The notes under the pieces are model-generated. The model saw nothing but the letters and a program-made list of their open reading frames with translations, was not told the origin of the DNA and did not search any database. The translations under genes were made by a program, and so were the position numbers. From Trichormus sp. ATA11-4-KO1 (lineage in GTDB: Bacteria > Cyanobacteriota > Cyanobacteriia > Cyanobacteriales > Nostocaceae), in assembly GCA_019358915.1 (NCBI GenBank), contig JAHHIM010000006.1, positions 64,001 to 128,000 on the forward strand: a stretch of DNA of 64,000 nucleotides, written 5' to 3'. Positions 1-64,000 of this stretch are shown here, piece after piece. Position 1 is the stretch's first letter; every line of letters begins with the position of its first letter.

Positions 1-393
1 CGGGAACTTTCCTGGCAAGTAGCCTCTAGTTTATTCATTAGCTTTAAATATGCTTGGGCAGGAATCAGCTATAGTTTTCAAACTCAACGCAACTTTCGCA
101 TTCACATAAGTGTTTGTGCTTTAGCGATCGCCTTAAGCATTTTCTTACATCTGCCAGCAGTGGAAATTGCTGTTATTGGTATAACTAGCGGTTTGGTTTT
201 GGCGCTGGAGTTAATCAATACAGCGATCGAATCTCTTGTGGACTTAACTGTAAAACAGACATATCACGATTTAGCAAAAATAGCCAAAGATTGCGCTGCT
301 GGTGCTGTACTTGTCTCTGCTTTGGTAGCAGTGCTGGTTGCTGGCACGCTCTTGCTTCCGCCTTTGGTAATTTTAATTATGTCAAATTTTTAG
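1..393 (+). CDS. dgkA: Diacylglycerol/undecaprenol kinase family protein, 5' end outside the window
   Basis: Frame 1 is open from base 1 (RELSWQVASSLFISFKYAWAGI...QRNFRIH). It has the ELINTAIESLVD and AKIAKDCAAGAVL motifs of prokaryotic DAGK. Confidence 0.9.
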   Translation, partial: RELSWQVASSLFISFKYAWAGISYSFQTQRNFRIHISVCALAIALSIFLHLPAVEIAVIGITSGLVLALELINTAIESLVDLTVKQTYHDLAKIAKDCAAGAVLVSALVAVLVAGTLLLPPLVILIMSNF

Positions 394-585
394 ATTTGCT
401 TGCTGATGCCACCTTGTCTGATAAGATTTTGAAATGTTTCCTAGATGGTGACCTCAGGCAAAAAAAATATATGTCTGCTATCAGCAGAGAAATTTTTTTT
501 AATTAATCACAATGACCTTCACAGCAATTCTCATCTGGTAACAATTAAATATAGTATGAGTAATAGAAACCAGGAGTTATAGGCT

Positions 586-1185
586 GTGATTATAGTTATC
601 GATAATTACGACAGCTTTACATATAATTTGGTGCAGTATCTGGGAGAACTAGCAGCAGAGTTTCCTGTAGCATCGGATATTCAAGTTTTTCGCAACGACA
701 AAATATCAGTAGATGAAATTCGCGCCTTAAATCCTGAGGTAATAGTCATTTCTCCTGGACCCGGCCGCCCAGAAGATGCCGGAATATCCCTAGATTTGAT
801 TGCACAACTAGGTCATAACTTTCCCATTTTGGGTGTATGTTTGGGACATCAAAGCATTGGGCAAGTATTTGGTGGTAAAATCGTCTCTGCTCCAGAGTTA
901 ATGCATGGTAAAACTTCTCAGGTATCTCACACAGGAGTAGGTGTTTTCCAGGGATTAGTAAATCCTCTGGTCGCAACCAGATATCACAGTCTGGTAATTG
1001 ACCGTGAAACTTGCCCTGAAGTATTAGAAATCACTGCTTGGGTTGAAGATGGCACAATTATGGGAGTGCGACATCGGAACTATCCCCACATTCAGGGCGT
1101 CCAGTTTCATCCAGAGAGTGTCCTTACATCTTCAGGAAAACAGTTGCTGCGAAACTTTCTGGAACAATTACAGTTAAGAGAGTGA
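586..1185 (+). CDS. trpG: Anthranilate/aminodeoxychorismate synthase component II (class I glutamine amidotransferase)
   Basis: [24 protein letters not shown] and QFHPES motifs; AGGAG RBS upstream. Confidence 0.93.
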
Positions 1186-1955
1186 TCATGAAACGACGAC
1201 AGTTGATGGGCTATGCTGGAGCAGGGTTAGTTACAGCTCTGGTTACTACATTGGGTTCCCACCGAAAAGCTGACGCACAATCTAGCGGTTTATCAGTTCA
1301 GTGGTTGGGTCATACTTGCTTTCTATTTACTGGTGGCGGAGTAAAAATTCTCGTTAATCCATTTCAGACTATTGGTTGCACAGCTGGTTATCGTCCACCC
1401 AAAGTTGTGGCAGATTTAGTACTGATTAGTAGTCAATTGCTGGATGAAGGTGCGGTGGATGGACTACCAGGAAATCCTAAGCTAGTATATGCACCGGGCG
1501 TTTATGAATTCCAAGGTATTAAGTTACAGGGAATTCCCATAGATCACGATCGCAAAGGTGGTAGACAGTTCGGCATAAACACCGCTTGGAGTTGGCAGCA
1601 AGGGGGAATTAATATCCTACACCTAGGAGGAGCTGCTGCACCTATTTCCATTGAGCAAAAAATCCTCATGGGACGTCCAGATGTGGCGTTAATACCTGTG
1701 GGAGGTAGTGCCAAAGCATACAACGCTCAAGAAGCCAAGCAAGCGGCTGAAGTATTAAATCCTCAGATAATCATTCCCACTCATTACCGCACACAAGCGG
1801 CTGATGCTGCTGCATGTGATATTTCGCCACTGGATGACTTTTTGACTTTGATGCAGGGCATGACAGTACGTCGTAGTAATAGTGATAGTATTGCCATTAG
1901 CTCTGGTAATTTACCAGAAAATAGTGTAATTCAAGTTTTAAGTTACAAGTTTTAA
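1182..1955 (+). CDS. MBL-fold metallo-hydrolase-like protein with Tat signal peptide
   Basis: KRRQL twin-arginine N-terminus; WLGHTCF, HLGG and IPTHY motifs; the HxHxDH motif is degenerate (SSQLLDE). Confidence 0.8.
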
Positions 1956-2011
1956 AGAAACACGTATAAACTAAAAACCTACATTGATGATTGCAGTGAG
2001 TATAGGTAGTC

Positions 2012-2120
2012 AGCCCTTTTGACGAAATTTTAGAATTTCCACCTTTGTGGTTTAAAAGTTATTTTTCTACCACTAAGACACTAAGACACCAAGAAAAATA
2101 CATGACACCCTAAAAGGGCT
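2012..2120. mobile_element. Small MITE-like insert between convergent genes
   Basis: Terminal inverted repeat AGCCCTTTT/AAAAGGGCT with internal tandem CACTAAGA octamers. Confidence 0.4.
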
Positions 2121-2135
2121 AATGTAGATAGTTTA

Positions 2136-2987
2136 CTATTTTCTTTGAGGAATGACATTCCTGATGCCGCTTTTACAGCTAGTATCACCTTTGTAACGAG
2201 GGATGATATGAATGCTAGTGTGCATAATATTTTGACCAGCTTCTCGATTAATATTCATGCCTATATTAAAGCCATCAGGGTCAAATTCTGCCTTGAGAAT
2301 TTCTTGTACTTTGTTCACCATAAACCAGCAGGCAGATTGCTCTTTTAATGGTAGATCAAAGTAGTTACTAACATGACGTTTAGGTATAACTAAAATATGT
2401 CCTTTACTTATAGGGTAGCCATCAAAAATAGCATAGGCTGTTGCTGATTCAGTTAATAATTTGAGATTTTTATGGGGATTACAAAATATACAGTAATTAG
2501 ATGTATGCCGTTGCTGATTATAATGAACATACTGATATAATTCTCGATGCTCATCTAAATAAATTGAATTAAATGGCAGTTTAACAATACATTGATATGT
2601 AGGTTTTTTATGAATATAATGTTCTCGAAACCCTACTTTTTTGATATCTCTTCTCACGGCATAGTAAGCTTTACCTCCTGGTTTCAATAAATGTGATATT
2701 TGCATCAGCACATTAGCTTGTTCTTCAGAAAATAAAACATTTAAAACGTAAAAACAAATGATTGTATCAAACTTATCTTGAGGATATTGGGGAAAATAAT
2801 AAGGGTCGTAGCCTGTAATATCGCAGCCTTTTTGATGTAATAATTTAAAATCATTACCAAAGCCACAACCAAAATCTAGTATTTTACCTTGCAGCAGATT
2901 TTGATTTAATAAAAATTGTGCAGGGAATGACAAGTAATTTCTTTCTATTGCTGTGAGATGATTGAATTGATTTTTTTGCTGTTTCAT
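2136..2987 (-). CDS. Bifunctional class I SAM-dependent methyltransferase / HIT-family hydrolase fusion
   Basis: ILDFGCGFG SAM motif at the N-terminus; CIFC, YPISKGHILVIPKRH and HTSIHIIPR HIT-like motifs at the C-terminus. Confidence 0.85.
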   Translation of the reverse strand: MKQQKNQFNHLTAIERNYLSFPAQFLLNQNLLQGKILDFGCGFGNDFKLLHQKGCDITGYDPYYFPQYPQDKFDTIICFYVLNVLFSEEQANVLMQISHLLKPGGKAYYAVRRDIKKVGFREHYIHKKPTYQCIVKLPFNSIYLDEHRELYQYVHYNQQRHTSNYCIFCNPHKNLKLLTESATAYAIFDGYPISKGHILVIPKRHVSNYFDLPLKEQSACWFMVNKVQEILKAEFDPDGFNIGMNINREAGQNIMHTSIHIIPRYKGDTSCKSGIRNVIPQRK

Positions 2988-3119
2988 TTTCCCCTGTCTT
3001 CAGGTGCATCTCGTTCTAACCAAACCATCTGGAGATTGGCTTCTCTGCTTTTTTAGGTAGCTATAGTTAATGATTTTGCTCATATCTTCAGGCGATCGCA
3101 TCAGCATCAACACTTAAAA

Positions 3120-3152
3120 AGATCCCCGACTTCTTGAAGAAGTCGGGGATCT
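3120..3152. repeat. 33-bp palindromic dispersed repeat, copy 1
   Basis: AGATCCCCGACTTCT-TGA-AGAAGTCGGGGATCT; other copies at 17881, 35696 and 36262. Confidence 0.85.
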
Positions 3153-3327
3153 GAGTCTCTTGAGTACTATATCTATTTTGGGAAACGTATATATACACAC
3201 AGACAACAAACTATAAATTAAAATAAAGAAATTTGTTTTTTCCCTATCCTAGATAATAGAATAAGAATCGTAACTGGAGATACAGATATTTGATTTGTCA
3301 TTCTATCTACCTCATATTTACGAGTAA

Positions 3328-3527
3328 GTGAGTACAACTTAATATATTGCAAAATAACTTGCCTAATTCGCTGCAAAGACTTACAGGTAAAGTTTTTTGT
3401 AGTGAGTACAGAAATTCTTAACCCTCTACCCAAAAAAAACTAGTACCCCCATTGTGAAACACTAGCACCCCTACCCCAAGATAAATTTTAAATTTCTGTT
3501 AAATAAGGATTTTAAGGTGTGAGTACA
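3328..3527 (+). promoter_or_regulatory. Three GTGAGTACA boxes upstream of cysE/nifP (candidate CnfR/PatB-type nif promoter motifs)
   Basis: Exact GTGAGTACA at 3328-3336, 3402-3410 and 3519-3527; a GTGAGTATA variant at 5282-5290 upstream of nifV. Confidence 0.6.
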
Positions 3528-3636
3528 GCCTTAATTAATCCAATAAATCCAATCGATATTGGATGTACTGTCCAGTTGGGAGCCACCTGATATAAGCATA
3601 AAAATAGCACATGGCTCCTTTAACCAGACACTACCG

Positions 3637-4404
3637 ATGCAACAGTCATTAAACAGTATCAAAAATACCAAGACTGCAATCATGCCGGATTCTCCAAAGA
3701 CATCGCTGCTGGCAAATTTACTCTGTGGCAGTTTTTTGGAGCCATTATTGAGTGATTTTCAGATCATCTTTGAACGTGATCCAGCCGCACGTAATTGGCT
3801 AGAAGTAATGTTTTGCTACCCTGGATTGCACGCACTTTGTTTGCATCGTCTCGCCCATTGGTTGCACCATCGGGGAGTGGGTTTTATCCCGCGTTTGATT
3901 TCACACTGGGGTCGGTTTTTCACAGGAATTGAAATTCACCCAGGTGCGAAGATTGGCAAGGGTGTGTTTATCGACCATGGGATGGGCGTTGTGATTGGTG
4001 AAACTGCCATCGTGGGAGACTATACACTGATTTACCAGGGTGTCACCCTTGGCGGAACTGGCAAAGAAAGTGGTAAGCGTCATCCCACACTAGGTAAAAA
4101 CGTTGTGGTGGGTGCAGGTGCAAAAGTGTTGGGTAATATTCAAATTAGCGATCGCGTCCGCATTGGTGCAGGTTCAATTGTTTTGCGCGATGTCCCCCCA
4201 GATTCTACCGTCGTCGGGATTCCGGGGCGAATTATCTCCCATAAACAAAGCACCAACCTCTGTCCCCTAGAACACGGAAAGCTTCCCGACGAGCAAGCAA
4301 CTGTCATTAGTTCTTTGCTTTCCCGCATTGAACAATTAGAACAACAACTGCAATCCCTGAATATGCAACCCCAGGACAAAGAACTTGTGACAAAGGATCA
4401 TTAA
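3637..4404 (+). CDS. cysE: Serine O-acetyltransferase, nif-associated (NifP)
   Basis: [24 protein letters not shown] and [13 protein letters not shown] hexapeptide motifs. The ORF track starts at 3559; ATG 3637 or 3681 is more likely. Confidence 0.93.
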
Positions 4405-4406
4405 CT

Positions 4407-4652
4407 ATGTACTCATCTAATAGTTTTGACCCCTCAGAAGATCAAGTTTTGCAGATTCCTTTAGGCGATCGCTGGCGAATTTGTCATCGTTTGCAAGAGT
4501 TGATGATTCCCTGTTCTTGTCACACTGATGGTTCTTTGCGAGTACAGGTAAATAATTTACTGGAAGTGATTTTGATTCGCAGTACCGTGAAGCAATTTCT
4601 CGCTTCTCGTCATGAATTAGTTGAGTGGCTAGAGCGTTGCTGGGATTTATAA
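4407..4652 (+). CDS. Asr1405/Asl0597-like conserved cyanobacterial protein
   Basis: DRWRICHRLQELMIPCSC...LVEWLERCW pattern; position downstream of nifP. Confidence 0.75.
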   Translation: MYSSNSFDPSEDQVLQIPLGDRWRICHRLQELMIPCSCHTDGSLRVQVNNLLEVILIRSTVKQFLASRHELVEWLERCWDL

Positions 4653-4792
4653 GTGCTTCTAAAAGTGCTGAGTGCTGAGTCAGAAGATGTGCAGTATATC
4701 AACTCCTTCTCTGCGTGAGACAAATAAATATTCCTCCAAGAGGTTGAAAATTGTTGACTTATTTACCCAATCAATAAATTGAAATTCCCACT

Positions 4793-4990
4793 ATGGCAAC
4801 CTGTAGCAGTGAGATAAAATTCATTAATTTTTTACATAAAGAACTCGAACTTACAAATGCAGATATTGCTGTAGCGTTACGACACCGTGACATTGATAAT
4901 GGCCCCTTACCAATGCTTCTTTGGCAATATGGCCTAGTTAACTTAGAGCAACTAGAACGAATTTTAGATTGGCTAGATGACCAACATTAG
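4793..4990 (+). CDS. DUF2949 family protein
   Basis: GPLPMLLWQYGLVNLEQLERILDWL signature. Confidence 0.85.
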   Translation: MATCSSEIKFINFLHKELELTNADIAVALRHRDIDNGPLPMLLWQYGLVNLEQLERILDWLDDQH

Positions 4991-5072
4991 CAGATTTTAA
5001 ATTTGCTTTGAGAGCGTTCTCTTGCTTACACAACAACGAGTCAACAACTTGTAATTCTACGAGGATAATTCC

Positions 5073-5192
5073 ATGATTGTTACCTTAATGGCTGGATTTG
5101 GTATCTTGCTTTTTTCGGGTTTTGCTAATAGCTATATTAGCTATCTGTTACTCGAAAAAACTTTGCCTAGCAACGGTAAAAATAATTTCTAA
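5073..5192 (+). CDS. Putative 39-aa small membrane protein, not in the ORF track
   Basis: GAGGA RBS, then MIVTLMAGFGILLFSGFANSYISYLLLEKTLPSNGKNNF*; one hydrophobic segment; co-oriented within the nif cluster. Confidence 0.5.
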   Translation: MIVTLMAGFGILLFSGFANSYISYLLLEKTLPSNGKNNF

Positions 5193-5396
5193 ATTATACC
5201 CACATTTGGTTTTCTGTCATACAGATGTGATATTGGTATTTGGCTAATATTAAAGAATCATGAAGATGAACTATTAATTCTGTGAGTATATAGCATTTAC
5301 CATTCATCATTCAGCATTTGTATTAGGCATTTACCATTACCAGAAATGGGAAATCGGCTCACAAAGCATATTAAGTAATAAAGATTCCTAAGAGGG

Positions 5397-6536
5397 ATGT
5401 TTGAGATGAATGAAATCTTAATTAATGACACTACATTACGTGATGGCGAACAAGCCGCAGGTGTTGCTTTTACCTTTGAAGAGAAAATAGCGATCGCTAA
5501 ATTTCTTGATGCCATTGGTGTTCCGGAATTGGAAGTGGGAATTCCCGCAATGGGTGAGGCAGAAACTCACGCCATATTAGCAATTTCTGACTTGGGTTTG
5601 CAAGCAAGATTGTTGGGTTGGAATCGCGCTGTCATTTCTGATATCAAAGCTTCCATTACCTGTGGTCTGAAACGAGTGCATATTGCTATTCCTGTTTCTG
5701 GCATTCAAATCGCTGCTAAATTTCATGGACAATGGCGGGTAAGTTTGCAAAAACTCAAAGATTGTATCAGCTTCGCCGTTGATCAAGGTCTTTGGGTGGC
5801 AGTAGGCGGCGAAGATTCCTCTAGAGCTGATCCCAATTTTCTCTTGGATGTAGCACTTTATGCTCAAGAATGGGGCGCATCACGGTTTCGCTTCTGCGAC
5901 ACTGTAGGTGTCCTCGACCCCTTTAGCACCTACGCCAAAGTTAAAGGATTAGTTGCAGCTTTGTCAATTCCCCTAGAAATTCATACCCACAACGATTTTG
6001 GTTTAGCCACAGCCAACGCCTTAGCTGGGATCAAAGCTGGAGCTGCATCTGTAAATACCACCGTTAACGGGTTAGGTGAACGCGCGGGAAATGCCGCTTT
6101 AGAAGAAGTTGTCATGTCAATCAAACGCATCTATGGCGTTGATTTGGGTATTGACACGCCGCGTTTGTTGGAACTATCTCAACTGGTAGCTGCGGCCTCA
6201 AATTCTCATGTACCACCTTGGAAAGCAATTGTTGGTGAAAATACCTTTGCTCATGAATCGGGAATTCATGCTCACGGCGTACTACAAAACCCCATCACCT
6301 ACGAACCATTTGCCCCTGAAGAGGTAGGTTGGGAACGACGTTTAGTAGTGGGTAAGCATTCAGGAAGGCATTTAGTTACCAGTTTGCTACAGCAACACGG
6401 CATTTTTCTTAACCCTGAAGAAACCCAATCTGTGTTGGATGCAGTACGTCAACAGTCAGTCAAGCAAAAACGCAATTTGACAGTAGAAGAACTTTTGAAC
6501 TTGGTAAAAGAACAGAGGTATTCTCATGCAACGTGA
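5397..6536 (+). CDS. nifV: Homocitrate synthase
   Basis: [31 protein letters not shown] and GKHSG motifs; adjacent to nifZ and nifT. Confidence 0.95.
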
Positions 6537-6792
6537 TGAATTAGAGTTGAATTTGCCACCTGTTTTTGAAATTGGGCAAAAAGTCAGAATTCGCAAACTG
6601 ATCAAAAATGATGGTACATTTCCCGGTCAAGAAATCGGGGCAGTTTTAGCGAAAAAAGGAGATATTGGCTACATTGCAAGTATAGGTACATTTTTACAGA
6701 ATTCCTATATTTATGCCGTACATTTTTTAGATACAGGGTTCGTCGTTGGTTGTCGGAAAAAAGAACTAGAATCTGTTGAGGAGAATTCATGA
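6526..6792 (+). CDS. nifZ: Nitrogen fixation protein NifZ
   Basis: [19 protein letters not shown] and VGCRKKEL motifs. Confidence 0.95.
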
Positions 6793-6992
6793 AAGTAATG
6801 CTAAGGATGAATGATGCCGGAAATTTGGTTGCCTACGTTGCCAAAAAAGACCTTGAAGAAGAAGTAGTCAAACAAACAGATGGGAATGAGGGAAAAATTC
6901 TCACCTTAGCAAATGGTTGGGAGTTAGAATTTCGTGAATTGCCAGACGTAGCAAACTTACCCCTAACTGTAGAAGCTAAACGCCTTGCATAA
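6789..6992 (+). CDS. nifT: Nitrogen fixation protein NifT/FixU
   Basis: MKVMLR...YVAKKDLEE...LANGW...LPLTVEAK; ATGA overlap with nifZ. Confidence 0.95.
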   Translation: MKVMLRMNDAGNLVAYVAKKDLEEEVVKQTDGNEGKILTLANGWELEFRELPDVANLPLTVEAKRLA

Positions 6993-7107
6993 CAAGAGTG
7001 CTGAGTGCTGAGTTTTGAGTGTGGAGTGATGAGTTAAAGAAAGTTATGATTCAAAACTCCTAACTCCTAACTTTTAATTCCTAAATTCTATTTATCTTGA
7101 CTCGAAC

Positions 7108-7662
7108 ATGGGTAATAAATATCTGACGTTATCGGAATTGAATCTTGAGGGACAGTTCTTAGGTTTTGTTGGTGATAAGCCAGGGAAATATAAATACTTG
7201 CAATTGGAAATCTCATCAGGAAATGTCCAAATTAAGCTTCCTAAAGAGTTGCGCCGGACTTTGATTTCATCTTTAATACCTGGTGAGCCAATTAGCGTTT
7301 GTGGTATCAGTAAATTGAATCCGCATACAGGTAAAATTAAACTCAAAGCTTATCGGGTAAATTCAATTGATAGTTGCCAAGATCAGAATTTACCATCTTC
7401 ATCTCAAGCAAAGATCATGGTGTGTCAAAAAGCTGGTTGCCTCAAGCGGGGTGGTAAAGGTTTATTGTCAGACTTAGAAAAGACTTTATGCGATCGCGGT
7501 TTGTTGGATCAAGTCAAAATTGAGCGCACTGGTTGCCAAAAACGCTGTAGCAGCGCTCCCAACTGCATTTTACAGCTTGGGAAAAAGAAATACAAAAAAG
7601 TTAATCCAGAGGCGATCGCATCGCTGTTGGAAAATCACTTACATAATTTAGGTCTTGACTAA
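7108..7662 (+). CDS. Thioredoxin-like (2Fe-2S) ferredoxin domain protein with an N-terminal OB-like region
   Basis: C-terminal VCQKAGC...TGCQKRCSSAPN cysteine pattern; follows nifT. Confidence 0.8.
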   Translation: MGNKYLTLSELNLEGQFLGFVGDKPGKYKYLQLEISSGNVQIKLPKELRRTLISSLIPGEPISVCGISKLNPHTGKIKLKAYRVNSIDSCQDQNLPSSSQAKIMVCQKAGCLKRGGKGLLSDLEKTLCDRGLLDQVKIERTGCQKRCSSAPNCILQLGKKKYKKVNPEAIASLLENHLHNLGLD

Positions 7663-7732
7663 TCAACGGGAGGTCATGATTTGACGTTTCACGTTATCAG
7701 GAAAAGTCTTATGTGACCTCCTTTGTGATGAT

Positions 7733-8203
7733 TTAATTCAAAATTTCTGTTAACTTTGCCAATAAACTATTTGCTAAGTTTAATAGCCTCTCATTATCTA
7801 TATCAACATTTTCATTCTCACCAGCTAGTAGATTTCTTACAATAGATAACCTGTCATCCACTTCAGGAATTCTCCAACACTCTTCTAGGTTGACTGCTAA
7901 ATCAAACAGGGTAAGGGGCGTTTTTTCTTCAGAGGCTTGGTCTTTTAAATGCTGCCTTATCCTTACAGCTATATCATCATCACTTACTAAAAATTCTTTA
8001 ATCGCATCTAATAGCTGATTACCTAAAATTTCATCATGTCCCCAAGTTTCTAACCAATCTCCATTAGCATCTTCAACGTATAAATTAACAAAATCTACTC
8101 CGTAAGTTAGCCAGTCATGCTGCATTTTTCTCGCTGTTGCTAAAGCTTGAGTAAATGCATCTACTGAATTTTCGTAGCTGTTAGTTTGTTGTCGGTTAGC
8201 CAT
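7733..8203 (-). CDS. Hypothetical acidic helical protein
   Basis: 156-aa ORF with no recognised motif. Confidence 0.65.
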   Translation of the reverse strand: MANRQQTNSYENSVDAFTQALATARKMQHDWLTYGVDFVNLYVEDANGDWLETWGHDEILGNQLLDAIKEFLVSDDDIAVRIRQHLKDQASEEKTPLTLFDLAVNLEECWRIPEVDDRLSIVRNLLAGENENVDIDNERLLNLANSLLAKLTEILN

Positions 8204-8230
8204 ATAAGCTGTGATGAGCAGATAAGTATG

Positions 8231-8354
8231 TAAGTAGGTGGGTGGGAAAATTTATCGCTAAGATAAGGCAGAAGGCAGAAGGCAGAAGGGAAGAGGGTTT
8301 TAAGCTGATTCATTTTTCTTTACATAGTTGATTTTATTTGTGCCTACCTACTTA
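8231..8354 (+). mobile_element. MITE family A, copy 1
   Basis: Terminal inverted repeats TAAGTAGGTGGG...CCTACCTACTTA and internal GGCAGAA heptamers; near-identical to 11545-11675 (inverted) and 27872-28095. Confidence 0.85.
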
Positions 8355-8394
8355 GGGCCAAACAAAAATCTTGAATATTTAATTGTTCAAAGCA

Positions 8395-9087
8395 TTAAGA
8401 AAATTTCAAATACTTGCCACCAGAAAGACAATCACTGTTATACATTGCTATGTTGACCAACTGCTTAATATAATTGGCATTTTTAGGATTGTAACTTAAA
8501 AATAATCCTCTTTCTATTTCCCATGAGTGCAGTGTGTTTTGCCAATAATGATACTTTTGATGATTAAATTCTTCAGATACACTGGTAACTTGAATGCATA
8601 GTGGTTTTGCTTGATGACTACTAACAATTAAATCTGTTGCCATTGAAAGGTCGGCGATATAACGCTGCCAAACACTGCCTTCACGTTGGACAATATCTTG
8701 AGCTATAGCTTTAATGATATCATCATCTCCTTGATTAAATTCTCCTGCCATCAGTTTTTGTTTCCAAATATAAAACTTGGAATCAGTTGCATTTATCCAT
8801 TTAGGAAAGAGATAACTATACCAATATCTTTCATTAGGCGTCATTTGCTCAAACTTTGCTGTTTGTTCTTCTTCCGAAGGTAATGATTTAATAATCAGCC
8901 AAATGGTAGAATCTGTAATCACCTCTAGGAGAAAAGCCAGAACAAAAGGCTTAGCAGTCAGGGAACCAGGCTTAATATTTTTTACCCAGCGATTAATTTC
9001 ACTCAATTTTTTAGCCAAGTTAGTGTCTATCGAGGAGGCTTGCTCGATGAGGGACTTTAGTTGCTCCTTGATCTCTTGTGCTTGCAA
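8395..9087 (-). CDS. Hypothetical protein with a possible C-terminal restriction-endonuclease-like fold
   Basis: 230-aa ORF; ADLSMATDLIV...LCIQVT resembles a PD-(D/E)xK variant (weak). Confidence 0.65.
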   Translation of the reverse strand: MQAQEIKEQLKSLIEQASSIDTNLAKKLSEINRWVKNIKPGSLTAKPFVLAFLLEVITDSTIWLIIKSLPSEEEQTAKFEQMTPNERYWYSYLFPKWINATDSKFYIWKQKLMAGEFNQGDDDIIKAIAQDIVQREGSVWQRYIADLSMATDLIVSSHQAKPLCIQVTSVSEEFNHQKYHYWQNTLHSWEIERGLFLSYNPKNANYIKQLVNIAMYNSDCLSGGKYLKFS

Positions 9088-9568
9088 ACGACACCCTACT
9101 TTCAGTAACTAACTCTTGGTTGAATTATTTATAACTAATTAGACTGATATATATCTTTGTTAACAGAAAAAATTAATCTTTTCATTGTGTACGCTACTCT
9201 AAAAGATTTACATAAATATAACTGCTACCTTAGTAGCATAAAATAATTTTAAGCTAATTGCCATACTAGTACAGCCAAACAGCCTAGTAACTCAGTATAA
9301 CAGTCTTGCGACTTCCGTGTTTTTCGTTTGTTAGGAGTGTACTTCGACTGCGCTCAGTAACCAGGGAGTTGGGAATGGGAAAATAGTATAAGTTATTTCT
9401 CCTGTGCATAATTCCAGGGTGCTACTGGTGGGTTTTCAAGCTTGCTGTACTATCTTGTAAACTGAGTAACTTAAGTAATTTCTGCCCAGCTTAATGAAAA
9501 TCTAAATCTGCTTGGGACAAATCCGCTAACAATAGTTTTCAGCAACAATACTGGTCACGGTCATCACT

Positions 9569-11539
9569 ATGTCTCAACCAACTATAGAATCAATCCTACA
9601 AGAGAAGCGCTTATTCCATCCCTCTGATAAATTCTCCCAAAATGCTCATATTAAAAGCTTGGCAGACTATCAGCGTCTCTACGATCAAGCGAAAGCAGAC
9701 CCGCAGCAGTTTTGGGCTAATTTGGCAGAAACAGAATTAGCATGGTTCCAAAAATGGGATACGGTACTAGATTGGCAACCACCTTTTGCTAAGTGGTTTG
9801 TTGGCGGAAAAATTAACATTTCTTACAATTGCCTGGATAGACACCTCACTACTTGGCGCAAAAATAAAGCAGCGTTGATTTGGGAAGGAGAACCAGGAGA
9901 TTCCCGGACTCTCACTTATGCCCAACTGCATCGCGAAGTTTGCCAGTTTGCCAATGTGCTGAAGCAATTGGGAGTCAAAAAGGGCGATCGCATCGGTATT
10001 TATATGCCGATGATTCCGGAAGCAGCGATCGCTATGTTAGCCTGTGCGAGAATTGGCGCACCCCACAGCGTAGTATTTGGTGGTTTTAGTGCCGAAGCTT
10101 TGCGCGATCGCTTGAACGATGCTGAAGCTAAATTGGTAATTACTGCCGATGGTGGTTGGCGCAAAGATGCGATCGTTCCTCTCAAAGTCCAGGTAGATAA
10201 AGCCTTAGCTGATAACACTGTCCCCACAGTCAAAAATGTTCTTGTGGTACAGCGTACAAATCAAGATACTCACATGGAACCGGGACGCGACCATTGGTGG
10301 CACGATTTGCAAAAAGGCGTATCAGCTGATTGTCCGGCTGAACCAATGGACAGCGAAGATATGCTGTTTGTTCTCTACACTTCGGGTAGCACCGGCAAAC
10401 CGAAGGGCGTTGTTCATACCACTGGTGGTTATAACTTATATACTCACATGACCACTAAGTGGATATTTGACCTCCAAGATACAGATGTTTACTGGTGTAC
10501 TGCCGATATCGGTTGGATTACTGGTCATAGTTACATAGTCTACGGGCCACTTTCCAACGGTGCTACAACTTTGATGTACGAAGGTGCGCCCCGTGCCTCT
10601 AATCCTGGCTGTACGTGGGATATTATTGAAAAACACGGTGTTAATATTTTTTATACTGCACCTACGGCAATTCGGGCATTTATTAAGATGGGTGAACACC
10701 ATCCGAAAACACGCAATCTATCTTCACTGCGTTTATTGGGAACCGTCGGCGAACCAATTAACCCAGAAGCTTGGATGTGGTATCACAAAGTAATTGGTGG
10801 TGAACGCTGCCCAATTGTTGATACTTGGTGGCAAACAGAAACTGGCGGGATTATGATTACACCATTACCGGGGGCAATTTCCACTAAACCAGGCTCAGCA
10901 ACTCGTCCTTTCCCTGGGATTATTGCAGATATCGTTGATTTAGAAGGCAACACCGTACCCGAAAACGAAGGCGGTTATCTGGCGGTGCGTTATCCTTGGC
11001 CAGGTATGATGCGAACAGTCTACGGTGATCCAGAACGCTTCCGCCGTACTTATTGGGAACATATCCCCCCCAAAGATGGTAACTATACTTACTTTGCTGG
11101 TGATGGTGCTAGAAGAGACGAAGATGGCTACTTCTGGGTAATGGGTCGTGTAGATGATGTATTAAATGTATCAGGACACAGGCTCGGAACTATGGAAGTA
11201 GAATCTGCTTTAGTTTCTCACCCAGCTGTAGCAGAAGCGGCGGTAGTGGGTAAGCCGGATGAACTCAAGGGTGAGGAAGTAGTTGCTTTTGTGACTTTAG
11301 AAGGCACATATCAAGCTAGTGAAGAATTGAGTAAAGAACTCAAGCAGCACGTTGTCAAAGAAATTGGGGCGATCGCTCGTCCGGGAGAAATTCGCTTTAC
11401 AGATGCTTTACCGAAAACGCGATCGGGTAAGATTATGCGGCGGTTGTTACGGAATCTTGCATCTGGACAAGAGGTATCTGGTGATACTTCCACTTTGGAG
11501 GATCGCAGTGTTTTAGATAAGTTGCGAGAAGGCGTTTAA
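9569..11539 (+). CDS. acs: Acetyl-CoA synthetase
   Basis: [21 protein letters not shown] and [11 protein letters not shown] motifs. Confidence 0.97.
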
Positions 11540-11544
11540 ACAAT

Positions 11545-11675
11545 TAAGTAGGTAGGCACAAATAAAATCAACTATGTAAAGAAAAATGAATCAGCTTAAA
11601 ACCCTCTTCGCTTCTGCCTCCTGCCTTCTGCCTTCTGCCTTATCCTAGCGATAAATTTTTCCACCCACCTACTTA
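11545..11675 (-). mobile_element. MITE family A, copy 2 (inverted)
   Basis: Reverse complement of 8231-8354 with one extra heptamer unit. Confidence 0.85.
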
Positions 11676-11723
11676 GATATGGGGTGTATTGGCAACAATT
11701 AGCATACCGCAATCATTAACTTT

Positions 11724-11751
11724 ATAGGGTGGGTTAAATTGCCTACCCTAT
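11724..11751 (+). terminator. Stem-loop downstream of acs
   Basis: ATAGGGTGGG...CCTACCCTAT inverted repeat. Confidence 0.4.
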
Positions 11752-11879
11752 ATTGTGTGAATAGAATAAAAGAACTCAATAATCAATAAATATCTAATAT
11801 TATTTCACTAATTAATAGCTGGTATGATAGTAAGAGTAATTTAATATAAACGAGTATCAGCATAGAGGTATTAAAAGCG

Positions 11880-12554
11880 ATGAAACTGAAGAGCCGAATG
11901 AAGTATGCGTTTATTCCAACTCTTAGCAGCATAACGCTGGGTATCATCACTACAACTGGTATATCATCAGTGTTAGCGTTACCTGGAAAAGTTGGTTTAC
12001 ATTCTGCCGATCAGTTAAACAGCAAAAAACAAGTAATAGCACAGTTTCAAGGTACAGAGCAAGAAGAGCGATCGCAACTTCTGCAACAAGCCAATACTTT
12101 ATCCAGTCAGGGAAAATTCGCCGACGCGGAAGAAAATTTACGCAAATTGATTAAAAAATTTCCTAAATACTCTTTTGGACATTTTGAATTGGGAAACGTA
12201 CTTTTTCGTCAAGATAAGTCGGAAGAGGCTATTAGCGCTTACCGAGAAGCTATTCGCCTCAATTCCAACCATGCACTAGCTTACAATGGTATCGGTCTTG
12301 TTTATGCTAGCCAAAATCGCTGGGAAGAAGCCATTACAGAATATCAGAAAGCTTTAGAAATTAATCCTAATTATGGCGATGCACTGGCTAATTCGGCACT
12401 GGCACTTTTGCAAACAAATAAACGTAATGAGGCACTAGCTTCTTTAGAAAAAGCTTTAAACATTTTCAAATCCCAAAGCAGAAATGAAAAAGTCTATCAA
12501 ATTGAACAACTTTTACAGCAAATAAAAACTTCAGATGATCCTGCTATTTCGTAA
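11880..12554 (+). CDS. Exported tetratricopeptide-repeat protein
   Basis: N-terminal signal-like segment; TPR motifs (EEAISAYREAIRLN, EEAITEYQKALEINP). Confidence 0.88.
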   Translation: MKLKSRMKYAFIPTLSSITLGIITTTGISSVLALPGKVGLHSADQLNSKKQVIAQFQGTEQEERSQLLQQANTLSSQGKFADAEENLRKLIKKFPKYSFGHFELGNVLFRQDKSEEAISAYREAIRLNSNHALAYNGIGLVYASQNRWEEAITEYQKALEINPNYGDALANSALALLQTNKRNEALASLEKALNIFKSQSRNEKVYQIEQLLQQIKTSDDPAIS

Positions 12555-12849
12555 AAATTATATTACTAGTGTTCTACTCTATGAATTGAATTCTTCAGTA
12601 AATTATATACCCAATTATCGCAATCCGATTTGATTCATGAAATTACTTGTTTAGCTGACTGCCATTTAATCCAATGTGAATTCGATGAACCTCATCCCAA
12701 CCCCTCTCCGACACGGCTACGGTGTATACACAAGTCCACCCTGAGCGAGTTTCCAGTCTAAAAAGATAGACTCAAATTGCCGTAAACCGCCTCACGTTAA
12801 TCTATGTGACTACGGCTATAAAAATTACTTAGTCTAACAGAGGTGGATT

Positions 12850-12948
12850 ATGTACGATTGGATGCATAGTTCAATAGAGCAAGCGATTAGTGTCTTTCAA
12901 GAATTTTCTCTTGATTGGAAATTCGCTTTCAATAATCACCCAAATTAA
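12850..12948 (+). CDS. Putative 32-aa small protein, not in the ORF track
   Basis: GAGGTGG RBS, then MYDWMHSSIEQAISVFQEFSLDWKFAFNNHPN*. Confidence 0.35.
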   Translation: MYDWMHSSIEQAISVFQEFSLDWKFAFNNHPN

Positions 12949-13051
12949 TCCCTGAAAAGCTTGGAGAAAGTCGTATTCCCCAGCCCATAATAAAAATACC
13001 GGACTCAGAGAGATGCCGGCAATTTTAAAAATTGACTAATAATTAGTGAAT

Positions 13052-13426
13052 TTAATGAATTCTTTCTTTCATTAATTGTTCTTCTAAAGCAGCAATCCGG
13101 TTGTATGCTGCCGTCAATTGTGCTGTTAGTCGTTGTATTTGAATTTCTGGTGTTAAGTTCTGATCTCCACTTTGCCGATTCATGTCTAAAGACATGCCAT
13201 CTGTCAATACATCCTTGTGTTCCATTTCTGGATTAAAACTGATGTGTCCTTTTAACTGGTAGCCGCCTATATCACTATTTTCTACATAATTACTCTTGGC
13301 TTGTGTATTTGCTAAAGAGCACTCTGAGAAAGCTTGAGCGACTTTGCCGTCAAGTTGCTCAATTACCTGGTAGAGGGCATCCAGTTTCTGACTCAAAGTC
13401 AAGATTTGTTTTTGTAATGGCTCCAT
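13052..13426 (-). CDS. Hypothetical coiled-coil protein of a conserved cyanobacterial type
   Basis: C-terminal LTPEIQIQRLTAQLTAAYNRIAALEEQL; GAGG RBS. Confidence 0.8.
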   Translation of the reverse strand: MEPLQKQILTLSQKLDALYQVIEQLDGKVAQAFSECSLANTQAKSNYVENSDIGGYQLKGHISFNPEMEHKDVLTDGMSLDMNRQSGDQNLTPEIQIQRLTAQLTAAYNRIAALEEQLMKERIH

Positions 13427-13720
13427 TTAATACCCTCGTCCGCATATTTTCTCTATGTTATTCAATTTACTGGTGATCTTAACTATACTTATGAATTATT
13501 TAATTTTTTAAATATTTTGTCGAAACATGATATTTAAATATTTACTTATAAATGTAACTCAATATTTTTTATGAGTATTACTCATGAGTATTTTCGAGAA
13601 AAGTTAAGTCATTAGCAGTCATTTTCAGAAAAATCCTTTAAAGTTAGTCAATAAGTTGATTTGACAGCAATATCCAAAAAATATAGCTAAATAAGCACCT
13701 AAGCACACAACTATATATAT

Positions 13721-14920
13721 ATGTATAATCCCAAATCCCCAATTCCCAATCTCCAATCGATAAATCGACGGTCTTTTCTGTTGGGTGCAGGTGGACTGGC
13801 ACTTTCGCAACTACTGGTTGGGTGTGGTGGTAGCAACCAGACAAAATTAAATGTACAGCTATTAAAAGGTTCTATCCCCAGTCAGGTAGTTAGTCAGTTT
13901 CGCCAAAGTTTGCAGCAACGGGTAAATTTAAAGTTTGTCCCTGTCGAGCAGATAGAGAATTTATTTAAGCAATTGCAAGGTTGGCAGGAGAAATCAAAAA
14001 CTACTGATTACCAAGTGTGGACTCGCTTCTTACCGTTTGGGCAATCTGAGACAGTTGCAGCATCTGACTTAATGACATTAGGAGATTACTGGCTCAAAGC
14101 GGCAATTGAGCAGAAACTAATTCAACCACTGACAGAGCGAGAGGTCAAACAATTAAAACAGTGGTCTGCTTTGGATGAAAGATGGCAGCAACTAGTAACG
14201 CGCAATAATCAAGGCGATGTGGATACGCAGGGAGAAGTTTGGGCTGCTCCTTACCGTTGGGGGAGTACGGTGATTGTTTATCACCGGGAAAAATTCCAGA
14301 GATTGGGTTGGACACCACAGGATTGGAGTGATTTGTGGCGAGATGAATTGCGATCGCAAATTTCTTTACTGAATCAACCCAGAGAAGTGATTGGTCTGGT
14401 TTTAAAAAAGCTAGGAAAATCTTACAATACAGACAATCTGGACACAGTGCCAGACTTGGAAAAGGAACTACGGACATTAAACCAACAGGTAAAATTTTAC
14501 AGTTCCCATAACTACCTAGAACCTCTAATTATTGGAGACACTTGGCTAGCAGTTGGTTGGTCAAGTGACATCATGCCAGTTTTAGCACGTTATCCCCAAT
14601 TTACCGCCGTTATCCCGAAATCAGGAACAGCAATTTGGGCAGACTTGTGGGTACGCCCCGCAGGCGTTACTCAAGAGGCTGTGTCATCTCAATGGATTGA
14701 TTTTTGTTGGCAACCGAACATTTCTAAACAAATCGCTTTGCTAACTAAAAGTAATTCGCCAATTTTCCCTGAGATTCTTGCTTCTGACATCCAGGAACCA
14801 TTTAGACGTTTATTACAGAGTAACCGTGAAGTCTTCGACAAAAGCGAATTTTTGCTTTCCTTGCCTCCATCAGCCATCGAGCAATATGAGTCTTTATTCG
14901 CCAAAATTAAGCAAGAATAA
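13721..14920 (+). CDS. Extracellular solute-binding lipoprotein (PotD/polyamine-type ABC SBP)
   Basis: NRRSFLL Tat motif with LVGC lipobox; APYRWG, WSDLW, VGWSSD and PKSGTAIWADLW motifs. Confidence 0.88.
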   Translation: MYNPKSPIPNLQSINRRSFLLGAGGLALSQLLVGCGGSNQTKLNVQLLKGSIPSQVVSQFRQSLQQRVNLKFVPVEQIENLFKQLQGWQEKSKTTDYQVWTRFLPFGQSETVAASDLMTLGDYWLKAAIEQKLIQPLTEREVKQLKQWSALDERWQQLVTRNNQGDVDTQGEVWAAPYRWGSTVIVYHREKFQRLGWTPQDWSDLWRDELRSQISLLNQPREVIGLVLKKLGKSYNTDNLDTVPDLEKELRTLNQQVKFYSSHNYLEPLIIGDTWLAVGWSSDIMPVLARYPQFTAVIPKSGTAIWADLWVRPAGVTQEAVSSQWIDFCWQPNISKQIALLTKSNSPIFPEILASDIQEPFRRLLQSNREVFDKSEFLLSLPPSAIEQYESLFAKIKQE

Positions 14921-14936
14921 GCATGAGGAAATTTTT

Positions 14937-15575
14937 CTAAAGAGAGCGCAACAACCCTAACCTATTCTGAGTATTCATCTGAATGCGGCATGATGTTGGA
15001 CTTGTATTAAAGTTACAGGTGTAGGTTGCCAAAAGGTCTCGTTGATAATTGAAAACCCGAACATTATACCCATCCGTTCTGGCGCTGTTACCCAAGCGAT
15101 TCACGAAGTCGTAGCGGTCTAGATAGTCTAACAAGCTCCAAATTTGCTGATTTACGATTAAATCTACTCGGCCGGGTTCATTCTCAGATACTGGATATGC
15201 GATCCAGTTATCCAACAGCTTATTTTCGGAGTTTTCTTTTTCCCACCATAAACTGGGTGTAGTTAATCCTTCTGGGTCAATGGTATTGGCTGTAACTACA
15301 GTACCGTTTGGCTGAGTCAATAAAGCCAATTCCAAAGGAGCATCCGAAGGCGATGGGACTGGGGGTGTTTTTGCTAATGAGTGTGAGACTGGTAAAAGCG
15401 CAATCGTACTCAGACTAATAGTTAAGTAGGTGAAATTAAAAAAAGATAAAACAGACCTAACCCCCGAAAGCAGAAAGCGGGAGTCCCAGCTTTTCGCCTG
15501 ATAGAAATTTAATTTAGTTGAGTGATTTAGTAAGGGGAGCGATGTTTTGCGACCAGGTAGTTTGTGTCTCAGCAT
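14937..15575 (-). CDS. Hypothetical exported cyanobacterial protein
   Basis: 212-aa ORF with a hydrophobic segment and a TPSLWW...VDLIVNQQIWSLLDYL motif; the start may be later. Confidence 0.7.
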   Translation of the reverse strand: MLRHKLPGRKTSLPLLNHSTKLNFYQAKSWDSRFLLSGVRSVLSFFNFTYLTISLSTIALLPVSHSLAKTPPVPSPSDAPLELALLTQPNGTVVTANTIDPEGLTTPSLWWEKENSENKLLDNWIAYPVSENEPGRVDLIVNQQIWSLLDYLDRYDFVNRLGNSARTDGYNVRVFNYQRDLLATYTCNFNTSPTSCRIQMNTQNRLGLLRSL

Positions 15576-15662
15576 AAACGAATACCATTTTCGATTTTGG
15601 ATTAATCTCCAATTCGCTCATAAATTACGGGTAATGCAATTTACAACATATTAATAATTTAC

Positions 15663-16511
15663 CTAAATAATTGCTGTTTGTGTGTGAGCAACTTTAAAGG
15701 CCAGGATGCGGAGTCTTTTATAGTCCGCCGTCCAAGTACCCTCACTATACAGTGTCGGTTTTAGGGACTGCTCTACCTGACGAATGACTTGTGTTTGCTG
15801 GTCAACAGATAATCCTGCTAAAAAATTACTAGCGAACATTTGTAGCCAGTTTGCCATACCTGCTTGTTTCTCTGCTAGGGAGGTGGGACGGGCAAATAGG
15901 ATGGCATAAGTGACATCAAAGCCTTGCTGTTCTAGCAGTGTAGAGTATTCGCCAATACTAGGAAAATACCAAGGATTCAATGGTTCTGCGACGATACCAA
16001 CTACCTTTAAAGCAGTGTACAAAGCCTGGGCGATCGCCTGTATATTTCCCTTACCACCAAACTCGGCGACAAAACGTCCTCCTGGTTTAAGCGCTTGATA
16101 TACGCAAGCGATCGCGGACTCTGGTTCTTTTACCCAGTGCAAAGTCGCGTTGGAAAATACCGCATCTAATGGCTGATCTACCTGAAAGTCTTTAGCATCA
16201 GCAATATCAAACAATAAATGAGGATAGTTTTGTTTAGCCTTTTCAATCATCGCGGGTGCGCTATCGATTCCCATAACTTTAGCGCCAGTCAAAGCAATTT
16301 TTTCGGTAAGTTGTCCCGTACCACAACCCAGATCCAAAATATATTCTCCTGGTTTGGGGTTGAGCAATTTCAGCAAATCTTCGCCATATTGCCAGACAAA
16401 GGCGTGCTTATCTTGATATAAGTCACTATCCCATAGTTCAGGAGATTGAAGAGAGAATTGGGGGTTTTGAGAGAAATCACTTGTCATTAGGCTGAGAGGT
16501 CTGGGAAACAT
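15663..16511 (-). CDS. Class I SAM-dependent methyltransferase (Tam-like)
   Basis: ILDLGCGTG, AVFSNATLHW, LKPGGRFVAEFGG and WTADY motifs. Confidence 0.9.
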   Translation of the reverse strand: MFPRPLSLMTSDFSQNPQFSLQSPELWDSDLYQDKHAFVWQYGEDLLKLLNPKPGEYILDLGCGTGQLTEKIALTGAKVMGIDSAPAMIEKAKQNYPHLLFDIADAKDFQVDQPLDAVFSNATLHWVKEPESAIACVYQALKPGGRFVAEFGGKGNIQAIAQALYTALKVVGIVAEPLNPWYFPSIGEYSTLLEQQGFDVTYAILFARPTSLAEKQAGMANWLQMFASNFLAGLSVDQQTQVIRQVEQSLKPTLYSEGTWTADYKRLRILAFKVAHTQTAII

Positions 16512-16583
16512 GAGTATTGTGAACAGACTTATTGTGATGCAGTAGTTATCCTGATGGCAACAATGAAATTATCAGACTAATCC

Positions 16584-16790
16584 ATGACACCTCAAGAATT
16601 TTTAGAAAATTTGGCAACAGCAGGAACAGATCCCGAAAAACTCATGGTTGTTGCTCAATACCTGGAAACAACGGCGATGGACAATGCAACTACCCCAAAA
16701 TGGCGCAGCATTCCTTACAGTTCCGAAATTGAAATGGCGCTGAATAATCTGGCGTTTCATCTAGAAATACTCGCCGAAACAGGAAATTAA
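16584..16790 (+). CDS. Hypothetical protein
   Basis: 68-aa ORF with normal composition, convergent with 16801-16992. Confidence 0.6.
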   Translation: MTPQEFLENLATAGTDPEKLMVVAQYLETTAMDNATTPKWRSIPYSSEIEMALNNLAFHLEILAETGN

Positions 16791-16800
16791 TTAGGCTGAT

Positions 16801-16992
16801 TTAATTGCCTTGTTGTATCCACTCTCGCGCCGCTTTTTCGGCCGCTTCAGGCGTATAGTAAAGTTTGCCCTCACCAAAAACTGTTCCACCAGGACTAATC
16901 AACCGAAATTCCCAGCAATCAGCCTCAGTATAAAACACAGATAGGGTAACGTTATCAATGCCAACAACTAAGTGAATCTTGATAGTATTCAT
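16801..16992 (-). CDS. Small hypothetical protein
   Basis: 63 aa; WEFRLISPGG...YYTPEAAEKAAREWI beta-beta-alpha-like pattern. Confidence 0.65.
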   Translation of the reverse strand: MNTIKIHLVVGIDNVTLSVFYTEADCWEFRLISPGGTVFGEGKLYYTPEAAEKAAREWIQQGN

Positions 16993-17316
16993 TAGTGGTA
17001 TCTCAACGTTTACCCCTTTTTTATCATTTTTAATATAGAAATATTATGTTTATGCGATCGCGCATTCCAAATATCACCAGCTATAAATCATACAAATTTT
17101 GGTTTTTCAGGAACTTTTATGGAGCATTCACAGAAAAGTGCCAGTTTAATAAACTGCGTAATCTAAAATTACTAAAGTTACGAAAGCCATACCTAAGTCT
17201 TTTAATTAACTTGAGTTTATTATTTTGGTTTATGACTATCTAAATCTACTAATACCGCCAAGTAATTTCCTTGTCCTTTGACCAATGCTATTTCATCTAT
17301 CCCTAACTTTTTTTTA

Positions 17317-17448
17317 CCTGCTACCGAAAGAACCAGAAAACACATGCTCTTTTACTATGGAGATGTAGTTCTTGCTGCCGAGGTGCCGAAGACTGCAATA
17401 CCCCGAAGTCCAACATTGAAACCCACTGTCTGTTCGAGTTAGTAGTGG
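17317..17448. ncRNA. Candidate structured RNA A (long interrupted hairpin)
   Basis: Nested complementarity CTGCTA/TAGTAG, GAAC-CAGA/TCTG-TTC, TGGA/TCCA and GTAGTTCTT/AAGACTGC; GC-richer than the AT-rich flanks; no long ORF. Confidence 0.35.
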
Positions 17449-17467
17449 AGGACAAAATATTTTTATG

Positions 17468-17516
17468 AAAAAAAGAGTGAGAGGAGGCATACCAATCGCC
17501 TCTAGTCTCTCACTCT
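17468..17516 (-). terminator. Rho-independent terminator on the minus strand
   Basis: AGAGTGAGAG/CTCTCACTCT stem with inner GAGGC/GCCTC; the A7 run at 17468-17474 reads as a U-tract on the minus strand. Confidence 0.75.
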
Positions 17517-17637
17517 GGCATTTGCCACTGTAGAGCGCTCAGGAATATGTAGAGACGCTGCCCTTTATTTAGGGGGCTAACTGTATGTCAATGACAACGC
17601 CTATACACATCTAATATTCCTGGTGCGACAAATGCCA
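17516..17637 (-). ncRNA. Candidate multi-stem structured RNA B
   Basis: Perfect 9-bp helices TGGCATTTG/CAAATGCCA and CAGGAATAT/ATATTCCTG enclose two hairpins; directly followed by the terminator on the minus strand. Confidence 0.55.
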
Positions 17638-17849
17638 AGCCTGATTATTGATGTTTATTTGCTAAAAAGAATAATCTACAAATTAATGGTAGATATAGCT
17701 TTTTTGTCAATAAATTTGGTTGATTATGCCTGATAACAAAACCTTTGGAGTTGTTTATTTTTTATAATTTAACTCAGTTGAATTCAGCTTGGTTGCCATT
17801 TTGGCAGGTTTTTAGATTTTATAATTTTTATTTATTAGCTTTTAAAAGC

Positions 17850-17952
17850 TATAGCAATCCTAAATGAGTCACGAACAAAAAGATCCCCGAATTCTTCGAG
17901 AATTCGGGGATCTGAGCCTCTCACTGTTTGCAAATCAAATAGGATTGCTATA
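17850..17952. mobile_element. MITE family B carrying the 33-bp palindrome
   Basis: Terminal inverted repeats TATAGCAATCCTA/TAGGATTGCTATA; palindrome at 17881-17913; partial inverted copy at 36262-36326. Confidence 0.75.
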
Positions 17953-17982
17953 TTTCTCATATCCTTAAGTAACTAACGGGAC

Positions 17983-18043
17983 TTAGAGGATGTTTGTAAA
18001 TTATCCATTTATATTCGTCCAAAACTTTTCAAACACCCTCTTA
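17983..18043. mobile_element. Minimal IS-end/MITE remnant
   Basis: Imperfect inverted repeat TAGAGGATGTTTG...CAAACACCCTCTTA. Confidence 0.45.
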
Positions 18044-18084
18044 GCACGGTCTTGGGGGTTTCCCATGAGCAACTAGCGTAAATC

Positions 18085-18121
18085 AGTAAAAATGATACGT
18101 AATTTACGTATCATTTTTACT
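18085..18121. terminator. Perfect hairpin, probable terminator of 18161-18805
   Basis: AGTAAAAATGATACGTAA-T-TTACGTATCATTTTTACT. Confidence 0.6.
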
Positions 18122-18160
18122 TAAAAGCTCGATTTCAAAGGTTTTTGTTTTACAGTTATA

Positions 18161-18805
18161 TTAATACTTCTGTAAAATTGCAGACAAAGAACTCTGTTTA
18201 CGAATATCCATCAAATCCGCCAAAGATTCTTTCCTTTGATCCAGTGGATGCCTATGATCTGGTGGTAGAACCGTCACTAGAGTCCTTGATTTAGCTCGCA
18301 TTTGGTTAATGGGCTTCAGTGGTTGCATCGGCACAAAAACTGGCGGACTCTTTAAAGTCATTGGCTCCCATTTTTCACGACTGCTTGGTTTCAAGGGTAT
18401 CGGCTGACGATCGCGTTTGATCGGTTTGCGAACTTTTTGACGCTGGTTGGGATGGTTGAGTAACCGGACAATGATGAAGCAACCACTTGCACAACTGAGG
18501 GCGATCGCCGCTACCATCCATAAAGGTGTGGCATTACTATTCTCAGAGGACGTTGTGATTGGTTTTTCAACTACGGCGGGAATTTCTTCTAGTTCTGCAT
18601 TGTCCCCACTGCCAGCGTAACCCAAGCTATACAAAGCTAAAGCAGCAGATCCAAGAAGCATTGTTAACAAACCAGCTAACAAAAGTCCAGGATGGTGTGT
18701 AAGCAGATAGATAAAAATGTTCGAGCTACCCATTACTCCTGACTTATCATTTGTCAGTTCCGTTACTTGGGTTGGCTCATACTGTACGCTCTGACTATGT
18801 TCCAT
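18161..18805 (-). CDS. Hypothetical membrane protein (2 TM)
   Basis: Two hydrophobic segments; C-terminal LADLMDIRKQSSLS. Confidence 0.75.
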   Translation of the reverse strand: MEHSQSVQYEPTQVTELTNDKSGVMGSSNIFIYLLTHHPGLLLAGLLTMLLGSAALALYSLGYAGSGDNAELEEIPAVVEKPITTSSENSNATPLWMVAAIALSCASGCFIIVRLLNHPNQRQKVRKPIKRDRQPIPLKPSSREKWEPMTLKSPPVFVPMQPLKPINQMRAKSRTLVTVLPPDHRHPLDQRKESLADLMDIRKQSSLSAILQKY

Positions 18806-18972
18806 GATTACTTTCAGATTTGTACCCCTCTAGCCCACGATTGTACTTGAGGAGTTAGCTATCAGGTATCCGTAGCCAGATTTCGGAATCTAGTAGCTTT
18901 TTTTTGGGAACGTAGGCTACTAAATCCGATATTTTTGCTAAAATCGCTGCTTTTAGTGAATCGTTAATTTGA

Positions 18973-20046
18973 CTATGATTTCGATTTGTTACCAGAATGC
19001 CTTTCTAAAGCTAGTTGAATTAACCGATCTACTAATTCTGGAAAGGGTATTCCACTGTAAGCCCAGAGTTGGGGGTACATACTAGTAGCAGTAAAGCCTG
19101 GTAAGGTGTTGATTTCATTAATCAATACTTCCCCAGTAGCTTCCACGTAGAAAAAGTCTACTCTTGCTAATCCCGCAGCATCAACAGCTGTAAAGGCTTG
19201 CAATGCCATATCTTGAATTTGGCGGCTGATGGCATCGGGGATGGATGCAGGAATCAGTAAATCTGCTCTCCCGGCGGTATATTTGGTTTCGTAATCATAA
19301 AAATCGCTATCAAAGGTAATCTCACCTACGATAGAGGCTTTAGTTTGCTCATTACCTAATACGGCACATTCTACTTCCCTAGCAACTACGCCTGCTTCCA
19401 CAATTAACCGTCGGTCATAACTAGCAGCATTATCTAAAGCCGCTTCTAATTCTTGGCGCGATCGCACTTTGGCGATACCCACTGATGAACCTAAGTTAGC
19501 AGGTTTGACAAAACAGGGATAACCCAAGTTTGCCTCAATTTCGTCACACAGTTTAGGAAACACACAAGGATTTGACCAAACTTGCGCTCTCGTTAACGCC
19601 TGATATTTCACCTGGGGTAATCCTGCTTGCTCAAATGCCGTTTTCATGGCAATTTTATCCATACCCATTGCTGAACCTAACACCCCAGAACCAACAAAAG
19701 GAACTTGCATCAAAGTAAGCAATCCCTGAATAGTACCATCTTCACCATTAGGGCCGTGGAGAATGGGAAACCAAACATCTACTGCGGTGACTTGAGGAGG
19801 TGATTGCCAAAGGCCAAGGGTGGAAGTTTGAGCTTCTAGGTACGGGATACCAGATTCTAAAACCTTTTGGGGTACTTCTCCTGCTAACCAATTTCCATTT
19901 TGTTGGATATAAAAAGGTAGGATTTCGTACTTACTAGCATTTTGCTCTGCACTTAAGGCTTTAGCGATCGCTCTTGCTGAACTAATGGAAACTTCATGTT
20001 CCCCAGAACGCCCACCAAATAGCAATCCCACCCGTAGCTTATTCAT
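18973..20046 (-). CDS. ddl: D-alanine--D-alanine ligase
   Basis: [30 protein letters not shown] and NEINTLPG motifs. Confidence 0.97.
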
Positions 20047-20185
20047 CTTTAGTACCTCTACACTCCCAACGCAGATAGCGTATCACATCAGTGCTGAGTA
20101 ATTAATTCCCCTTTGTCTCACATAAAAGAGATAGGGGGAAACTTATATTTAGTCATTTCCCCTTGTCCTCCCCTCACTCGTCAAC

Positions 20186-20854
20186 TTACTTCTTCTTAGA
20201 AGAATAAGAATTACGCTGTGGTGGGACATCTTGTCGTAATTGTTGCCGTCCATTAGTAATAATACGTAACATATCTTTGAGGTCTTGCTCGATACCTTCG
20301 AGGACACTATCAGCGTATTCATCAGCGCCATTTTCAATATCTTGAGCTTGGGCGATCGCTGTTTGTCGCATGTCTTCCAACTCTTGTAGACAAGCACGCC
20401 GCTTATGATCAATTTCGGTGAGGGTTTCTTGCATCATTGCCTCACACTCTTGTTGCACTTGTCGCCGCAACTGTTCAGCTTCCCGCTCTGCCTGTCTGAT
20501 AATATCGCTTTCAGCTAAAATTTGCGCTCTTTTGGCTTGAGCTGCCTCAATTACTTGCTGTCCATATTCTTCAGCTTCCAACAGAACTTCTTGCTTTTGT
20601 TCCAAGATGGCAGCTGCTTCCTGAAACAGCGATGGCAATGAAAGCCTGATAAAATCAAGCTGTTCTAATAACCTCTCTTCATCTACTAATGTGCGTCCTG
20701 TTAGCGGAACGCGAAAACCATAGAGAATTAATTCCTCTAAGCGGTTGAGTTCCTGTTGAATATCTACGCTTCCCGTTCCGTTGGGATACTCGTGAGAGGG
20801 GGGATAGCTTCCGTTGTAATTGGGTTCGCCATTGGAGAGTTGTGGTTGTAGCAT
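20186..20854 (-). CDS. cdv3: DivIVA-like cell division protein Cdv3
   Basis: Long coiled coil with RVPLTG...GADEYAD; immediately downstream of and overlapping coaD. Confidence 0.78.
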
Positions 20855-21315
20855 TTGTATATATCTAGGGCAATTTCCTGAGGAACAAGATGATCAACAG
20901 ATCCGCCAAACCTTGCAATCTCTTTTACCACACTACTACTTAAAAAACTATACTCATTTGAGGTTGCAAGAAAAACTGTTTCAATTTGAGTAGAAATAGT
21001 TTTATTAGTATGAGCCATCTGTAGCTCTACCTCAAAGTCAGAAATTGCCCGTAAACCCCGTAACAAAACCTGTGCTTGTCGTTTTTGGGCATAGTTGACA
21101 GTCAGACCGTCAAAACCGTCCACTTCTACATTCGTTAGATGTCTAGTGGTGAGACGAATCTGTTCTAGTCTTTGCTGCACAGTAAACAGTGGTACTTTGT
21201 TAGGATTTCGGAGAACAGCAACAATCACCTGGTCAAACAGCCGACTCCCACGCTGAATGATGTCAAGGTGACCTAAAGTAATAGGGTCAAAGCTACCAGG
21301 ATAAATAGCAATCAC
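20764..21315 (-). CDS. coaD: Pantetheine-phosphate adenylyltransferase
   Basis: [24 protein letters not shown] and SSSVVKE motifs. Confidence 0.97.
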
Positions 21316-21387
21316 AAGATTTTCAATGTAACAAAGCTACTCAGGTAAGTATAGGGCATGGGACAGAGAAGAGGCAGGGGGGCAGGG

Positions 21388-21560
21388 CAGGGCTGTTTCA
21401 TTCGCTTGTGTTAGAGATTTGTCAAGAGGATAATCTCACGCAAAGGCGCAAAGACGCAAAGAAAAATCAGGTATTTCGGACTGAAGATGCCAAAATTTTT
21501 GGTCTTAATTGTGGATTTGCCCTTGCAATTTTAACCCTTTTAGGGAACGAATCAGCCCTG
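21388..21560 (+). mobile_element. MITE family C, inserted in a GGGGCAG-type STRR
   Basis: Imperfect terminal inverted repeats CAGGGCTGTTTCATTC/GAACGAATCAGCCCTG; internal CGCAAAG repeats; truncated copy at 41213-41327. Confidence 0.75.
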
Positions 21561-21757
21561 GGGGGCAGGGGGGCAGGACAGTGGTAATTTAATTTTTGGA
21601 GTTACCTAACATAAGTTTTTTCTCCTCCGCTCCCCATCTCCCCATCCCCCCATCTCCCCACTCCCCAGCAAAACCTGCTCTAATTGATAAAGCCCCTTTC
21701 CGTCATGGGGTTGACAGATAATAACAATTAATAATGTCGTCAACTAGGTAGTTTTGC

Positions 21758-22624
21758 ATGGTACTGGATTTTTCCACTTTGCCTTTGGCGTTTCAATTTA
21801 CTTCTCCGGGCCCAGTTTTGGTAGATATAGGGCCAATAAGTATTCGCTGGTATGGCTTGTTGATTGCCACAGCTGTGTTAATCGGCGTTAGCCTTTCCCA
21901 GTATCTGGCCAAACGCCGTAACGTTAATCCAGAATTGCTGAGTGATTTGTCAATTTGGCTGGTGATTGGGGCAATTCCCGCAGCGCGTCTTTATTATGTT
22001 TTGTTTCAGTGGTCAGAATACTCCCAGCACCCAGAGCGAATTATCGCTATTTGGCAAGGAGGTATTGCCATTCACGGTGCAATTCTCGGTGGTATTTTGG
22101 CGGCTGTAATCTTTGCCAAACTGAAGCAGATTTCTTTTTGGCAACTGGCTGATTTAGTGGCTCCTTCGCTGATTTTAGGGCAGGCGATCGGCCGTTGGGG
22201 AAATTTCTTTAACTCTGAAGCTTTTGGTCGTCCTACTAATTTACCTTGGAAGCTATATATTCCACCGGAACATCGCCCTGCTGAGTTAGCTAATTTTGAA
22301 TACTTCCATCCCACTTTCCTCTACGAATCTCTGTGGAATTTAATGGTATTTGCCTTGCTCATAACTTTATTTTTTCGGGGTTTATCTGGCAAGCCACGCC
22401 TGCGCTTAGGTACACTATTTTTGGTTTACTTGGCAACCTACAGCTTAGGCCGTCTATGGATTGAAGGTTTTCGCATTGATAGTCTGATGCTGGGACCACT
22501 GCGAATAGCACAAGTCGTGAGTTTCACAGGCATTATTTTAGGATTAGCTGGTTTAGCTTGGCTTTACTTACGTAAGCGTCCTTTACCTGATGTGGTTTCT
22601 CAGCCGATGATAAGTGACAGTTGA
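21758..22624 (+). CDS. lgt: Prolipoprotein diacylglyceryl transferase
   Basis: [27 protein letters not shown] and HPTFLYES motifs. Confidence 0.97.
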
Positions 22625-22853
22625 CAGGAGAAGAGTATTTTTATCAGTTCTTTTCCCTCGGCACCGCATCTCTTCTACTCAAAAATAAAAAATGCCCCAG
22701 AGTATTCTCTAGGGCTTAACCAGGGTGCATCTACCATTAATCTCTACTAGAGATAGAGGGTTAATCCGGAAAGATACTGAGAGAATACTAAAAAAATTTT
22801 TTGAGGATTTTTCTGCCTACAGGAAATTACGTAAGCAATCTAAAAATGTGTAT

Positions 22854-23636
22854 ATGAAAAATAATTTAGCTTCCCAGCAGTCAGCAGTTTACATTGTGGG
22901 AGCAGGCCCCGGAGATCCAGATTTATTAACAGTCAAAGCGCAGAAACTCCTGGCTGTTGCAGATGTCGTTTTATTTGCTGATTCCTTAGTACCAGAGCAG
23001 ATTTTACACCTTTGCCGACAAGATGCGGAAATTATTCGGACTGCGAATAAAACTTTAGAAGAGATTCTCGCACTGATGATAGAACGGGTGCGATCGCATA
23101 AATCTGTAGTTCGTCTCCATTCAGGTGATCCCAGTCTTTACAGCGCAGTCCATGAGCAAATGCGTCTTTTGGCAGAAGCTAATATTCCCTTTGAAGTCAT
23201 ACCAGGTATTAGCGCTTTTCAAGCCGCAGCCGCCAAACTCAAAATAGAGTTGACTATCCCCAGCTTAGTCCAGACTATCATCCTGACGCGCATCAGTGGA
23301 CGTACAGAAGTTCCCCCCAATGAAGAATTAGCCACCTTGGCGGCACATCAAGCGAGTCTTTGTCTTTATCTCAGTGCGCGTCATGTCGAAAATGCCCAAG
23401 CCAAACTCTTGGAACACTACCCAGCAGAAACACCTATCGCCATTTGCTTTCGCCTCGGATGGCCTGATGAAAAAATTCGGGTTGTTCCCCTCAACCAAAT
23501 GGCAGAATGTACACATCAAGAAAAGCTGATTCGTACTACACTTTATCTCATCAGTCCAGCACTTACACCAGCCACAGAGCGATCGCGTTTATATCATCCA
23601 GAACATAGTCATCTGTTTCGTTCCTCTCATCATTAG
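22854..23636 (+). CDS. cobM: Precorrin-4 C11-methyltransferase
   Basis: VGAGPGDPDLLTVK, RLHSGDPSLY and QTIILTR motifs. ATG 22854 is preferred over the ORF-track start 22725. Confidence 0.93.
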   Translation: MKNNLASQQSAVYIVGAGPGDPDLLTVKAQKLLAVADVVLFADSLVPEQILHLCRQDAEIIRTANKTLEEILALMIERVRSHKSVVRLHSGDPSLYSAVHEQMRLLAEANIPFEVIPGISAFQAAAAKLKIELTIPSLVQTIILTRISGRTEVPPNEELATLAAHQASLCLYLSARHVENAQAKLLEHYPAETPIAICFRLGWPDEKIRVVPLNQMAECTHQEKLIRTTLYLISPALTPATERSRLYHPEHSHLFRSSHH

Positions 23637-24264
23637 CTACGGTGTACACACAAGGAAATTTCTCAGTTTGTATTTATCCCGCCTCCCAATTCATTGGGAG
23701 TTTCATAGCAAAATTCCACTAAACTGGACTGAATTTAAAAAGTTACTTATTAAGTAAAAAGACAATTAATTGAGGGTATGTAAAATACTTATTTTCGATA
23801 TAGGTTATTCTAATAATTCTCATCAACATGCCTAAGAGGTCGTTAAAAAAGGGTATCTCTATGCCATATTGAAAGCAGCATAGCAAAGTGAAATACTCAG
23901 TATATCTGCAAAAGCCCAGATTATTTGCTCCACTGAGAATGACACAATTATACCCTCTGGGACTTTTCAAAAATTCTCTAATGTGCAGCAATATAAATAT
24001 TTTTTTATTTAAATAAAACCTGTATTCAATCATCTCAATAATTGAGGTAAAAATTTTTAATAAATAACTCAAAAAATATATTCACCATACAAATTGGCTT
24101 TAAAACTGAATATAAAGTGTTAACATTTATAAATAAACATGAGTGAATGATTTCACTGAATGTTACTAAAAAGACGGAATCAATCAAAGATTTCACATTT
24201 TTTAGGATCAAACTAATAAATCACAAAATTTACAGTTGAGCAATAGCCTAAAGACATAAATTCA

Positions 24265-27200
24265 ATGTTAAATCGTTTGAAGATGGGAACCAAAATTGGT
24301 GCAGGTTTTGCCATGAGTCTGGCAATACTAGCTACAATTGGTATCATCTCTTATCAAAGCACTAATGAACTAATTGCAACTTCGCGCAAAGAAAAACATA
24401 CCTATCAGGTGCTAAGTCAGCTGGAGGCACTGGAATCTCAACTGATATACGCTGAGACGGGACAAAGGGGTTATATCATTACTGGAGAACAGCGCTATCT
24501 GGAACCTTATAACGCTACCTCGATATTGCTGGCTCAAACAGTTAAAGAACTTAAAGAATTAACAGTAGATAATCCTCAGCAGCAGCGTCGGCTTGATAGG
24601 TTGCAGCCAATGATCAGCGAGAGAATGGCTGTAATGCAACAAATAATTAATTTGCGCCAAAGCCAAGGCTGGGAAGCTGCTCAGAAGGCTATCCTGACAG
24701 ATGAGGGCAAGCAACTAAGGAATGAAATCCAAAGAATCATCCAGGAAATGGAAGATGAGGAGAATGTACTGCTCAAACAACGCTCTGAACAGGCACAAGT
24801 GGCAGCAGGGCGAACTATTAACAGCATTACTTATAGTATTCCTTTAGTTTCTCTGATCCTAGTTTTGATTGGATTCCTATTGACCCACCATATCTCCACA
24901 CCACTAAAACAATTTTCTGATACGGCGGAAAAAATTGCCGATGGTAATTTATCAGTCAGCTTACCAAATAGCGATCGCCAGGATGAAATTGGCGTGCTGA
25001 CGCGAACCTTGAATCAGATGATTGCTAATCTGCAAAATATTACTCAAAAAAATTACGAGCAAAATTGGTTCAACTCTCATTTAGCTGAGTTTACTCAGAT
25101 GCTTCAGGGACAGCGCCATCTCAAAAGTGTGTCTCAAATGATCTTGTCGAATCTGGCACCATTAGTTGGCGCGCAGCAAGGCGTTTTCTATTTAATGGAC
25201 TCGACTGAAGACCAGCCTGTACTAAAACTTTTAAGTAGTTATGCTTATCAAGAACGTAAACACCTAGCAAATCGGTTTCGCTTAGGTGAGGGATTGGTGG
25301 GACAATGCGCCCTCGAAAAACAAAGAATTCTTTTAACTGAAGTACCAAGCGACTACATCCGCATTCATTCTGGTTTAGGCGAAGCTGTACCATTAAATCT
25401 CATTGTGTTGCCTGTCCTATTTGAGAACGAGGTAACTGCCGTGATTGAACTTGCTTCTTTGCAGAAATTTAGTAATCTGCATTTGCAATTTTTAGAGCAA
25501 TTCAGCGAAATCATCGGCGTATTTTTGAATAATATTGCTGCCAATGAACAAACTCAGCAGTTGCTAGAAGAGTCTCAGGCTTTAACAGAAGAACTCAAAC
25601 AAAGCAATCAACTTTTAGAACAGCAGACACACGAATTAGAAGCATCACAATTACTGCTAAAGCAGCAACAAGAGGAATTGAAGCAGTCTAACGAAGAATT
25701 ACAGCAGCTAAATGAGGAATTAGAAGAAAAAGCGGAATTGTTAGAAGTGCAAAATCGGGAAGTTGCCCGGAAAAATCAGGAGGTTGAGCGAGCGAGGCAA
25801 TCTTTGGCAGAAAAAGCCGAACAATTGGCTTTGTCTTCCAAATATAAATCAGAATTCTTGGCGAATATGTCTCATGAATTGCGAACGCCACTCAATAGCT
25901 TGTTAATTTTAGCCAGACTGCTGGCAGATAATTCTGAAGGTCATTTGACAGACAAGCAAGTAGAGTACAGCCAAACAATCTACTCTGCTGGGACGGATTT
26001 GCTGGAGTTAATTAATGACATATTAGATTTGGCAAAAATTGAGTCAGGAAGTCTTTCCGTAGAGATTGAGCAAATCACCTTCGCAGACTTGCAGGCATCT
26101 CTCAAGCGGACTTTCAGTCAAATTGCCCAGGATAAAGGACTCAGTTTTACAACTGAACTAGATGACAACTTGCCGGATGCCATTTCTAACGACTCCAAAC
26201 GCTTGCAACAAATACTCAAAAATCTGTTGGCTAATGCTTTTAAGTTTACCGAACAGGGAGGAGTAAAATTCCAAATTGGCATGGCTGAAGATACTGATCA
26301 AAACGGTAGTCCCATGATTGCTTTTACAGTCACCGATACAGGTATTGGGATTCCCGTTGAGAAACAGAAGATTATTTTTGAAGCATTTCAGCAAGCAGAC
26401 GGAACTACTAGCCGTAAATATGGGGGAACTGGCTTAGGCTTGTCCATCAGCCGCGAACTAGCTCAATTGTTGGGTGGGAGAATTGAATTATTCAGCCAAG
26501 CAGGACAGGGAAGTACTTTTACTCTCTACCTACCGCAGACTTACACTGGCAATCAACAAACAGTTGTTCAGGAACAAAGCAGCACAAGAGAAATTCCCTC
26601 CTTACCCGCCACCCCTCCAACAAAGTTACCCCCCGCTTACTCTAATGACATCCCCGACGATCGCGAAAAAATTCAACCAGGCGATCGCGTCTTGCTAATT
26701 GTCGAAGATGATGAGAAATTTGCCCGCATCTTCCTAGAAATCGCCCGTCAACAGGGTTTTAAAGTCATCGTCGCCCTGCAAAGCAAACAAGGTTTAGCTC
26801 TAGCACAACAATTTAAACCCGATGCCATTACCCTAGATATCCATATGCCAGATATGGACGGTTGGACAATGCTGGATCGTCTCAAGCATGATCCCGAAAC
26901 CAGACATATTCCCGTCCATATCCTGTCTGTGGACGACAGAGAGCAACGGGGGTTACAGCTAGGAGCAATTACTTACCTACAAAAACCCATATCTCCAGAA
27001 GATATCAGTCAAGCATTGACCGAAATTAAAGGCTTTATTGAGCGTAAGGTAAAAAATCTCCTCATCATAGAAGATGACCCCGTACAAGCCCAAAGTATTA
27101 TTGAATTGATCGGTAATAGTGATGTCCAAAGTACAGCAGTGAGTACAGGAGCCGAAGCACTAGCAATTTTGCAATCACAGCGATTTGACTGTATGGTGCT

Positions 27201-27855
27201 GGATTTAGGTTTACCTGATATGAGTGGTTTAGAACTGATTGAGCAGATTAAGCAAAAATCCAGCCTCTTGAAACTGCCAATCATTGTTTACACTGGCAAA
27301 GAATTAACCAGGCAAGAAGACACCCAATTAAGAAGACTAGCAGAGACAATTATTATCAAGAATGTGCGATCGCCAGAGCGTTTATTCGATGAAACTGCCT
27401 TGTTCCTCCATCGAGTACAAGCAAATTTACCCCAACCGAAGCGCCAGATATTAGAGCAACTGCGGCAAACAGATCCGGTACTGGCTGATCGCAAAATTCT
27501 CATTGTGGATGATGACTTGCGCAATATCTTTGCTATTACCAGCTTCTTAGAAAGCTATCAAATGGAAGTATTATTTGCCGAAAATGGCAGAGATGGCATT
27601 GAAATACTCCAAGCTAACCCCGACATTAATGCTGTGTTAATGGATATCATGATGCCAGAAATGGATGGTTATGAAACCACCCGTGCCATCCGCCAGCAAG
27701 AGCAATTCCGCTCATTACCGATTGTTGCTTTAACAGCTAAAGCCATGTCTGGCGATCGCCAAAAGTGCATTGAGGCAGGTGCTTCTGACTACATCAGCAA
27801 ACCTGTAGATACTGAGCAACTACTTTCTCTGCTCAGGGTGTGGCTGTATCGGTAA
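24265..27855 (+). CDS. Hybrid sensor histidine kinase (CHASE3-HAMP-GAF-coiled coil-HisKA-HATPase-3xREC)
   Basis: AETGQRGY (CHASE3), DEIGVL (HAMP), GEGLVGQCALE (GAF), [20 protein letters not shown] and three receiver domains. Confidence 0.93.
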   Translation: MLNRLKMGTKIGAGFAMSLAILATIGIISYQSTNELIATSRKEKHTYQVLSQLEALESQLIYAETGQRGYIITGEQRYLEPYNATSILLAQTVKELKELTVDNPQQQRRLDRLQPMISERMAVMQQIINLRQSQGWEAAQKAILTDEGKQLRNEIQRIIQEMEDEENVLLKQRSEQAQVAAGRTINSITYSIPLVSLILVLIGFLLTHHISTPLKQFSDTAEKIADGNLSVSLPNSDRQDEIGVLTRTLNQMIANLQNITQKNYEQNWFNSHLAEFTQMLQGQRHLKSVSQMILSNLAPLVGAQQGVFYLMDSTEDQPVLKLLSSYAYQERKHLANRFRLGEGLVGQCALEKQRILLTEVPSDYIRIHSGLGEAVPLNLIVLPVLFENEVTAVIELASLQKFSNLHLQFLEQFSEIIGVFLNNIAANEQTQQLLEESQALTEELKQSNQLLEQQTHELEASQLLLKQQQEELKQSNEELQQLNEELEEKAELLEVQNREVARKNQEVERARQSLAEKAEQLALSSKYKSEFLANMSHELRTPLNSLLILARLLADNSEGHLTDKQVEYSQTIYSAGTDLLELINDILDLAKIESGSLSVEIEQITFADLQASLKRTFSQIAQDKGLSFTTELDDNLPDAISNDSKRLQQILKNLLANAFKFTEQGGVKFQIGMAEDTDQNGSPMIAFTVTDTGIGIPVEKQKIIFEAFQQADGTTSRKYGGTGLGLSISRELAQLLGGRIELFSQAGQGSTFTLYLPQTYTGNQQTVVQEQSSTREIPSLPATPPTKLPPAYSNDIPDDREKIQPGDRVLLIVEDDEKFARIFLEIARQQGFKVIVALQSKQGLALAQQFKPDAITLDIHMPDMDGWTMLDRLKHDPETRHIPVHILSVDDREQRGLQLGAITYLQKPISPEDISQALTEIKGFIERKVKNLLIIEDDPVQAQSIIELIGNSDVQSTAVSTGAEALAILQSQRFDCMVLDLGLPDMSGLELIEQIKQKSSLLKLPIIVYTGKELTRQEDTQLRRLAETIIIKNVRSPERLFDETALFLHRVQANLPQPKRQILEQLRQTDPVLADRKILIVDDDLRNIFAITSFLESYQMEVLFAENGRDGIEILQANPDINAVLMDIMMPEMDGYETTRAIRQQEQFRSLPIVALTAKAMSGDRQKCIEAGASDYISKPVDTEQLLSLLRVWLYR

Positions 27856-27871
27856 TTGGGACTTTTACAAC

Positions 27872-28095
27872 TAAGTAGGTGGGTGGGAAAATTTATCGCT
27901 AGGATAAGGCAGAAGGCAGTCCCAATGAAACGAGTTTCACAGCCAAGTATGAAAGAGAGACTAGAAGCTAGAGACTGGAATTTTTACTCAGCACTTTCAA
28001 GTCAGAAGGCAGAAGGCAGGAGGCAGAAGGGAAGAGGGTTTTAAGCTGATTCATTTTTCTTTACATAGTTGATTTTATTTGTGCCTACCTACTTA
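27872..28095 (+). mobile_element. MITE family A, copy 3, with an ~80-bp internal insertion
   Basis: Same terminal repeats and body as 8231-8354, plus extra sequence at ~27920-28002; its last TTA is the stop codon of 28093-29598. Confidence 0.85.
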
Positions 28096-29598
28096 ATGTT
28101 GCGGCAAATCTTTCACAGCCGGTCCATGCAGCACTGTACCGTCATAGCTGAAACGAGAACCATGACAGGGACAGTCCCAACTCTTTTCGGCACTGTTCCA
28201 AGCCACAATACAACCTAAGTGCGGACAAACAGCGCTCACTGCGTGAATTTCTCCTTGTTCATCCCGATAGGCAGCTGTTTGCTTACCGTTAATTGTGACC
28301 AATTTTCCTTCACCATTTACCACATCGTCCACAGAATTACCCCATCCTTGGAGGCGATCGCTCACCCAACGTGTTCCCACATCTAGGTTTTGCTTAATTC
28401 CTTCTGTGGTCACAAACGGCGTGGCGCGAGTAGCATCATATAACTCAGTCCCAGGATTTTTGATGCCCAAAATCTGGTCTGCTAGCAGCATTCCCGACAT
28501 CGTGCCTTTTGTCATCCCCCACAGGCTAAACCCAGTTGCTACATAAATATGTTGGTTGAACGGAGTCAAATTACCAATGTAGGGTAACTGATCAAAGGAA
28601 ACCATGTCTTGGGTTGACCAACGATATGCAAACGATTCAATCCCAAATCGAGAGCGGGCAAATTCTTCTAAGTCCAAGTATTTTTCTTCAGTCTTAGTCA
28701 CAGTCCCAACTTTATGTCCGCCGCCACCCACAAGTAGCAGCAAACCATCTGCGTGAGGCGTAGTGCGAATTGAATAGTATTTTTCACCAATTCCAATAAA
28801 CATCCCCTCTGGTGCTTGCGATCGCTCAATTCGTGCCCCAATAATGTAAGAACGTTGAGGATAAGTTTTGGCAAAGAATAAGCCTTGGTCGAGGATGGGC
28901 AGATTGGTGGCAATAATCACATCTTTGGCTTTAATAGTTCCCTTGTCTGTGATCACTTGACAAATTTTATCTTCTTCTACCTTCAGCACTCGTGTATTTT
29001 CAAATACATGGCTACCTTCACCAGGGATGCGATTGACGAGGTGCAACAAGTATTTGCGTGAATGAAATTGAGCTTGGTTGTCAAATTTGATTGCACCAGC
29101 AACAGGAAAAGGCAACGAAGTTTCACTGACAAAGGAGGCAGGTAAGCCCAGTTTAGTAGCAGCCTCCACCTCTTGTTGAATCCGACTTAGTTGCTCTGGA
29201 GATTCTGTAAAAGTATAGGCACTCTGGCGGCTAAAGTCACAATCTATTTGTTCTTCCTCAACGAAAGCTGCTACACGCTCTATTGCGGCTTGGTTGGAAT
29301 TTGCGTAAATCTGCGCCTTATCTTCGCCAAATTTGGCAATTAGATCAGCATAAATTAATTGGTGCAGAGAAGTAACTTTGGCAGTTGTATGACCGCTAAC
29401 GCCTGTTGATATCTGCTTTGACTCAATGAGCGCCACAGTTTTGCCAGCACGTTTTAACAATGTGGCAGCAGTTATACCCACAATACCCGCTCCCGTGATC
29501 GCCACATCTACCGTGACATCATGCGCTGGCGATGGAAAGTGAGTTTCCGGCGTTGAGTCAATCCAAAAAGAAATGGGTTTTCCAGGTATATAAGTCAT
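28093..29598 (-). CDS. FAD-dependent oxidoreductase with a C-terminal Rieske [2Fe-2S] domain (YhfW-like)
   Basis: GAGIVG dinucleotide-binding motif; CPHLGC and [11 protein letters not shown]ieske motifs. Confidence 0.92.
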
Positions 29599-29834
29599 GG
29601 TTATATGCAGAAAGTTTTACTTTATCTGTGACTTTATTTGGCAGAGATACTACTCCAGATAAAGTACTTATTCAGATGATTTTCATCACTAAGTTAGACG
29701 ATTTATTAATTTAAAAAAACTATCTATGGGATAATAGGTATTTACCCCTTGAAGGATATTTATTTGGGTCGAGAGATGGAAAAATCAAAATATTTAATAT
29801 TCGTTTAAATGTTCATTAGATAGGTATAAATAAG

Positions 29835-30665
29835 ATGATTCTGCCCAAACCTACTTTGGAGGATATCGAAATACAGTTGCTCTTGCAGGGGATGTACCAG
29901 TACTATGGTTATGATTTCCGTAATTATGCTCTCTCTTCTCTCAAGCGCCGCATTCGGAACTTTATACACTTAGAGGGGTTAAGCAATATTTCCGCATTGC
30001 AAGAGCGCTTACTTCACGATCGCACCTGTCTAGAAAGATTTTTGTTGGCTGTGACGGTGAATGTTACATCCATGTTTCGCGACCCTAGCTTTTATCTCGC
30101 CTTCAGAAATCAAGTAATCCCAATGTTGCGCACCTATCCTTTTATTCGCATTTGGCACGCTGGATGTTCGAGTGGTGAAGAAGTTTACTCCATGGCGATT
30201 TTATTACAAGAAGAAAACCTGTACCACCGTTGCCGGATATATGCCACCGACACAAACGAGAAGGTACTAAAAAACGCCAAGAGCGGCATTTTTCCTCTGC
30301 GAATGATGCAAGAATATACTCAGCTTTACCTGAAATCAGGCGGTAAACAAGCTTTTTCCAAATACTACACTGCGGCTTATGACAATGCTATATTTCAAGC
30401 CTCCCTGAAAGAAAATATCATTTTTGCCCAGCATAATCTGGTAACGGACAGTTCTTTTAATGAATTTAATGTCATACTTTGTCGAAACGTTCTCATATAT
30501 TTTAATCAGATACTTCAAAAGCAAGTACATGAACTATTTTATAACAGTTTATGTACCTTTGGCATCTTAGGTTTAGGTCGGCAAGAATCAATCAAATTCA
30601 CTGCCTATGAAGATTATTATGATGAAATCGCCAAGGGTGAGAAGCTTTACCGGAGGCTAAATTAA
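29835..30665 (+). CDS. cheR: Protein-glutamate O-methyltransferase CheR
   Basis: VNVTSMFRD, IWHAGCSSGEEVYS and CRNVLIYF motifs. Confidence 0.93.
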   Translation: MILPKPTLEDIEIQLLLQGMYQYYGYDFRNYALSSLKRRIRNFIHLEGLSNISALQERLLHDRTCLERFLLAVTVNVTSMFRDPSFYLAFRNQVIPMLRTYPFIRIWHAGCSSGEEVYSMAILLQEENLYHRCRIYATDTNEKVLKNAKSGIFPLRMMQEYTQLYLKSGGKQAFSKYYTAAYDNAIFQASLKENIIFAQHNLVTDSSFNEFNVILCRNVLIYFNQILQKQVHELFYNSLCTFGILGLGRQESIKFTAYEDYYDEIAKGEKLYRRLN

Positions 30666-31243
30666 TGTCTTTTAAAATTGTGCTGATTGGGACTTCTTTA
30701 GGGGGATTATCGGCACTCAAAATTATCCTAGGAAATTTACCAGCAGACTTTTTGGTACCAATTGTAATTGTGCAACATCGTCACAAAAACTCAGATAACA
30801 CACTGGAGGCATTATTACAAGAACAAACATTTTTACCAATTAAAGAAGTTGAAGATAAAGATAAAATACTACCAGGAAATGTCTACCTAGCTCCAGCAGA
30901 TTATCACCTACTAATTGAACCAGGTTATTTTGCTCTCTCTACAGATGAGCCTGTTTCCTATGCTCGACCATCAATTGATGTGCTGTTTGAATCGGCAGCT
31001 GATATCTATGCTGAACAAGTCATTGGTGTTATATTGACAGGGGCAAATCACGATGGCACGCAAGGTTTGAAAAAAATAAAAGCGCGGGGAGGAATTACTA
31101 TTGTGCAGGAACCAGCCACAGCTGAAAGCTCGATCATGCCACAAGCAGCAATTTCTGCTGTTACAGTAGATTGGATTTTATCACTTGCGGAAATTGCCAA
31201 CCTACTGAAAGTGCTGAGTGCTACTGAAAGTGCTGAGTGCTGA
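30665..31243 (+). CDS. cheB: Stand-alone CheB methylesterase domain
   Basis: GTSLGG, VQHR, RPSIDVLF and LTGANHDG catalytic motifs; no receiver domain. Confidence 0.92.
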   Translation: MSFKIVLIGTSLGGLSALKIILGNLPADFLVPIVIVQHRHKNSDNTLEALLQEQTFLPIKEVEDKDKILPGNVYLAPADYHLLIEPGYFALSTDEPVSYARPSIDVLFESAADIYAEQVIGVILTGANHDGTQGLKKIKARGGITIVQEPATAESSIMPQAAISAVTVDWILSLAEIANLLKVLSATESAEC

Positions 31244-31388
31244 GTGCGCTCCTGAGCGAAGTCGAAGGAGAGTGCTAAGTGAAATTTCTACTAAGCAAGC
31301 ATAAAATGCTTATAGCTTAGAAGTAGAAAGGGTCTGGCGTGTCATAATAATTCAAGCAATCCGCTTTTGAAAGGATTGCAACCAAGCA

Positions 31389-33134
31389 TTGAGCGAAATG
31401 AACTTCATGCAGGCGGAACTAAAAGTCAACATCCTCTTGGTGGATGATAAGCTGGAAAATCTCATAGCACTAGAGGCAATATTGGAGAGACTAGGAGCCA
31501 AACTAGTCAAAGCTACTTCTGGAGAGGAAGCTTTAAGGTCTTTATTGCATCAGGACTTTGCAGTAATTTTGCTGGATGTGCAAATGCCAGGGATCGATGG
31601 CTTTGAAACTGCTACCCTAATTCGCAGTCGGGGGCGATCGCGCCACACGCCGATTATCTTTCTCACCGCCTTTAGCAGTAGCAACCAAATGCTGTTCAAA
31701 GGTTATGCCTTGGGTGCAGTTGATTATCTACTCAAACCCATAGACACTAATATATTGACATCTAAAGTTACAGTATTTGTTGAATTATTTAAGAAAACAC
31801 AAGCAATCGAGCAACAGGCAGCTCAACTTACAGCCATCAATGCTGAACTGAGGCAAAGTGAAGAGCGGTTTCGTTCACTGAGTACTTGTTCACCAATTGG
31901 CATTTTTGAGACCGATACTCAAGGGCGCTGTAAGTATACTAATCCTTGCTATCAGGAAATTTGTGGCTGGAGTTTGGCAGAAAGTTTAGAAAAGTCGTGG
32001 CTGGAGTGTGTACATCCAGAAGACCAAGAACAAGCGATCGCTAGTTGGTCTGCTTATATTCATGAAGGACGCGAATATTCAACAGAATTCCGGTTTAAAA
32101 ATACTGATGATAGTCCTCGTTGGGTTCAGGTTCGCTCATCACCGATGCTTTCTAGTCAAGGTGAACTACTAGGCTATGTAGGTACTCTCGAAGATATCAC
32201 TGAACGCAAGCAAGCCGAAGAAGTCCGCGCTCAGGTGATTCGAGAACAAACGGCTAGGCAAGAAGCAGAGGCAGCAAACCTGATGAAAGATGAGTTTCTG
32301 GCGGTGCTTTCCCATGAACTCCGCACACCCTTGACCTCAATGTTGGGCTGGTCAAAAATCCTCCGAGCTAAGAAACTTGACGAACAAGCTACTACTCGTG
32401 CCCTAGATGCGATTGAACGCAATGCCACCTCACAAATGAAACTGATTGAGGATATCTTGGATGTATCACGGATTATTCGCGGTCAGCTACGCCTACATTT
32501 AAGCGTTGTCAATCTTATTTCTGTAATCGAGGCAGCCCTAGAGGCAGTGCGCCCCCTAGCAGAGACAAAAAATATTGAATTAAATACTAACCTCGATACT
32601 AACCTAGGGGCGGTGTGTGGCGATCCAGCCCGTTTGCAACAAATTGTCTGGAATTTACTAACTAACGCCATTAAGTTCACCCATGCAGGTGGTAGGGTAG
32701 AAGTCCGGTTAGAAATAATAGAACTACAACCAACAGAACAACTATTTCCCCACGAAGAAGTTAAACTTTCCTCTACCTCTGCTCCCTTACAGTTTTCTAA
32801 ATCTTCCTATGCCCAAATTCAAGTAATTGATACGGGCATTGGCATTACCCCAGAATTCTTACCCAAAGTCTTTGATCGCTTCCGGCAGGCAGATAGTACC
32901 ACCACGCGATCGCATGGTGGTTTGGGGTTAGGACTATCCATCGTCCGTCATCTAGTGGAATTGCACGGCGGCGTGATTTCCGCAGAAAGTTCTGGGAAAG
33001 AACAGGGAGCGACCTTTACTGTGAAACTCCCCTTGATGCAAAACAACAGCAACATCAAAAACGGTAAAGAAATAGAGCCAATGAAAGAGGAGATAGGGGA
33101 CAGGTTACAGGGGATAGGGGAAGTAGGAGGATAA
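31389..33134 (+). CDS. REC-PAS histidine kinase
   Basis: N-terminal receiver (LLDVQMPG), PAS (VHPED), [13 protein letters not shown] and GGLGLGL motifs. The start may be ATG 31398 or 31407. Confidence 0.92.
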
Positions 33135-33136
33135 AT

Positions 33137-33196
33137 ACTCAGCACTCAGCACTCAGCACTCAGCACTCAGCACTCAGCACTCAGCACTCAGCACTC
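33137..33196. repeat. STRR heptamer array (ACTCAGC)x8.5
   Basis: Perfect tandem heptamers. The same unit occurs at ~4665, ~6998, ~31211, ~34075-34195, ~52736, ~55935, ~58014 and ~61803. Confidence 0.95.
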
Positions 33197-33512
33197 TATC
33201 TTGCTGCAATGCTTGTGCCGACTGCAAGACTGCATCCAGTAACCCTGGAAACAGCGCCTCTAAATCTTCCCGCCGCAACCTATTAATGTGTTGTGTTCCT
33301 TCTTTATGAGTCAAGACTACTCCCGACTCTCGTAAAATTTTGAAGTGATTAGACATAGTTGACTTGGCGATCGCAAAGTCAAATCCAGCACAGCATTGCT
33401 CCCCCTGGGTTGCTAGCAATCTCACGATTTCTAGACGCACTGGGTCGCCCAACGCATACAACACTCCCGGTAAAGAAATGTCTTTTCGGTCTGGATGATA
33501 TAAGAATTTCAT
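33174..33512 (-). CDS. rexT: ArsR/SmtB-family redox regulator RexT
   Basis: ALGDPVRL...EQCC...STMSNHFKILRESG HTH; divergent from a thioredoxin gene, as recalled for Anabaena rexT-trxA2. Confidence 0.85.
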   Translation of the reverse strand: MKFLYHPDRKDISLPGVLYALGDPVRLEIVRLLATQGEQCCAGFDFAIAKSTMSNHFKILRESGVVLTHKEGTQHINRLRREDLEALFPGLLDAVLQSAQALQQDRVLSAEC

Positions 33513-33547
33513 AGTTGCATTATCTCTTAAAATGGCGTATATTTTAT

Positions 33548-33568
33548 TTGTTCGAGATTATCGAATAA
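33548..33568. promoter_or_regulatory. Candidate RexT operator
   Basis: Palindrome TTCGA-GATTA-TCGAA (33551-33565) in the rexT/trxA2 divergent spacer. Confidence 0.6.
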
Positions 33569-33592
33569 CTGAATTAAATCAGGAAGGCAAAT

Positions 33593-33928
33593 ATGTCATC
33601 CGTTATTAATGTCACAGAAGCCACATTCAAGCAAGAAGTACTGGAAAGTCAAATTCCCGTATTAGTCGACTTTTGGGCACCTTGGTGTGGCCCTTGTCGA
33701 ATGGTGACTCCAGTTGTCGATGAAGTGGCTGGCGAATATGTAGGGCAGGTAAAAGTAGTAAAACTGAATACAGATCAAAATCCCACTGTTGCCAGCCATT
33801 ATGGAATTCGTAGTATTCCGACGTTGATGGTATTTAAGGAGGGGCGACAAGTTGATACAGTCGTGGGTGCAGTGCCAAAGACCACTTTAACTAAAACTTT
33901 AGGGCAGCATATTCAACATTCATCATAG
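33593..33928 (+). CDS. trxA: Thioredoxin (TrxA2, m-type)
   Basis: [11 protein letters not shown] active site; GIRSIPT. Confidence 0.96.
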
Positions 33929-34232
33929 CTTAGGCTGAAGGTAGGGAACAGGGGATAGGTGACAGGCTTCGGCGTGAGCGCTCAGTCGAACGCTGACAGG
34001 TAACAGAAGAAAAATTCTCTCCCTGCTTCCTACCCATGCTTCTTGTAATGACGAGTCCTGTTTCTTTTAATTCACTCAGGGAGGAAGCACTCAGCACTCT
34101 TAAAAACACTCAGCACTCCCCTTTGACTTCGCTCAGGGCCAGCGCACTCAGCACTCAGCACTCAGCACTCAGCACTGAGAAAAGCACTCAGCACTTAAAA
34201 AAGCAATTAATTTTAATTATCAGGAGAATCTC

Positions 34233-34895
34233 ATGAGTCCTATCACCCAAATTCAAGCTTTAGATGTACCTAGCGCCATAGTCCAACGTCGTTCTATCAA
34301 AACTTTTAAAACAGACCCCATTGCCCCAGACTTGCTTAAGCAATTAGTAGAGTTAACTGTGGCTGCGCCGAGTAGCTTTAATATTCAGAGCTGGCAAATC
34401 GTTCTTGTAAAAGATGAAGCTCAAAAGGCAGCATTATCAGCAGCATCTTGGAATCAAAAGCAAATTATTGAAGCACCTGTGACTTTTGTCTTTGCCGCCG
34501 ATCCCAATGCAGGTGAACAAGACTTGACACCGATTTATGAGCAGGCATTGGCAACAGGAGCGTGGAATGAAGGCACTATAAACTATTTTAAAAATGCCAT
34601 CCCGCAATTTCAAGCTGGGCTAGGTGACAAACGCCGGGAATATGCTATCAAAGATGCGATCATCGCGTCTACCCATTTAGTATTAGCCGCAGAAAGTTTA
34701 GGTTTGTCTACCTGCTTTATGAATGGTTGGATAGAGGAGCAAGTCAAGGCAGTAATTGGTGCAGAAGATCCAGATTTAGCGATCGCCGTTTTAGTGCCTG
34801 TAGGCTATGCAGCCGAACCACGCTTAAATCCAGGTCGTTTGCCATTATCCCATAAAGTCTCTGTGGACAAAATAGGTAACCCCTATCAAGCGTGA
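34233..34895 (+). CDS. Nitroreductase family protein (DrgA-like)
   Basis: RRSIKTF, APSSFNIQ and AAESLGLSTCFM motifs. Confidence 0.9.
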   Translation: MSPITQIQALDVPSAIVQRRSIKTFKTDPIAPDLLKQLVELTVAAPSSFNIQSWQIVLVKDEAQKAALSAASWNQKQIIEAPVTFVFAADPNAGEQDLTPIYEQALATGAWNEGTINYFKNAIPQFQAGLGDKRREYAIKDAIIASTHLVLAAESLGLSTCFMNGWIEEQVKAVIGAEDPDLAIAVLVPVGYAAEPRLNPGRLPLSHKVSVDKIGNPYQA

Positions 34896-34975
34896 AGTTA
34901 TGCTTCCACAATTTTAGTTTGAGAAAACATGGCGATCGCCAACGTTAAAAGCACAAAACCGAGGAAAAATTACCA

Positions 34976-35674
34976 ATGATTGAGCTTTACTATTGGACAA
35001 CCCCAAACGGTCATAAAATCACAATTTTCCTGGAAGAAGTCGGATTACCATACACGATTATTCCTGTGAATATTGGTACTGGAGAACAATTTCAGCCTGA
35101 GTTTCTCAAGATTTCTCCTAATAATCGCATCCCCGCGATTGTTGACCGTGAACCTGTAAACGGAAATGAGCCAATTTCCGTTTTTGAGTCTGGTGCAATC
35201 TTGCTGTATTTAGCAGAAAAAACCGGAAAATTGATTCCCCAAAATCTGCGCGATCGCGTTGAAGTTCTCCAGTGGTTATTTTGGCAAATGGGGGGTCTAG
35301 GGCCAATGGCAGGACAAAACCATCATTTCAACAAATATGCTCCTGAAAAAATTGACTATGCCATCAACCGCTACGTCAATGAAACAGGACGCTTATATGC
35401 GGTGCTAGACAAGCGCCTAGCAGATAGAGAGTTTGTTGCTGGTGATTATTCCATCGCTGATATTGCTGCTTATCCTTGGATTGTCCCCCATGAAAGCCAG
35501 AACCAGAATTTAGAAAATTTTCCCAACCTCAAACGCTGGTTTGAGACAATAAAAGCACGTCCAGCAACGATACGCGCCTACGAGAAAGCAGAAGCCTTCA
35601 AAAATCAGGCGCTTGATATCGAGAAGTCACGAGATTTGCTATTTAATCAGTCCGCGAATACAGTTCAAACTTGA
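34976..35674 (+). CDS. Glutathione S-transferase (YfcG-like)
   Basis: TPNGHK, SPNNRIPAI, FESGAIL and WQMGGLGPM motifs. Confidence 0.93.
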   Translation: MIELYYWTTPNGHKITIFLEEVGLPYTIIPVNIGTGEQFQPEFLKISPNNRIPAIVDREPVNGNEPISVFESGAILLYLAEKTGKLIPQNLRDRVEVLQWLFWQMGGLGPMAGQNHHFNKYAPEKIDYAINRYVNETGRLYAVLDKRLADREFVAGDYSIADIAAYPWIVPHESQNQNLENFPNLKRWFETIKARPATIRAYEKAEAFKNQALDIEKSRDLLFNQSANTVQT

Positions 35675-35695
35675 TCTTGGGTGCGGGGAATGTAC

Positions 35696-35728
35696 AGATC
35701 CCCGACTTCTTTGAGAAGTCGGGGATCT
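35696..35728. repeat. 33-bp palindromic dispersed repeat
   Basis: AGATCCCCGACTTCT-TTG-AGAAGTCGGGGATCT. Confidence 0.85.
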
Positions 35729-35773
35729 GAGCCTCAACCTAAAAATGAAGCAAGACTTCTGGTCTTTTTTTGA

Positions 35774-36196
35774 TTACTCTAAAATAGAGTTGACTTTTTC
35801 TATAAGTTCATCAATTTGAAATGGTTTACCAATAAAACCAGCTATATCTTGACAATTTGGAGATTGTTCCTTAGCGGCTGACACAACTAAAATAGGCAGA
35901 TTATTTAACTTTAAATCTTCTCTAACATGAGAAATCAGTTCATAGCCATTCATATCTGGCATCATTAAATTTGTAATTAATAAATCAGGTTATTTAGTTT
36001 GGATTTTTACAAGTGCCAAGTTACCACAATTAGCAGTTTCCACTTCATAGCCTTCTGACTCTAGAGCAGTTTTAATTAAAAACACCATATCTTCAATATT
36101 ATCATCACAAACTAAAATAGATTTAGTATGATTTACTTCTTGAGTATATGAACTTATCATAACTAATAATAAAAATTGCTTTAAGTGTAGTATCAT
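35774..36196 (-). pseudogene. Single-domain response regulator broken by an in-frame TAA
   Basis: ILVCDD...KIQTK*PDLLITNLMMPDMNG...KPF reads in one frame, with a stop at 35990-35992. Confidence 0.8.
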
Positions 36197-36261
36197 GCAA
36201 TTAAATTATTAAAATAATTATCAAAAGTAATATTTATATCAGCTTTTTAAATCCGCAGTTC

Positions 36262-36326
36262 AGATAGCCGATTTCTTCAAGAAGTTGGCTATCTTTTTGT
36301 TCGTAACTCATTATAGGATTGCTATA
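36262..36326 (-). mobile_element. Partial MITE family B (variant palindrome plus one terminal repeat)
   Basis: Matches the reverse complement of 17850-17913 and ends TAGGATTGCTATA. Confidence 0.7.
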
Positions 36327-36346
36327 AAGAGATGTAGTTCTTTATT

Positions 36347-37147
36347 ATGCCGAGAGTTGAGATTAACGAAATTAATTTGTTCTACGACATCAGAGGAACG
36401 GGTGAACCTTTGCTATTAATTGCTGGGTTCTTGTGCGATCATTCCTATTGGTCTTTAATCATGCCTGCACTCACTTCCCAATATCAAGTTATTCGCGTAG
36501 ATAATCGAGGGATGGGGCGAAGTTCTGCACCTGATAGTCCTTATAGTATTCGGGAGATGGCAAATGATATAGCAGCATTGCTAGATTACATTGGCATTGA
36601 CAAAGTACATGTAGCAGGTCATTCAATGGGTGGTCAAATTGCCCAAGAACTAGTATTAGCAAAACCCGAAAAAGTCAAAAGTCTGATTTTACTTTCCTCC
36701 CTAGCCAAGGGCGATGGACTATTCAATAGTGTCATCGAGACATGGGGTGACTTACCCCGAAATATAGACCTGAAGCTTTATGAAAAAGTCGTACTACCTT
36801 GGATCTTTACCGATGAATTCTATTCTATTCCAGGAATGATAGAACAACTCATTGAATGGGCAATCAATTATCCCTTTCCACCGGCAACTCATACACTTTA
36901 TCATCAGAGCCGGGCGATCCTTGGCAGTGATACAAAAGACCGCCTGCAAAATATTCATTGTCCCACCCTGATTTTAGTTGGGAAACAAGATATTCTCACC
37001 CCAGTCAAGTTTTCTGAGCAACTTGCTCAAGGTATTTCCCAGGCTGAACTTGTAGTTATTGACCGTGGTGGTCATGGCTTCTTGATTGAGTCATTGGATA
37101 CTGTCATCTCTGTTATGCTCAACTTTCTCAATAAATACAATGCTTAA
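36347..37147 (+). CDS. Alpha/beta-fold hydrolase
   Basis: DNRGMGRS, GHSMGG nucleophile elbow and GGHG motifs. Confidence 0.92.
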   Translation: MPRVEINEINLFYDIRGTGEPLLLIAGFLCDHSYWSLIMPALTSQYQVIRVDNRGMGRSSAPDSPYSIREMANDIAALLDYIGIDKVHVAGHSMGGQIAQELVLAKPEKVKSLILLSSLAKGDGLFNSVIETWGDLPRNIDLKLYEKVVLPWIFTDEFYSIPGMIEQLIEWAINYPFPPATHTLYHQSRAILGSDTKDRLQNIHCPTLILVGKQDILTPVKFSEQLAQGISQAELVVIDRGGHGFLIESLDTVISVMLNFLNKYNA

Positions 37148-37595
37148 AATCCTTCCAGAACATTTACAAATTATTTACACTCATGCTGAAAGTACCTATC
37201 CAGATGAATGCTGTGGTCTAATTCTTGGTTATCTGGCTAGTGATAGCAAAACTGTGGTAGAAATCATGCCTACAGAAAATGCTTGGAGTACAGAATCAGA
37301 TAATTTCTCCAGTGAGAATACGAAACATAGTACAAAGCAGCGATATGCGATCGCACCGCAATTCATGTTACAAGTGCAAAAAAAAGCACGGGACTGCTCA
37401 CTGAGTATTATCGGTATTTATCATTCTCACCCGGATCATCCGGCTACACCTTCAGAATGCGATCGCCTATATGCTTGGCCAGAATACTCGTATATAATAG
37501 TTTCCGTTCAAAATGGTAAAGCTGGTCAATTCCAAAGCTGGAGTCTTGATGATCATCACCAGTTTCAACCAGAGTCAATTGAAAACATAATTTAA
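37140..37595 (+). CDS. JAB/MPN (M67) metallopeptidase
   Basis: YPDECCG and YHSHPDHPATPSECD JAMM motifs; upstream of moeB; ATG 37140 overlaps the hydrolase end. Confidence 0.9.
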   Translation: MLKILPEHLQIIYTHAESTYPDECCGLILGYLASDSKTVVEIMPTENAWSTESDNFSSENTKHSTKQRYAIAPQFMLQVQKKARDCSLSIIGIYHSHPDHPATPSECDRLYAWPEYSYIIVSVQNGKAGQFQSWSLDDHHQFQPESIENII

Positions 37596-37651
37596 CGACT
37601 TAAGTTAATTTCGTTAAAATCAATATTCCTCGCTGACCCATCATAACTGCT

Positions 37652-38824
37652 ATGCTCAATCCCAATCTGGATGAAATCCAGTTGACCAAAGACGATTATG
37701 AACGTTACTCCCGCCATCTGATTTTGCCAGAAGTTGGACTGGAGGGACAGAAGCGCTTAAAAGCTGCCAGTGTCTTGTGTATTGGTACTGGTGGACTAGG
37801 TTCGCCATTACTGTTATACCTAGCCGCAGCCGGTATCGGCCGCATCGGTGTTGTTGATTTCGATGTCGTCGATAGTTCCAACCTCCAACGCCAAGTCATT
37901 CACGGTACATCCTGGGTGGGTAAACCCAAGATTGCATCAGCAAAACACCACATTCACGAAATTAATCCCCATTGTCAGGTTGATTTGTACGAAACTCGCC
38001 TGAGTTCGGAAAACGCCCTGGATATCATTAAGCCTTACGATATCGTGGTGGATGGTACAGATAACTTCCCTACCAGATATCTCGTCAATGACGCTTGCGT
38101 ATTACTAAATAAACCTAACGTCTACGGTTCCATTTTCCGTTTTGAAGGGCAAGCAACGGTCTTTAACTACGAAGGTGGGCCGAACTATCGTGACCTGTAC
38201 CCAGAACCACCACCACCAGGAATGGTTCCCTCCTGTGCAGAAGGTGGAGTACTGGGTGTATTATGCGGCATCATTGGTACAATCCAAGCTACAGAAACAG
38301 TCAAAATCATCATAGGAAAGGGTAACACCCTCAGTGGACGGCTAATGCTGTACAACGCCCTAGAAATGAAATTCCGGGAATTGAAACTGCGTCCTAACCC
38401 CATTCGCCCAGTAATTGAAAAACTGATAGACTACGAACAATTCTGCGGTATCCCGCAAGCTAAGGCAGAGGAGGCGAAACAGCAGATGGAAATACCAGAA
38501 ATGACCGTCAAGGAATTAAAGGAATTACTAGATAGTGGTGCAAAGGATTTTGTGCTGTTAGATGTCCGTAATCCTCATGAATACGAAATTGCCAAAATTC
38601 CCGGTTCCGTATTGATCCCCTTACCAGATATTGAAAATGGCGACGGCGTAACCAAAGTAAAAGAAATACTCAATGGTCACCGTTTAATTGCTCATTGTAA
38701 GTTGGGCGGTCGTTCTGCCAAAGCCCTAGGCATCCTCAAGGAAGCAGGAATTGAAGGGACAAACGTCAAAGGCGGAATTAACGCTTGGAGTAAGGAAATC
38801 GATCCTTCAGTTCCAGAATATTAA
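37652..38824 (+). CDS. moeB: Molybdopterin-synthase adenylyltransferase MoeB/MoeZ (ThiF plus rhodanese)
   Basis: RYSRH, GTGGLG, SNLQRQ, DGTDNF and PSCAEGG motifs; C-terminal rhodanese HCKLGGRS. Confidence 0.95.
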   Translation: MLNPNLDEIQLTKDDYERYSRHLILPEVGLEGQKRLKAASVLCIGTGGLGSPLLLYLAAAGIGRIGVVDFDVVDSSNLQRQVIHGTSWVGKPKIASAKHHIHEINPHCQVDLYETRLSSENALDIIKPYDIVVDGTDNFPTRYLVNDACVLLNKPNVYGSIFRFEGQATVFNYEGGPNYRDLYPEPPPPGMVPSCAEGGVLGVLCGIIGTIQATETVKIIIGKGNTLSGRLMLYNALEMKFRELKLRPNPIRPVIEKLIDYEQFCGIPQAKAEEAKQQMEIPEMTVKELKELLDSGAKDFVLLDVRNPHEYEIAKIPGSVLIPLPDIENGDGVTKVKEILNGHRLIAHCKLGGRSAKALGILKEAGIEGTNVKGGINAWSKEIDPSVPEY

Positions 38825-38915
38825 AATCTCTTAGGGACGCAGAGTAAAGCAGAGATTTCAGTTTTATTCTCTGCACTTTTGCGTCCAGTGAAACGGCTAC
38901 TGGAGGAAATAAATA

Positions 38916-39536
38916 ATGATTCAAAGTTTAAGTAAACTAGTAACCTTTGAAGATTTTGCAGCTTGGCGACCCGAGAGCGGAAGATACGAATTACATGATG
39001 GTGTGATTGTTGAAATGGCTCAACCGATGGGAGATCATGAAGATATTGTTGGTTTTATAGCAAGAAAATTAACAGTAGAATTTGACCGATTAAGTTTACC
39101 TTATATGATCCCTAAAACTGCACTGATTAAACCTTCTACTTCGGAATCTGCTTATTCTCCAGATATCCTATTACTCAATCGCACTAATTTAGTGAATGAG
39201 CCGCTATGGAAAAAAGAATCAACTGTAAGCCTTGCAGCATCAATCCCATTAGTAATAGAGGTTGTCAGTCTGAACTGGCGCGATGATTACTTCACTAAAC
39301 TTGGACAGTACGAAGCTATTGGCATTTCAGAATACTGGATTGTAGATTATGCAGCGCTCGGTGGTAGAAAATTTATTGGTAATCCGAAACAACCTACTAT
39401 ATCTATTTATCAATTAATCGATGATGAATACCAAGTTACTCAATTTAGAGACAGCAATCACATTGTATCGCCTACTTTCCCGGAATTGAATTTAACTGCC
39501 AAACAAATTTTTCAAGCTGGTGGTCTGCCAATGTAG
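38916..39536 (+). CDS. Uma2 family endonuclease
   Basis: RYELHDG, SPDI, LVIEVVS and GISEYWIVD motifs. Confidence 0.92.
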   Translation: MIQSLSKLVTFEDFAAWRPESGRYELHDGVIVEMAQPMGDHEDIVGFIARKLTVEFDRLSLPYMIPKTALIKPSTSESAYSPDILLLNRTNLVNEPLWKKESTVSLAASIPLVIEVVSLNWRDDYFTKLGQYEAIGISEYWIVDYAALGGRKFIGNPKQPTISIYQLIDDEYQVTQFRDSNHIVSPTFPELNLTAKQIFQAGGLPM

Positions 39537-39602
39537 CCACAACCCCACTTGACTGAATTTTAGTGTTAAAAATGTTTGTTACTCCAGAGAACGCAGAAAC
39601 CT

Positions 39603-39752
39603 CTATTTCCAGGAAGTAACCAGGGAAACTGCGAAAAATTTTTCTAAGTTTTGAGAAAATACTTCAAACTCAATCAATGCTGTAAATTGTTCAATGGCGG
39701 CAATGGCATCCAAGATATCGTGTAAGTAGTCCTCCAATTGTCGCTTGGTCAC
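39603..39752 (-). pseudogene. Truncated HEPN/DUF86 (HepT-type) toxin
   Basis: GTG overlaps the MNT stop; MTKRQLEDYLHDILDAIAAIEQFT...FAVS diverges and stops at 49 aa; no RxxxxH motif. Confidence 0.75.
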
Positions 39753-40069
39753 AAGTAGACAACCTCTGCCAAAATTCGCTCTCCGATGCGAGGCTTCAAA
39801 CCACCTTTATGTACTAAATCAACTTTGACTCCCAGATTGTCACTGAGATAGTTCTCTAAATTGACAAACTTTAACAAGCTTGGTGTCTCGAAAAATTCTA
39901 CCAGCAAATCCACATCACTGGTTTCTGTCTGCTCTTTCCGAACGTAAGAGCCAAAAATACCTAGTTCCCTAACTTGATAACGTTCTTGCAACACTGACTT
40001 GTGCTGTACAAGCCATTGCTTGATTTCTTCAAGAGTTTTCATCCCGCGAATCTCCCTTTGGGTAAGCAC
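39749..40069 (-). CDS. Minimal nucleotidyltransferase (MntA-type antitoxin)
   Basis: GIFGSYVR...SDVDLLV...KVDLV motif. Confidence 0.9.
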   Translation of the reverse strand: MLTQREIRGMKTLEEIKQWLVQHKSVLQERYQVRELGIFGSYVRKEQTETSDVDLLVEFFETPSLLKFVNLENYLSDNLGVKVDLVHKGGLKPRIGERILAEVVYL

Positions 40070-40140
40070 GGTGCATAACCTAGCTTACTCTGCTCTGGAT
40101 TAGAAGTGGAATAGTATCTCAATTTTCTACTGAATGGAGT

Positions 40141-40869
40141 TTAATGTGCCTTACCTGCACCCAAATATAATTCACCCACTTTGGGATCATGCAATAACTC
40201 TTGACCAGGGCCAGAGATAGCGTCGCGTCCGGACTCAAGTACATAACCACGATCCGCCATTTCCAAGGCTTTACGGGCATTTTGTTCTACTAATACAATA
40301 GCCGTACCTGCCTGGTTAATTTGTTTAATTTGCTCAAATACTTGTGTTACCAAAATGGGAGATAAAGCCGCAGAAGGTTCATCTAATAGCAGCAAACTAG
40401 GTTCCAACATCAAAGCTTTACCCATCGCCAGCATCTGACGTTCCCCACCAGAGAGAGTACCCGCACGTTGACGACGGCGATCGCTTAGTCTAGGGAACAT
40501 GGTAAATATATGATCTTTCAGGGGCTTCAAGGGAACATCACGGACAAAAGCCCCCATTTCTAGGTTTTCTTCAACACTCAGGGAAGGAAAAACATTGGAA
40601 ATTTGTGGTACATAACACATTCCTTTCCTGACAATTTGATTTGATTTTAGCCCCGCAATATTTTCACCTTTAAAGGTAATTGTGCCTGTATGAGGTGTCA
40701 AAAGTCCAAAAATGGTTTTGGCTAAAGTGGATTTACCCGCGCCGTTGGGGCCAATTACCGTTACTAATTCGCCTGGTTCAACCCGAAAATTCACCCCTTG
40801 CAGGATATCTACATCTTTAATGTATCCAGCGTGAACATTTTGAACTTCTAGTAAATAGTCATTAATCAT
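40141..40869 (-). CDS. Branched-chain/neutral amino-acid ABC ATP-binding protein (LivF/NatE-like)
   Basis: GPNGAGKST, LSGGERQMLAMG, DEPS and VEQN motifs. Confidence 0.92.
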   Translation of the reverse strand: MINDYLLEVQNVHAGYIKDVDILQGVNFRVEPGELVTVIGPNGAGKSTLAKTIFGLLTPHTGTITFKGENIAGLKSNQIVRKGMCYVPQISNVFPSLSVEENLEMGAFVRDVPLKPLKDHIFTMFPRLSDRRRQRAGTLSGGERQMLAMGKALMLEPSLLLLDEPSAALSPILVTQVFEQIKQINQAGTAIVLVEQNARKALEMADRGYVLESGRDAISGPGQELLHDPKVGELYLGAGKAH

Positions 40870-40932
40870 TAGTCATAAAATATTAGTCAACAGTTAAGTT
40901 AACAATAACTATAGACTGTTGACTAGTAAATG

Positions 40933-41157
40933 TTACGGTGTTTTTTGCAAGTCAGGTCGTTCTTCTGGAACGATCGCATCTGCTACAGGACAAACTTGGA
41001 TACATATACCACAATCAATGCAAGTGGCAAAATCAATCCAGTACCAATCGGTTCCCTTCACATTTTTGCCTGGGCCTTCATGGATGCAAGCGACTGGACA
41101 AGCGTCTACGCAGTCAGCGACACCTTCACAAACATTAGTAACAATGGTGTGCGGCAT
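40933..41157 (-). CDS. Dicluster 4Fe-4S ferredoxin
   Basis: CEGVADCVDACP and CIDCGICIQVCP motifs. Confidence 0.92.
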   Translation of the reverse strand: MPHTIVTNVCEGVADCVDACPVACIHEGPGKNVKGTDWYWIDFATCIDCGICIQVCPVADAIVPEERPDLQKTP

Positions 41158-41212
41158 TTTCTCGATTCCCTCGTTTTCGGATCAGCTATATCTAGCCTAG
41201 CAGGGGAGTGGG

Positions 41213-41327
41213 CAGGGCTGTTTCATTCGTTGCTGTGCGATATTTGTCAAGAGGATAATCTCGCGCAAAGGCGCAAAGACGCGAAGAAAAATCACGGATT
41301 TAGGACTGAAGATGCCAAAAATATTGG
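41213..41327 (+). mobile_element. MITE family C, truncated copy
   Basis: Aligns with 21388-21505 (CAGGGCTGTTTCATTCG...GTCAAGAGGATAATCTC...GGACTGAAGATGCCAAAA); lacks the right terminal repeat. Confidence 0.75.
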
Positions 41328-41357
41328 CTAAAGGGGATTTTACCCAGTCCCCAGTCC

Positions 41358-41729
41358 CTATTCACCACATTGTAAAAGTTGTGCTTGAGGATAGACTTTT
41401 TTTAATTGTGATTGGCGTTCTGGGGATGATCGCCCGTAAGTTGATGACTGTAGTAGTGTTTGGGGTTCAGGTGGAATTGATAGGTTTTCTTCTCCTAGAC
41501 TGCTGAACAAGATGACGGATTGTAGTTGCAAACGACGTTGCTGGTGCTGCTGATAAAGTTGAGTATAGGTTTGAACAACTTGTTGCCATTCTGCTGTTGG
41601 ACAATAGCTGCGATCAATGAGTACGGTGATTGCCGGTATTGCTAACAACCAACTGATTAGCAATCCGGTGAGCAAAAAAGCTAACCAACTCAGTCCTATA
41701 GTTTTGAGAAGTTGGGTGTTGAGGTTCAT
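41358..41729 (-). CDS. Membrane-anchored hypothetical protein with a degenerate vWA-like strand
   Basis: N-terminal TM followed by ITVLIDRSYC (DxS-like). Confidence 0.7.
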   Translation of the reverse strand: MNLNTQLLKTIGLSWLAFLLTGLLISWLLAIPAITVLIDRSYCPTAEWQQVVQTYTQLYQQHQQRRLQLQSVILFSSLGEENLSIPPEPQTLLQSSTYGRSSPERQSQLKKVYPQAQLLQCGE

Positions 41730-41774
41730 TTGTGTAATCGTAATTTTTGGGATGAGACTGCTATCAAAAATTTG

Positions 41775-43505
41775 TTAAAGATTAGTCTGGAACAAGTCTT
41801 TGAGCAGAACTTGTACCTTTTCCGGTGTGCCTTGGTAAACACTACCTTCTCGAATTGCGGCGATCGCTGCTAATTCCTGCTGATTCACTTCACCATAAGC
41901 AATGGGATACACTCTCACCCCGCTATGCTCAATGACAGCTTTAATTTCTTTAAATTCGAGTCCTTTATTTTGTTCTCCATCAGTAAGCAGTAGGAGGTAG
42001 AATAAACCCTCTGGATCAAGTTTTTTCTGTTCCATCAGGTCTGCTAAACCTACGGCGAGTCCGTCATATAAGGCAGTTTCACCATCAGGTCTAAGTTGGT
42101 CAATAGCAGCAAATAATCGCTTTTGTTCTAGCTCGTTGAAGGGAGCAAGGGTGAGCCAGCGAGTGGGGCGATCGCTAAAGGTAACTAACCCAATCTGATT
42201 ATCCCGGTTAATTTGTTGACTAGCAAAGCGTAAGGCTTCCTGAACAGCCCGAAGACGATTGTCTTGGTGCATAGAACCACTGGTATCTACAACTAGTTCC
42301 ATATACACTGTTCGCCCGCCATCTTTACGCTGTTTCCAGAATGACTGCGCGGCTTTCAATACCTCACCAGATGGCATTGGAGGAAATTGACCTTGCTGGA
42401 GATATTTTGTCTGTTCATATCCCTGTTGTTCTGCCAATTGTTGCATCGGTGCAGAAGTGGCAAACTTGGCAAATTTATCCAAAGCTTCTCGCTCAGATGC
42501 CGTATTCCAATCAAATCCGGTTAATGGTGAATTTTCTGGTACACCGAAGGGAATGTAAGCTAGTTGGGCAAATTCTGGCTGTTTCTTTAAATTCACATAG
42601 CTTTGGTAAGCCATAACAATTGCTTGAAACTTTTGGGGATTGCGAATCCAAATTTGCTTTAAATCTAAATATGTGGGTGTTGTCAGGACAATTTGTTTTT
42701 GGAAGATGTTAAAGGCTGAATTGATTTGGGGAGATTCTAGTTCAGCAATAGTTAATGGTTTACCATCTTGAGTATGACCGGCTGAACGCCAAAGCAGTGT
42801 ATGCAGAAAATTTAACGCTGAAGAAGCAATGTAAGGATTGGAATAACCAACGTTGATTCTGCCCGTGAGAATAGCATCCATCAAGCGTTCAAATGTCACC
42901 TCTCCACCTTGAGCTAATTCTTTGTATACTTGGGGTTGAACCGCAAAAATAGCTTGGTTTGAGACTAACGCCGGAGCGATCGCTTGTAGGGGTAATCCTT
43001 CCGCTTTCAGTAATTCTAACCACATCGCCGTTGCCGGTGTATATCCTGCGGGTTTGCCCTTCCTAGCAGCTAGAATTTGTGCGCCTAATCCCGAAGGAAT
43101 ATTCCGAATCCCCACTTGAATCAATTGCCCAGATTTCAGCCTTTGTTGTTGCTGATTAAATTTTTCCGCGACATCAATTAACCAACGTTCATCCTGTCGT
43201 TCTCCATTGGCTTTCTCTGCTGAACTATAAATTTCAACATAGACGATATTAGGGTCATTGCTGGGCTTGGCTCCATACAAAGGGAAAGTGTTGGGATCAG
43301 GTACAGAATCAGCTACTGGCGGAATTACGACATTATAGGCGGCGGTGTCAGTTATCAGTTTTGATTCTAATTGAATCTTGGGTAAAAGATGTTGGCGCAG
43401 ATAGCTATCGGCACTGGCAAATGAATTAATGGATGTTGTACAAGCCCAAAGAAAACTCAGGCATACTCCCATAATTAGCCAGGGTGTGAAACGTAATTTT
43501 TTCAT
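41775..43505 (-). CDS. Substrate-binding-like domain plus C-terminal vWA protein, probable lipoprotein
   Basis: LWAC lipobox-like signal; YSSAEK and YSNPYIASSA motifs; VVDTSGSM MIDAS, GETALYD and LLTDG. Confidence 0.85.
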   Translation of the reverse strand: MKKLRFTPWLIMGVCLSFLWACTTSINSFASADSYLRQHLLPKIQLESKLITDTAAYNVVIPPVADSVPDPNTFPLYGAKPSNDPNIVYVEIYSSAEKANGERQDERWLIDVAEKFNQQQQRLKSGQLIQVGIRNIPSGLGAQILAARKGKPAGYTPATAMWLELLKAEGLPLQAIAPALVSNQAIFAVQPQVYKELAQGGEVTFERLMDAILTGRINVGYSNPYIASSALNFLHTLLWRSAGHTQDGKPLTIAELESPQINSAFNIFQKQIVLTTPTYLDLKQIWIRNPQKFQAIVMAYQSYVNLKKQPEFAQLAYIPFGVPENSPLTGFDWNTASEREALDKFAKFATSAPMQQLAEQQGYEQTKYLQQGQFPPMPSGEVLKAAQSFWKQRKDGGRTVYMELVVDTSGSMHQDNRLRAVQEALRFASQQINRDNQIGLVTFSDRPTRWLTLAPFNELEQKRLFAAIDQLRPDGETALYDGLAVGLADLMEQKKLDPEGLFYLLLLTDGEQNKGLEFKEIKAVIEHSGVRVYPIAYGEVNQQELAAIAAIREGSVYQGTPEKVQVLLKDLFQTNL

Positions 43506-43511
43506 GATTTT

Positions 43512-44216
43512 TTAATTTTCTAAAAGTCCTTTTTCGTTGTCAACAATCAGCATTTGTAATTGTTTAGAAATCAAATTAGGGGCATAGATTGAACGACGTT
43601 CTAGGGTTTCCAATGCAATTTGGTCGTGCAATTCCTGAAGTTGGTCATGAGTTTGCTGGAGTCTTTTTCGACTTCTTTGTAACTTTCGTTGTGCCAATTC
43701 TTGATAGCGTGGTGTTTGCACTTTTTGAGTAACCTGTAATGCTTCCACTAGTTGCTCAACCAAATCTAAAACAGTGTGCAAAGTTTCCAGCAGGTCTGGA
43801 GTGAAGGTTGATTCTTGTTGAGCAATTTGTTTAGTAATCTGCTGAATAGTTTGAGCTTGTTGCTGTACTGCTATCCATAGAGATAGAGAATTATCAGGAA
43901 TTTGGTGATTTAAATGGTTGAGATGACTTAAGAAAACATCAGTTTGCAGTAAATTTGTAGAGGTAACTGAAGGGCTATTTTTTTGGCTTTTGAGTTGCAC
44001 ATACCAGGAAGCGATCGCTAAAACAATAATCACCGCACCGCTAAATAAAACAGTCAAACGTATTCCTAGCCAAAAAACAAAGCCAAAATAACCAATCAAT
44101 AAACCAGTTAGTAGAATCTGAGTGTGAGTTAGTCGAAAATAATAACGCTTTAGTTGAGTCATAATTACTTTGTTGATAGTTTTGCGAGTGTCAAAATTGG
44201 TCACCGATAAAATCAT
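43512..44216 (-). CDS. Membrane protein (2 TM plus long helical/coiled-coil domain)
   Basis: Two N-terminal hydrophobic segments and a Q/L-rich helical C-terminus; 6 bp from the vWA gene; the start is probably later (MTQLKR). Confidence 0.75.
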   Translation of the reverse strand: MILSVTNFDTRKTINKVIMTQLKRYYFRLTHTQILLTGLLIGYFGFVFWLGIRLTVLFSGAVIIVLAIASWYVQLKSQKNSPSVTSTNLLQTDVFLSHLNHLNHQIPDNSLSLWIAVQQQAQTIQQITKQIAQQESTFTPDLLETLHTVLDLVEQLVEALQVTQKVQTPRYQELAQRKLQRSRKRLQQTHDQLQELHDQIALETLERRSIYAPNLISKQLQMLIVDNEKGLLEN

Positions 44217-44220
44217 TGGT

Positions 44221-44350
44221 TATAGCGTTTCCTAATCTGCTGAAGTACTGAGTACCTCGCTAAAAAAATTGGGCAATCTTTGCGTTCCTCTGCGCTACCT
44301 TAGCGTCCCTCTGCGTTGAAAATGTACCTCACTTAAATGGGAATCGATAT
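44221..44350. mobile_element. MITE-like element (family D)
   Basis: Imperfect terminal repeats TATAGCGTTTCC...TGAAGTAC and GTACCTCA...GGGAATCGATAT; internal CTCTGCG repeats. Confidence 0.55.
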
Positions 44351-45070
44351 CATTTTTCTATGCAAATGCATCACAAAAAGCAATTGCTTTCTATATTGAG
44401 AATTAAGCTCCTCTTGTATTTTCTCAATTGCTTCATTTGCTTTTTGTACTGTTTCTATTTTTCCTTGCTGTTCAAACAATATAGAAGCTTTTTGTAAGTC
44501 GGCGATCGCACCTTCTTTATCTTCTAAAAGATAGCGAGTCAAACCACGAAAATAATGGGCATAAGCAATATTAGGAATAATTGACAAAGCTTTATCAAAA
44601 TCTGCCTTCGCTGCTTGATATTCATTCAAACTAAAATAGCCCAATCCTCTACCAATGTATACATAAGGATTGTTAGATTCCATCTTTAAAACTTGGTTAA
44701 AATCTGTAATTGCACCCCGATAATCTTGTAAATCCATACGATTTAAAGCTCGTTGATAGAGTATAGCGGGATCAGTTTTTAGTTGTTTATTGGTTGAAAA
44801 ATCATTGCGGTTAACAGTACCGTTTGCGGATAGTTCTCTAACACTTGGTGATTGTACAACTTGAGCAACAGGTAGATTAGGAGTTTGTCCATAAACAGGG
44901 TTAAACATCACAAATTCTCCCATCGCACCCATCAACGGTAACAATAATTTAATTCCTAGCAAAAGTTTCTTTTTTTGCTGTTTGGGAAAATGAGTTAATT
45001 CTTGAAAATGACCTATTCCGCACAGGTGCAAGATATCAGTCAATAAACTTGCAGAAATTTTATTAGACAT
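44333..45070 (-). CDS. Tetratricopeptide-repeat protein
   Basis: DYRGAITDFNQVL, AAKADFDKAL and GAIADLQKA TPR units; its 3' end runs into the MITE. Confidence 0.85.
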   Translation of the reverse strand: MSNKISASLLTDILHLCGIGHFQELTHFPKQQKKKLLLGIKLLLPLMGAMGEFVMFNPVYGQTPNLPVAQVVQSPSVRELSANGTVNRNDFSTNKQLKTDPAILYQRALNRMDLQDYRGAITDFNQVLKMESNNPYVYIGRGLGYFSLNEYQAAKADFDKALSIIPNIAYAHYFRGLTRYLLEDKEGAIADLQKASILFEQQGKIETVQKANEAIEKIQEELNSQYRKQLLFVMHLHRKMISIPI

Positions 45071-45189
45071 AAGTATAGACTCCTGTTAGTGTTAGGTGAC
45101 AGCTAATAATTCAATACATTGTTATGTCTTAGTCGCAGTCCTGGCGGGTTGTGAACTGCTATAATGCCGGGAATATTGTTGATAAATTA

Positions 45190-45813
45190 TTATCGGTAAT
45201 ATCTTTGAAAAAATGCTCGCAACTGCTGCACAATCCATTGGATAAGAAGAAAAATAAAACCGAGAATGACTCTCATAGGGGCTAGTAGCATAGCCAATGC
45301 AAAAAAAGAACCAAGGATTGGTGGAAACCAGTTATATCGAACTGAAACAATCATTTTTTCTTGAGGATTTTCGATCAATTTGTTAAAGCGATAGTTTAAA
45401 GCTTCTAATTCAGGATCGTTGCGACGGGAGTAAGTCTTGATTTTGTGATCGCCGAAGGCGGGGCTTTGCCCATCACCACTTTTAGAGCGTAATATGGCAA
45501 CAAACTCTGTTTGACTTCCGCTTTCTGAGGAGGAATTACGAATATCAATATCCATTTTTTGAACATCTTTAATTTCTTGTTTTGATGAGCGCAATAAAGC
45601 CTGATATTTAAGTGTGCAATCTATACGCATCAAATCTATATCACGACAAGTAATTTTGCTTGGTTCACCTATCCATAAATTGGAATACAAGTACAATCCA
45701 TAACTCAATAAAAAACATCCAAGCCAGAAACAAGTAAGTGAAATACATATCCCCAATAGTATTTTTTCAGCTATCTTTTGACCTTGCGGTGATAATTTGG
45801 ACATAGTAAGCAA
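45190..45813 (-). CDS. Hypothetical membrane protein (TM, Cys-containing soluble domain, TM)
   Basis: Hydrophobic N- and C-terminal segments; ITCR...IDCTL. Confidence 0.72.
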   Translation of the reverse strand: MLTMSKLSPQGQKIAEKILLGICISLTCFWLGCFLLSYGLYLYSNLWIGEPSKITCRDIDLMRIDCTLKYQALLRSSKQEIKDVQKMDIDIRNSSSESGSQTEFVAILRSKSGDGQSPAFGDHKIKTYSRRNDPELEALNYRFNKLIENPQEKMIVSVRYNWFPPILGSFFALAMLLAPMRVILGFIFLLIQWIVQQLRAFFQRYYR

Positions 45814-45920
45814 AAAGATTATATTGACAGCAAACCTTCGACAAACGATAAAATCATTTGCACATCTGCAATTAAATTTTGATAATTCTGTTTTTGTGAA
45901 GGAATCAGGACAATTGCTTT

Positions 45921-45987
45921 TGATTCTGCTAAAGGTTTATCGGTGGATAGGATGAAAACTAACGAAACATTTACATAAGTTTACAAA
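45921..45987 (-). promoter_or_regulatory. Shared promoter cassette, copy 1 (CCGATA box plus HLR1-like repeat)
   Basis: TGATTCTGCTAAAGGTTTATCGG-N26-TTTACATAAGTTTACAAA on the + strand. Confidence 0.7.
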
Positions 45988-46225
45988 ATTCTCTACTATG
46001 GCAAGATGTAAATAGCACAACTATCTAAAATTGATAAAAAGCCTGTAGCGTAAACTTTTTGGCTTCCAACTTGTGGTACTTCATAGCCAGAAAATAAAGC
46101 CAACATAACCAATTAACAAACCAGTTATTAATAACTGAGTGTAAGAAAACCGTGACTTTTCATAAATGTTAATAACTTTGCAAGTAAAATTTGGTGCGTT
46201 CAACCAATCGCCCAACACTCACTAG

Positions 46226-46822
46226 CTATTTTTGAAGCGCCTGCTGAAAAGTCTTGATGGCATCAACATGATTCACCATATTAATGCAATGTAACAACAA
46301 ATCCAGATCGATCCCTTTGACTTCCTCACTACTGGAAACCCTTTCATAATGAAGTCCGTCGCCCTCATAGCGCAGGTGATAAATTTCCAACACACCATCC
46401 TCCCAAAACCACACTTCAGGAATCAAGAGCCGCTTGTATGCTTCCAGTTTGTTGATCCCACCACTGGTAAACACCACCTCTATCGCCAAATCGGGACGCA
46501 CTCGACCAGGGGCAAGTTTATAAGATTCATCTGCTTCTCGCTTGACAGCGCCCGATTCACTTTCTAGGCTCATTGAGCCAGTTGGGGTAAAGTCAAACCC
46601 TGCCACAAGCAAGTACAGTTCCAGCAATGCGGCAATTCTCTTCTTAACTGTTTCGTGTGCTTCTCCTGGCATTCTTCGGATCTCCAATATTCCATCCAGG
46701 AAAGACAGGCGATATCCTGGGCGCTCTAGCAACTGCTCAACTGCTTTGAATTCTCTCCAGGTCACTCCCTCAAACAACAGGGGTGATTCATGACGGGGTG
46801 TAGCGATCGCGGCTGGGGTCAT
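46226..46822 (-). CDS. Uma2 family endonuclease
   Basis: EADESY, PDLAIEVVFTS and IPEVWFW motifs. Confidence 0.92.
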   Translation of the reverse strand: MTPAAIATPRHESPLLFEGVTWREFKAVEQLLERPGYRLSFLDGILEIRRMPGEAHETVKKRIAALLELYLLVAGFDFTPTGSMSLESESGAVKREADESYKLAPGRVRPDLAIEVVFTSGGINKLEAYKRLLIPEVWFWEDGVLEIYHLRYEGDGLHYERVSSSEEVKGIDLDLLLHCINMVNHVDAIKTFQQALQK

Positions 46823-47045
46823 TTGAGTCTCCAGTCTGTTTCCAGGTGAGCAAATAAAGATGGCGTAGTCGGGCAGTTTGCTTATTTTAACTTCTTTTTT
46901 GGTTCAGGGCGTTCACTTACTGCCAATCCCTAATCCTGTAGTAATTTAACCTTGTTCTGTTACTTTCCTAAGCATTCACTGACACTATCCCATTATCTAC
47001 TTTTCCACTTTTACATAAATTGACACAACCGATTTTTCTTCAGAG

Positions 47046-47744
47046 TTAATCAATTAATCCTGCTTCTCTAGCACGAATTTTAGTGACAACTCTGATGTTT
47101 TTTCCTTGATTTTTTAATTCTTCGCAATCAATACCTAAAGCTGCTTGCAGCTGATCCCAGTAGTGGCGTACCATGCGTTCAGATACACAAATATGTGCGG
47201 CGATCGCTTTATCTTGTAATCCTTCATCAAAAGCTAGGCTGAGTAATTTTAATATCTCTGGTTTAAAGTTAAATTCTGAATAAATATCGGTAATCTCTTT
47301 GATGTGAGTAAATCCTTTTAACGCCCCATCTACTCTAGATAGCATTTCTTTAGCAGGAAGACTTTTATCAGCGATTACAAAGCCTCCTTGATGGATGCTG
47401 ATTGCAGATTTGATTTGCACAAGTCTTTGAATATAAGTACTTTGTACCAGAATATTCAGGTTAGGATATTTATGCATTATTTGTTGTAAGAATTCAATAC
47501 CTGTAAAAGTCCTTGCTTTCAATCCCAGCTTTTTTGACAGAAAAATATCCATAATTATCAAATTAGGCTGTGAATTCGAGATTTGATTGAAAGCTTCATC
47601 AGCCGTTTGAGCGCTGATAATTTTCATATTTGTATATTGACTTTTTAACAATTTAATTGTTCCAGTCAAATAGACATCATAACTATCAACTATAACAACT
47701 TGTGGTGATGCCTTTTCTAATAACAATTGACTCATAGTGACCAT
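47046..47744 (-). CDS. NarL-like response regulator (atypical receiver plus HTH)
   Basis: VIVDSYD and PNLIIMDIFL; C-terminal GLQDKAIAAHICVSERMVRHYW HTH. Confidence 0.85.
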   Translation of the reverse strand: MVTMSQLLLEKASPQVVIVDSYDVYLTGTIKLLKSQYTNMKIISAQTADEAFNQISNSQPNLIIMDIFLSKKLGLKARTFTGIEFLQQIMHKYPNLNILVQSTYIQRLVQIKSAISIHQGGFVIADKSLPAKEMLSRVDGALKGFTHIKEITDIYSEFNFKPEILKLLSLAFDEGLQDKAIAAHICVSERMVRHYWDQLQAALGIDCEELKNQGKNIRVVTKIRAREAGLID

Positions 47745-47800
47745 CTTTTAAGTTAAAAGTAAAAAGGCAAAATCCAGATGAAAGTTTAAAGTTACTTTCT

Positions 47801-47867
47801 TGACTCTGCTAAAGGACTATCGGAGTTTAAAGGCAAAATTGTGCAAATTTTTACATAAGTTTACAAA
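47801..47867 (-). promoter_or_regulatory. Shared promoter cassette, copy 2
   Basis: TGACTCTGCTAAAGGACTATCGG-N26-TTTACATAAGTTTACAAA on the + strand. Confidence 0.7.
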
Positions 47868-47872
47868 TAAAT

Positions 47873-50572
47873 TTATTGAGGATGAGGACAAGAATCATCT
47901 TTTACGAGATCGAACCTCAACTGTTCATTGACAGTGACGATTCCCCTCGTGGTAATTTCTCGGCGATCGCCTCTAGCATCAAAACTAATCGATACGCCTT
48001 GGCTTGTCGCACTAGATGCTGCTACCCCCTTGATAATTCCTGTATTCGCCAATTTCTGCCGGATATCTTCTCGAGTTATGGGTGAGTCTGATAGTTTAAT
48101 GGCTTGCAGTACCGCCTGAACAGCCTCATAAGCCAGGGCTGTCCGGCGATTTAAATCACCGCCCCAGTATTCGTTGATTTGTTGAGCAAAAGCTTGTGCG
48201 CCACATTGTTTTGGATGCCAATCAACCGCCAGGAATAAGCTATTTACTGTAGCATCTTTAGTCTGATCAATAACTTCTTGGAGGTAGAGGGGATTTGCTG
48301 CTAAAACTGGTTTTTTTCTCTCGTTTAATTTGATAATCTCAATCGCTTTTGCAAATGCTACATTATCATCAGTACCCCCATCTGCTAATACTGCCAGAGC
48401 ATCTGCATCTTGAACTTGTGGCGGAAGTTGACCAATATCTAATTTAGGATCTGCAAGATCAAATTCAGCAACTATACTGCCTTTAAATGCTCTAAGTACC
48501 AAAATAAATTGCTCTAACAAGTCCTTACTAAATAATTCTTGAGAGTTGTAAAAAGCAACCACTTTTGGTTGAGGCTTTTTGAGAACCTCAACTAAATACT
48601 GCACTAGACTCTGAGCTTCTACTCGACTAGATGAAACAGTCCTGAAGAATACTTTATATGGGTCACCGCCACAAGCTGGACTGGATGGGAGATTAACAAG
48701 GCTGCTGGTAGGAGAAATCACTACAAGCGGGTGTGGTTTATGAGAATAGACCTTCAAAGCTGCACAGGTATTGGGAGAGGTGTAGTGTCCTACCACAGCG
48801 AGAACGTTGGCATCTTCTTTGAGCATTTTTGCCACTCCTCTCGCTTGTTCGGTGTTGTTATTATCATTAGCAATCACAACTTGCAAATTAATACCTTGCT
48901 GAACCGCTACATCTTGTGCTTGAGCAACTCCAAATACGATATCTAACCCAGCATTGAAATTTAGTGGTGCAGCAACAGCAATAGTGTAAATTGGCAAATC
49001 TGGGTTTTGGCTATGACGATGCATCACAAAGGCATTATTGCGAGAAATTAAAACTATGGGGTCTTGTAGTGCTGTAAAAGCTGCTTGGCTGATAGATGGA
49101 ACCGCTTTATTTTGTTGTGCTAGATGACGCAACTGTTCAAAAATCTTTGCCGCATCTGCATATTGATTTTGAGAAAATGCTGTAATACCTTGTTGTTTTA
49201 ATGAAAGATATGGCTCACTTAGTTGTACTTTGCTGTTAGCAATTGGTTTTTCACCAATACTGATATAGTCGTCTAATGGGGGAAGTGGACTGAGGCAAAT
49301 TGAGGGAAAAATCTGACATCGGTGCATCGCCACTGGAGTAGCTACAGCGATGATTCCAGCTAAAACAACCCCCGTCATCAGATAAGGACGAGACAGGTAA
49401 GATTGACAACGAGAAAGTAGTGATGGCTCAGGCCACACTAATTCCGGCTGATTCGGATTCAGGCAAACGGCGGGTAGCCAGGAAGCGGCCGGGAACTCTA
49501 TTCTTTGTATCGGTTCCAGGCGATCGCGTGCCTCCCGTACTGCCCGAAAAAGTGGTATACCTTGAGAAAATTGCTGTAAAAAGTCGAGTAAGAATTGACA
49601 AGCAATTTCATCGGGTACAGGTTCTCGCATCACAATCACCGCAGGTACTTTCAACCTTGCCAAAAAATCTGCAATCCCTAACCCATCACAAGAATTAAAG
49701 ATTGCCAACTTTAACCCTCTGGTGACTGCTCTCCTTAACCCTTGACGTAAATCATTTAATTTGAAAAAATCGCCATCACCAATTTGTATACCACTGTCTT
49801 CAATATTGGTTCTATCACTACAACTATGGCCAGAAAAGAGCAAGATATCCCAACTGTGATTAAATAACAAATCAGACAATTCTTGATCCGTCGGCTGTGA
49901 TTTCAGAGTAATTTTTGCCCCCCGCTTTTGCAGGAGGTTTAATGCTGCTTGATCTTTTTCTAGTTGTAAACCACCATGAGAACTACCGAAAATGGCTAAA
50001 ACTTTGACTGGTGCTTTCAGGGCAGGGACTTGTTTCGCAAATCCAGAGAATAATGTAAACTCAGCTTTAGGCAGTTCGGTAAATAAATCCCAAAGATGCC
50101 AAGGTAACCTGCGCAGCAGTTCATTGGGATTATGATTGTGTGTAGGGCATCTGATGATAATGGGGACAGATTGATCGTTGTTGACCCTGATATCTGCGAT
50201 ATCTGCCCGAATGCGATCGCTCAAACGCTCAAATGCTTCATTATTAAACCAGCTTTTACAGTATTTTTCTAGGTTTCTCGTGCTTTCTGCCCAGGCTACG
50301 TTAGTTACCTGGTCTGGAACAGGTTCGAGTTTCCGGTTACCTGGTTTATGTGACCATTTACGAACACGATCTAGTGATATACCTTGCCATTCTTTATACA
50401 ACTGCGGCATTTCTGGCGCAGCAGGAAGACAAATAAAATCCTCATATTCTTTGATAGTTTTAGCATCTTGCAATACCTTCAGCGTCACAGGAAACCCAGC
50501 ATCGAAGCTACCGCCACTAATCTCCAGTACCACGGCGACATTTTGAGGATGTCTCAAGATAAAGTCAAGCAT
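47873..50572 (-). CDS. CHAT (caspase/HetF-like) protease-TM-periplasmic Venus-flytrap (LivJ-type) receptor
   Basis: LRRLPWHLW, LFSGHS (His) and AIFNSCDG (Cys); TM YLMTGVVLAGIIAVAT; GVAQAQ, VIANDNN, VVGHYTS, VISPTSS and FFRTV binding-protein motifs. Confidence 0.9.
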   Translation of the reverse strand: MLDFILRHPQNVAVVLEISGGSFDAGFPVTLKVLQDAKTIKEYEDFICLPAAPEMPQLYKEWQGISLDRVRKWSHKPGNRKLEPVPDQVTNVAWAESTRNLEKYCKSWFNNEAFERLSDRIRADIADIRVNNDQSVPIIIRCPTHNHNPNELLRRLPWHLWDLFTELPKAEFTLFSGFAKQVPALKAPVKVLAIFGSSHGGLQLEKDQAALNLLQKRGAKITLKSQPTDQELSDLLFNHSWDILLFSGHSCSDRTNIEDSGIQIGDGDFFKLNDLRQGLRRAVTRGLKLAIFNSCDGLGIADFLARLKVPAVIVMREPVPDEIACQFLLDFLQQFSQGIPLFRAVREARDRLEPIQRIEFPAASWLPAVCLNPNQPELVWPEPSLLSRCQSYLSRPYLMTGVVLAGIIAVATPVAMHRCQIFPSICLSPLPPLDDYISIGEKPIANSKVQLSEPYLSLKQQGITAFSQNQYADAAKIFEQLRHLAQQNKAVPSISQAAFTALQDPIVLISRNNAFVMHRHSQNPDLPIYTIAVAAPLNFNAGLDIVFGVAQAQDVAVQQGINLQVVIANDNNNTEQARGVAKMLKEDANVLAVVGHYTSPNTCAALKVYSHKPHPLVVISPTSSLVNLPSSPACGGDPYKVFFRTVSSSRVEAQSLVQYLVEVLKKPQPKVVAFYNSQELFSKDLLEQFILVLRAFKGSIVAEFDLADPKLDIGQLPPQVQDADALAVLADGGTDDNVAFAKAIEIIKLNERKKPVLAANPLYLQEVIDQTKDATVNSLFLAVDWHPKQCGAQAFAQQINEYWGGDLNRRTALAYEAVQAVLQAIKLSDSPITREDIRQKLANTGIIKGVAASSATSQGVSISFDARGDRREITTRGIVTVNEQLRFDLVKDDSCPHPQ

Positions 50573-50650
50573 AACAGAGTCAGACTGTGTGGGAGGTAAA
50601 GAATTTATGTCTTAGATAAGCACGATTTAGCAAAGCTAGGCAATAGGCAG

Positions 50651-51784
50651 CTAAACCACAAAACTCTCAGTAAAACTGGCATTTTGGAGAACAACACTGA
50701 CACTGAAGCGATCGCCTGGGTCAGCTGTAAACTTAAATTGTATATAGTCGTCTTGTGGACGTATTTCTACTTCAAAAAAGGAATTTCCGGTTTCGTCCAA
50801 CCCGATTAATTTCAATCCTGATGGTAGCGAAGACGGTTTTTCTAGTTGATACAATCGCAAGAGAATTAACACTCTATTATCTAACTTGGGCAAAATACCC
50901 ACCATCAGTAAGACAGGATATCCCAGCAGGTAAATGCCTAAATCTTTCCCACTGATTACCGGAGAGGCGGGATGTTGGGGATTAAGTTCCCACAGAACTT
51001 CAGCCGCTTGCCAACGAATTTCGTCATCTTGAGTAGTTTGGATGAGATTTTCCAAAGCTGCTGGGAAATCCAGGTTAACTGAAATGGGTTGTACCAAATT
51101 ACGCGTATGTCGGCGATAGAGTTGTTCAACTCGTTGGCGAATGGGGTCATTACTGCGTTGTAGTTGCATCTGTGACCCACAAAATTTTAAAGTTGCTTTT
51201 TGGATATTATTCAGTAAATCTTTTGGGGGTTGCCAATCGGATTCAAATATGCGTTTGCGCCATTCTTGCAGTTGGACAATTGGTTGTGGCGATCGCTCTG
51301 AGGTCAAATGCTCTAGAAATACATCAAGTGGTTGAAAATAACTGCGTGGTAATTCCGACACTGAGACGGATTCTACAAATCCTACAATTTGTCCCTCTTG
51401 GTAAGGTTCATCGAGTTGAATGATGACGTAGCCAATGCGTTCTGACCAAACTTCTGCGGGAATTAGACATTTGCGATCGCCTTGACGTAGGGAACGACAC
51501 TCTAAAAAGCCTGACAATGCTGGAATATATAAATCAGCAACGTTTTCTAACAGACGTTCTAGAGGATTCCAACTATGACTAACTTCTAAATCGGTATCAA
51601 TTCCCAACAGTTGCAAACAACGCTGAGTCACCAACACAGCTAAGGTATTCCGATAAACTTGCTCTGATCGTTTTGGGGTTGGCTGTTGTTGAGCAAACTG
51701 ATAGGCTTGTTGGCGATCGCTAGCTGTAATGGGAATAGCAATCGGGGTGAATTTTGTAGCGGTATCAATCATGATTCGTATCAA
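50651..51784 (-). CDS. DUF1822 family protein
   Basis: FAQQQ...VYRNTLAV, ADLYIP..LECR, EVWSERIGYVIIQ and LPSGLKL...DDYIQFKF...ESFVV motifs. Confidence 0.85.
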   Translation of the reverse strand: MIRIMIDTATKFTPIAIPITASDRQQAYQFAQQQPTPKRSEQVYRNTLAVLVTQRCLQLLGIDTDLEVSHSWNPLERLLENVADLYIPALSGFLECRSLRQGDRKCLIPAEVWSERIGYVIIQLDEPYQEGQIVGFVESVSVSELPRSYFQPLDVFLEHLTSERSPQPIVQLQEWRKRIFESDWQPPKDLLNNIQKATLKFCGSQMQLQRSNDPIRQRVEQLYRRHTRNLVQPISVNLDFPAALENLIQTTQDDEIRWQAAEVLWELNPQHPASPVISGKDLGIYLLGYPVLLMVGILPKLDNRVLILLRLYQLEKPSSLPSGLKLIGLDETGNSFFEVEIRPQDDYIQFKFTADPGDRFSVSVVLQNASFTESFVV

Positions 51785-51812
51785 AGAAAATATCTGGAAA
51801 CTTTAGAGGACA

Positions 51813-52526
51813 TTATTCAGACAACAACTGTTTAAAAATCCGGAAACAGCGTGTGCGACAAAATCTTTTCAGTGATGATGCTGCAACTCCATAATTTTGA
51901 GCGATCGTATCCCAAGAAAATTTTTCTGTTTCTGAATCGCGCAACACTATTAATATCTGCGTCAACACAATCTGACAGTTGACATGAGGATGTTTCTGCA
52001 TTTGACAATTTTTGAGTAAATGCGGATTATTTTGCACTAACTCTAGCCATTCTTTGATCGTTTGCTTCAAAGGAGGAAGAGGAGGCGGATAAATCCATTC
52101 GTTATCTTCTCTATCTGGAGGAAGACGTAAACGATTTTTCTCTTCCTTGGCTCTTTCTCGAATGACATCTAGAATCATCCATCTCAGCTTTTGGTTAAAC
52201 CAGGTAACAAAGCTGGCCTTTTCTGGGTTATACCTCTGACAAAAATCTTCTAAAAACCATACCCAAGTTCGTGATAGTGCTTCACTATAGACATCTGGTG
52301 ATATCCTATTGCCACACCAAATCAATCGAGAAGAAGTCATCATTGTGATGATAAAAGTCTTAACTTGATTTGGGTCATCAGGTTGACACGCTTGCTCAAA
52401 TAGCCATTGACGAGCAGGAATATCGTTGATAATTTCCTGGAGCTTTTGACGGTGCTGTAATAGCCTGCTCTTTTCAATTGGGTCATTAAAAGCAGCTTGC
52501 AGTAAATCCCTCAAGTCATTACACAT
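51813..52526 (-). CDS. Sigma-70/ECF-like (HetZ-related) DNA-binding protein
   Basis: Region-2-like YSEALSRTW...YNPEKASFVTWFNQKL; region-4-like SWDTIAQNYGVAASSLKRF HTH. Confidence 0.75.
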   Translation of the reverse strand: MCNDLRDLLQAAFNDPIEKSRLLQHRQKLQEIINDIPARQWLFEQACQPDDPNQVKTFIITMMTSSRLIWCGNRISPDVYSEALSRTWVWFLEDFCQRYNPEKASFVTWFNQKLRWMILDVIRERAKEEKNRLRLPPDREDNEWIYPPPLPPLKQTIKEWLELVQNNPHLLKNCQMQKHPHVNCQIVLTQILIVLRDSETEKFSWDTIAQNYGVAASSLKRFCRTRCFRIFKQLLSE

Positions 52527-52793
52527 AAGGGTTATCCAGACCCAATCAATTCAGGTTTGAATTTCATGACAGTACCTAACCTCCCCTTACTTGCCTAGTA
52601 GGTTATCGGAAGTAGAAACTGGAATATTCCCAATTGTTTACAAAATGTTATTTATTAAGGCGAGATAGGAGAAATGAGTGCCTTTCTGAGTGCTTCCTTC
52701 CTGAGTGCGCTTGCCCTGAGCGAAGTCGCAGGGGAGTGCTGAGTGAGGAGTAGGAATTTAACCTCCTACTTCCCCCTATTCCCCACTCCCTAA

Positions 52794-54005
52794 CTAACGC
52801 AATGATTCAATTGTCGGTGAACCATCAGATTTAATCCAAGCAATTTGGGCAATACCGCGATCGCTTGCGTATTGCCTAATAGCTTGTGTATCTCTGCCGC
52901 CCAAGTCCATTTCTACACGTACCAAGTTAGTAGAATCACGCAGTTTTTGTGCGTAGGCAAAGGCGGCAGCCTCAGCAGTTGGTGTTTCTGCTACTACTAA
53001 CCAGTTACTCGCTGGGGTTGCCTGGGGTAATTGCTGAGTAGATAAAAGAACTTGGTATAAATCTTCGATGTTGAGGACAAAACCAATTCCGGGGATGTTT
53101 TCTCCTTGGGGATGATACAGTCCCAAAAGCTTGTCGTAGCGCCCACCGCGCCCTAAAACCCTTGCTTGCGACCCAGTATCACTGACAACTTCAAAGACTA
53201 TACCTGTGTAGTAATCTATAGTTTGGATCAGGCTAAGGTCAAGAATTAAAGGAAATTCCCCTTCCGATTTTAATAACTCTACCAGAGATTTAAGGTTATT
53301 TACTATCTCTTGTTGTTCTGCGTCTAAACCTAAGCTACTAACTTTTTGCAAGACATCAGCACTGTCACCGCGCAGATCCATCATGATTCTGGCGCGATCG
53401 CGCAATTCATCGCTCAGGGGTAAAGTATCTATGGCAATGCGGTCGAGATGGGCGATCGCACTGCGAACTTTAGCTTGGAGATGAGCGGGAAAGGCATCAA
53501 GGAGCGATCGCGTGATTCCCGCTTCGCCTAGAATCAAATGCCAATTCTGCAAACCCAGCGCTGACAAACAATTTGCCGCTAATAGCAGCACTTCTGCATT
53601 GGACAGCAATCCGCCGACACCCAACAACTCAACCCCAGCTTGATAAAACTCTTGCTGGCGATTGTGCCTGTTTTCCCAGGTACGGCGGAAGACGTTGGCA
53701 TTGTAGTACAAGCGTTGCGGATAAGTAACACCTGCCATCCGCGTGACAACTGCACGAGCAATGGAGGCTGTCAATTCTGGACGCAATCCTAACTCTTCAT
53801 CTTCAGTACTTTGCAGTTGAATCACCATTTGGCGTTGAATTGCTTCCCCTGCCATCAATGTATCCATTCGTTCCAACGTCGAAGTGATAATCCTGTGATA
53901 TCCCCAACGATGAAACACCTGCTGTAACCTATCTTCAATCCAGCGTTTTTGAGCCACATCTAAAGGTAATAAATCCCTGGCTCCCGCTGCTGGTTGATAC
54001 ACCAT
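52794..54005 (-). CDS. hisZ: ATP phosphoribosyltransferase regulatory subunit
   Basis: GARDLLP, LRPELTASIAR, QEFYQAGVEL, YYTG and GGRYD motifs. Confidence 0.95.
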   Translation of the reverse strand: MVYQPAAGARDLLPLDVAQKRWIEDRLQQVFHRWGYHRIITSTLERMDTLMAGEAIQRQMVIQLQSTEDEELGLRPELTASIARAVVTRMAGVTYPQRLYYNANVFRRTWENRHNRQQEFYQAGVELLGVGGLLSNAEVLLLAANCLSALGLQNWHLILGEAGITRSLLDAFPAHLQAKVRSAIAHLDRIAIDTLPLSDELRDRARIMMDLRGDSADVLQKVSSLGLDAEQQEIVNNLKSLVELLKSEGEFPLILDLSLIQTIDYYTGIVFEVVSDTGSQARVLGRGGRYDKLLGLYHPQGENIPGIGFVLNIEDLYQVLLSTQQLPQATPASNWLVVAETPTAEAAAFAYAQKLRDSTNLVRVEMDLGGRDTQAIRQYASDRGIAQIAWIKSDGSPTIESLR

Positions 54006-54973
54006 TATTTTTTCTTCCCACCAAACAAACCACCAAACAAACCGCCACCCCCAGACTTATCTGGTTGCTGACTTCCCACCGTCCGAGGTGAAGTCACTTT
54101 CGAGCCACTAGATTGTTGCCCCAAAGCCTTTTCTATTTTAGGTTTCCATGTCAACGCTATTTCATCTTTAGGGTCTAATTTCAGAGCATTATCAAAGTGA
54201 ATTTTGGCCATTTTTAGCTGATTTTGCTTTAAATACACCAAAGCAATCAAACTATGACAATGACTATTCTTCGGTTCTAGCTTCAGAGCATCTTGTAACT
54301 CCACCTTGGCTTGGACAAATTGGTTTTTGTCAATCAAAGTTTGAGCGCGACGGATATATTGCTCTACAGCCGAATCTTCTTTTGGTGGGGCTGGTGGGGG
54401 TGGAGGTGCTGTATTTGGCTTGGGCACACTTGAGTTACTGGCAGATTTTGCAGGTGAAACTGGCGCTGTGGCAGCTTTGCCAGCACTCCGCATCAAGTAA
54501 ACTAGATTTAATTCGCTGATTTGGGCTATGACTTGAATTGATTGCGGCAACGAGTCATATTGAGTTGCGGCCATTTTCGCGATCGCACTTCTATAGCAAT
54601 GATCAATATTAGGCGCAGCAGCTAACTGTTTAGCTAAGTCGCTACTCAATTCCACCGAAGCAGATTCTTGAACCAAACGCTTGCCCATTTGAGACAAAAC
54701 TATGATGTATTCTGCGCGACTGCTTTCTGCTGACAGTTTTTCGTAAGCTGGGTTAACCAACTTTGATAATAATTCATTAGCTAGCTGTTTTTCCGCCCCC
54801 GAGCTAATAGTGCTGCTATCAGGGTGCAGGCGGCGAGCAATTTGCAGATAACGTTTGCGTATATCTTTTACATCCGCATCAACAGAAACACACAAAATTG
54901 CGTGATGGTCTATGAAATCATATTTAAACAATCCAATATCTATTTTTAAAGACATAGAGCGGTTTTGCACCAA
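54005..54973 (-). CDS. DnaJ-domain plus TPR protein
   Basis: ARRLHPD J-domain motif; C-terminal TPRs; GGLFGGLFGGKKK tail. Confidence 0.9.
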   Translation of the reverse strand: MVQNRSMSLKIDIGLFKYDFIDHHAILCVSVDADVKDIRKRYLQIARRLHPDSSTISSGAEKQLANELLSKLVNPAYEKLSAESSRAEYIIVLSQMGKRLVQESASVELSSDLAKQLAAAPNIDHCYRSAIAKMAATQYDSLPQSIQVIAQISELNLVYLMRSAGKAATAPVSPAKSASNSSVPKPNTAPPPPPAPPKEDSAVEQYIRRAQTLIDKNQFVQAKVELQDALKLEPKNSHCHSLIALVYLKQNQLKMAKIHFDNALKLDPKDEIALTWKPKIEKALGQQSSGSKVTSPRTVGSQQPDKSGGGGLFGGLFGGKKK

Positions 54974-55078
54974 AGGAGCCGTTAGATTTTTTCTAGTTTA
55001 CTTCGCGTAAACGGTGATTTGTAAGGTGGGTAGGCATTGGGCATTGGGAAAATTATTTTCCCTATCCCCTTGTCCCCC

Positions 55079-55891
55079 TCACTTCCAGCTTGATAAGGGT
55101 GGAACTTTTACCAATTCATGACTTAGGTAGTCGTGGATTTTACCATTGGTTGCGAGAATTCTCCCTGATGCAATTTTGCAGGGAGTACCATCATAGGCAG
55201 TGACTTTACCGCCAGCCTCTTGTGGTAAAATTACACCAGCGACAACATCCCAAGGTGAAATTCCCCTTTCCCAGTAACCATCGACACGCCCACAGGCAAC
55301 ATAGGCTAAATCTAAGGCTGCGGAACCGCTACGCCTAACGCCTTGGGTGAGATGGGTGAGGTGACAAAATTCCGCGTAGTTGTTATCTGATGTTTCCCGG
55401 CGATCATAAGCAAATCCCGTTACTAATAGACTTTTACTCAGTTCAGATGTTTCGGAAACCTTAATTGAGCGACGATTGCGCGTTGCACCCAATCCAGTTG
55501 CCGCCCGGAATAACTCATCGTGAAGAGGGTCATAAATTACACCAACTTGCGGCATACCATTAATTAATAACCCAATGGAAACAGCAAAAGCGGGGTATTG
55601 GTGAGCATAGTTGGTTGTACCATCTAAAGGGTCAATTGCCCAGAGATACTCATTATCTTGATTTCCCAGTTTCCCCGATTCTTCAGCCAAAATAGAGTGC
55701 TGAGGAAAGTGGCGACGCAAAACTTCTAAAATCACCACTTCCGAGGCTTTATCGGCAGCAGTGACTAAATCACCAGGACGACCTTTTTCAGTAATGGCAT
55801 CTTCTAATTTACCCAAATAATCCTGCAAAACCTTACCCGCAGACAGCGCCGCTTCCGTAGCAATATCGAGAAAAATTTGTAAATTAGTCAT
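55079..55891 (-). CDS. suhB: Inositol monophosphatase family protein
   Basis: DLVTAAD, AEE, WAIDPLDGTTNY, RRSGSAALD and WDVVAG motifs. Confidence 0.93.
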   Translation of the reverse strand: MTNLQIFLDIATEAALSAGKVLQDYLGKLEDAITEKGRPGDLVTAADKASEVVILEVLRRHFPQHSILAEESGKLGNQDNEYLWAIDPLDGTTNYAHQYPAFAVSIGLLINGMPQVGVIYDPLHDELFRAATGLGATRNRRSIKVSETSELSKSLLVTGFAYDRRETSDNNYAEFCHLTHLTQGVRRSGSAALDLAYVACGRVDGYWERGISPWDVVAGVILPQEAGGKVTAYDGTPCKIASGRILATNGKIHDYLSHELVKVPPLSSWK

Positions 55892-55960
55892 TTGTCATTA
55901 GTCATTGGTCATTGGGCATTCTTCTTGTCTCCTACTCAGCACTCAGGAAGGAAGCACTTT

Positions 55961-56482
55961 CTATAGATTCCGCCGCCGAAACTCAGCAGGAGGGACACGC
56001 ATGGGTTTTTCTGGGTGCCAAATTCCTTTTCCCATGAGTCTAGCCCATTGTTGAGCGCGTTCCAAGCGCTGGTCATATTTGTGGTTAGGCGATCGCCCCA
56101 CAAACAACGCATACCCTTGTTTGACTACTTGTTCATTCAATAACTGCTGATCTCTCCATACATAAGCCAAAGTCCGCCCAATTTTGTCTTTGGCTTCAAG
56201 ATCAAATTCCAGGGTTACGGGTTTTTCTAGATCACCAATTAACTTCTCTAAAAGTTGCCTGGCTTCATCTCCCCAAGGCTGTTGTTGCAAATCTGGTGCA
56301 TCAATTCCCACTAATCGGACTCGGGAAATCAAATTTGGTTGTTCAGCCATGCCTAAAACTTCCAAACTTTGCCCACTGACTACCCGCGCTACTTTCACCT
56401 GCACCTGATTGCTTGCAGATTGATTGTTACCTTGACAACTCACCAGCAGCAGCAAGCAACCTAAAATGACTATTTTTCGCAC
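55961..56482 (-). CDS. Thermonuclease (SNase-like) lipoprotein
   Basis: LVSC lipobox; RVRLVGIDAP and DKIGRTLAYV motifs. GTG 56482 is preferred over the ORF-track start 56566, which reads through a repeat. Confidence 0.88.
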   Translation of the reverse strand: MRKIVILGCLLLLVSCQGNNQSASNQVQVKVARVVSGQSLEVLGMAEQPNLISRVRLVGIDAPDLQQQPWGDEARQLLEKLIGDLEKPVTLEFDLEAKDKIGRTLAYVWRDQQLLNEQVVKQGYALFVGRSPNHKYDQRLERAQQWARLMGKGIWHPEKPMRVPPAEFRRRNL

Positions 56483-56555
56483 CCAGAGATCCACAAGCGC
56501 CACCAGAGTTATAATTTTTACCTTTGCGTCTCTGCGTCTTTGCGCGAACAAAATC

Positions 56556-56924
56556 TTAATCCTCATCTAAAGGTAAACCCGCCTTAACTCTACCCTTAGC
56601 AAAATAGCGCCCAAACTGGAGTTCATAAACCTCATCCTCATCTTGAGTTTCCACCTCCAAGTCAGAACGGGCATAACTCACACATAACAAAGCATAACCT
56701 TGCCGCCGCAACTCCGGTGACAATCCGACTGCCTCTGGTTGGTAAATTTCTCCAGACAATACTCTAACAGCACAAGTTGTGCAAGCTCCATTACGGCAAG
56801 AAAACGGTAGTTCCACCCCTTGCTGTTCGGCAGTGTGCAGGATGTAGCGGTCTTCTGGAACTTGGAGGGTAAATTCTTTACCAGTGGCGCGATCGCGGAT
56901 TTTAATTGTGTATGTACGGGACAT
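56556..56924 (-). CDS. 2Fe-2S ferredoxin with a C-terminal extension (Fed2/FdC2 type)
   Basis: PFSCRNGACTTC...LLCV; C-terminal QDEDEVYELQFGRYF. Confidence 0.9.
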   Translation of the reverse strand: MSRTYTIKIRDRATGKEFTLQVPEDRYILHTAEQQGVELPFSCRNGACTTCAVRVLSGEIYQPEAVGLSPELRRQGYALLCVSYARSDLEVETQDEDEVYELQFGRYFAKGRVKAGLPLDED

Positions 56925-57033
56925 TTTGATTTGAGGTTGGGGAATTTAACTTTTCAGCTTTAATCTAAGTTATGTCTGCTTCTATCTTTGCATTTTTCAG
57001 GATTTCGTAGTACAATCGTAAATCGTGGCACCT

Positions 57034-57120
57034 GGAGAGGTGGCCGAGTGGTTGAAGGCGCAGACCTGGAAAGTCTGTTATGCGGAAACGTATACGAGGG
57101 TTCGAATCCCTCCCTCTCCG
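57034..57120 (+). tRNA. tRNA-Ser(GGA)
   Basis: GGAGAGG acceptor stem, CAGAC-CTGGAAA-GTCTG anticodon arm, long variable arm, GGTTCGAATCC T-arm and G discriminator; CCA not encoded. Confidence 0.96.
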
Positions 57121-57241
57121 TTTTTAAATTTCTTACTAGATCAGCATTCTAGCGAGTTTTCCACCAATCATTTTCATAACTTGGTTGGATGGGCAAAAGG
57201 AGGGGTATGATGCCCTCCTACACTTCAACAAATTTAAATCC

Positions 57242-57619
57242 TTACATTCCCAGTAAGCTAATTACCTCCTCTAAGTGATTCTTAGCTTTATAGATAGCAA
57301 TCAGTTTTTCCTGGTCATATCTGGCTGGTATTGTCATTCTCCTGCCCTCAAATGAGATTCTTAGCAGTGCTGCTTGCTCTGTTGTGGGGCTACCCATCTC
57401 ATCTAACGTGCTACCTATCTCTTGCAAGCTAGCAAATGATGGTGATTTCAACCCTTCACCTTTTTCTAGTTGATGTATTGCTAATACTGGAAATGCCATC
57501 AGGGATGTGATGTAGCTGGTTTTGTATCCACCATTCCCAGTGGGTCGCAAACCGTATCGATTACAGAGAATTTTTAACTGTGGAACGCTCAACAGTTCAA
57601 GTTCAGTACGAGTGAACAT
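57242..57619 (-). CDS. Hypothetical protein with an N-terminal SAP/Rho-N-like helix-extension-helix
   Basis: AAGAGG RBS before MFTRTELELLSVPQLKILCNRYGLRPTG...KTSYITSL. Confidence 0.65.
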   Translation of the reverse strand: MFTRTELELLSVPQLKILCNRYGLRPTGNGGYKTSYITSLMAFPVLAIHQLEKGEGLKSPSFASLQEIGSTLDEMGSPTTEQAALLRISFEGRRMTIPARYDQEKLIAIYKAKNHLEEVISLLGM

Positions 57620-57649
57620 AGAATAGTAATGCCTCTTTTTAAAAGTGGT

Positions 57650-57690
57650 ATCGGTAGGTAACAAGTTTCTCAGGCTGATTACCTACCGAT
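57650..57690. other. 12-bp perfect inverted repeat between divergent small genes
   Basis: ATCGGTAGGTAA...TTACCTACCGAT. Confidence 0.7.
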
Positions 57691-57748
57691 TAAATAGTCT
57701 AATTAGTTGTGTACATCTGATTCAAGCATTAGTTATATTTCTAAACAG

Positions 57749-57940
57749 ATGCCCAATCCTAAAGGAACCCCAGAAAATTTAGAACCATCAAAACCAAAGG
57801 GTGATGAACCTATGACGGCAACTGTTAGCTTTAGATGTACTGAATCAATGAAGGAAGCTGTTAAATCTCAAGCAGACCCTCCTGAATTTTGCCGTCAAGC
57901 TATCCAAGAGAAACTAGACAAGAACAAGTCTTCCTCATGA
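57749..57940 (+). CDS. Small ribbon-helix-helix (CopG-like) DNA-binding protein
   Basis: MPNPKGTPENL...TVSFRCTESMKEAVK...EFCRQAIQEKL. Confidence 0.7.
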   Translation: MPNPKGTPENLEPSKPKGDEPMTATVSFRCTESMKEAVKSQADPPEFCRQAIQEKLDKNKSSS

Positions 57941-58016
57941 AGATGGGCGTAATTAGCCTGCTAATCACATTTGTGTACTCAGCACTCCCCTTCGACTTCG
58001 CTCAGGGCAAGCGCAC

Positions 58017-58931
58017 TCAGCACTCAGCACTCAGCACTAAGTGTGGTAAAAACCGCCGAATTAATCCAATAGTCACTGCGGGTAGTTCCAACTGTGGCGT
58101 TAAACCCACATTTTCCAACGGTTGAAATACTCGGATAGCTTGGGGATTTTTCTCAGCTAGACGACGACCAATTTCGGGGCCAGTAAATTCTGACTGTTGT
58201 CCCCAAATAATTGCGGTGGGAATTGTCAACTGTTGAATGTATAAGGACAAATCAAAACACAAGTCGCCACGCACAAAAGATAACGCCGCATATTCAGCAT
58301 TCGGTTGTAGGGCAGATTGTAAATAAGCCTCAACAATTTCTGCGTATATGCGATTGGGTTGGGCAAATTGCCGTTGCTCTAAAAAGCTACGAATACCGCC
58401 ACTAGTGGCGATTCCAGTGCTGTAGAGCAAACGATCAAGCACCGGAACTTTGACTATTTGGGCAAACAAGCTGCGAGAATAATCTTCGCCAAAATCGGCA
58501 AGTCCGGCGGGTGTGACGAGAATTAAAGACTTGAATAAATCAGGATGGGCGATCGCGACGCGAATTGTCAAGGCCGCAGTTAGAGAAGAGGCGATCGCTG
58601 TTACGGGGCCTGTACAAGTCTGCTGGAAAAACTCCCGAATCGTCGTCAAATAATCGTCAATGCTGTAATTCCGTACTGGATGCTCAGACCTACCCCAACC
58701 TATTAAATCTGGTGCGAGGATGCGATATTCCGCCGCAAAAGCCGGATAAACTTTTGACCACTCATAGGCAGAAGACCCACCACCAAAGCCGTGCAGGAAC
58801 ACCAAAGTTTCTTTGTCGTCATTTTGGGAAGAGGCCTGATCCTGCCAAGGTGAGCTAGTAGCAGTATAGTAAACCATCTTACCCAGTGAAGTTATTATGG
58901 AACGTTGCTCAAATCCTTGTGGCTGAAACAT
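58017..58931 (-). CDS. Alpha/beta-fold hydrolase
   Basis: FLHGFGGGSS, APDLIGWGRS and IASSLT motifs. Confidence 0.9.
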   Translation of the reverse strand: MFQPQGFEQRSIITSLGKMVYYTATSSPWQDQASSQNDDKETLVFLHGFGGGSSAYEWSKVYPAFAAEYRILAPDLIGWGRSEHPVRNYSIDDYLTTIREFFQQTCTGPVTAIASSLTAALTIRVAIAHPDLFKSLILVTPAGLADFGEDYSRSLFAQIVKVPVLDRLLYSTGIATSGGIRSFLEQRQFAQPNRIYAEIVEAYLQSALQPNAEYAALSFVRGDLCFDLSLYIQQLTIPTAIIWGQQSEFTGPEIGRRLAEKNPQAIRVFQPLENVGLTPQLELPAVTIGLIRRFLPHLVLSAEC

Positions 58932-59395
58932 AATTATTTGTGAAATTTCTGTTATGTTTGCTGGGTGCTGCTGATAATTGCTTCACCCTAAAAAGCTTAC
59001 TCATGCAAATCAAACTCCCCACAATTGTTATTATCAGCGAACCAATAATTTTGACACCTCTGGCCACCGTCAGATTAAGTAGATGTAAAATTACTGCCTC
59101 AGTTATAAAGTTTTAGTGATTTTTTTTTCAAGCTTCGGAAATCGATTTGCTTTTAATTACCAATATACAAAGGTTTTTGCGACTTTATACTAGTAAATAG
59201 TATCACCTATTAGAGAATTACTAGATGAATTTTCATGGTACTCTATCAGAAAAATCACGGTTAATTTTCAACGTCCGAAATAGTCGCAATGCTCATCAAG
59301 AAAGGTTATTATTTATAGTTCTGCACACAAAAAGAATAGCTTTTAATTTAATTAATCTTTTTATATTTCTCTAGTTAATAAACAGGCGGGGTGTC

Positions 59396-59980
59396 ATGGT
59401 CAAACAGGCGACTCTTCAATCGAATAAAATTCCCACGGTTGAAGACGCCAAATTTTCACTTGACAACCATAATGTGCAAAATCAAGTCATTGCTTCCGCT
59501 AAACGGGGCGAGTTTGAGGAAGTCTTTGACGCCACTAAGGTAGATGTACCTACTTGTATTTGTCTAAATTTAGAAGATTTGAAATGTTTTGAAACTGTCG
59601 AGCGTCAGTATGAACACTGGGGTGTAATTTTTCATAATTCCCTAGCAATACAACCATCAAATCCAGCGTTTCCTACCCATTCAGGACTGACAGTATTGAT
59701 GGGTTCACCCAAAGGCGGATTTTTAGAAGCGACATTCTTGCGTCCTGTTAATTGGGTTAGTGTTTTTGTTACCAGTTCGCAGAGGCTGGTTCTTTCCGCT
59801 TACGATCGCGATCGCCAAGTCCTGGCACAAACAATACTTCCCAGCGCCAACCTCGCCAATTCTGACTCAGTATTACCCCCCAATTCCCTCTTATCAATCA
59901 CAGCCAAGAATATCCACTCTGTCACCTTCTGCGCTTTTGATGGTCAATTCACCCTAGATAATTTTCGTTTTTGTATCTAA
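59396..59980 (+). CDS. Hypothetical cyanobacterial protein (beta-rich C-terminal domain)
   Basis: 194-aa ORF with a QYEHWGVIFHN...FTLDNFRF pattern. Confidence 0.75.
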   Translation: MVKQATLQSNKIPTVEDAKFSLDNHNVQNQVIASAKRGEFEEVFDATKVDVPTCICLNLEDLKCFETVERQYEHWGVIFHNSLAIQPSNPAFPTHSGLTVLMGSPKGGFLEATFLRPVNWVSVFVTSSQRLVLSAYDRDRQVLAQTILPSANLANSDSVLPPNSLLSITAKNIHSVTFCAFDGQFTLDNFRFCI

Positions 59981-60078
59981 TCACAACTGGAAAAATTCAG
60001 CGAAAAACTTGCTTTTCCTCGCCCTAGCCCAGTTATTCTTATACATTAGACAATATTGTGATTAGGTAGGTAAACACT

Positions 60079-60846
60079 GTGGCAAAGGCTTCATTTTCTT
60101 GGCAGCAACTGGTCAACCAGATTCCCCACTGGTCACTTTTAGAGTTCAAGACAGGAAGCCCAAAGCAAAGACCTTTCAAGCCTTTCGCTGGACCAGGAGG
60201 CATTCTGGGCTTTTTGACAATTATCGTTGCCATGCTGTTGTGGAACTGGAAACTGCTGTTGGCACTGCTGGTTGGCGTGGGGGTAATGTTGTTAGTCTAC
60301 TCAATGCAGAAATGGGACTGGCAACTATGCTGGTCACAGATGCGGCAATTTTTCAATAGCCCCAACCATCGTTTAGCCTTAGCGGTTGGTAGTGGAGGTA
60401 TCGCTACTGTTAGCACTTACATGGCAGCTGCCATTTGGGTCGACTCCAAAAGTTCTTGGATTGCTACTGGAATTATTTTGCAAGGTTTGGGGACGCTATT
60501 AACTTTAATTTTGTTGATATGGCAAATGGTCAGCTTTTATGGCAACCAGGAAGAAGACAACTTTGAGCGGTTGTTGGTCAATTTAACAGCACAAGACCCC
60601 TTGAAGCGTTTGATAGCCATACGTCAATTAACTAAAATTATCACTAGTAAGCGAATTGATTCCCAGATGCAGCAAGCAGCCGTCCCATGCTTGCAACTAT
60701 TACTAACTCAAGAGAAAGAAGCAGTCATCAGAGATGCAGCTTTAGAAAGTTTGCAAGCCTTGGATTATTTGCCAGTGCAACCATCCAGCAAAATGGCAAC
60801 TTTGATCCCTCTATCTACAAAATCTCAGGTTCGCATTTCTTCCTAA
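60079..60846 (+). CDS. Membrane protein with C-terminal HEAT/armadillo-like repeats
   Basis: Several TM segments; DPLKRLIAIRQL and EAVIRDAALESL. Confidence 0.75.
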   Translation: MAKASFSWQQLVNQIPHWSLLEFKTGSPKQRPFKPFAGPGGILGFLTIIVAMLLWNWKLLLALLVGVGVMLLVYSMQKWDWQLCWSQMRQFFNSPNHRLALAVGSGGIATVSTYMAAAIWVDSKSSWIATGIILQGLGTLLTLILLIWQMVSFYGNQEEDNFERLLVNLTAQDPLKRLIAIRQLTKIITSKRIDSQMQQAAVPCLQLLLTQEKEAVIRDAALESLQALDYLPVQPSSKMATLIPLSTKSQVRISS

Positions 60847-60876
60847 TAAGCGGGCGAATTTGTATTTATTGAGATG

Positions 60877-61632
60877 CTAATGACTATGAACTCTTGGTGA
60901 TTGTCGATCAATTCGTCCATTGCGGACTTGCACTACTGGATGATTGCACCGACGCACTAGTTGTTCATCATGGGTAGTCACAATGACTGTTGCCCCAAAG
61001 GTATTTAACTTTTGGAGAATCTGCATTACTTGCCACGAATTATCTGGATCGAGGTTGCCTGTTGGCTCATCTGCCAAAATTAAAGGTGGTGTTCCCACGA
61101 TCGCCCGCGCAATACTTACGCGCTGTTGTTCTCCCCCAGACAATTGATCAGGAAAACAGTCGGCTTTAGACAGTAAACCTACTAGCTTCAAAGTTGGTTC
61201 TAAACGCCGTTGAATTTCCTTGCGGGTATACCCTTGAGCTTGCAGGACAAAAGTGACATTTTCTGCCACTGTGCGCTGGGGAATGAGTTTGTAATCTTGA
61301 AATACAATACCAATGCGTCGCCGCAATAATGACAAGCGATCGCCTCGCAAGGTTTTCACATTGCAGTCATCAACAATCACCTCGCCCTGTGTGGGTAGCT
61401 CTTCACCATATAACAGTTTTAAAAGAGTTGATTTACCAGAACCACTTGGCCCTGTGATAAACAGGAATTCTTTATGTTTAACCTCTAGACTCACATCCAA
61501 CAAAGCATGACAGCCATTAGTATAGGTTTTTGTGATGGAGTGTAATTGCACCATGGCATTAGCACCACGGCTGTGTTGTTGAGTTTTACTATCCTCTGTT
61601 TCAGTAGTTCTGGGAGTTATTAATACTGGCAT
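60877..61632 (-). CDS. ftsE: Cell division ATP-binding protein FtsE
   Basis: [32 protein letters not shown] and [10 protein letters not shown] motifs. Confidence 0.93.
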
Positions 61633-61811
61633 TGCTAGACTTTCCTCACATCCTCAATCACATAGTGGGAAGTTGGCGATTTGAAATTCACCTTAAAACA
61701 AGGATTCCCAGGCAGTACCAGGGAATCTCAAATCTCAAGTCCAAAAATGAAAATTTTTTGAAGCTCTGAATATTTAGTAAGTAATAACACTCAGAAAGGA
61801 AGCACTCAGCA

Positions 61812-62615
61812 CTAAATAGCACCCCTAACAGTCAACCGATAAACAAAGGCTTTAACCGCAAACTCTGGCAAAGCCAACATCCGCCGCCAACGCCAGGGTT
61901 CTTGATAAAGCCGATACAGCCATTCCAAGTTATTATTTGCTAACCAAGCAGGAGCGCGAGTTTTTGTCCCCGACCAAATATCAAAACTGCCACCAACACC
62001 AATCCAAATCGCTTGGGGGCACAAATGGCGATTTTGGGCAATCCATAATTCTTGCCGTGGTACTCCCAAACCCACAAAAATCACTTGTGGCTGTAATTGA
62101 GCAAGTGTTTGTTTTAATTGCTCTTCTTCTTCTGGGGTATGGTAGCCGGAGTTAGTACCTGCTAGGTTCAAACTAGGGATTTGTTGCTGCCAAAACTCTG
62201 CTGCTTTTGCCGCGACTCCCGGCGCTCCCCCATAAAAGAATATTCTGGCATCTGTCTGCTGCCCAAGGTATTGCAATAAGGTTTCTGCTAGCTCAATCCC
62301 CGGACAACGTTGCACTTTTTGCCAGCAAAGCCACCGCAAATACAGAACTACCCCTGCGCCATCTGGAATCACTAACTCGGCATTTTGAATTACTTGAGCG
62401 AGGGAACTATTTCGTTCTGCCTGCATAGTCATTTCTGCATTGAGCGTGACTACATGAGTACCTTTGCTGTGTTGCAGGCATTCTCGCAACCAGCCTGGAT
62501 AGTTACTCATAACATGAACTGGTATTCCCAGTACTGAAAACACTTTAGGCTGTTTAGACATGGCCTTATTCTTGATTAGACTCGCACCAAATTCCCTCGA
62601 ACGATAGTCTATCAA
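61812..62615 (-). CDS. WecB/TagA/CpsF family glycosyltransferase
   Basis: VTLNAE, PDGAG, VGLGVPRQE, GVGGSFD, RAP and LEWLYRL motifs; start probably MSKQPK. Confidence 0.93.
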   Translation of the reverse strand: MIDYRSREFGASLIKNKAMSKQPKVFSVLGIPVHVMSNYPGWLRECLQHSKGTHVVTLNAEMTMQAERNSSLAQVIQNAELVIPDGAGVVLYLRWLCWQKVQRCPGIELAETLLQYLGQQTDARIFFYGGAPGVAAKAAEFWQQQIPSLNLAGTNSGYHTPEEEEQLKQTLAQLQPQVIFVGLGVPRQELWIAQNRHLCPQAIWIGVGGSFDIWSGTKTRAPAWLANNNLEWLYRLYQEPWRWRRMLALPEFAVKAFVYRLTVRGAI

Positions 62616-63086
62616 ATTTTTTAATAGGTTGTCTGTGGAAAATTTAGCTAATTGGCAGGGGAAAACTAGGTAAATTACCTACCTTATATGATTGCTTTGT
62701 TTACAATGCGACCGTATACTGAAAAATGAATATATAAAAATATCTTATTATTTATCAATAAGTATTTATCAGCGATTTTTGACAAATTTCTGGCAACACA
62801 AACTAAAAAGTATGGGGTTGAGCTAGGGTTATCTCATATTGTAAGTTCACACACCTGCCACAATAGAAATCAGAATTCAGTAAATTGGCACTATAAAAAG
62901 TGCTTCCTGCCTAAGTGCTAAGTAAAAATACTAGTCTTTAGCGTCTTTTTCATATTTGGGGTAAATGCCCACTAATTTTATTATTGAAGTGTTTTGTACA
63001 AATGACTTTAAACTGCATTTTCTATATAAGACTTTTGAATGAACTCAATTTTAAAGTTAAGGTAATGTAACTTGCGGAAGCTGACT

Positions 63087-63806
63087 ATGAGTAAAATTCG
63101 GATTGCTCTGATTGAAGATCACGACCTTACCCGTGTAGGTATTCGGACAGCTTTACTACAAAAGGAAGAAATTGAAGTTGTAGGAGAAGCTGCTAATGCG
63201 GCAGAAGGTCTGAAAATGTTAAAAAAGCTACAACCAGATATTGCGATTGTAGATATTGGTTTACCAGATAAGGATGGTATTGAACTGACACGGGAATTGA
63301 AAGCTCTCACTAATGGTGGAGATTCATCAACAAAGGTGTTAATTTTAACACTTCAGGATAATAAAGAAGCCGTGCTAGCAGCTTTTGCAGCTGGGGCAGA
63401 CTCTTACTGTATGAAAGATATCAAGTTTGATAATTTACTGGAAGCCGTGCGAGTAACTTACAATGGCAACGCTTGGATCGATCCAGCGATCGCACGCATT
63501 GTATTACAACAAGCCCAACAAAATCCCTCTAAACTAGAAACGGTTGCCGCAGACCAAAAAAATCCTTCCCAGAACTTAGAATCTGAGGAGGATTTGGAAA
63601 TGATAGACTCTTACACCCTGACAGAGAGGGAATTAGAAGTGTTACAGTTAATCGTCGAGGGTTGTAGCAATGCAGTTATTGCCGAACGCCTATACATCAC
63701 AGTCGGAACTGTGAAAACACACGTCCGGAATATTTTGAATAAGCTATGCGCCGATGACCGTACCCAAGCAGCCGTACGCGCCTTGCGTTCTGGATTAGTG
63801 GGATAA
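63087..63806 (+). CDS. NarL/LuxR-family response regulator
   Basis: LIEDHD and IVDIGLP receiver motifs; LTERELEVL...TVKTHVRNILNKL HTH. Confidence 0.95.
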   Translation: MSKIRIALIEDHDLTRVGIRTALLQKEEIEVVGEAANAAEGLKMLKKLQPDIAIVDIGLPDKDGIELTRELKALTNGGDSSTKVLILTLQDNKEAVLAAFAAGADSYCMKDIKFDNLLEAVRVTYNGNAWIDPAIARIVLQQAQQNPSKLETVAADQKNPSQNLESEEDLEMIDSYTLTERELEVLQLIVEGCSNAVIAERLYITVGTVKTHVRNILNKLCADDRTQAAVRALRSGLVG

Positions 63807-64000
63807 ACTTTTGTATTTACTTGAGCAAACACCAGGAAGTTGAAAGCTTTAAGTAAATTTATCCGTTCAAAATGGGTAACTTATCTTTAAGGATTACTTT
63901 TTAATCTTTTAGTTATCGGGTGAGATAAAAATTGCACTATCTCGCTATTTAATTATCAAAAATTTTAAAGTCAATATGACTGAGACAGAGATAGGCAAAC

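Follow-up and report, generated by a model that had tools for sequence, protein, structure and literature searches.

A sigma factor, a DUF1822 protein and a CHAT receptor protease of Trichormus as a predicted one-membrane proteolytic sigma switch

Introduction

How could a signal outside the cell reach a cytoplasmic sigma factor by way of a single membrane protein? This question is raised by a gene triad of Trichormus sp. ATA11-4-KO1 (GCA_019358915.1, contig JAHHIM010000006.1), located in a window of 64,000 nucleotides, i.e. the whole stretch of DNA analysed, to which all coordinates refer. The original prediction described genes for a sigma-70-like protein, a DUF1822 protein and a CHAT protease with an external Venus-flytrap domain, and proposed that ligand binding triggers cleavage of DUF1822, which would release the sigma factor. 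Its statement that no mechanistic description of such triads was known is only partly valid. EACC2-caspase sensors beside ECF sigma and DUF1822 genes were catalogued computationally by Kaur, Iyer, Burroughs and Aravind (eLife, 2021), who proposed that a stimulus activates an autopeptidase whose effect passes through the ECF sigma factor and placed the family among counter-invader systems, whereas DUF1822 as an anti-sigma factor or protease substrate does not appear there (PMC8195603). The triad is conserved and real, but as a gene set it has been known since 2021 (PMC8195603). The literature searched (subscription journals lay outside it) held no prior sigma:DUF1822 binding model, nuclease-fold reading of DUF1822, anti-sigma layout of the distant family f31, linker Arg motif or HLR1+CGATA element; DUF1822 is named there by just 2 papers and PF08852 by none.

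The gene triad and its neighbourhoods

The three open reading frames are co-oriented on the minus strand with gaps of 40 and 78 bp, in agreement with the tight arrangement originally described. The sigma gene (51813..52526) encodes a divergent ECF-type protein of 237 aa with an N-terminal helical extension, a sigma2 and a sigma4-like domain, the DUF1822 gene (50651..51772) a predicted anti-sigma factor of 373 aa, and the receptor protease gene (47873..50572) a protein of 899 aa with the layout EACC2-CHAT-TM-(TPR-like)-Peripla_BP_6. The longest DUF1822 reading frame (50651-51784, 377 aa) starts with TTG; since the relatives are 373 aa long, translation more likely begins at the ATG at 51772. 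No RNA holder is listed for the triad region. The earlier inventory captured the triad itself; it missed EACC2 (the conserved N-terminal ca. 185 residues of the protease) as well as the genes downstream and the promoter element they share with the triad.

The predicted co-occurrence of the three genes is borne out by the relatives. Among 31 related loci, the sigma gene lies upstream of DUF1822 in 26, an EACC2-CHAT gene downstream in 27 and both in 22; in a further 61 DUF1822 reading frames (60 loci, hand-picked among the Pfam matches listed) the counts are 53, 47 and 41. In 30 best-per-genome loci, inspected with 1.5 kb flanks, the sigma gene is found upstream in 29 and the EACC2-CHAT gene downstream in 5, the remaining 25 loci having no adjacent EACC2-CHAT, so that sigma factor and DUF1822 form the tighter pair. 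Five of the 14 reading frames (among the 61) that lack EACC2-CHAT have another protease gene directly downstream, namely three TPR-CHAT, one caspase-STAND and one trypsin. Short sigma factors pair with one DUF1822 type and long ones with the other (47 and 60 pairs, 0 crossed, although kin are not independent). All 4 complete loci of family f31 encode a protein that begins with the DUF1822 N-domain and continues with a helical segment of anti-sigma-like type and one transmembrane helix, and a gene for a ~190-aa Sigma70_r4 protein follows; two of the four proteins carry a TonB-C domain and one an HxxxCxxC motif, zf-HC2 matching only at E 0.15.

The predicted sigma factor and its DUF1822 partner

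The sigma protein matches TIGR02937 with an E-value of 2.8e-4, under the cut-off of the model, and has no Pfam sigma match; within its family, 68 of 149 proteins reach E<=0.001 with TIGR02937. Its AlphaFold2 model (pLDDT 93) was compared with known structures by VIA, where most top rows are sigma2 or sigma4 domains of ECF sigma factors (best match Z 7.5, rmsd 3.0, 91 aligned); residues 36-132 correspond to sigma2 (Z 7.5) and residues 154-237 to sigma4 (Z 5.7). The protein conforms in fold to the ECF layout of sigma2 plus sigma4 without region 3, with sequence scores below curated cut-offs. Foldseek against the PDB gave nothing at E<=0.001, though most top rows were sigma factors, and sequence searches of solved structures yielded nothing useful for the sigma protein (best RpoE, E 0.02, with a wider profile) and no match for its long paralogue. 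No match to the HetZ models NF037963, NF037964 and NF037965 was obtained at E<=0.1, while the true HetZ of the genome scores 651 bits. The assignment rests on family matches and fold; on these grounds the sigma-70-like protein originally postulated is upheld as a predicted divergent ECF-type sigma factor, weak by sequence.

The identification of the second gene as DUF1822 is confirmed by the Pfam match (E 2.9e-77). The modelled protein (pLDDT 88.7, with a low-pLDDT segment at 199-205) is composed of a PD-(D/E)XK-fold domain (~11-164), a W..W motif with a flexible linker, a short helical segment and an Ig-like beta-sandwich (~267-373). The N-domain superimposes on I-Ssp6803I (Z 9.2, rmsd 3.1, 115 aligned) and Hjc (Z 8.1, rmsd 3.2, 103 aligned); PD-(D/E)XK nucleases account for 6 of its 12 top fold matches, and phage restriction-endonuclease-like matches were also obtained. 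In one branch of the EACC2 systems the partner protein carries a TRADD-N domain; no TRADD-N or RRM-like chain occurs among the 50 fold matches listed, nor a Csx30 chain among the matches listed, and a Foldseek comparison with the PDB stayed empty at E<=0.001. By sequence, no DUF1822 relative was found among solved structures (best E 0.013, spectrin). Of the nuclease motif, assigned by inspection, the DUF1822 clade of the window keeps D80 in 109, E91 in 108 and R93 in 106 of 127 sequences. The clade thereby reads D...ExR without Lys instead of the catalytic D...(D/E)xK, the first-helix acidic position is Val, and across all DUF1822 clades mostly non-catalytic residues occupy these sites (D 45, E 46 and R 44 of 123).

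The sigma:DUF1822 complex, the association put forward originally, was modelled with an ipSAE of 0.76 compared to 0.00 for the best of 3 controls. The ipSAE mark was attained in 116 of 157 solved complexes and in 2 of 215 mismatched pairs, a calibration that holds only roughly with own alignments. At least 81% of the contacts agree between runs, and the partner pLDDT is at least 81. The score may be raised by likeness to known structures since sigma/anti-sigma complexes have already been solved, but for DUF1822 itself no such relative was found by sequence. In the model, DUF1822 residues 9-185 touch sigma residues 57-85, 112-133, 141-160 and 191-235, thus covering helices which we take, with an alignment, to be those for core and -10 binding. 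DUF1822 is therefore predicted to bind the sigma factor through its N-terminal nuclease-fold domain and, as the interface suggests, is probably an anti-sigma factor that holds it. Gene pairing and complex model together point to a protein that is co-encoded with its sigma factor and binds it, as expected of an anti-sigma factor.

The receptor protease and the candidate cleavage site

The receptor contains a CHAT domain (Pfam E 1.3e-14, residues 208-358), in which the FSGHS motif begins at residue 246 and FNSCDG at 292. The predicted His/Cys dyad, H249 (49826-49828) and C295 (49688-49690, both minus strand), is invariant in 78/78 homologues and aligned with that of HetF, to which the receptor profile is related with a probability of 99.6 over 252 columns; the EACC2 domain alone gave a probability of 5% over 41 columns with the HetF N-terminus. 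D321, kept in 74 of 78 homologues, aligns with an Asp of HetF and may be the equivalent of the P1-Arg-binding Asp of separase. In separase, an Asp binds the P1 Arg (PMC10317155). The conserved N-terminal domain (about residues 1-185; 50018..50572, minus) precedes the caspase fold; its name EACC2 was assigned by architecture, from a comparison of the domain order with that of Kaur et al. Only one strong hydrophobic segment is present (residues 398-416; 49325..49381, minus; Kyte-Doolittle 2.14, next best 1.53), in keeping with the single transmembrane helix proposed. Beyond it lies the extracytoplasmic Venus-flytrap domain (48014..48907, minus), detected as Peripla_BP_6 (Pfam E 1.7e-26, residues 556-853) and weakly similar to binding proteins of LivJ-like type with known structure (best E 1.2e-7); this part of the original description stands, "amino-acid-binding" being a family label only. 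Residues 1-390 are kept in homologues with differing C-termini and sensors (CHASE2, PBP_like_2, TPR and nSTAND1-WD40) and align at E 5e-68 with a CHAT-CHASE2 paralogue of the genome, which adjoins DUF1822 and has the EACC2+CASPASE+CHASE2 layout of Kaur et al. The alignments thus suggest an intact CHAT protease homologous to HetF, for which proteolytic activity and Arg-P1 specificity are predicted.

A candidate substrate bond lies in the DUF1822 linker. R206|S207 (51152..51157, minus; 373-aa numbering) adjoins the low-pLDDT segment and resembles the bond R117|S118 at which HetF cuts PatU3 (PMC9457339), the inhibitor of sigma-HetZ (PMC13342950). Of 113 DUF1822 sequences (90% non-redundant), 87 have an R[SGT] motif 6-31 residues past the invariant Trp, compared to 44±5 after shuffling (maximum 61 in 2000); at 50% non-redundancy the motif occurs in 33 of 51 compared to 20±3, a modest enrichment. 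It is missing from this interval in 26 of the 113. In the clade of the window the main Arg position of the family is often replaced by Cys, Tyr, Ser or Ala, and a QR[SG] motif is present about 8-10 residues beyond it. The linker Arg-[Ser/Gly/Thr] is thus similar to the PatU3 bond, with R206|S207 as the candidate cut.

Promoter-like elements and their reader

Three promoter-like elements on the minus strand consist of an HLR1-type direct repeat and a CGATA box that follows at a constant distance of 27-28 nt. Element 1 (52604..52654; HLR1 52637-52654, CGATA 52604-52608) precedes the sigma gene, element 2 (47818..47867; HLR1 47850-47867, CGATA 47818-47822) lies just past the protease stop and before a response regulator gene, and element 3 (45938..45987; perfect HLR1 45970-45987, CGATA 45938-45942) precedes an envelope cluster. 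Measured against the consensus (G/T)TTACA(T/A)(T/A), repeated with a 2-nt gap, they score 14, 16 and 16 of 16, respectively, the mean across 37 copies being 13.9. The putative target genes, all on the minus strand, are those for the response regulator (47046..47744; Pfam Response_reg E 1.5e-7), with a receiver and a probable C-terminal HTH, and a cluster (41358..45813) encoding 207-aa membrane, 245-aa TPR, 234-aa membrane-anchored helical, 576-aa solute-binding/vWA and 123-aa proteins. In related loci, the 234-aa gene has 11 homologues and the 576-aa gene 8, most of which follow the triad and are preceded by a copy of the element. The response regulator does not qualify as a fourth core gene, being present in the fetched flanks of just 4 of 91 loci; the Uma2 gene has no homologue in the 91 loci.

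As in RpaB-activated promoters, two 8-nt direct repeats are separated by 2 nt, and if CGATA serves as the -10, the box centre would be near -49, inside the activating range of -45 to -66 (PMC6525291). In contrast to known RpaB promoters, the repeat is paired with the fixed CGATA box and not with a housekeeping -10 (PMC6525291). We regard the elements as putative promoters with an RpaB-type HLR1, their sigma reader being assigned conditionally. It is possible, though clearly the less favoured option, that RpaB and another sigma factor read all three and that the true regulon lies elsewhere, a scenario compatible with the proteolytic steps proposed below. Another sigma factor could read them because the spacer between HLR1 and CGATA holds no conserved -35 and the downstream copies read GATAGT, a possible weak housekeeping -10; the HLR1 box (box A) is, moreover, a known RpaB site (PMC6525291). 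Downstream of CGATA no conserved second element is found except a short CCT and a purine-rich ribosome-site sequence, and a sigma-70 consensus scan of 41000-53000 revealed no excess (21 compared to 27±6). However, the combination of box A and CGATA is nearly confined to the triad: among 454 HLR1-like sites genome-wide, CGATA follows at +27/28 in 4 (about 0.6 expected), and 3 of these 4 are at the triad locus. With a matrix built from other genomes only, the three local copies rank first of 9 matches in 5.97 Mb (element 2, then 1, then 3). The element also travels with the triad, standing upstream of the sigma gene in 22/22 close loci, 8 of them outside the training set, and is gone from locus L031, where just a DUF1822 fragment remains.

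Discussion

The data are best reconciled by a one-membrane proteolytic sigma switch, in which an outside signal would control the cleavage of an anti-sigma factor and the output would also be gated by RpaB; we assign this reading a probability of roughly 0.6. The repurposed and probably inactive nuclease-fold domain of DUF1822 would hold sigma2 and sigma4. A small molecule bound to the outer Venus-flytrap domain might alter the activity of the cytoplasmic HetF-like CHAT domain across one helix. The protease would then cut DUF1822 past the linker Arg, probably at R206|S207, parting the sigma-binding N-module from the beta-sandwich. As the predicted contacts lie mostly N-terminal to this bond, one cut may not free the sigma factor alone, and the N-fragment would be lost subsequently, probably via a second protease; for Csx30 too, one cut may not by itself free the sigma factor (PMC10028731). 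From the three promoters, the freed sigma factor would finally transcribe the operon that encodes it as well as the response regulator gene and the envelope cluster further downstream. Since each of these carries an HLR1 box, the output should also depend on RpaB and therefore on light or redox state.

The sign of the switch might be reversed. The CHAT domain of HetF, of which the receptor is a homologue, cleaves PatU3 in vitro even without TM and TPR domains and in this form also complements the deletion, and PatU3 is undetectable in the wild type (PMC9457339). Because the soluble domain is active without its sensor, the ligand could be an off switch for a protease that by default keeps DUF1822 low. 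We consider this rather unlikely, given that the CHAT domains of Csx29 and DdvA rest inactive until triggered (PMC11506125) and that an apparently autoregulated sigma operon would better suit an inducible response.

Also to be weighed is the autopeptidase of Kaur et al. (PMC8195603, section 9), in which CHAT cuts its own chain and DUF1822 would be an uncut adaptor relaying the signal to the sigma factor. A similar self-cleavage is suggested for DdvA (PMC11506125), and the DUF1822 beta-sandwich could dock on the receptor. This alternative leaves unexplained both the linker Arg-[Ser/Gly/Thr] conserved across all clades and the other proteases beside DUF1822 where EACC2-CHAT is missing, and hence appears unlikely. 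Least probable is a cleavage-activated effector or co-factor that cuts or binds DNA in defence or cell death, or a second sigma subunit: the PD-(D/E)XK fold, the kept D80, E91 and R93 and the counter-invader setting would suit it, but the catalytic Lys is missing, the first-helix position is Val, the motif is mostly non-catalytic across clades, the model covers helices presumably used for core and -10 binding, and genes of envelope and signalling function are predicted as targets.

The proteolytic sigma switch has relatives among known systems. With those of Kaur et al. it shares a constant N-terminal domain, a caspase fold and a variable C-terminal sensor, which in these systems is either intracellular or extracellular with a TM helix and here contains a TM helix and a small-molecule-binding domain (Peripla_BP_6), as well as adjoining ECF sigma and DUF1822 genes. 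These authors call DUF1822 a TPR protein (PMC8195603), whereas here it models as a nuclease fold, linker and beta-sandwich. Further predictions for the triad are that DUF1822 binds the sigma factor and has a candidate cut site, and that a promoter element serves local target genes. Csx29-Csx30-CASP-sigma of Craspase likewise combines a CHAT protease, a soluble anti-sigma factor with a sigma-binding N-part, one cut and local autoregulated promoters, but differs by its target RNA trigger through Cas7-11, a soluble TPR-CHAT and a CRISPR context (PMC10028731). In DdvS-DdvA of Myxococcus xanthus, an ECF sigma factor is also subject to a one-TM protein with a CHAT domain; there, the CHAT domain lies in the periplasm on the same chain as the anti-sigma factor (PMC11506125), whereas in the triad it is cytoplasmic and the predicted anti-sigma factor separate and soluble.

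Related too is HetF-PatU3-sigma-HetZ with its membrane-anchored cytoplasmic CHAT protease, ECF-type sigma factor with co-encoded inhibitor and Arg|Ser site before a C-terminal domain (PMC9457339, PMC13342950), features that in the triad are predicted from sequence or model. HetF carries TPR instead of a Venus-flytrap sensor, and the genome has its own hetF (C8) and hetZ-patU (C2) away from the triad. Homology between PatU and DUF1822, tried four ways, is only suggestive. Whole profiles reach an hhalign probability of 0.2-0.9%, one 175-column alignment (P 0.068) places the PatU cut Arg on a DUF1822 Arg, the C-domains give P 0.003 compared to 0.055 reversed, and profile searches rank PatU 741-1167 among own-genome reading frames; ESM Atlas figures of 0.76 and 0.84 are leads only. 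C65, the best genome match of the DUF1822 profile outside the family, was considered as a PatU candidate but does not belong to PatU.

Going further, and tentatively, DUF1822 might represent an unrecognised anti-sigma class on a dead PD-(D/E)XK fold that predates the split from non-photosynthetic relatives and whose members are cleaved behind a conserved Arg, the proteases being caspase-like receptors encoded alongside. Sigma-HetZ/PatU3/HetF would then be a dispersed, specialised member, with PatU3 as a remote homologue of the C-terminal two-thirds of DUF1822 that keeps the Arg|Ser bond, and the triad an AND gate of periplasmic ligand and RpaB-sensed light or redox state; as a whole we hold this to be doubtful. 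The triad copy offers a predicted binding domain, cut site, catalytic residues, three promoters and target genes together for testing. If the proteolytic sigma switch holds, filamentous cyanobacteria would run a large family of caspase-gated sigma switches paralleling HetF-PatU3-HetZ. Of 301 genomes sampled from the phylum, 198 contain Pfam DUF1822 matches, frequently more than one each.

The gene triad and its receptor protease

The three co-oriented genes of the original prediction are present on the minus strand as open reading frames, coding for a sigma-like protein of 237 amino acids (51813–52526), a DUF1822 protein of 373 amino acids counted from ATG (50651–51772) and an 899-residue CHAT and Peripla_BP_6 protein (47873–50572), the latter two also assigned by Pfam, with intergenic gaps of 40 and 78 bp. 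The DUF1822, CHAT and Peripla_BP_6 domains were all matched in the Pfam search, the CHAT dyad claimed to be intact consists of H249 and C295, both invariant in 78 of 78 homologues, and the single transmembrane helix spans residues 398–416. The gene set itself is already known in silico from Kaur et al. (PMC8195603), which narrows the earlier statement that no description was known; in the accessible part of PMC9679502, DUF1822 occurs only as a table entry. The best reading of the data remains the predicted mechanism, in which a ligand-controlled protease cuts DUF1822 and frees the sigma factor, with a probability of roughly 0.6. The family becomes directly testable through the candidate cut site, the predicted binding domain and the promoter elements.

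Profile comparison relates the N-terminal 400 residues of the receptor to HetF (probability 99.6, 252 columns). As no signal peptide was seen in the 899-residue protein, the protease should be cytoplasmic and the flytrap located in the periplasm or the thylakoid lumen. The flytrap domain gives weak matches to LivJ-like proteins and would presumably gate the protease by ligand binding; that the protease is on by default appears unlikely. A helical TPR-like segment precedes the flytrap (TPR_14 match in one relative), and cysteines of the extracytoplasmic part (47873–49330), at residues 424, 430 and a number of later positions, could form disulfides.

Candidate cleavage site

In the heterocyst system, HetF cuts PatU3 between R117 and S118, for which the soluble CHAT domain suffices (PMC9457339), and sigma-HetZ is inhibited by PatU3 (PMC13342950). 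An R[SGT] motif soon after an invariant Trp is found in 96 of 123 DUF1822 proteins, in all clades, corresponding to 87/113 at 90% non-redundancy (44±5 when shuffled) and 33/51 at 50% (20±3 when shuffled), and counts are far lower when R is exchanged for K, D, E, Q or N. Within the clade of the window, Arg is often replaced at the main position and QR[SG] occurs a little further on; in this copy it reads Q205-R206-S207, with R206 as the candidate site of DUF1822 cleavage. Next to this arginine pattern, self-cleavage of the receptor with DUF1822 as adaptor, an idea raised for DdvA as well (PMC11506125), is considered quite improbable. A cut of DUF1822 between R206 and S207 would leave most of the modelled sigma interface intact; a second degradation step is thus likely, as discussed for Csx30 after its cut (PMC10028731).

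The comparison of PatU with DUF1822 gives no more than a suggestion of homology: the PatU cut-site arginine and the DUF1822 arginine fall in register in a single weak profile alignment (P 0.068), the C-domains compare with P 0.003 versus 0.055 when reversed, the Atlas scores are to be read as leads, and profile searches do not rank the pair. The nearest named relatives are heterocyst-forming cyanobacteria, and hetF and hetZ-patU lie at separate loci in the genome.

Sigma factor and DUF1822

The sigma assignment is weak at the level of the divergent sequence itself (TIGR02937, E 2.8e-4) and gains its support from family matches, as TIGR02937 is matched by 68 of 149 family members, and from the AlphaFold2 model, which resembles the sigma2 and sigma4 domains of ECF factors (Z up to 7.5, with an rmsd of 3.0 over 91 aligned residues). 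In three genomes (L018, L020, L023: 5197–5959; P0175, P0177, P0178, P0190, P0279) the sigma gene is broken at an identical point. The N-terminal half of ca. 80 codons ends with GGA TAA and the C-terminal half begins 8 nt on in the +1 frame after a purine-rich run; synonymous and non-synonymous changes are about equal in both. Separately called halves are present in other clusters too. The split represents a programmed +1 frameshift or else a sigma factor made of two pieces.

The DUF1822 model (pLDDT 88.7) consists of an N-terminal PD-(D/E)XK fold, related by structure search to I-Ssp6803I (Z 9.2) and Hjc (Z 8.1), followed by a low-confidence linker (199–205), a few helices and, at the C-terminus, an Ig-like beta-sandwich. 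In this model the protein is not mainly TPR. An effector role of DUF1822 would find its basis in the nuclease fold, yet is very doubtful with a catalytic motif that is incomplete (D...ExR) in the window's clade and lost in others.

Modelling of the sigma:DUF1822 complex, proposed earlier as a check, gave a score of 0.76 versus 0.00 for the best control; among 157 solved complexes 116 reach the mark for this score, against 2 among 215 mismatched pairs. These counts are rough here, own alignments having been used, and the score may be helped by already solved sigma/anti-sigma complexes. At least 81% of the contacts agree between runs, with partner pLDDT values of at least 81. In the model, DUF1822 residues 9–185 touch both sigma domains, with minor contacts at 266–284 and 364–368, and the contacted helices include those aligned to regions 2.2 and 2.4, the regions for core and -10 binding. 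DUF1822 is thus modelled to bind the sigma factor, and presumably inhibits it.

Conservation of the gene set

Co-occurrence of the three genes extends across genomes. Among 31 relatives' loci, the sigma gene lies upstream of DUF1822 in 26 and a CHAT gene with the conserved N-terminal EACC2 domain downstream in 27 (both in 22), several misses being contig ends or fragments. For 61 DUF1822 ORFs in 60 further loci, hand-picked for diversity among 150 matches listed with 260 more beyond these, the counts are 53, 47 and 41. Of 301 genomes sampled from the phylum, 198 have a Pfam DUF1822 match (controls 0/14). In the 30 best-per-genome loci, with 1.5 kb flanks, the sigma gene is immediately upstream in 29, and EACC2-CHAT follows downstream in 5. 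Another protease gene takes the place of EACC2-CHAT for 5 of the 14 DUF1822 ORFs lacking it, and sigma and DUF1822 types are crossed in none of 107 pairs, to which shared descent contributes. These pairing counts point to the sigma-DUF1822 pair as the core of the system and to the protease-sensor as exchangeable input.

The source genome also carries, on contig C73 (L001:1907–5228 and 15243–19381), DUF1822, EACC2-CHAT-CHASE2 and DUF928, with a short sigma gene and a TPR-CHAT gene ca. 10 kb upstream and a Rep_1 gene and a two-component pair in between, and on C13 (L161:7099–9532) a 392-residue sigma and DUF1822 pair without adjacent protease. Loci L026–L028 contain tandem arrays, in altered order, of DUF1822, EACC2-CHAT-flytrap and sigma-like genes (351–407 residues).

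A distant family of the same phylum but another class (f31; five genomes examined, four with complete context), probably non-photosynthetic judging from its small genomes, provides a separate hint. In all four complete loci an anti-sigma-like helical segment comes after the DUF1822 N-domain, with HxxxCxxC in one of them (zf-HC2 at E 0.15); next come a linker rich in acidic residues and one transmembrane helix, with TonB-C thereafter in two, and the next gene encodes a Sigma70_r4 protein of ca. 190 residues. This predicted transmembrane anti-sigma layout hints at an anti-sigma role of DUF1822. The three-gene unit conserved in L156–L159 (G269, G099, G102, G189) comprises the DUF1822-N/anti-sigma-like/TM/TonB-C protein, the ECF-like sigma and a zinc-ribbon-ATPase-TPR protein; many f31 genomes have one weak DUF1822 match each.

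Promoter element and putative targets

A two-box element precedes the sigma gene at all 22 close loci, of which 8 lay outside the training set, and is found at none of loci L024–L031; 13 of the 22 carry extra co-oriented copies directly 3' of the protease gene. Scanning the genome (5.97 Mb, 9 hits) with a matrix from other genomes only, in which downstream copies had threefold weight, placed ranks 1–3 at the window locus, at 47862 (score 29.0), 52649 (24.7) and 45982 (20.6), the next hit scoring 18.2. The first box matches HLR1, the direct repeat known as an RpaB site, at 16 of 16 positions in the copies at 47862 and 45982 and at 14 of 16 in the copy at 52649 (consensus and activating position from PMC6525291). 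The genome contains 15 perfect HLR1 sites, two of them at this locus, and the second box, CGATA, follows 27–28 nt downstream of 4 of 454 HLR1-like sites (ca. 0.6 expected), three being at this locus. If CGATA is the -10 element, the HLR1 centre falls near -49, where RpaB activates, and the output would be RpaB-dependent.

Downstream of the elements are the triad, the gene of a response regulator and, recurring beside the triad in related loci, a cluster for membrane, TPR and solute-binding/vWA proteins. A search of 91 loci gave no homologue of the Uma2-family gene (46226–46822) between the response regulator and the third element, which makes this gene a probable insertion. Homologues of the window's 207- and 234-residue genes form a single reading frame at L011:12124–13209, which supports joint action of their products. 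Some more distant DUF1822 loci are preceded by an HLR1-like box with a second box other than CGATA (at L132:614 and L136:8513, both on the minus strand), which may reflect sigma-specific -10 elements.
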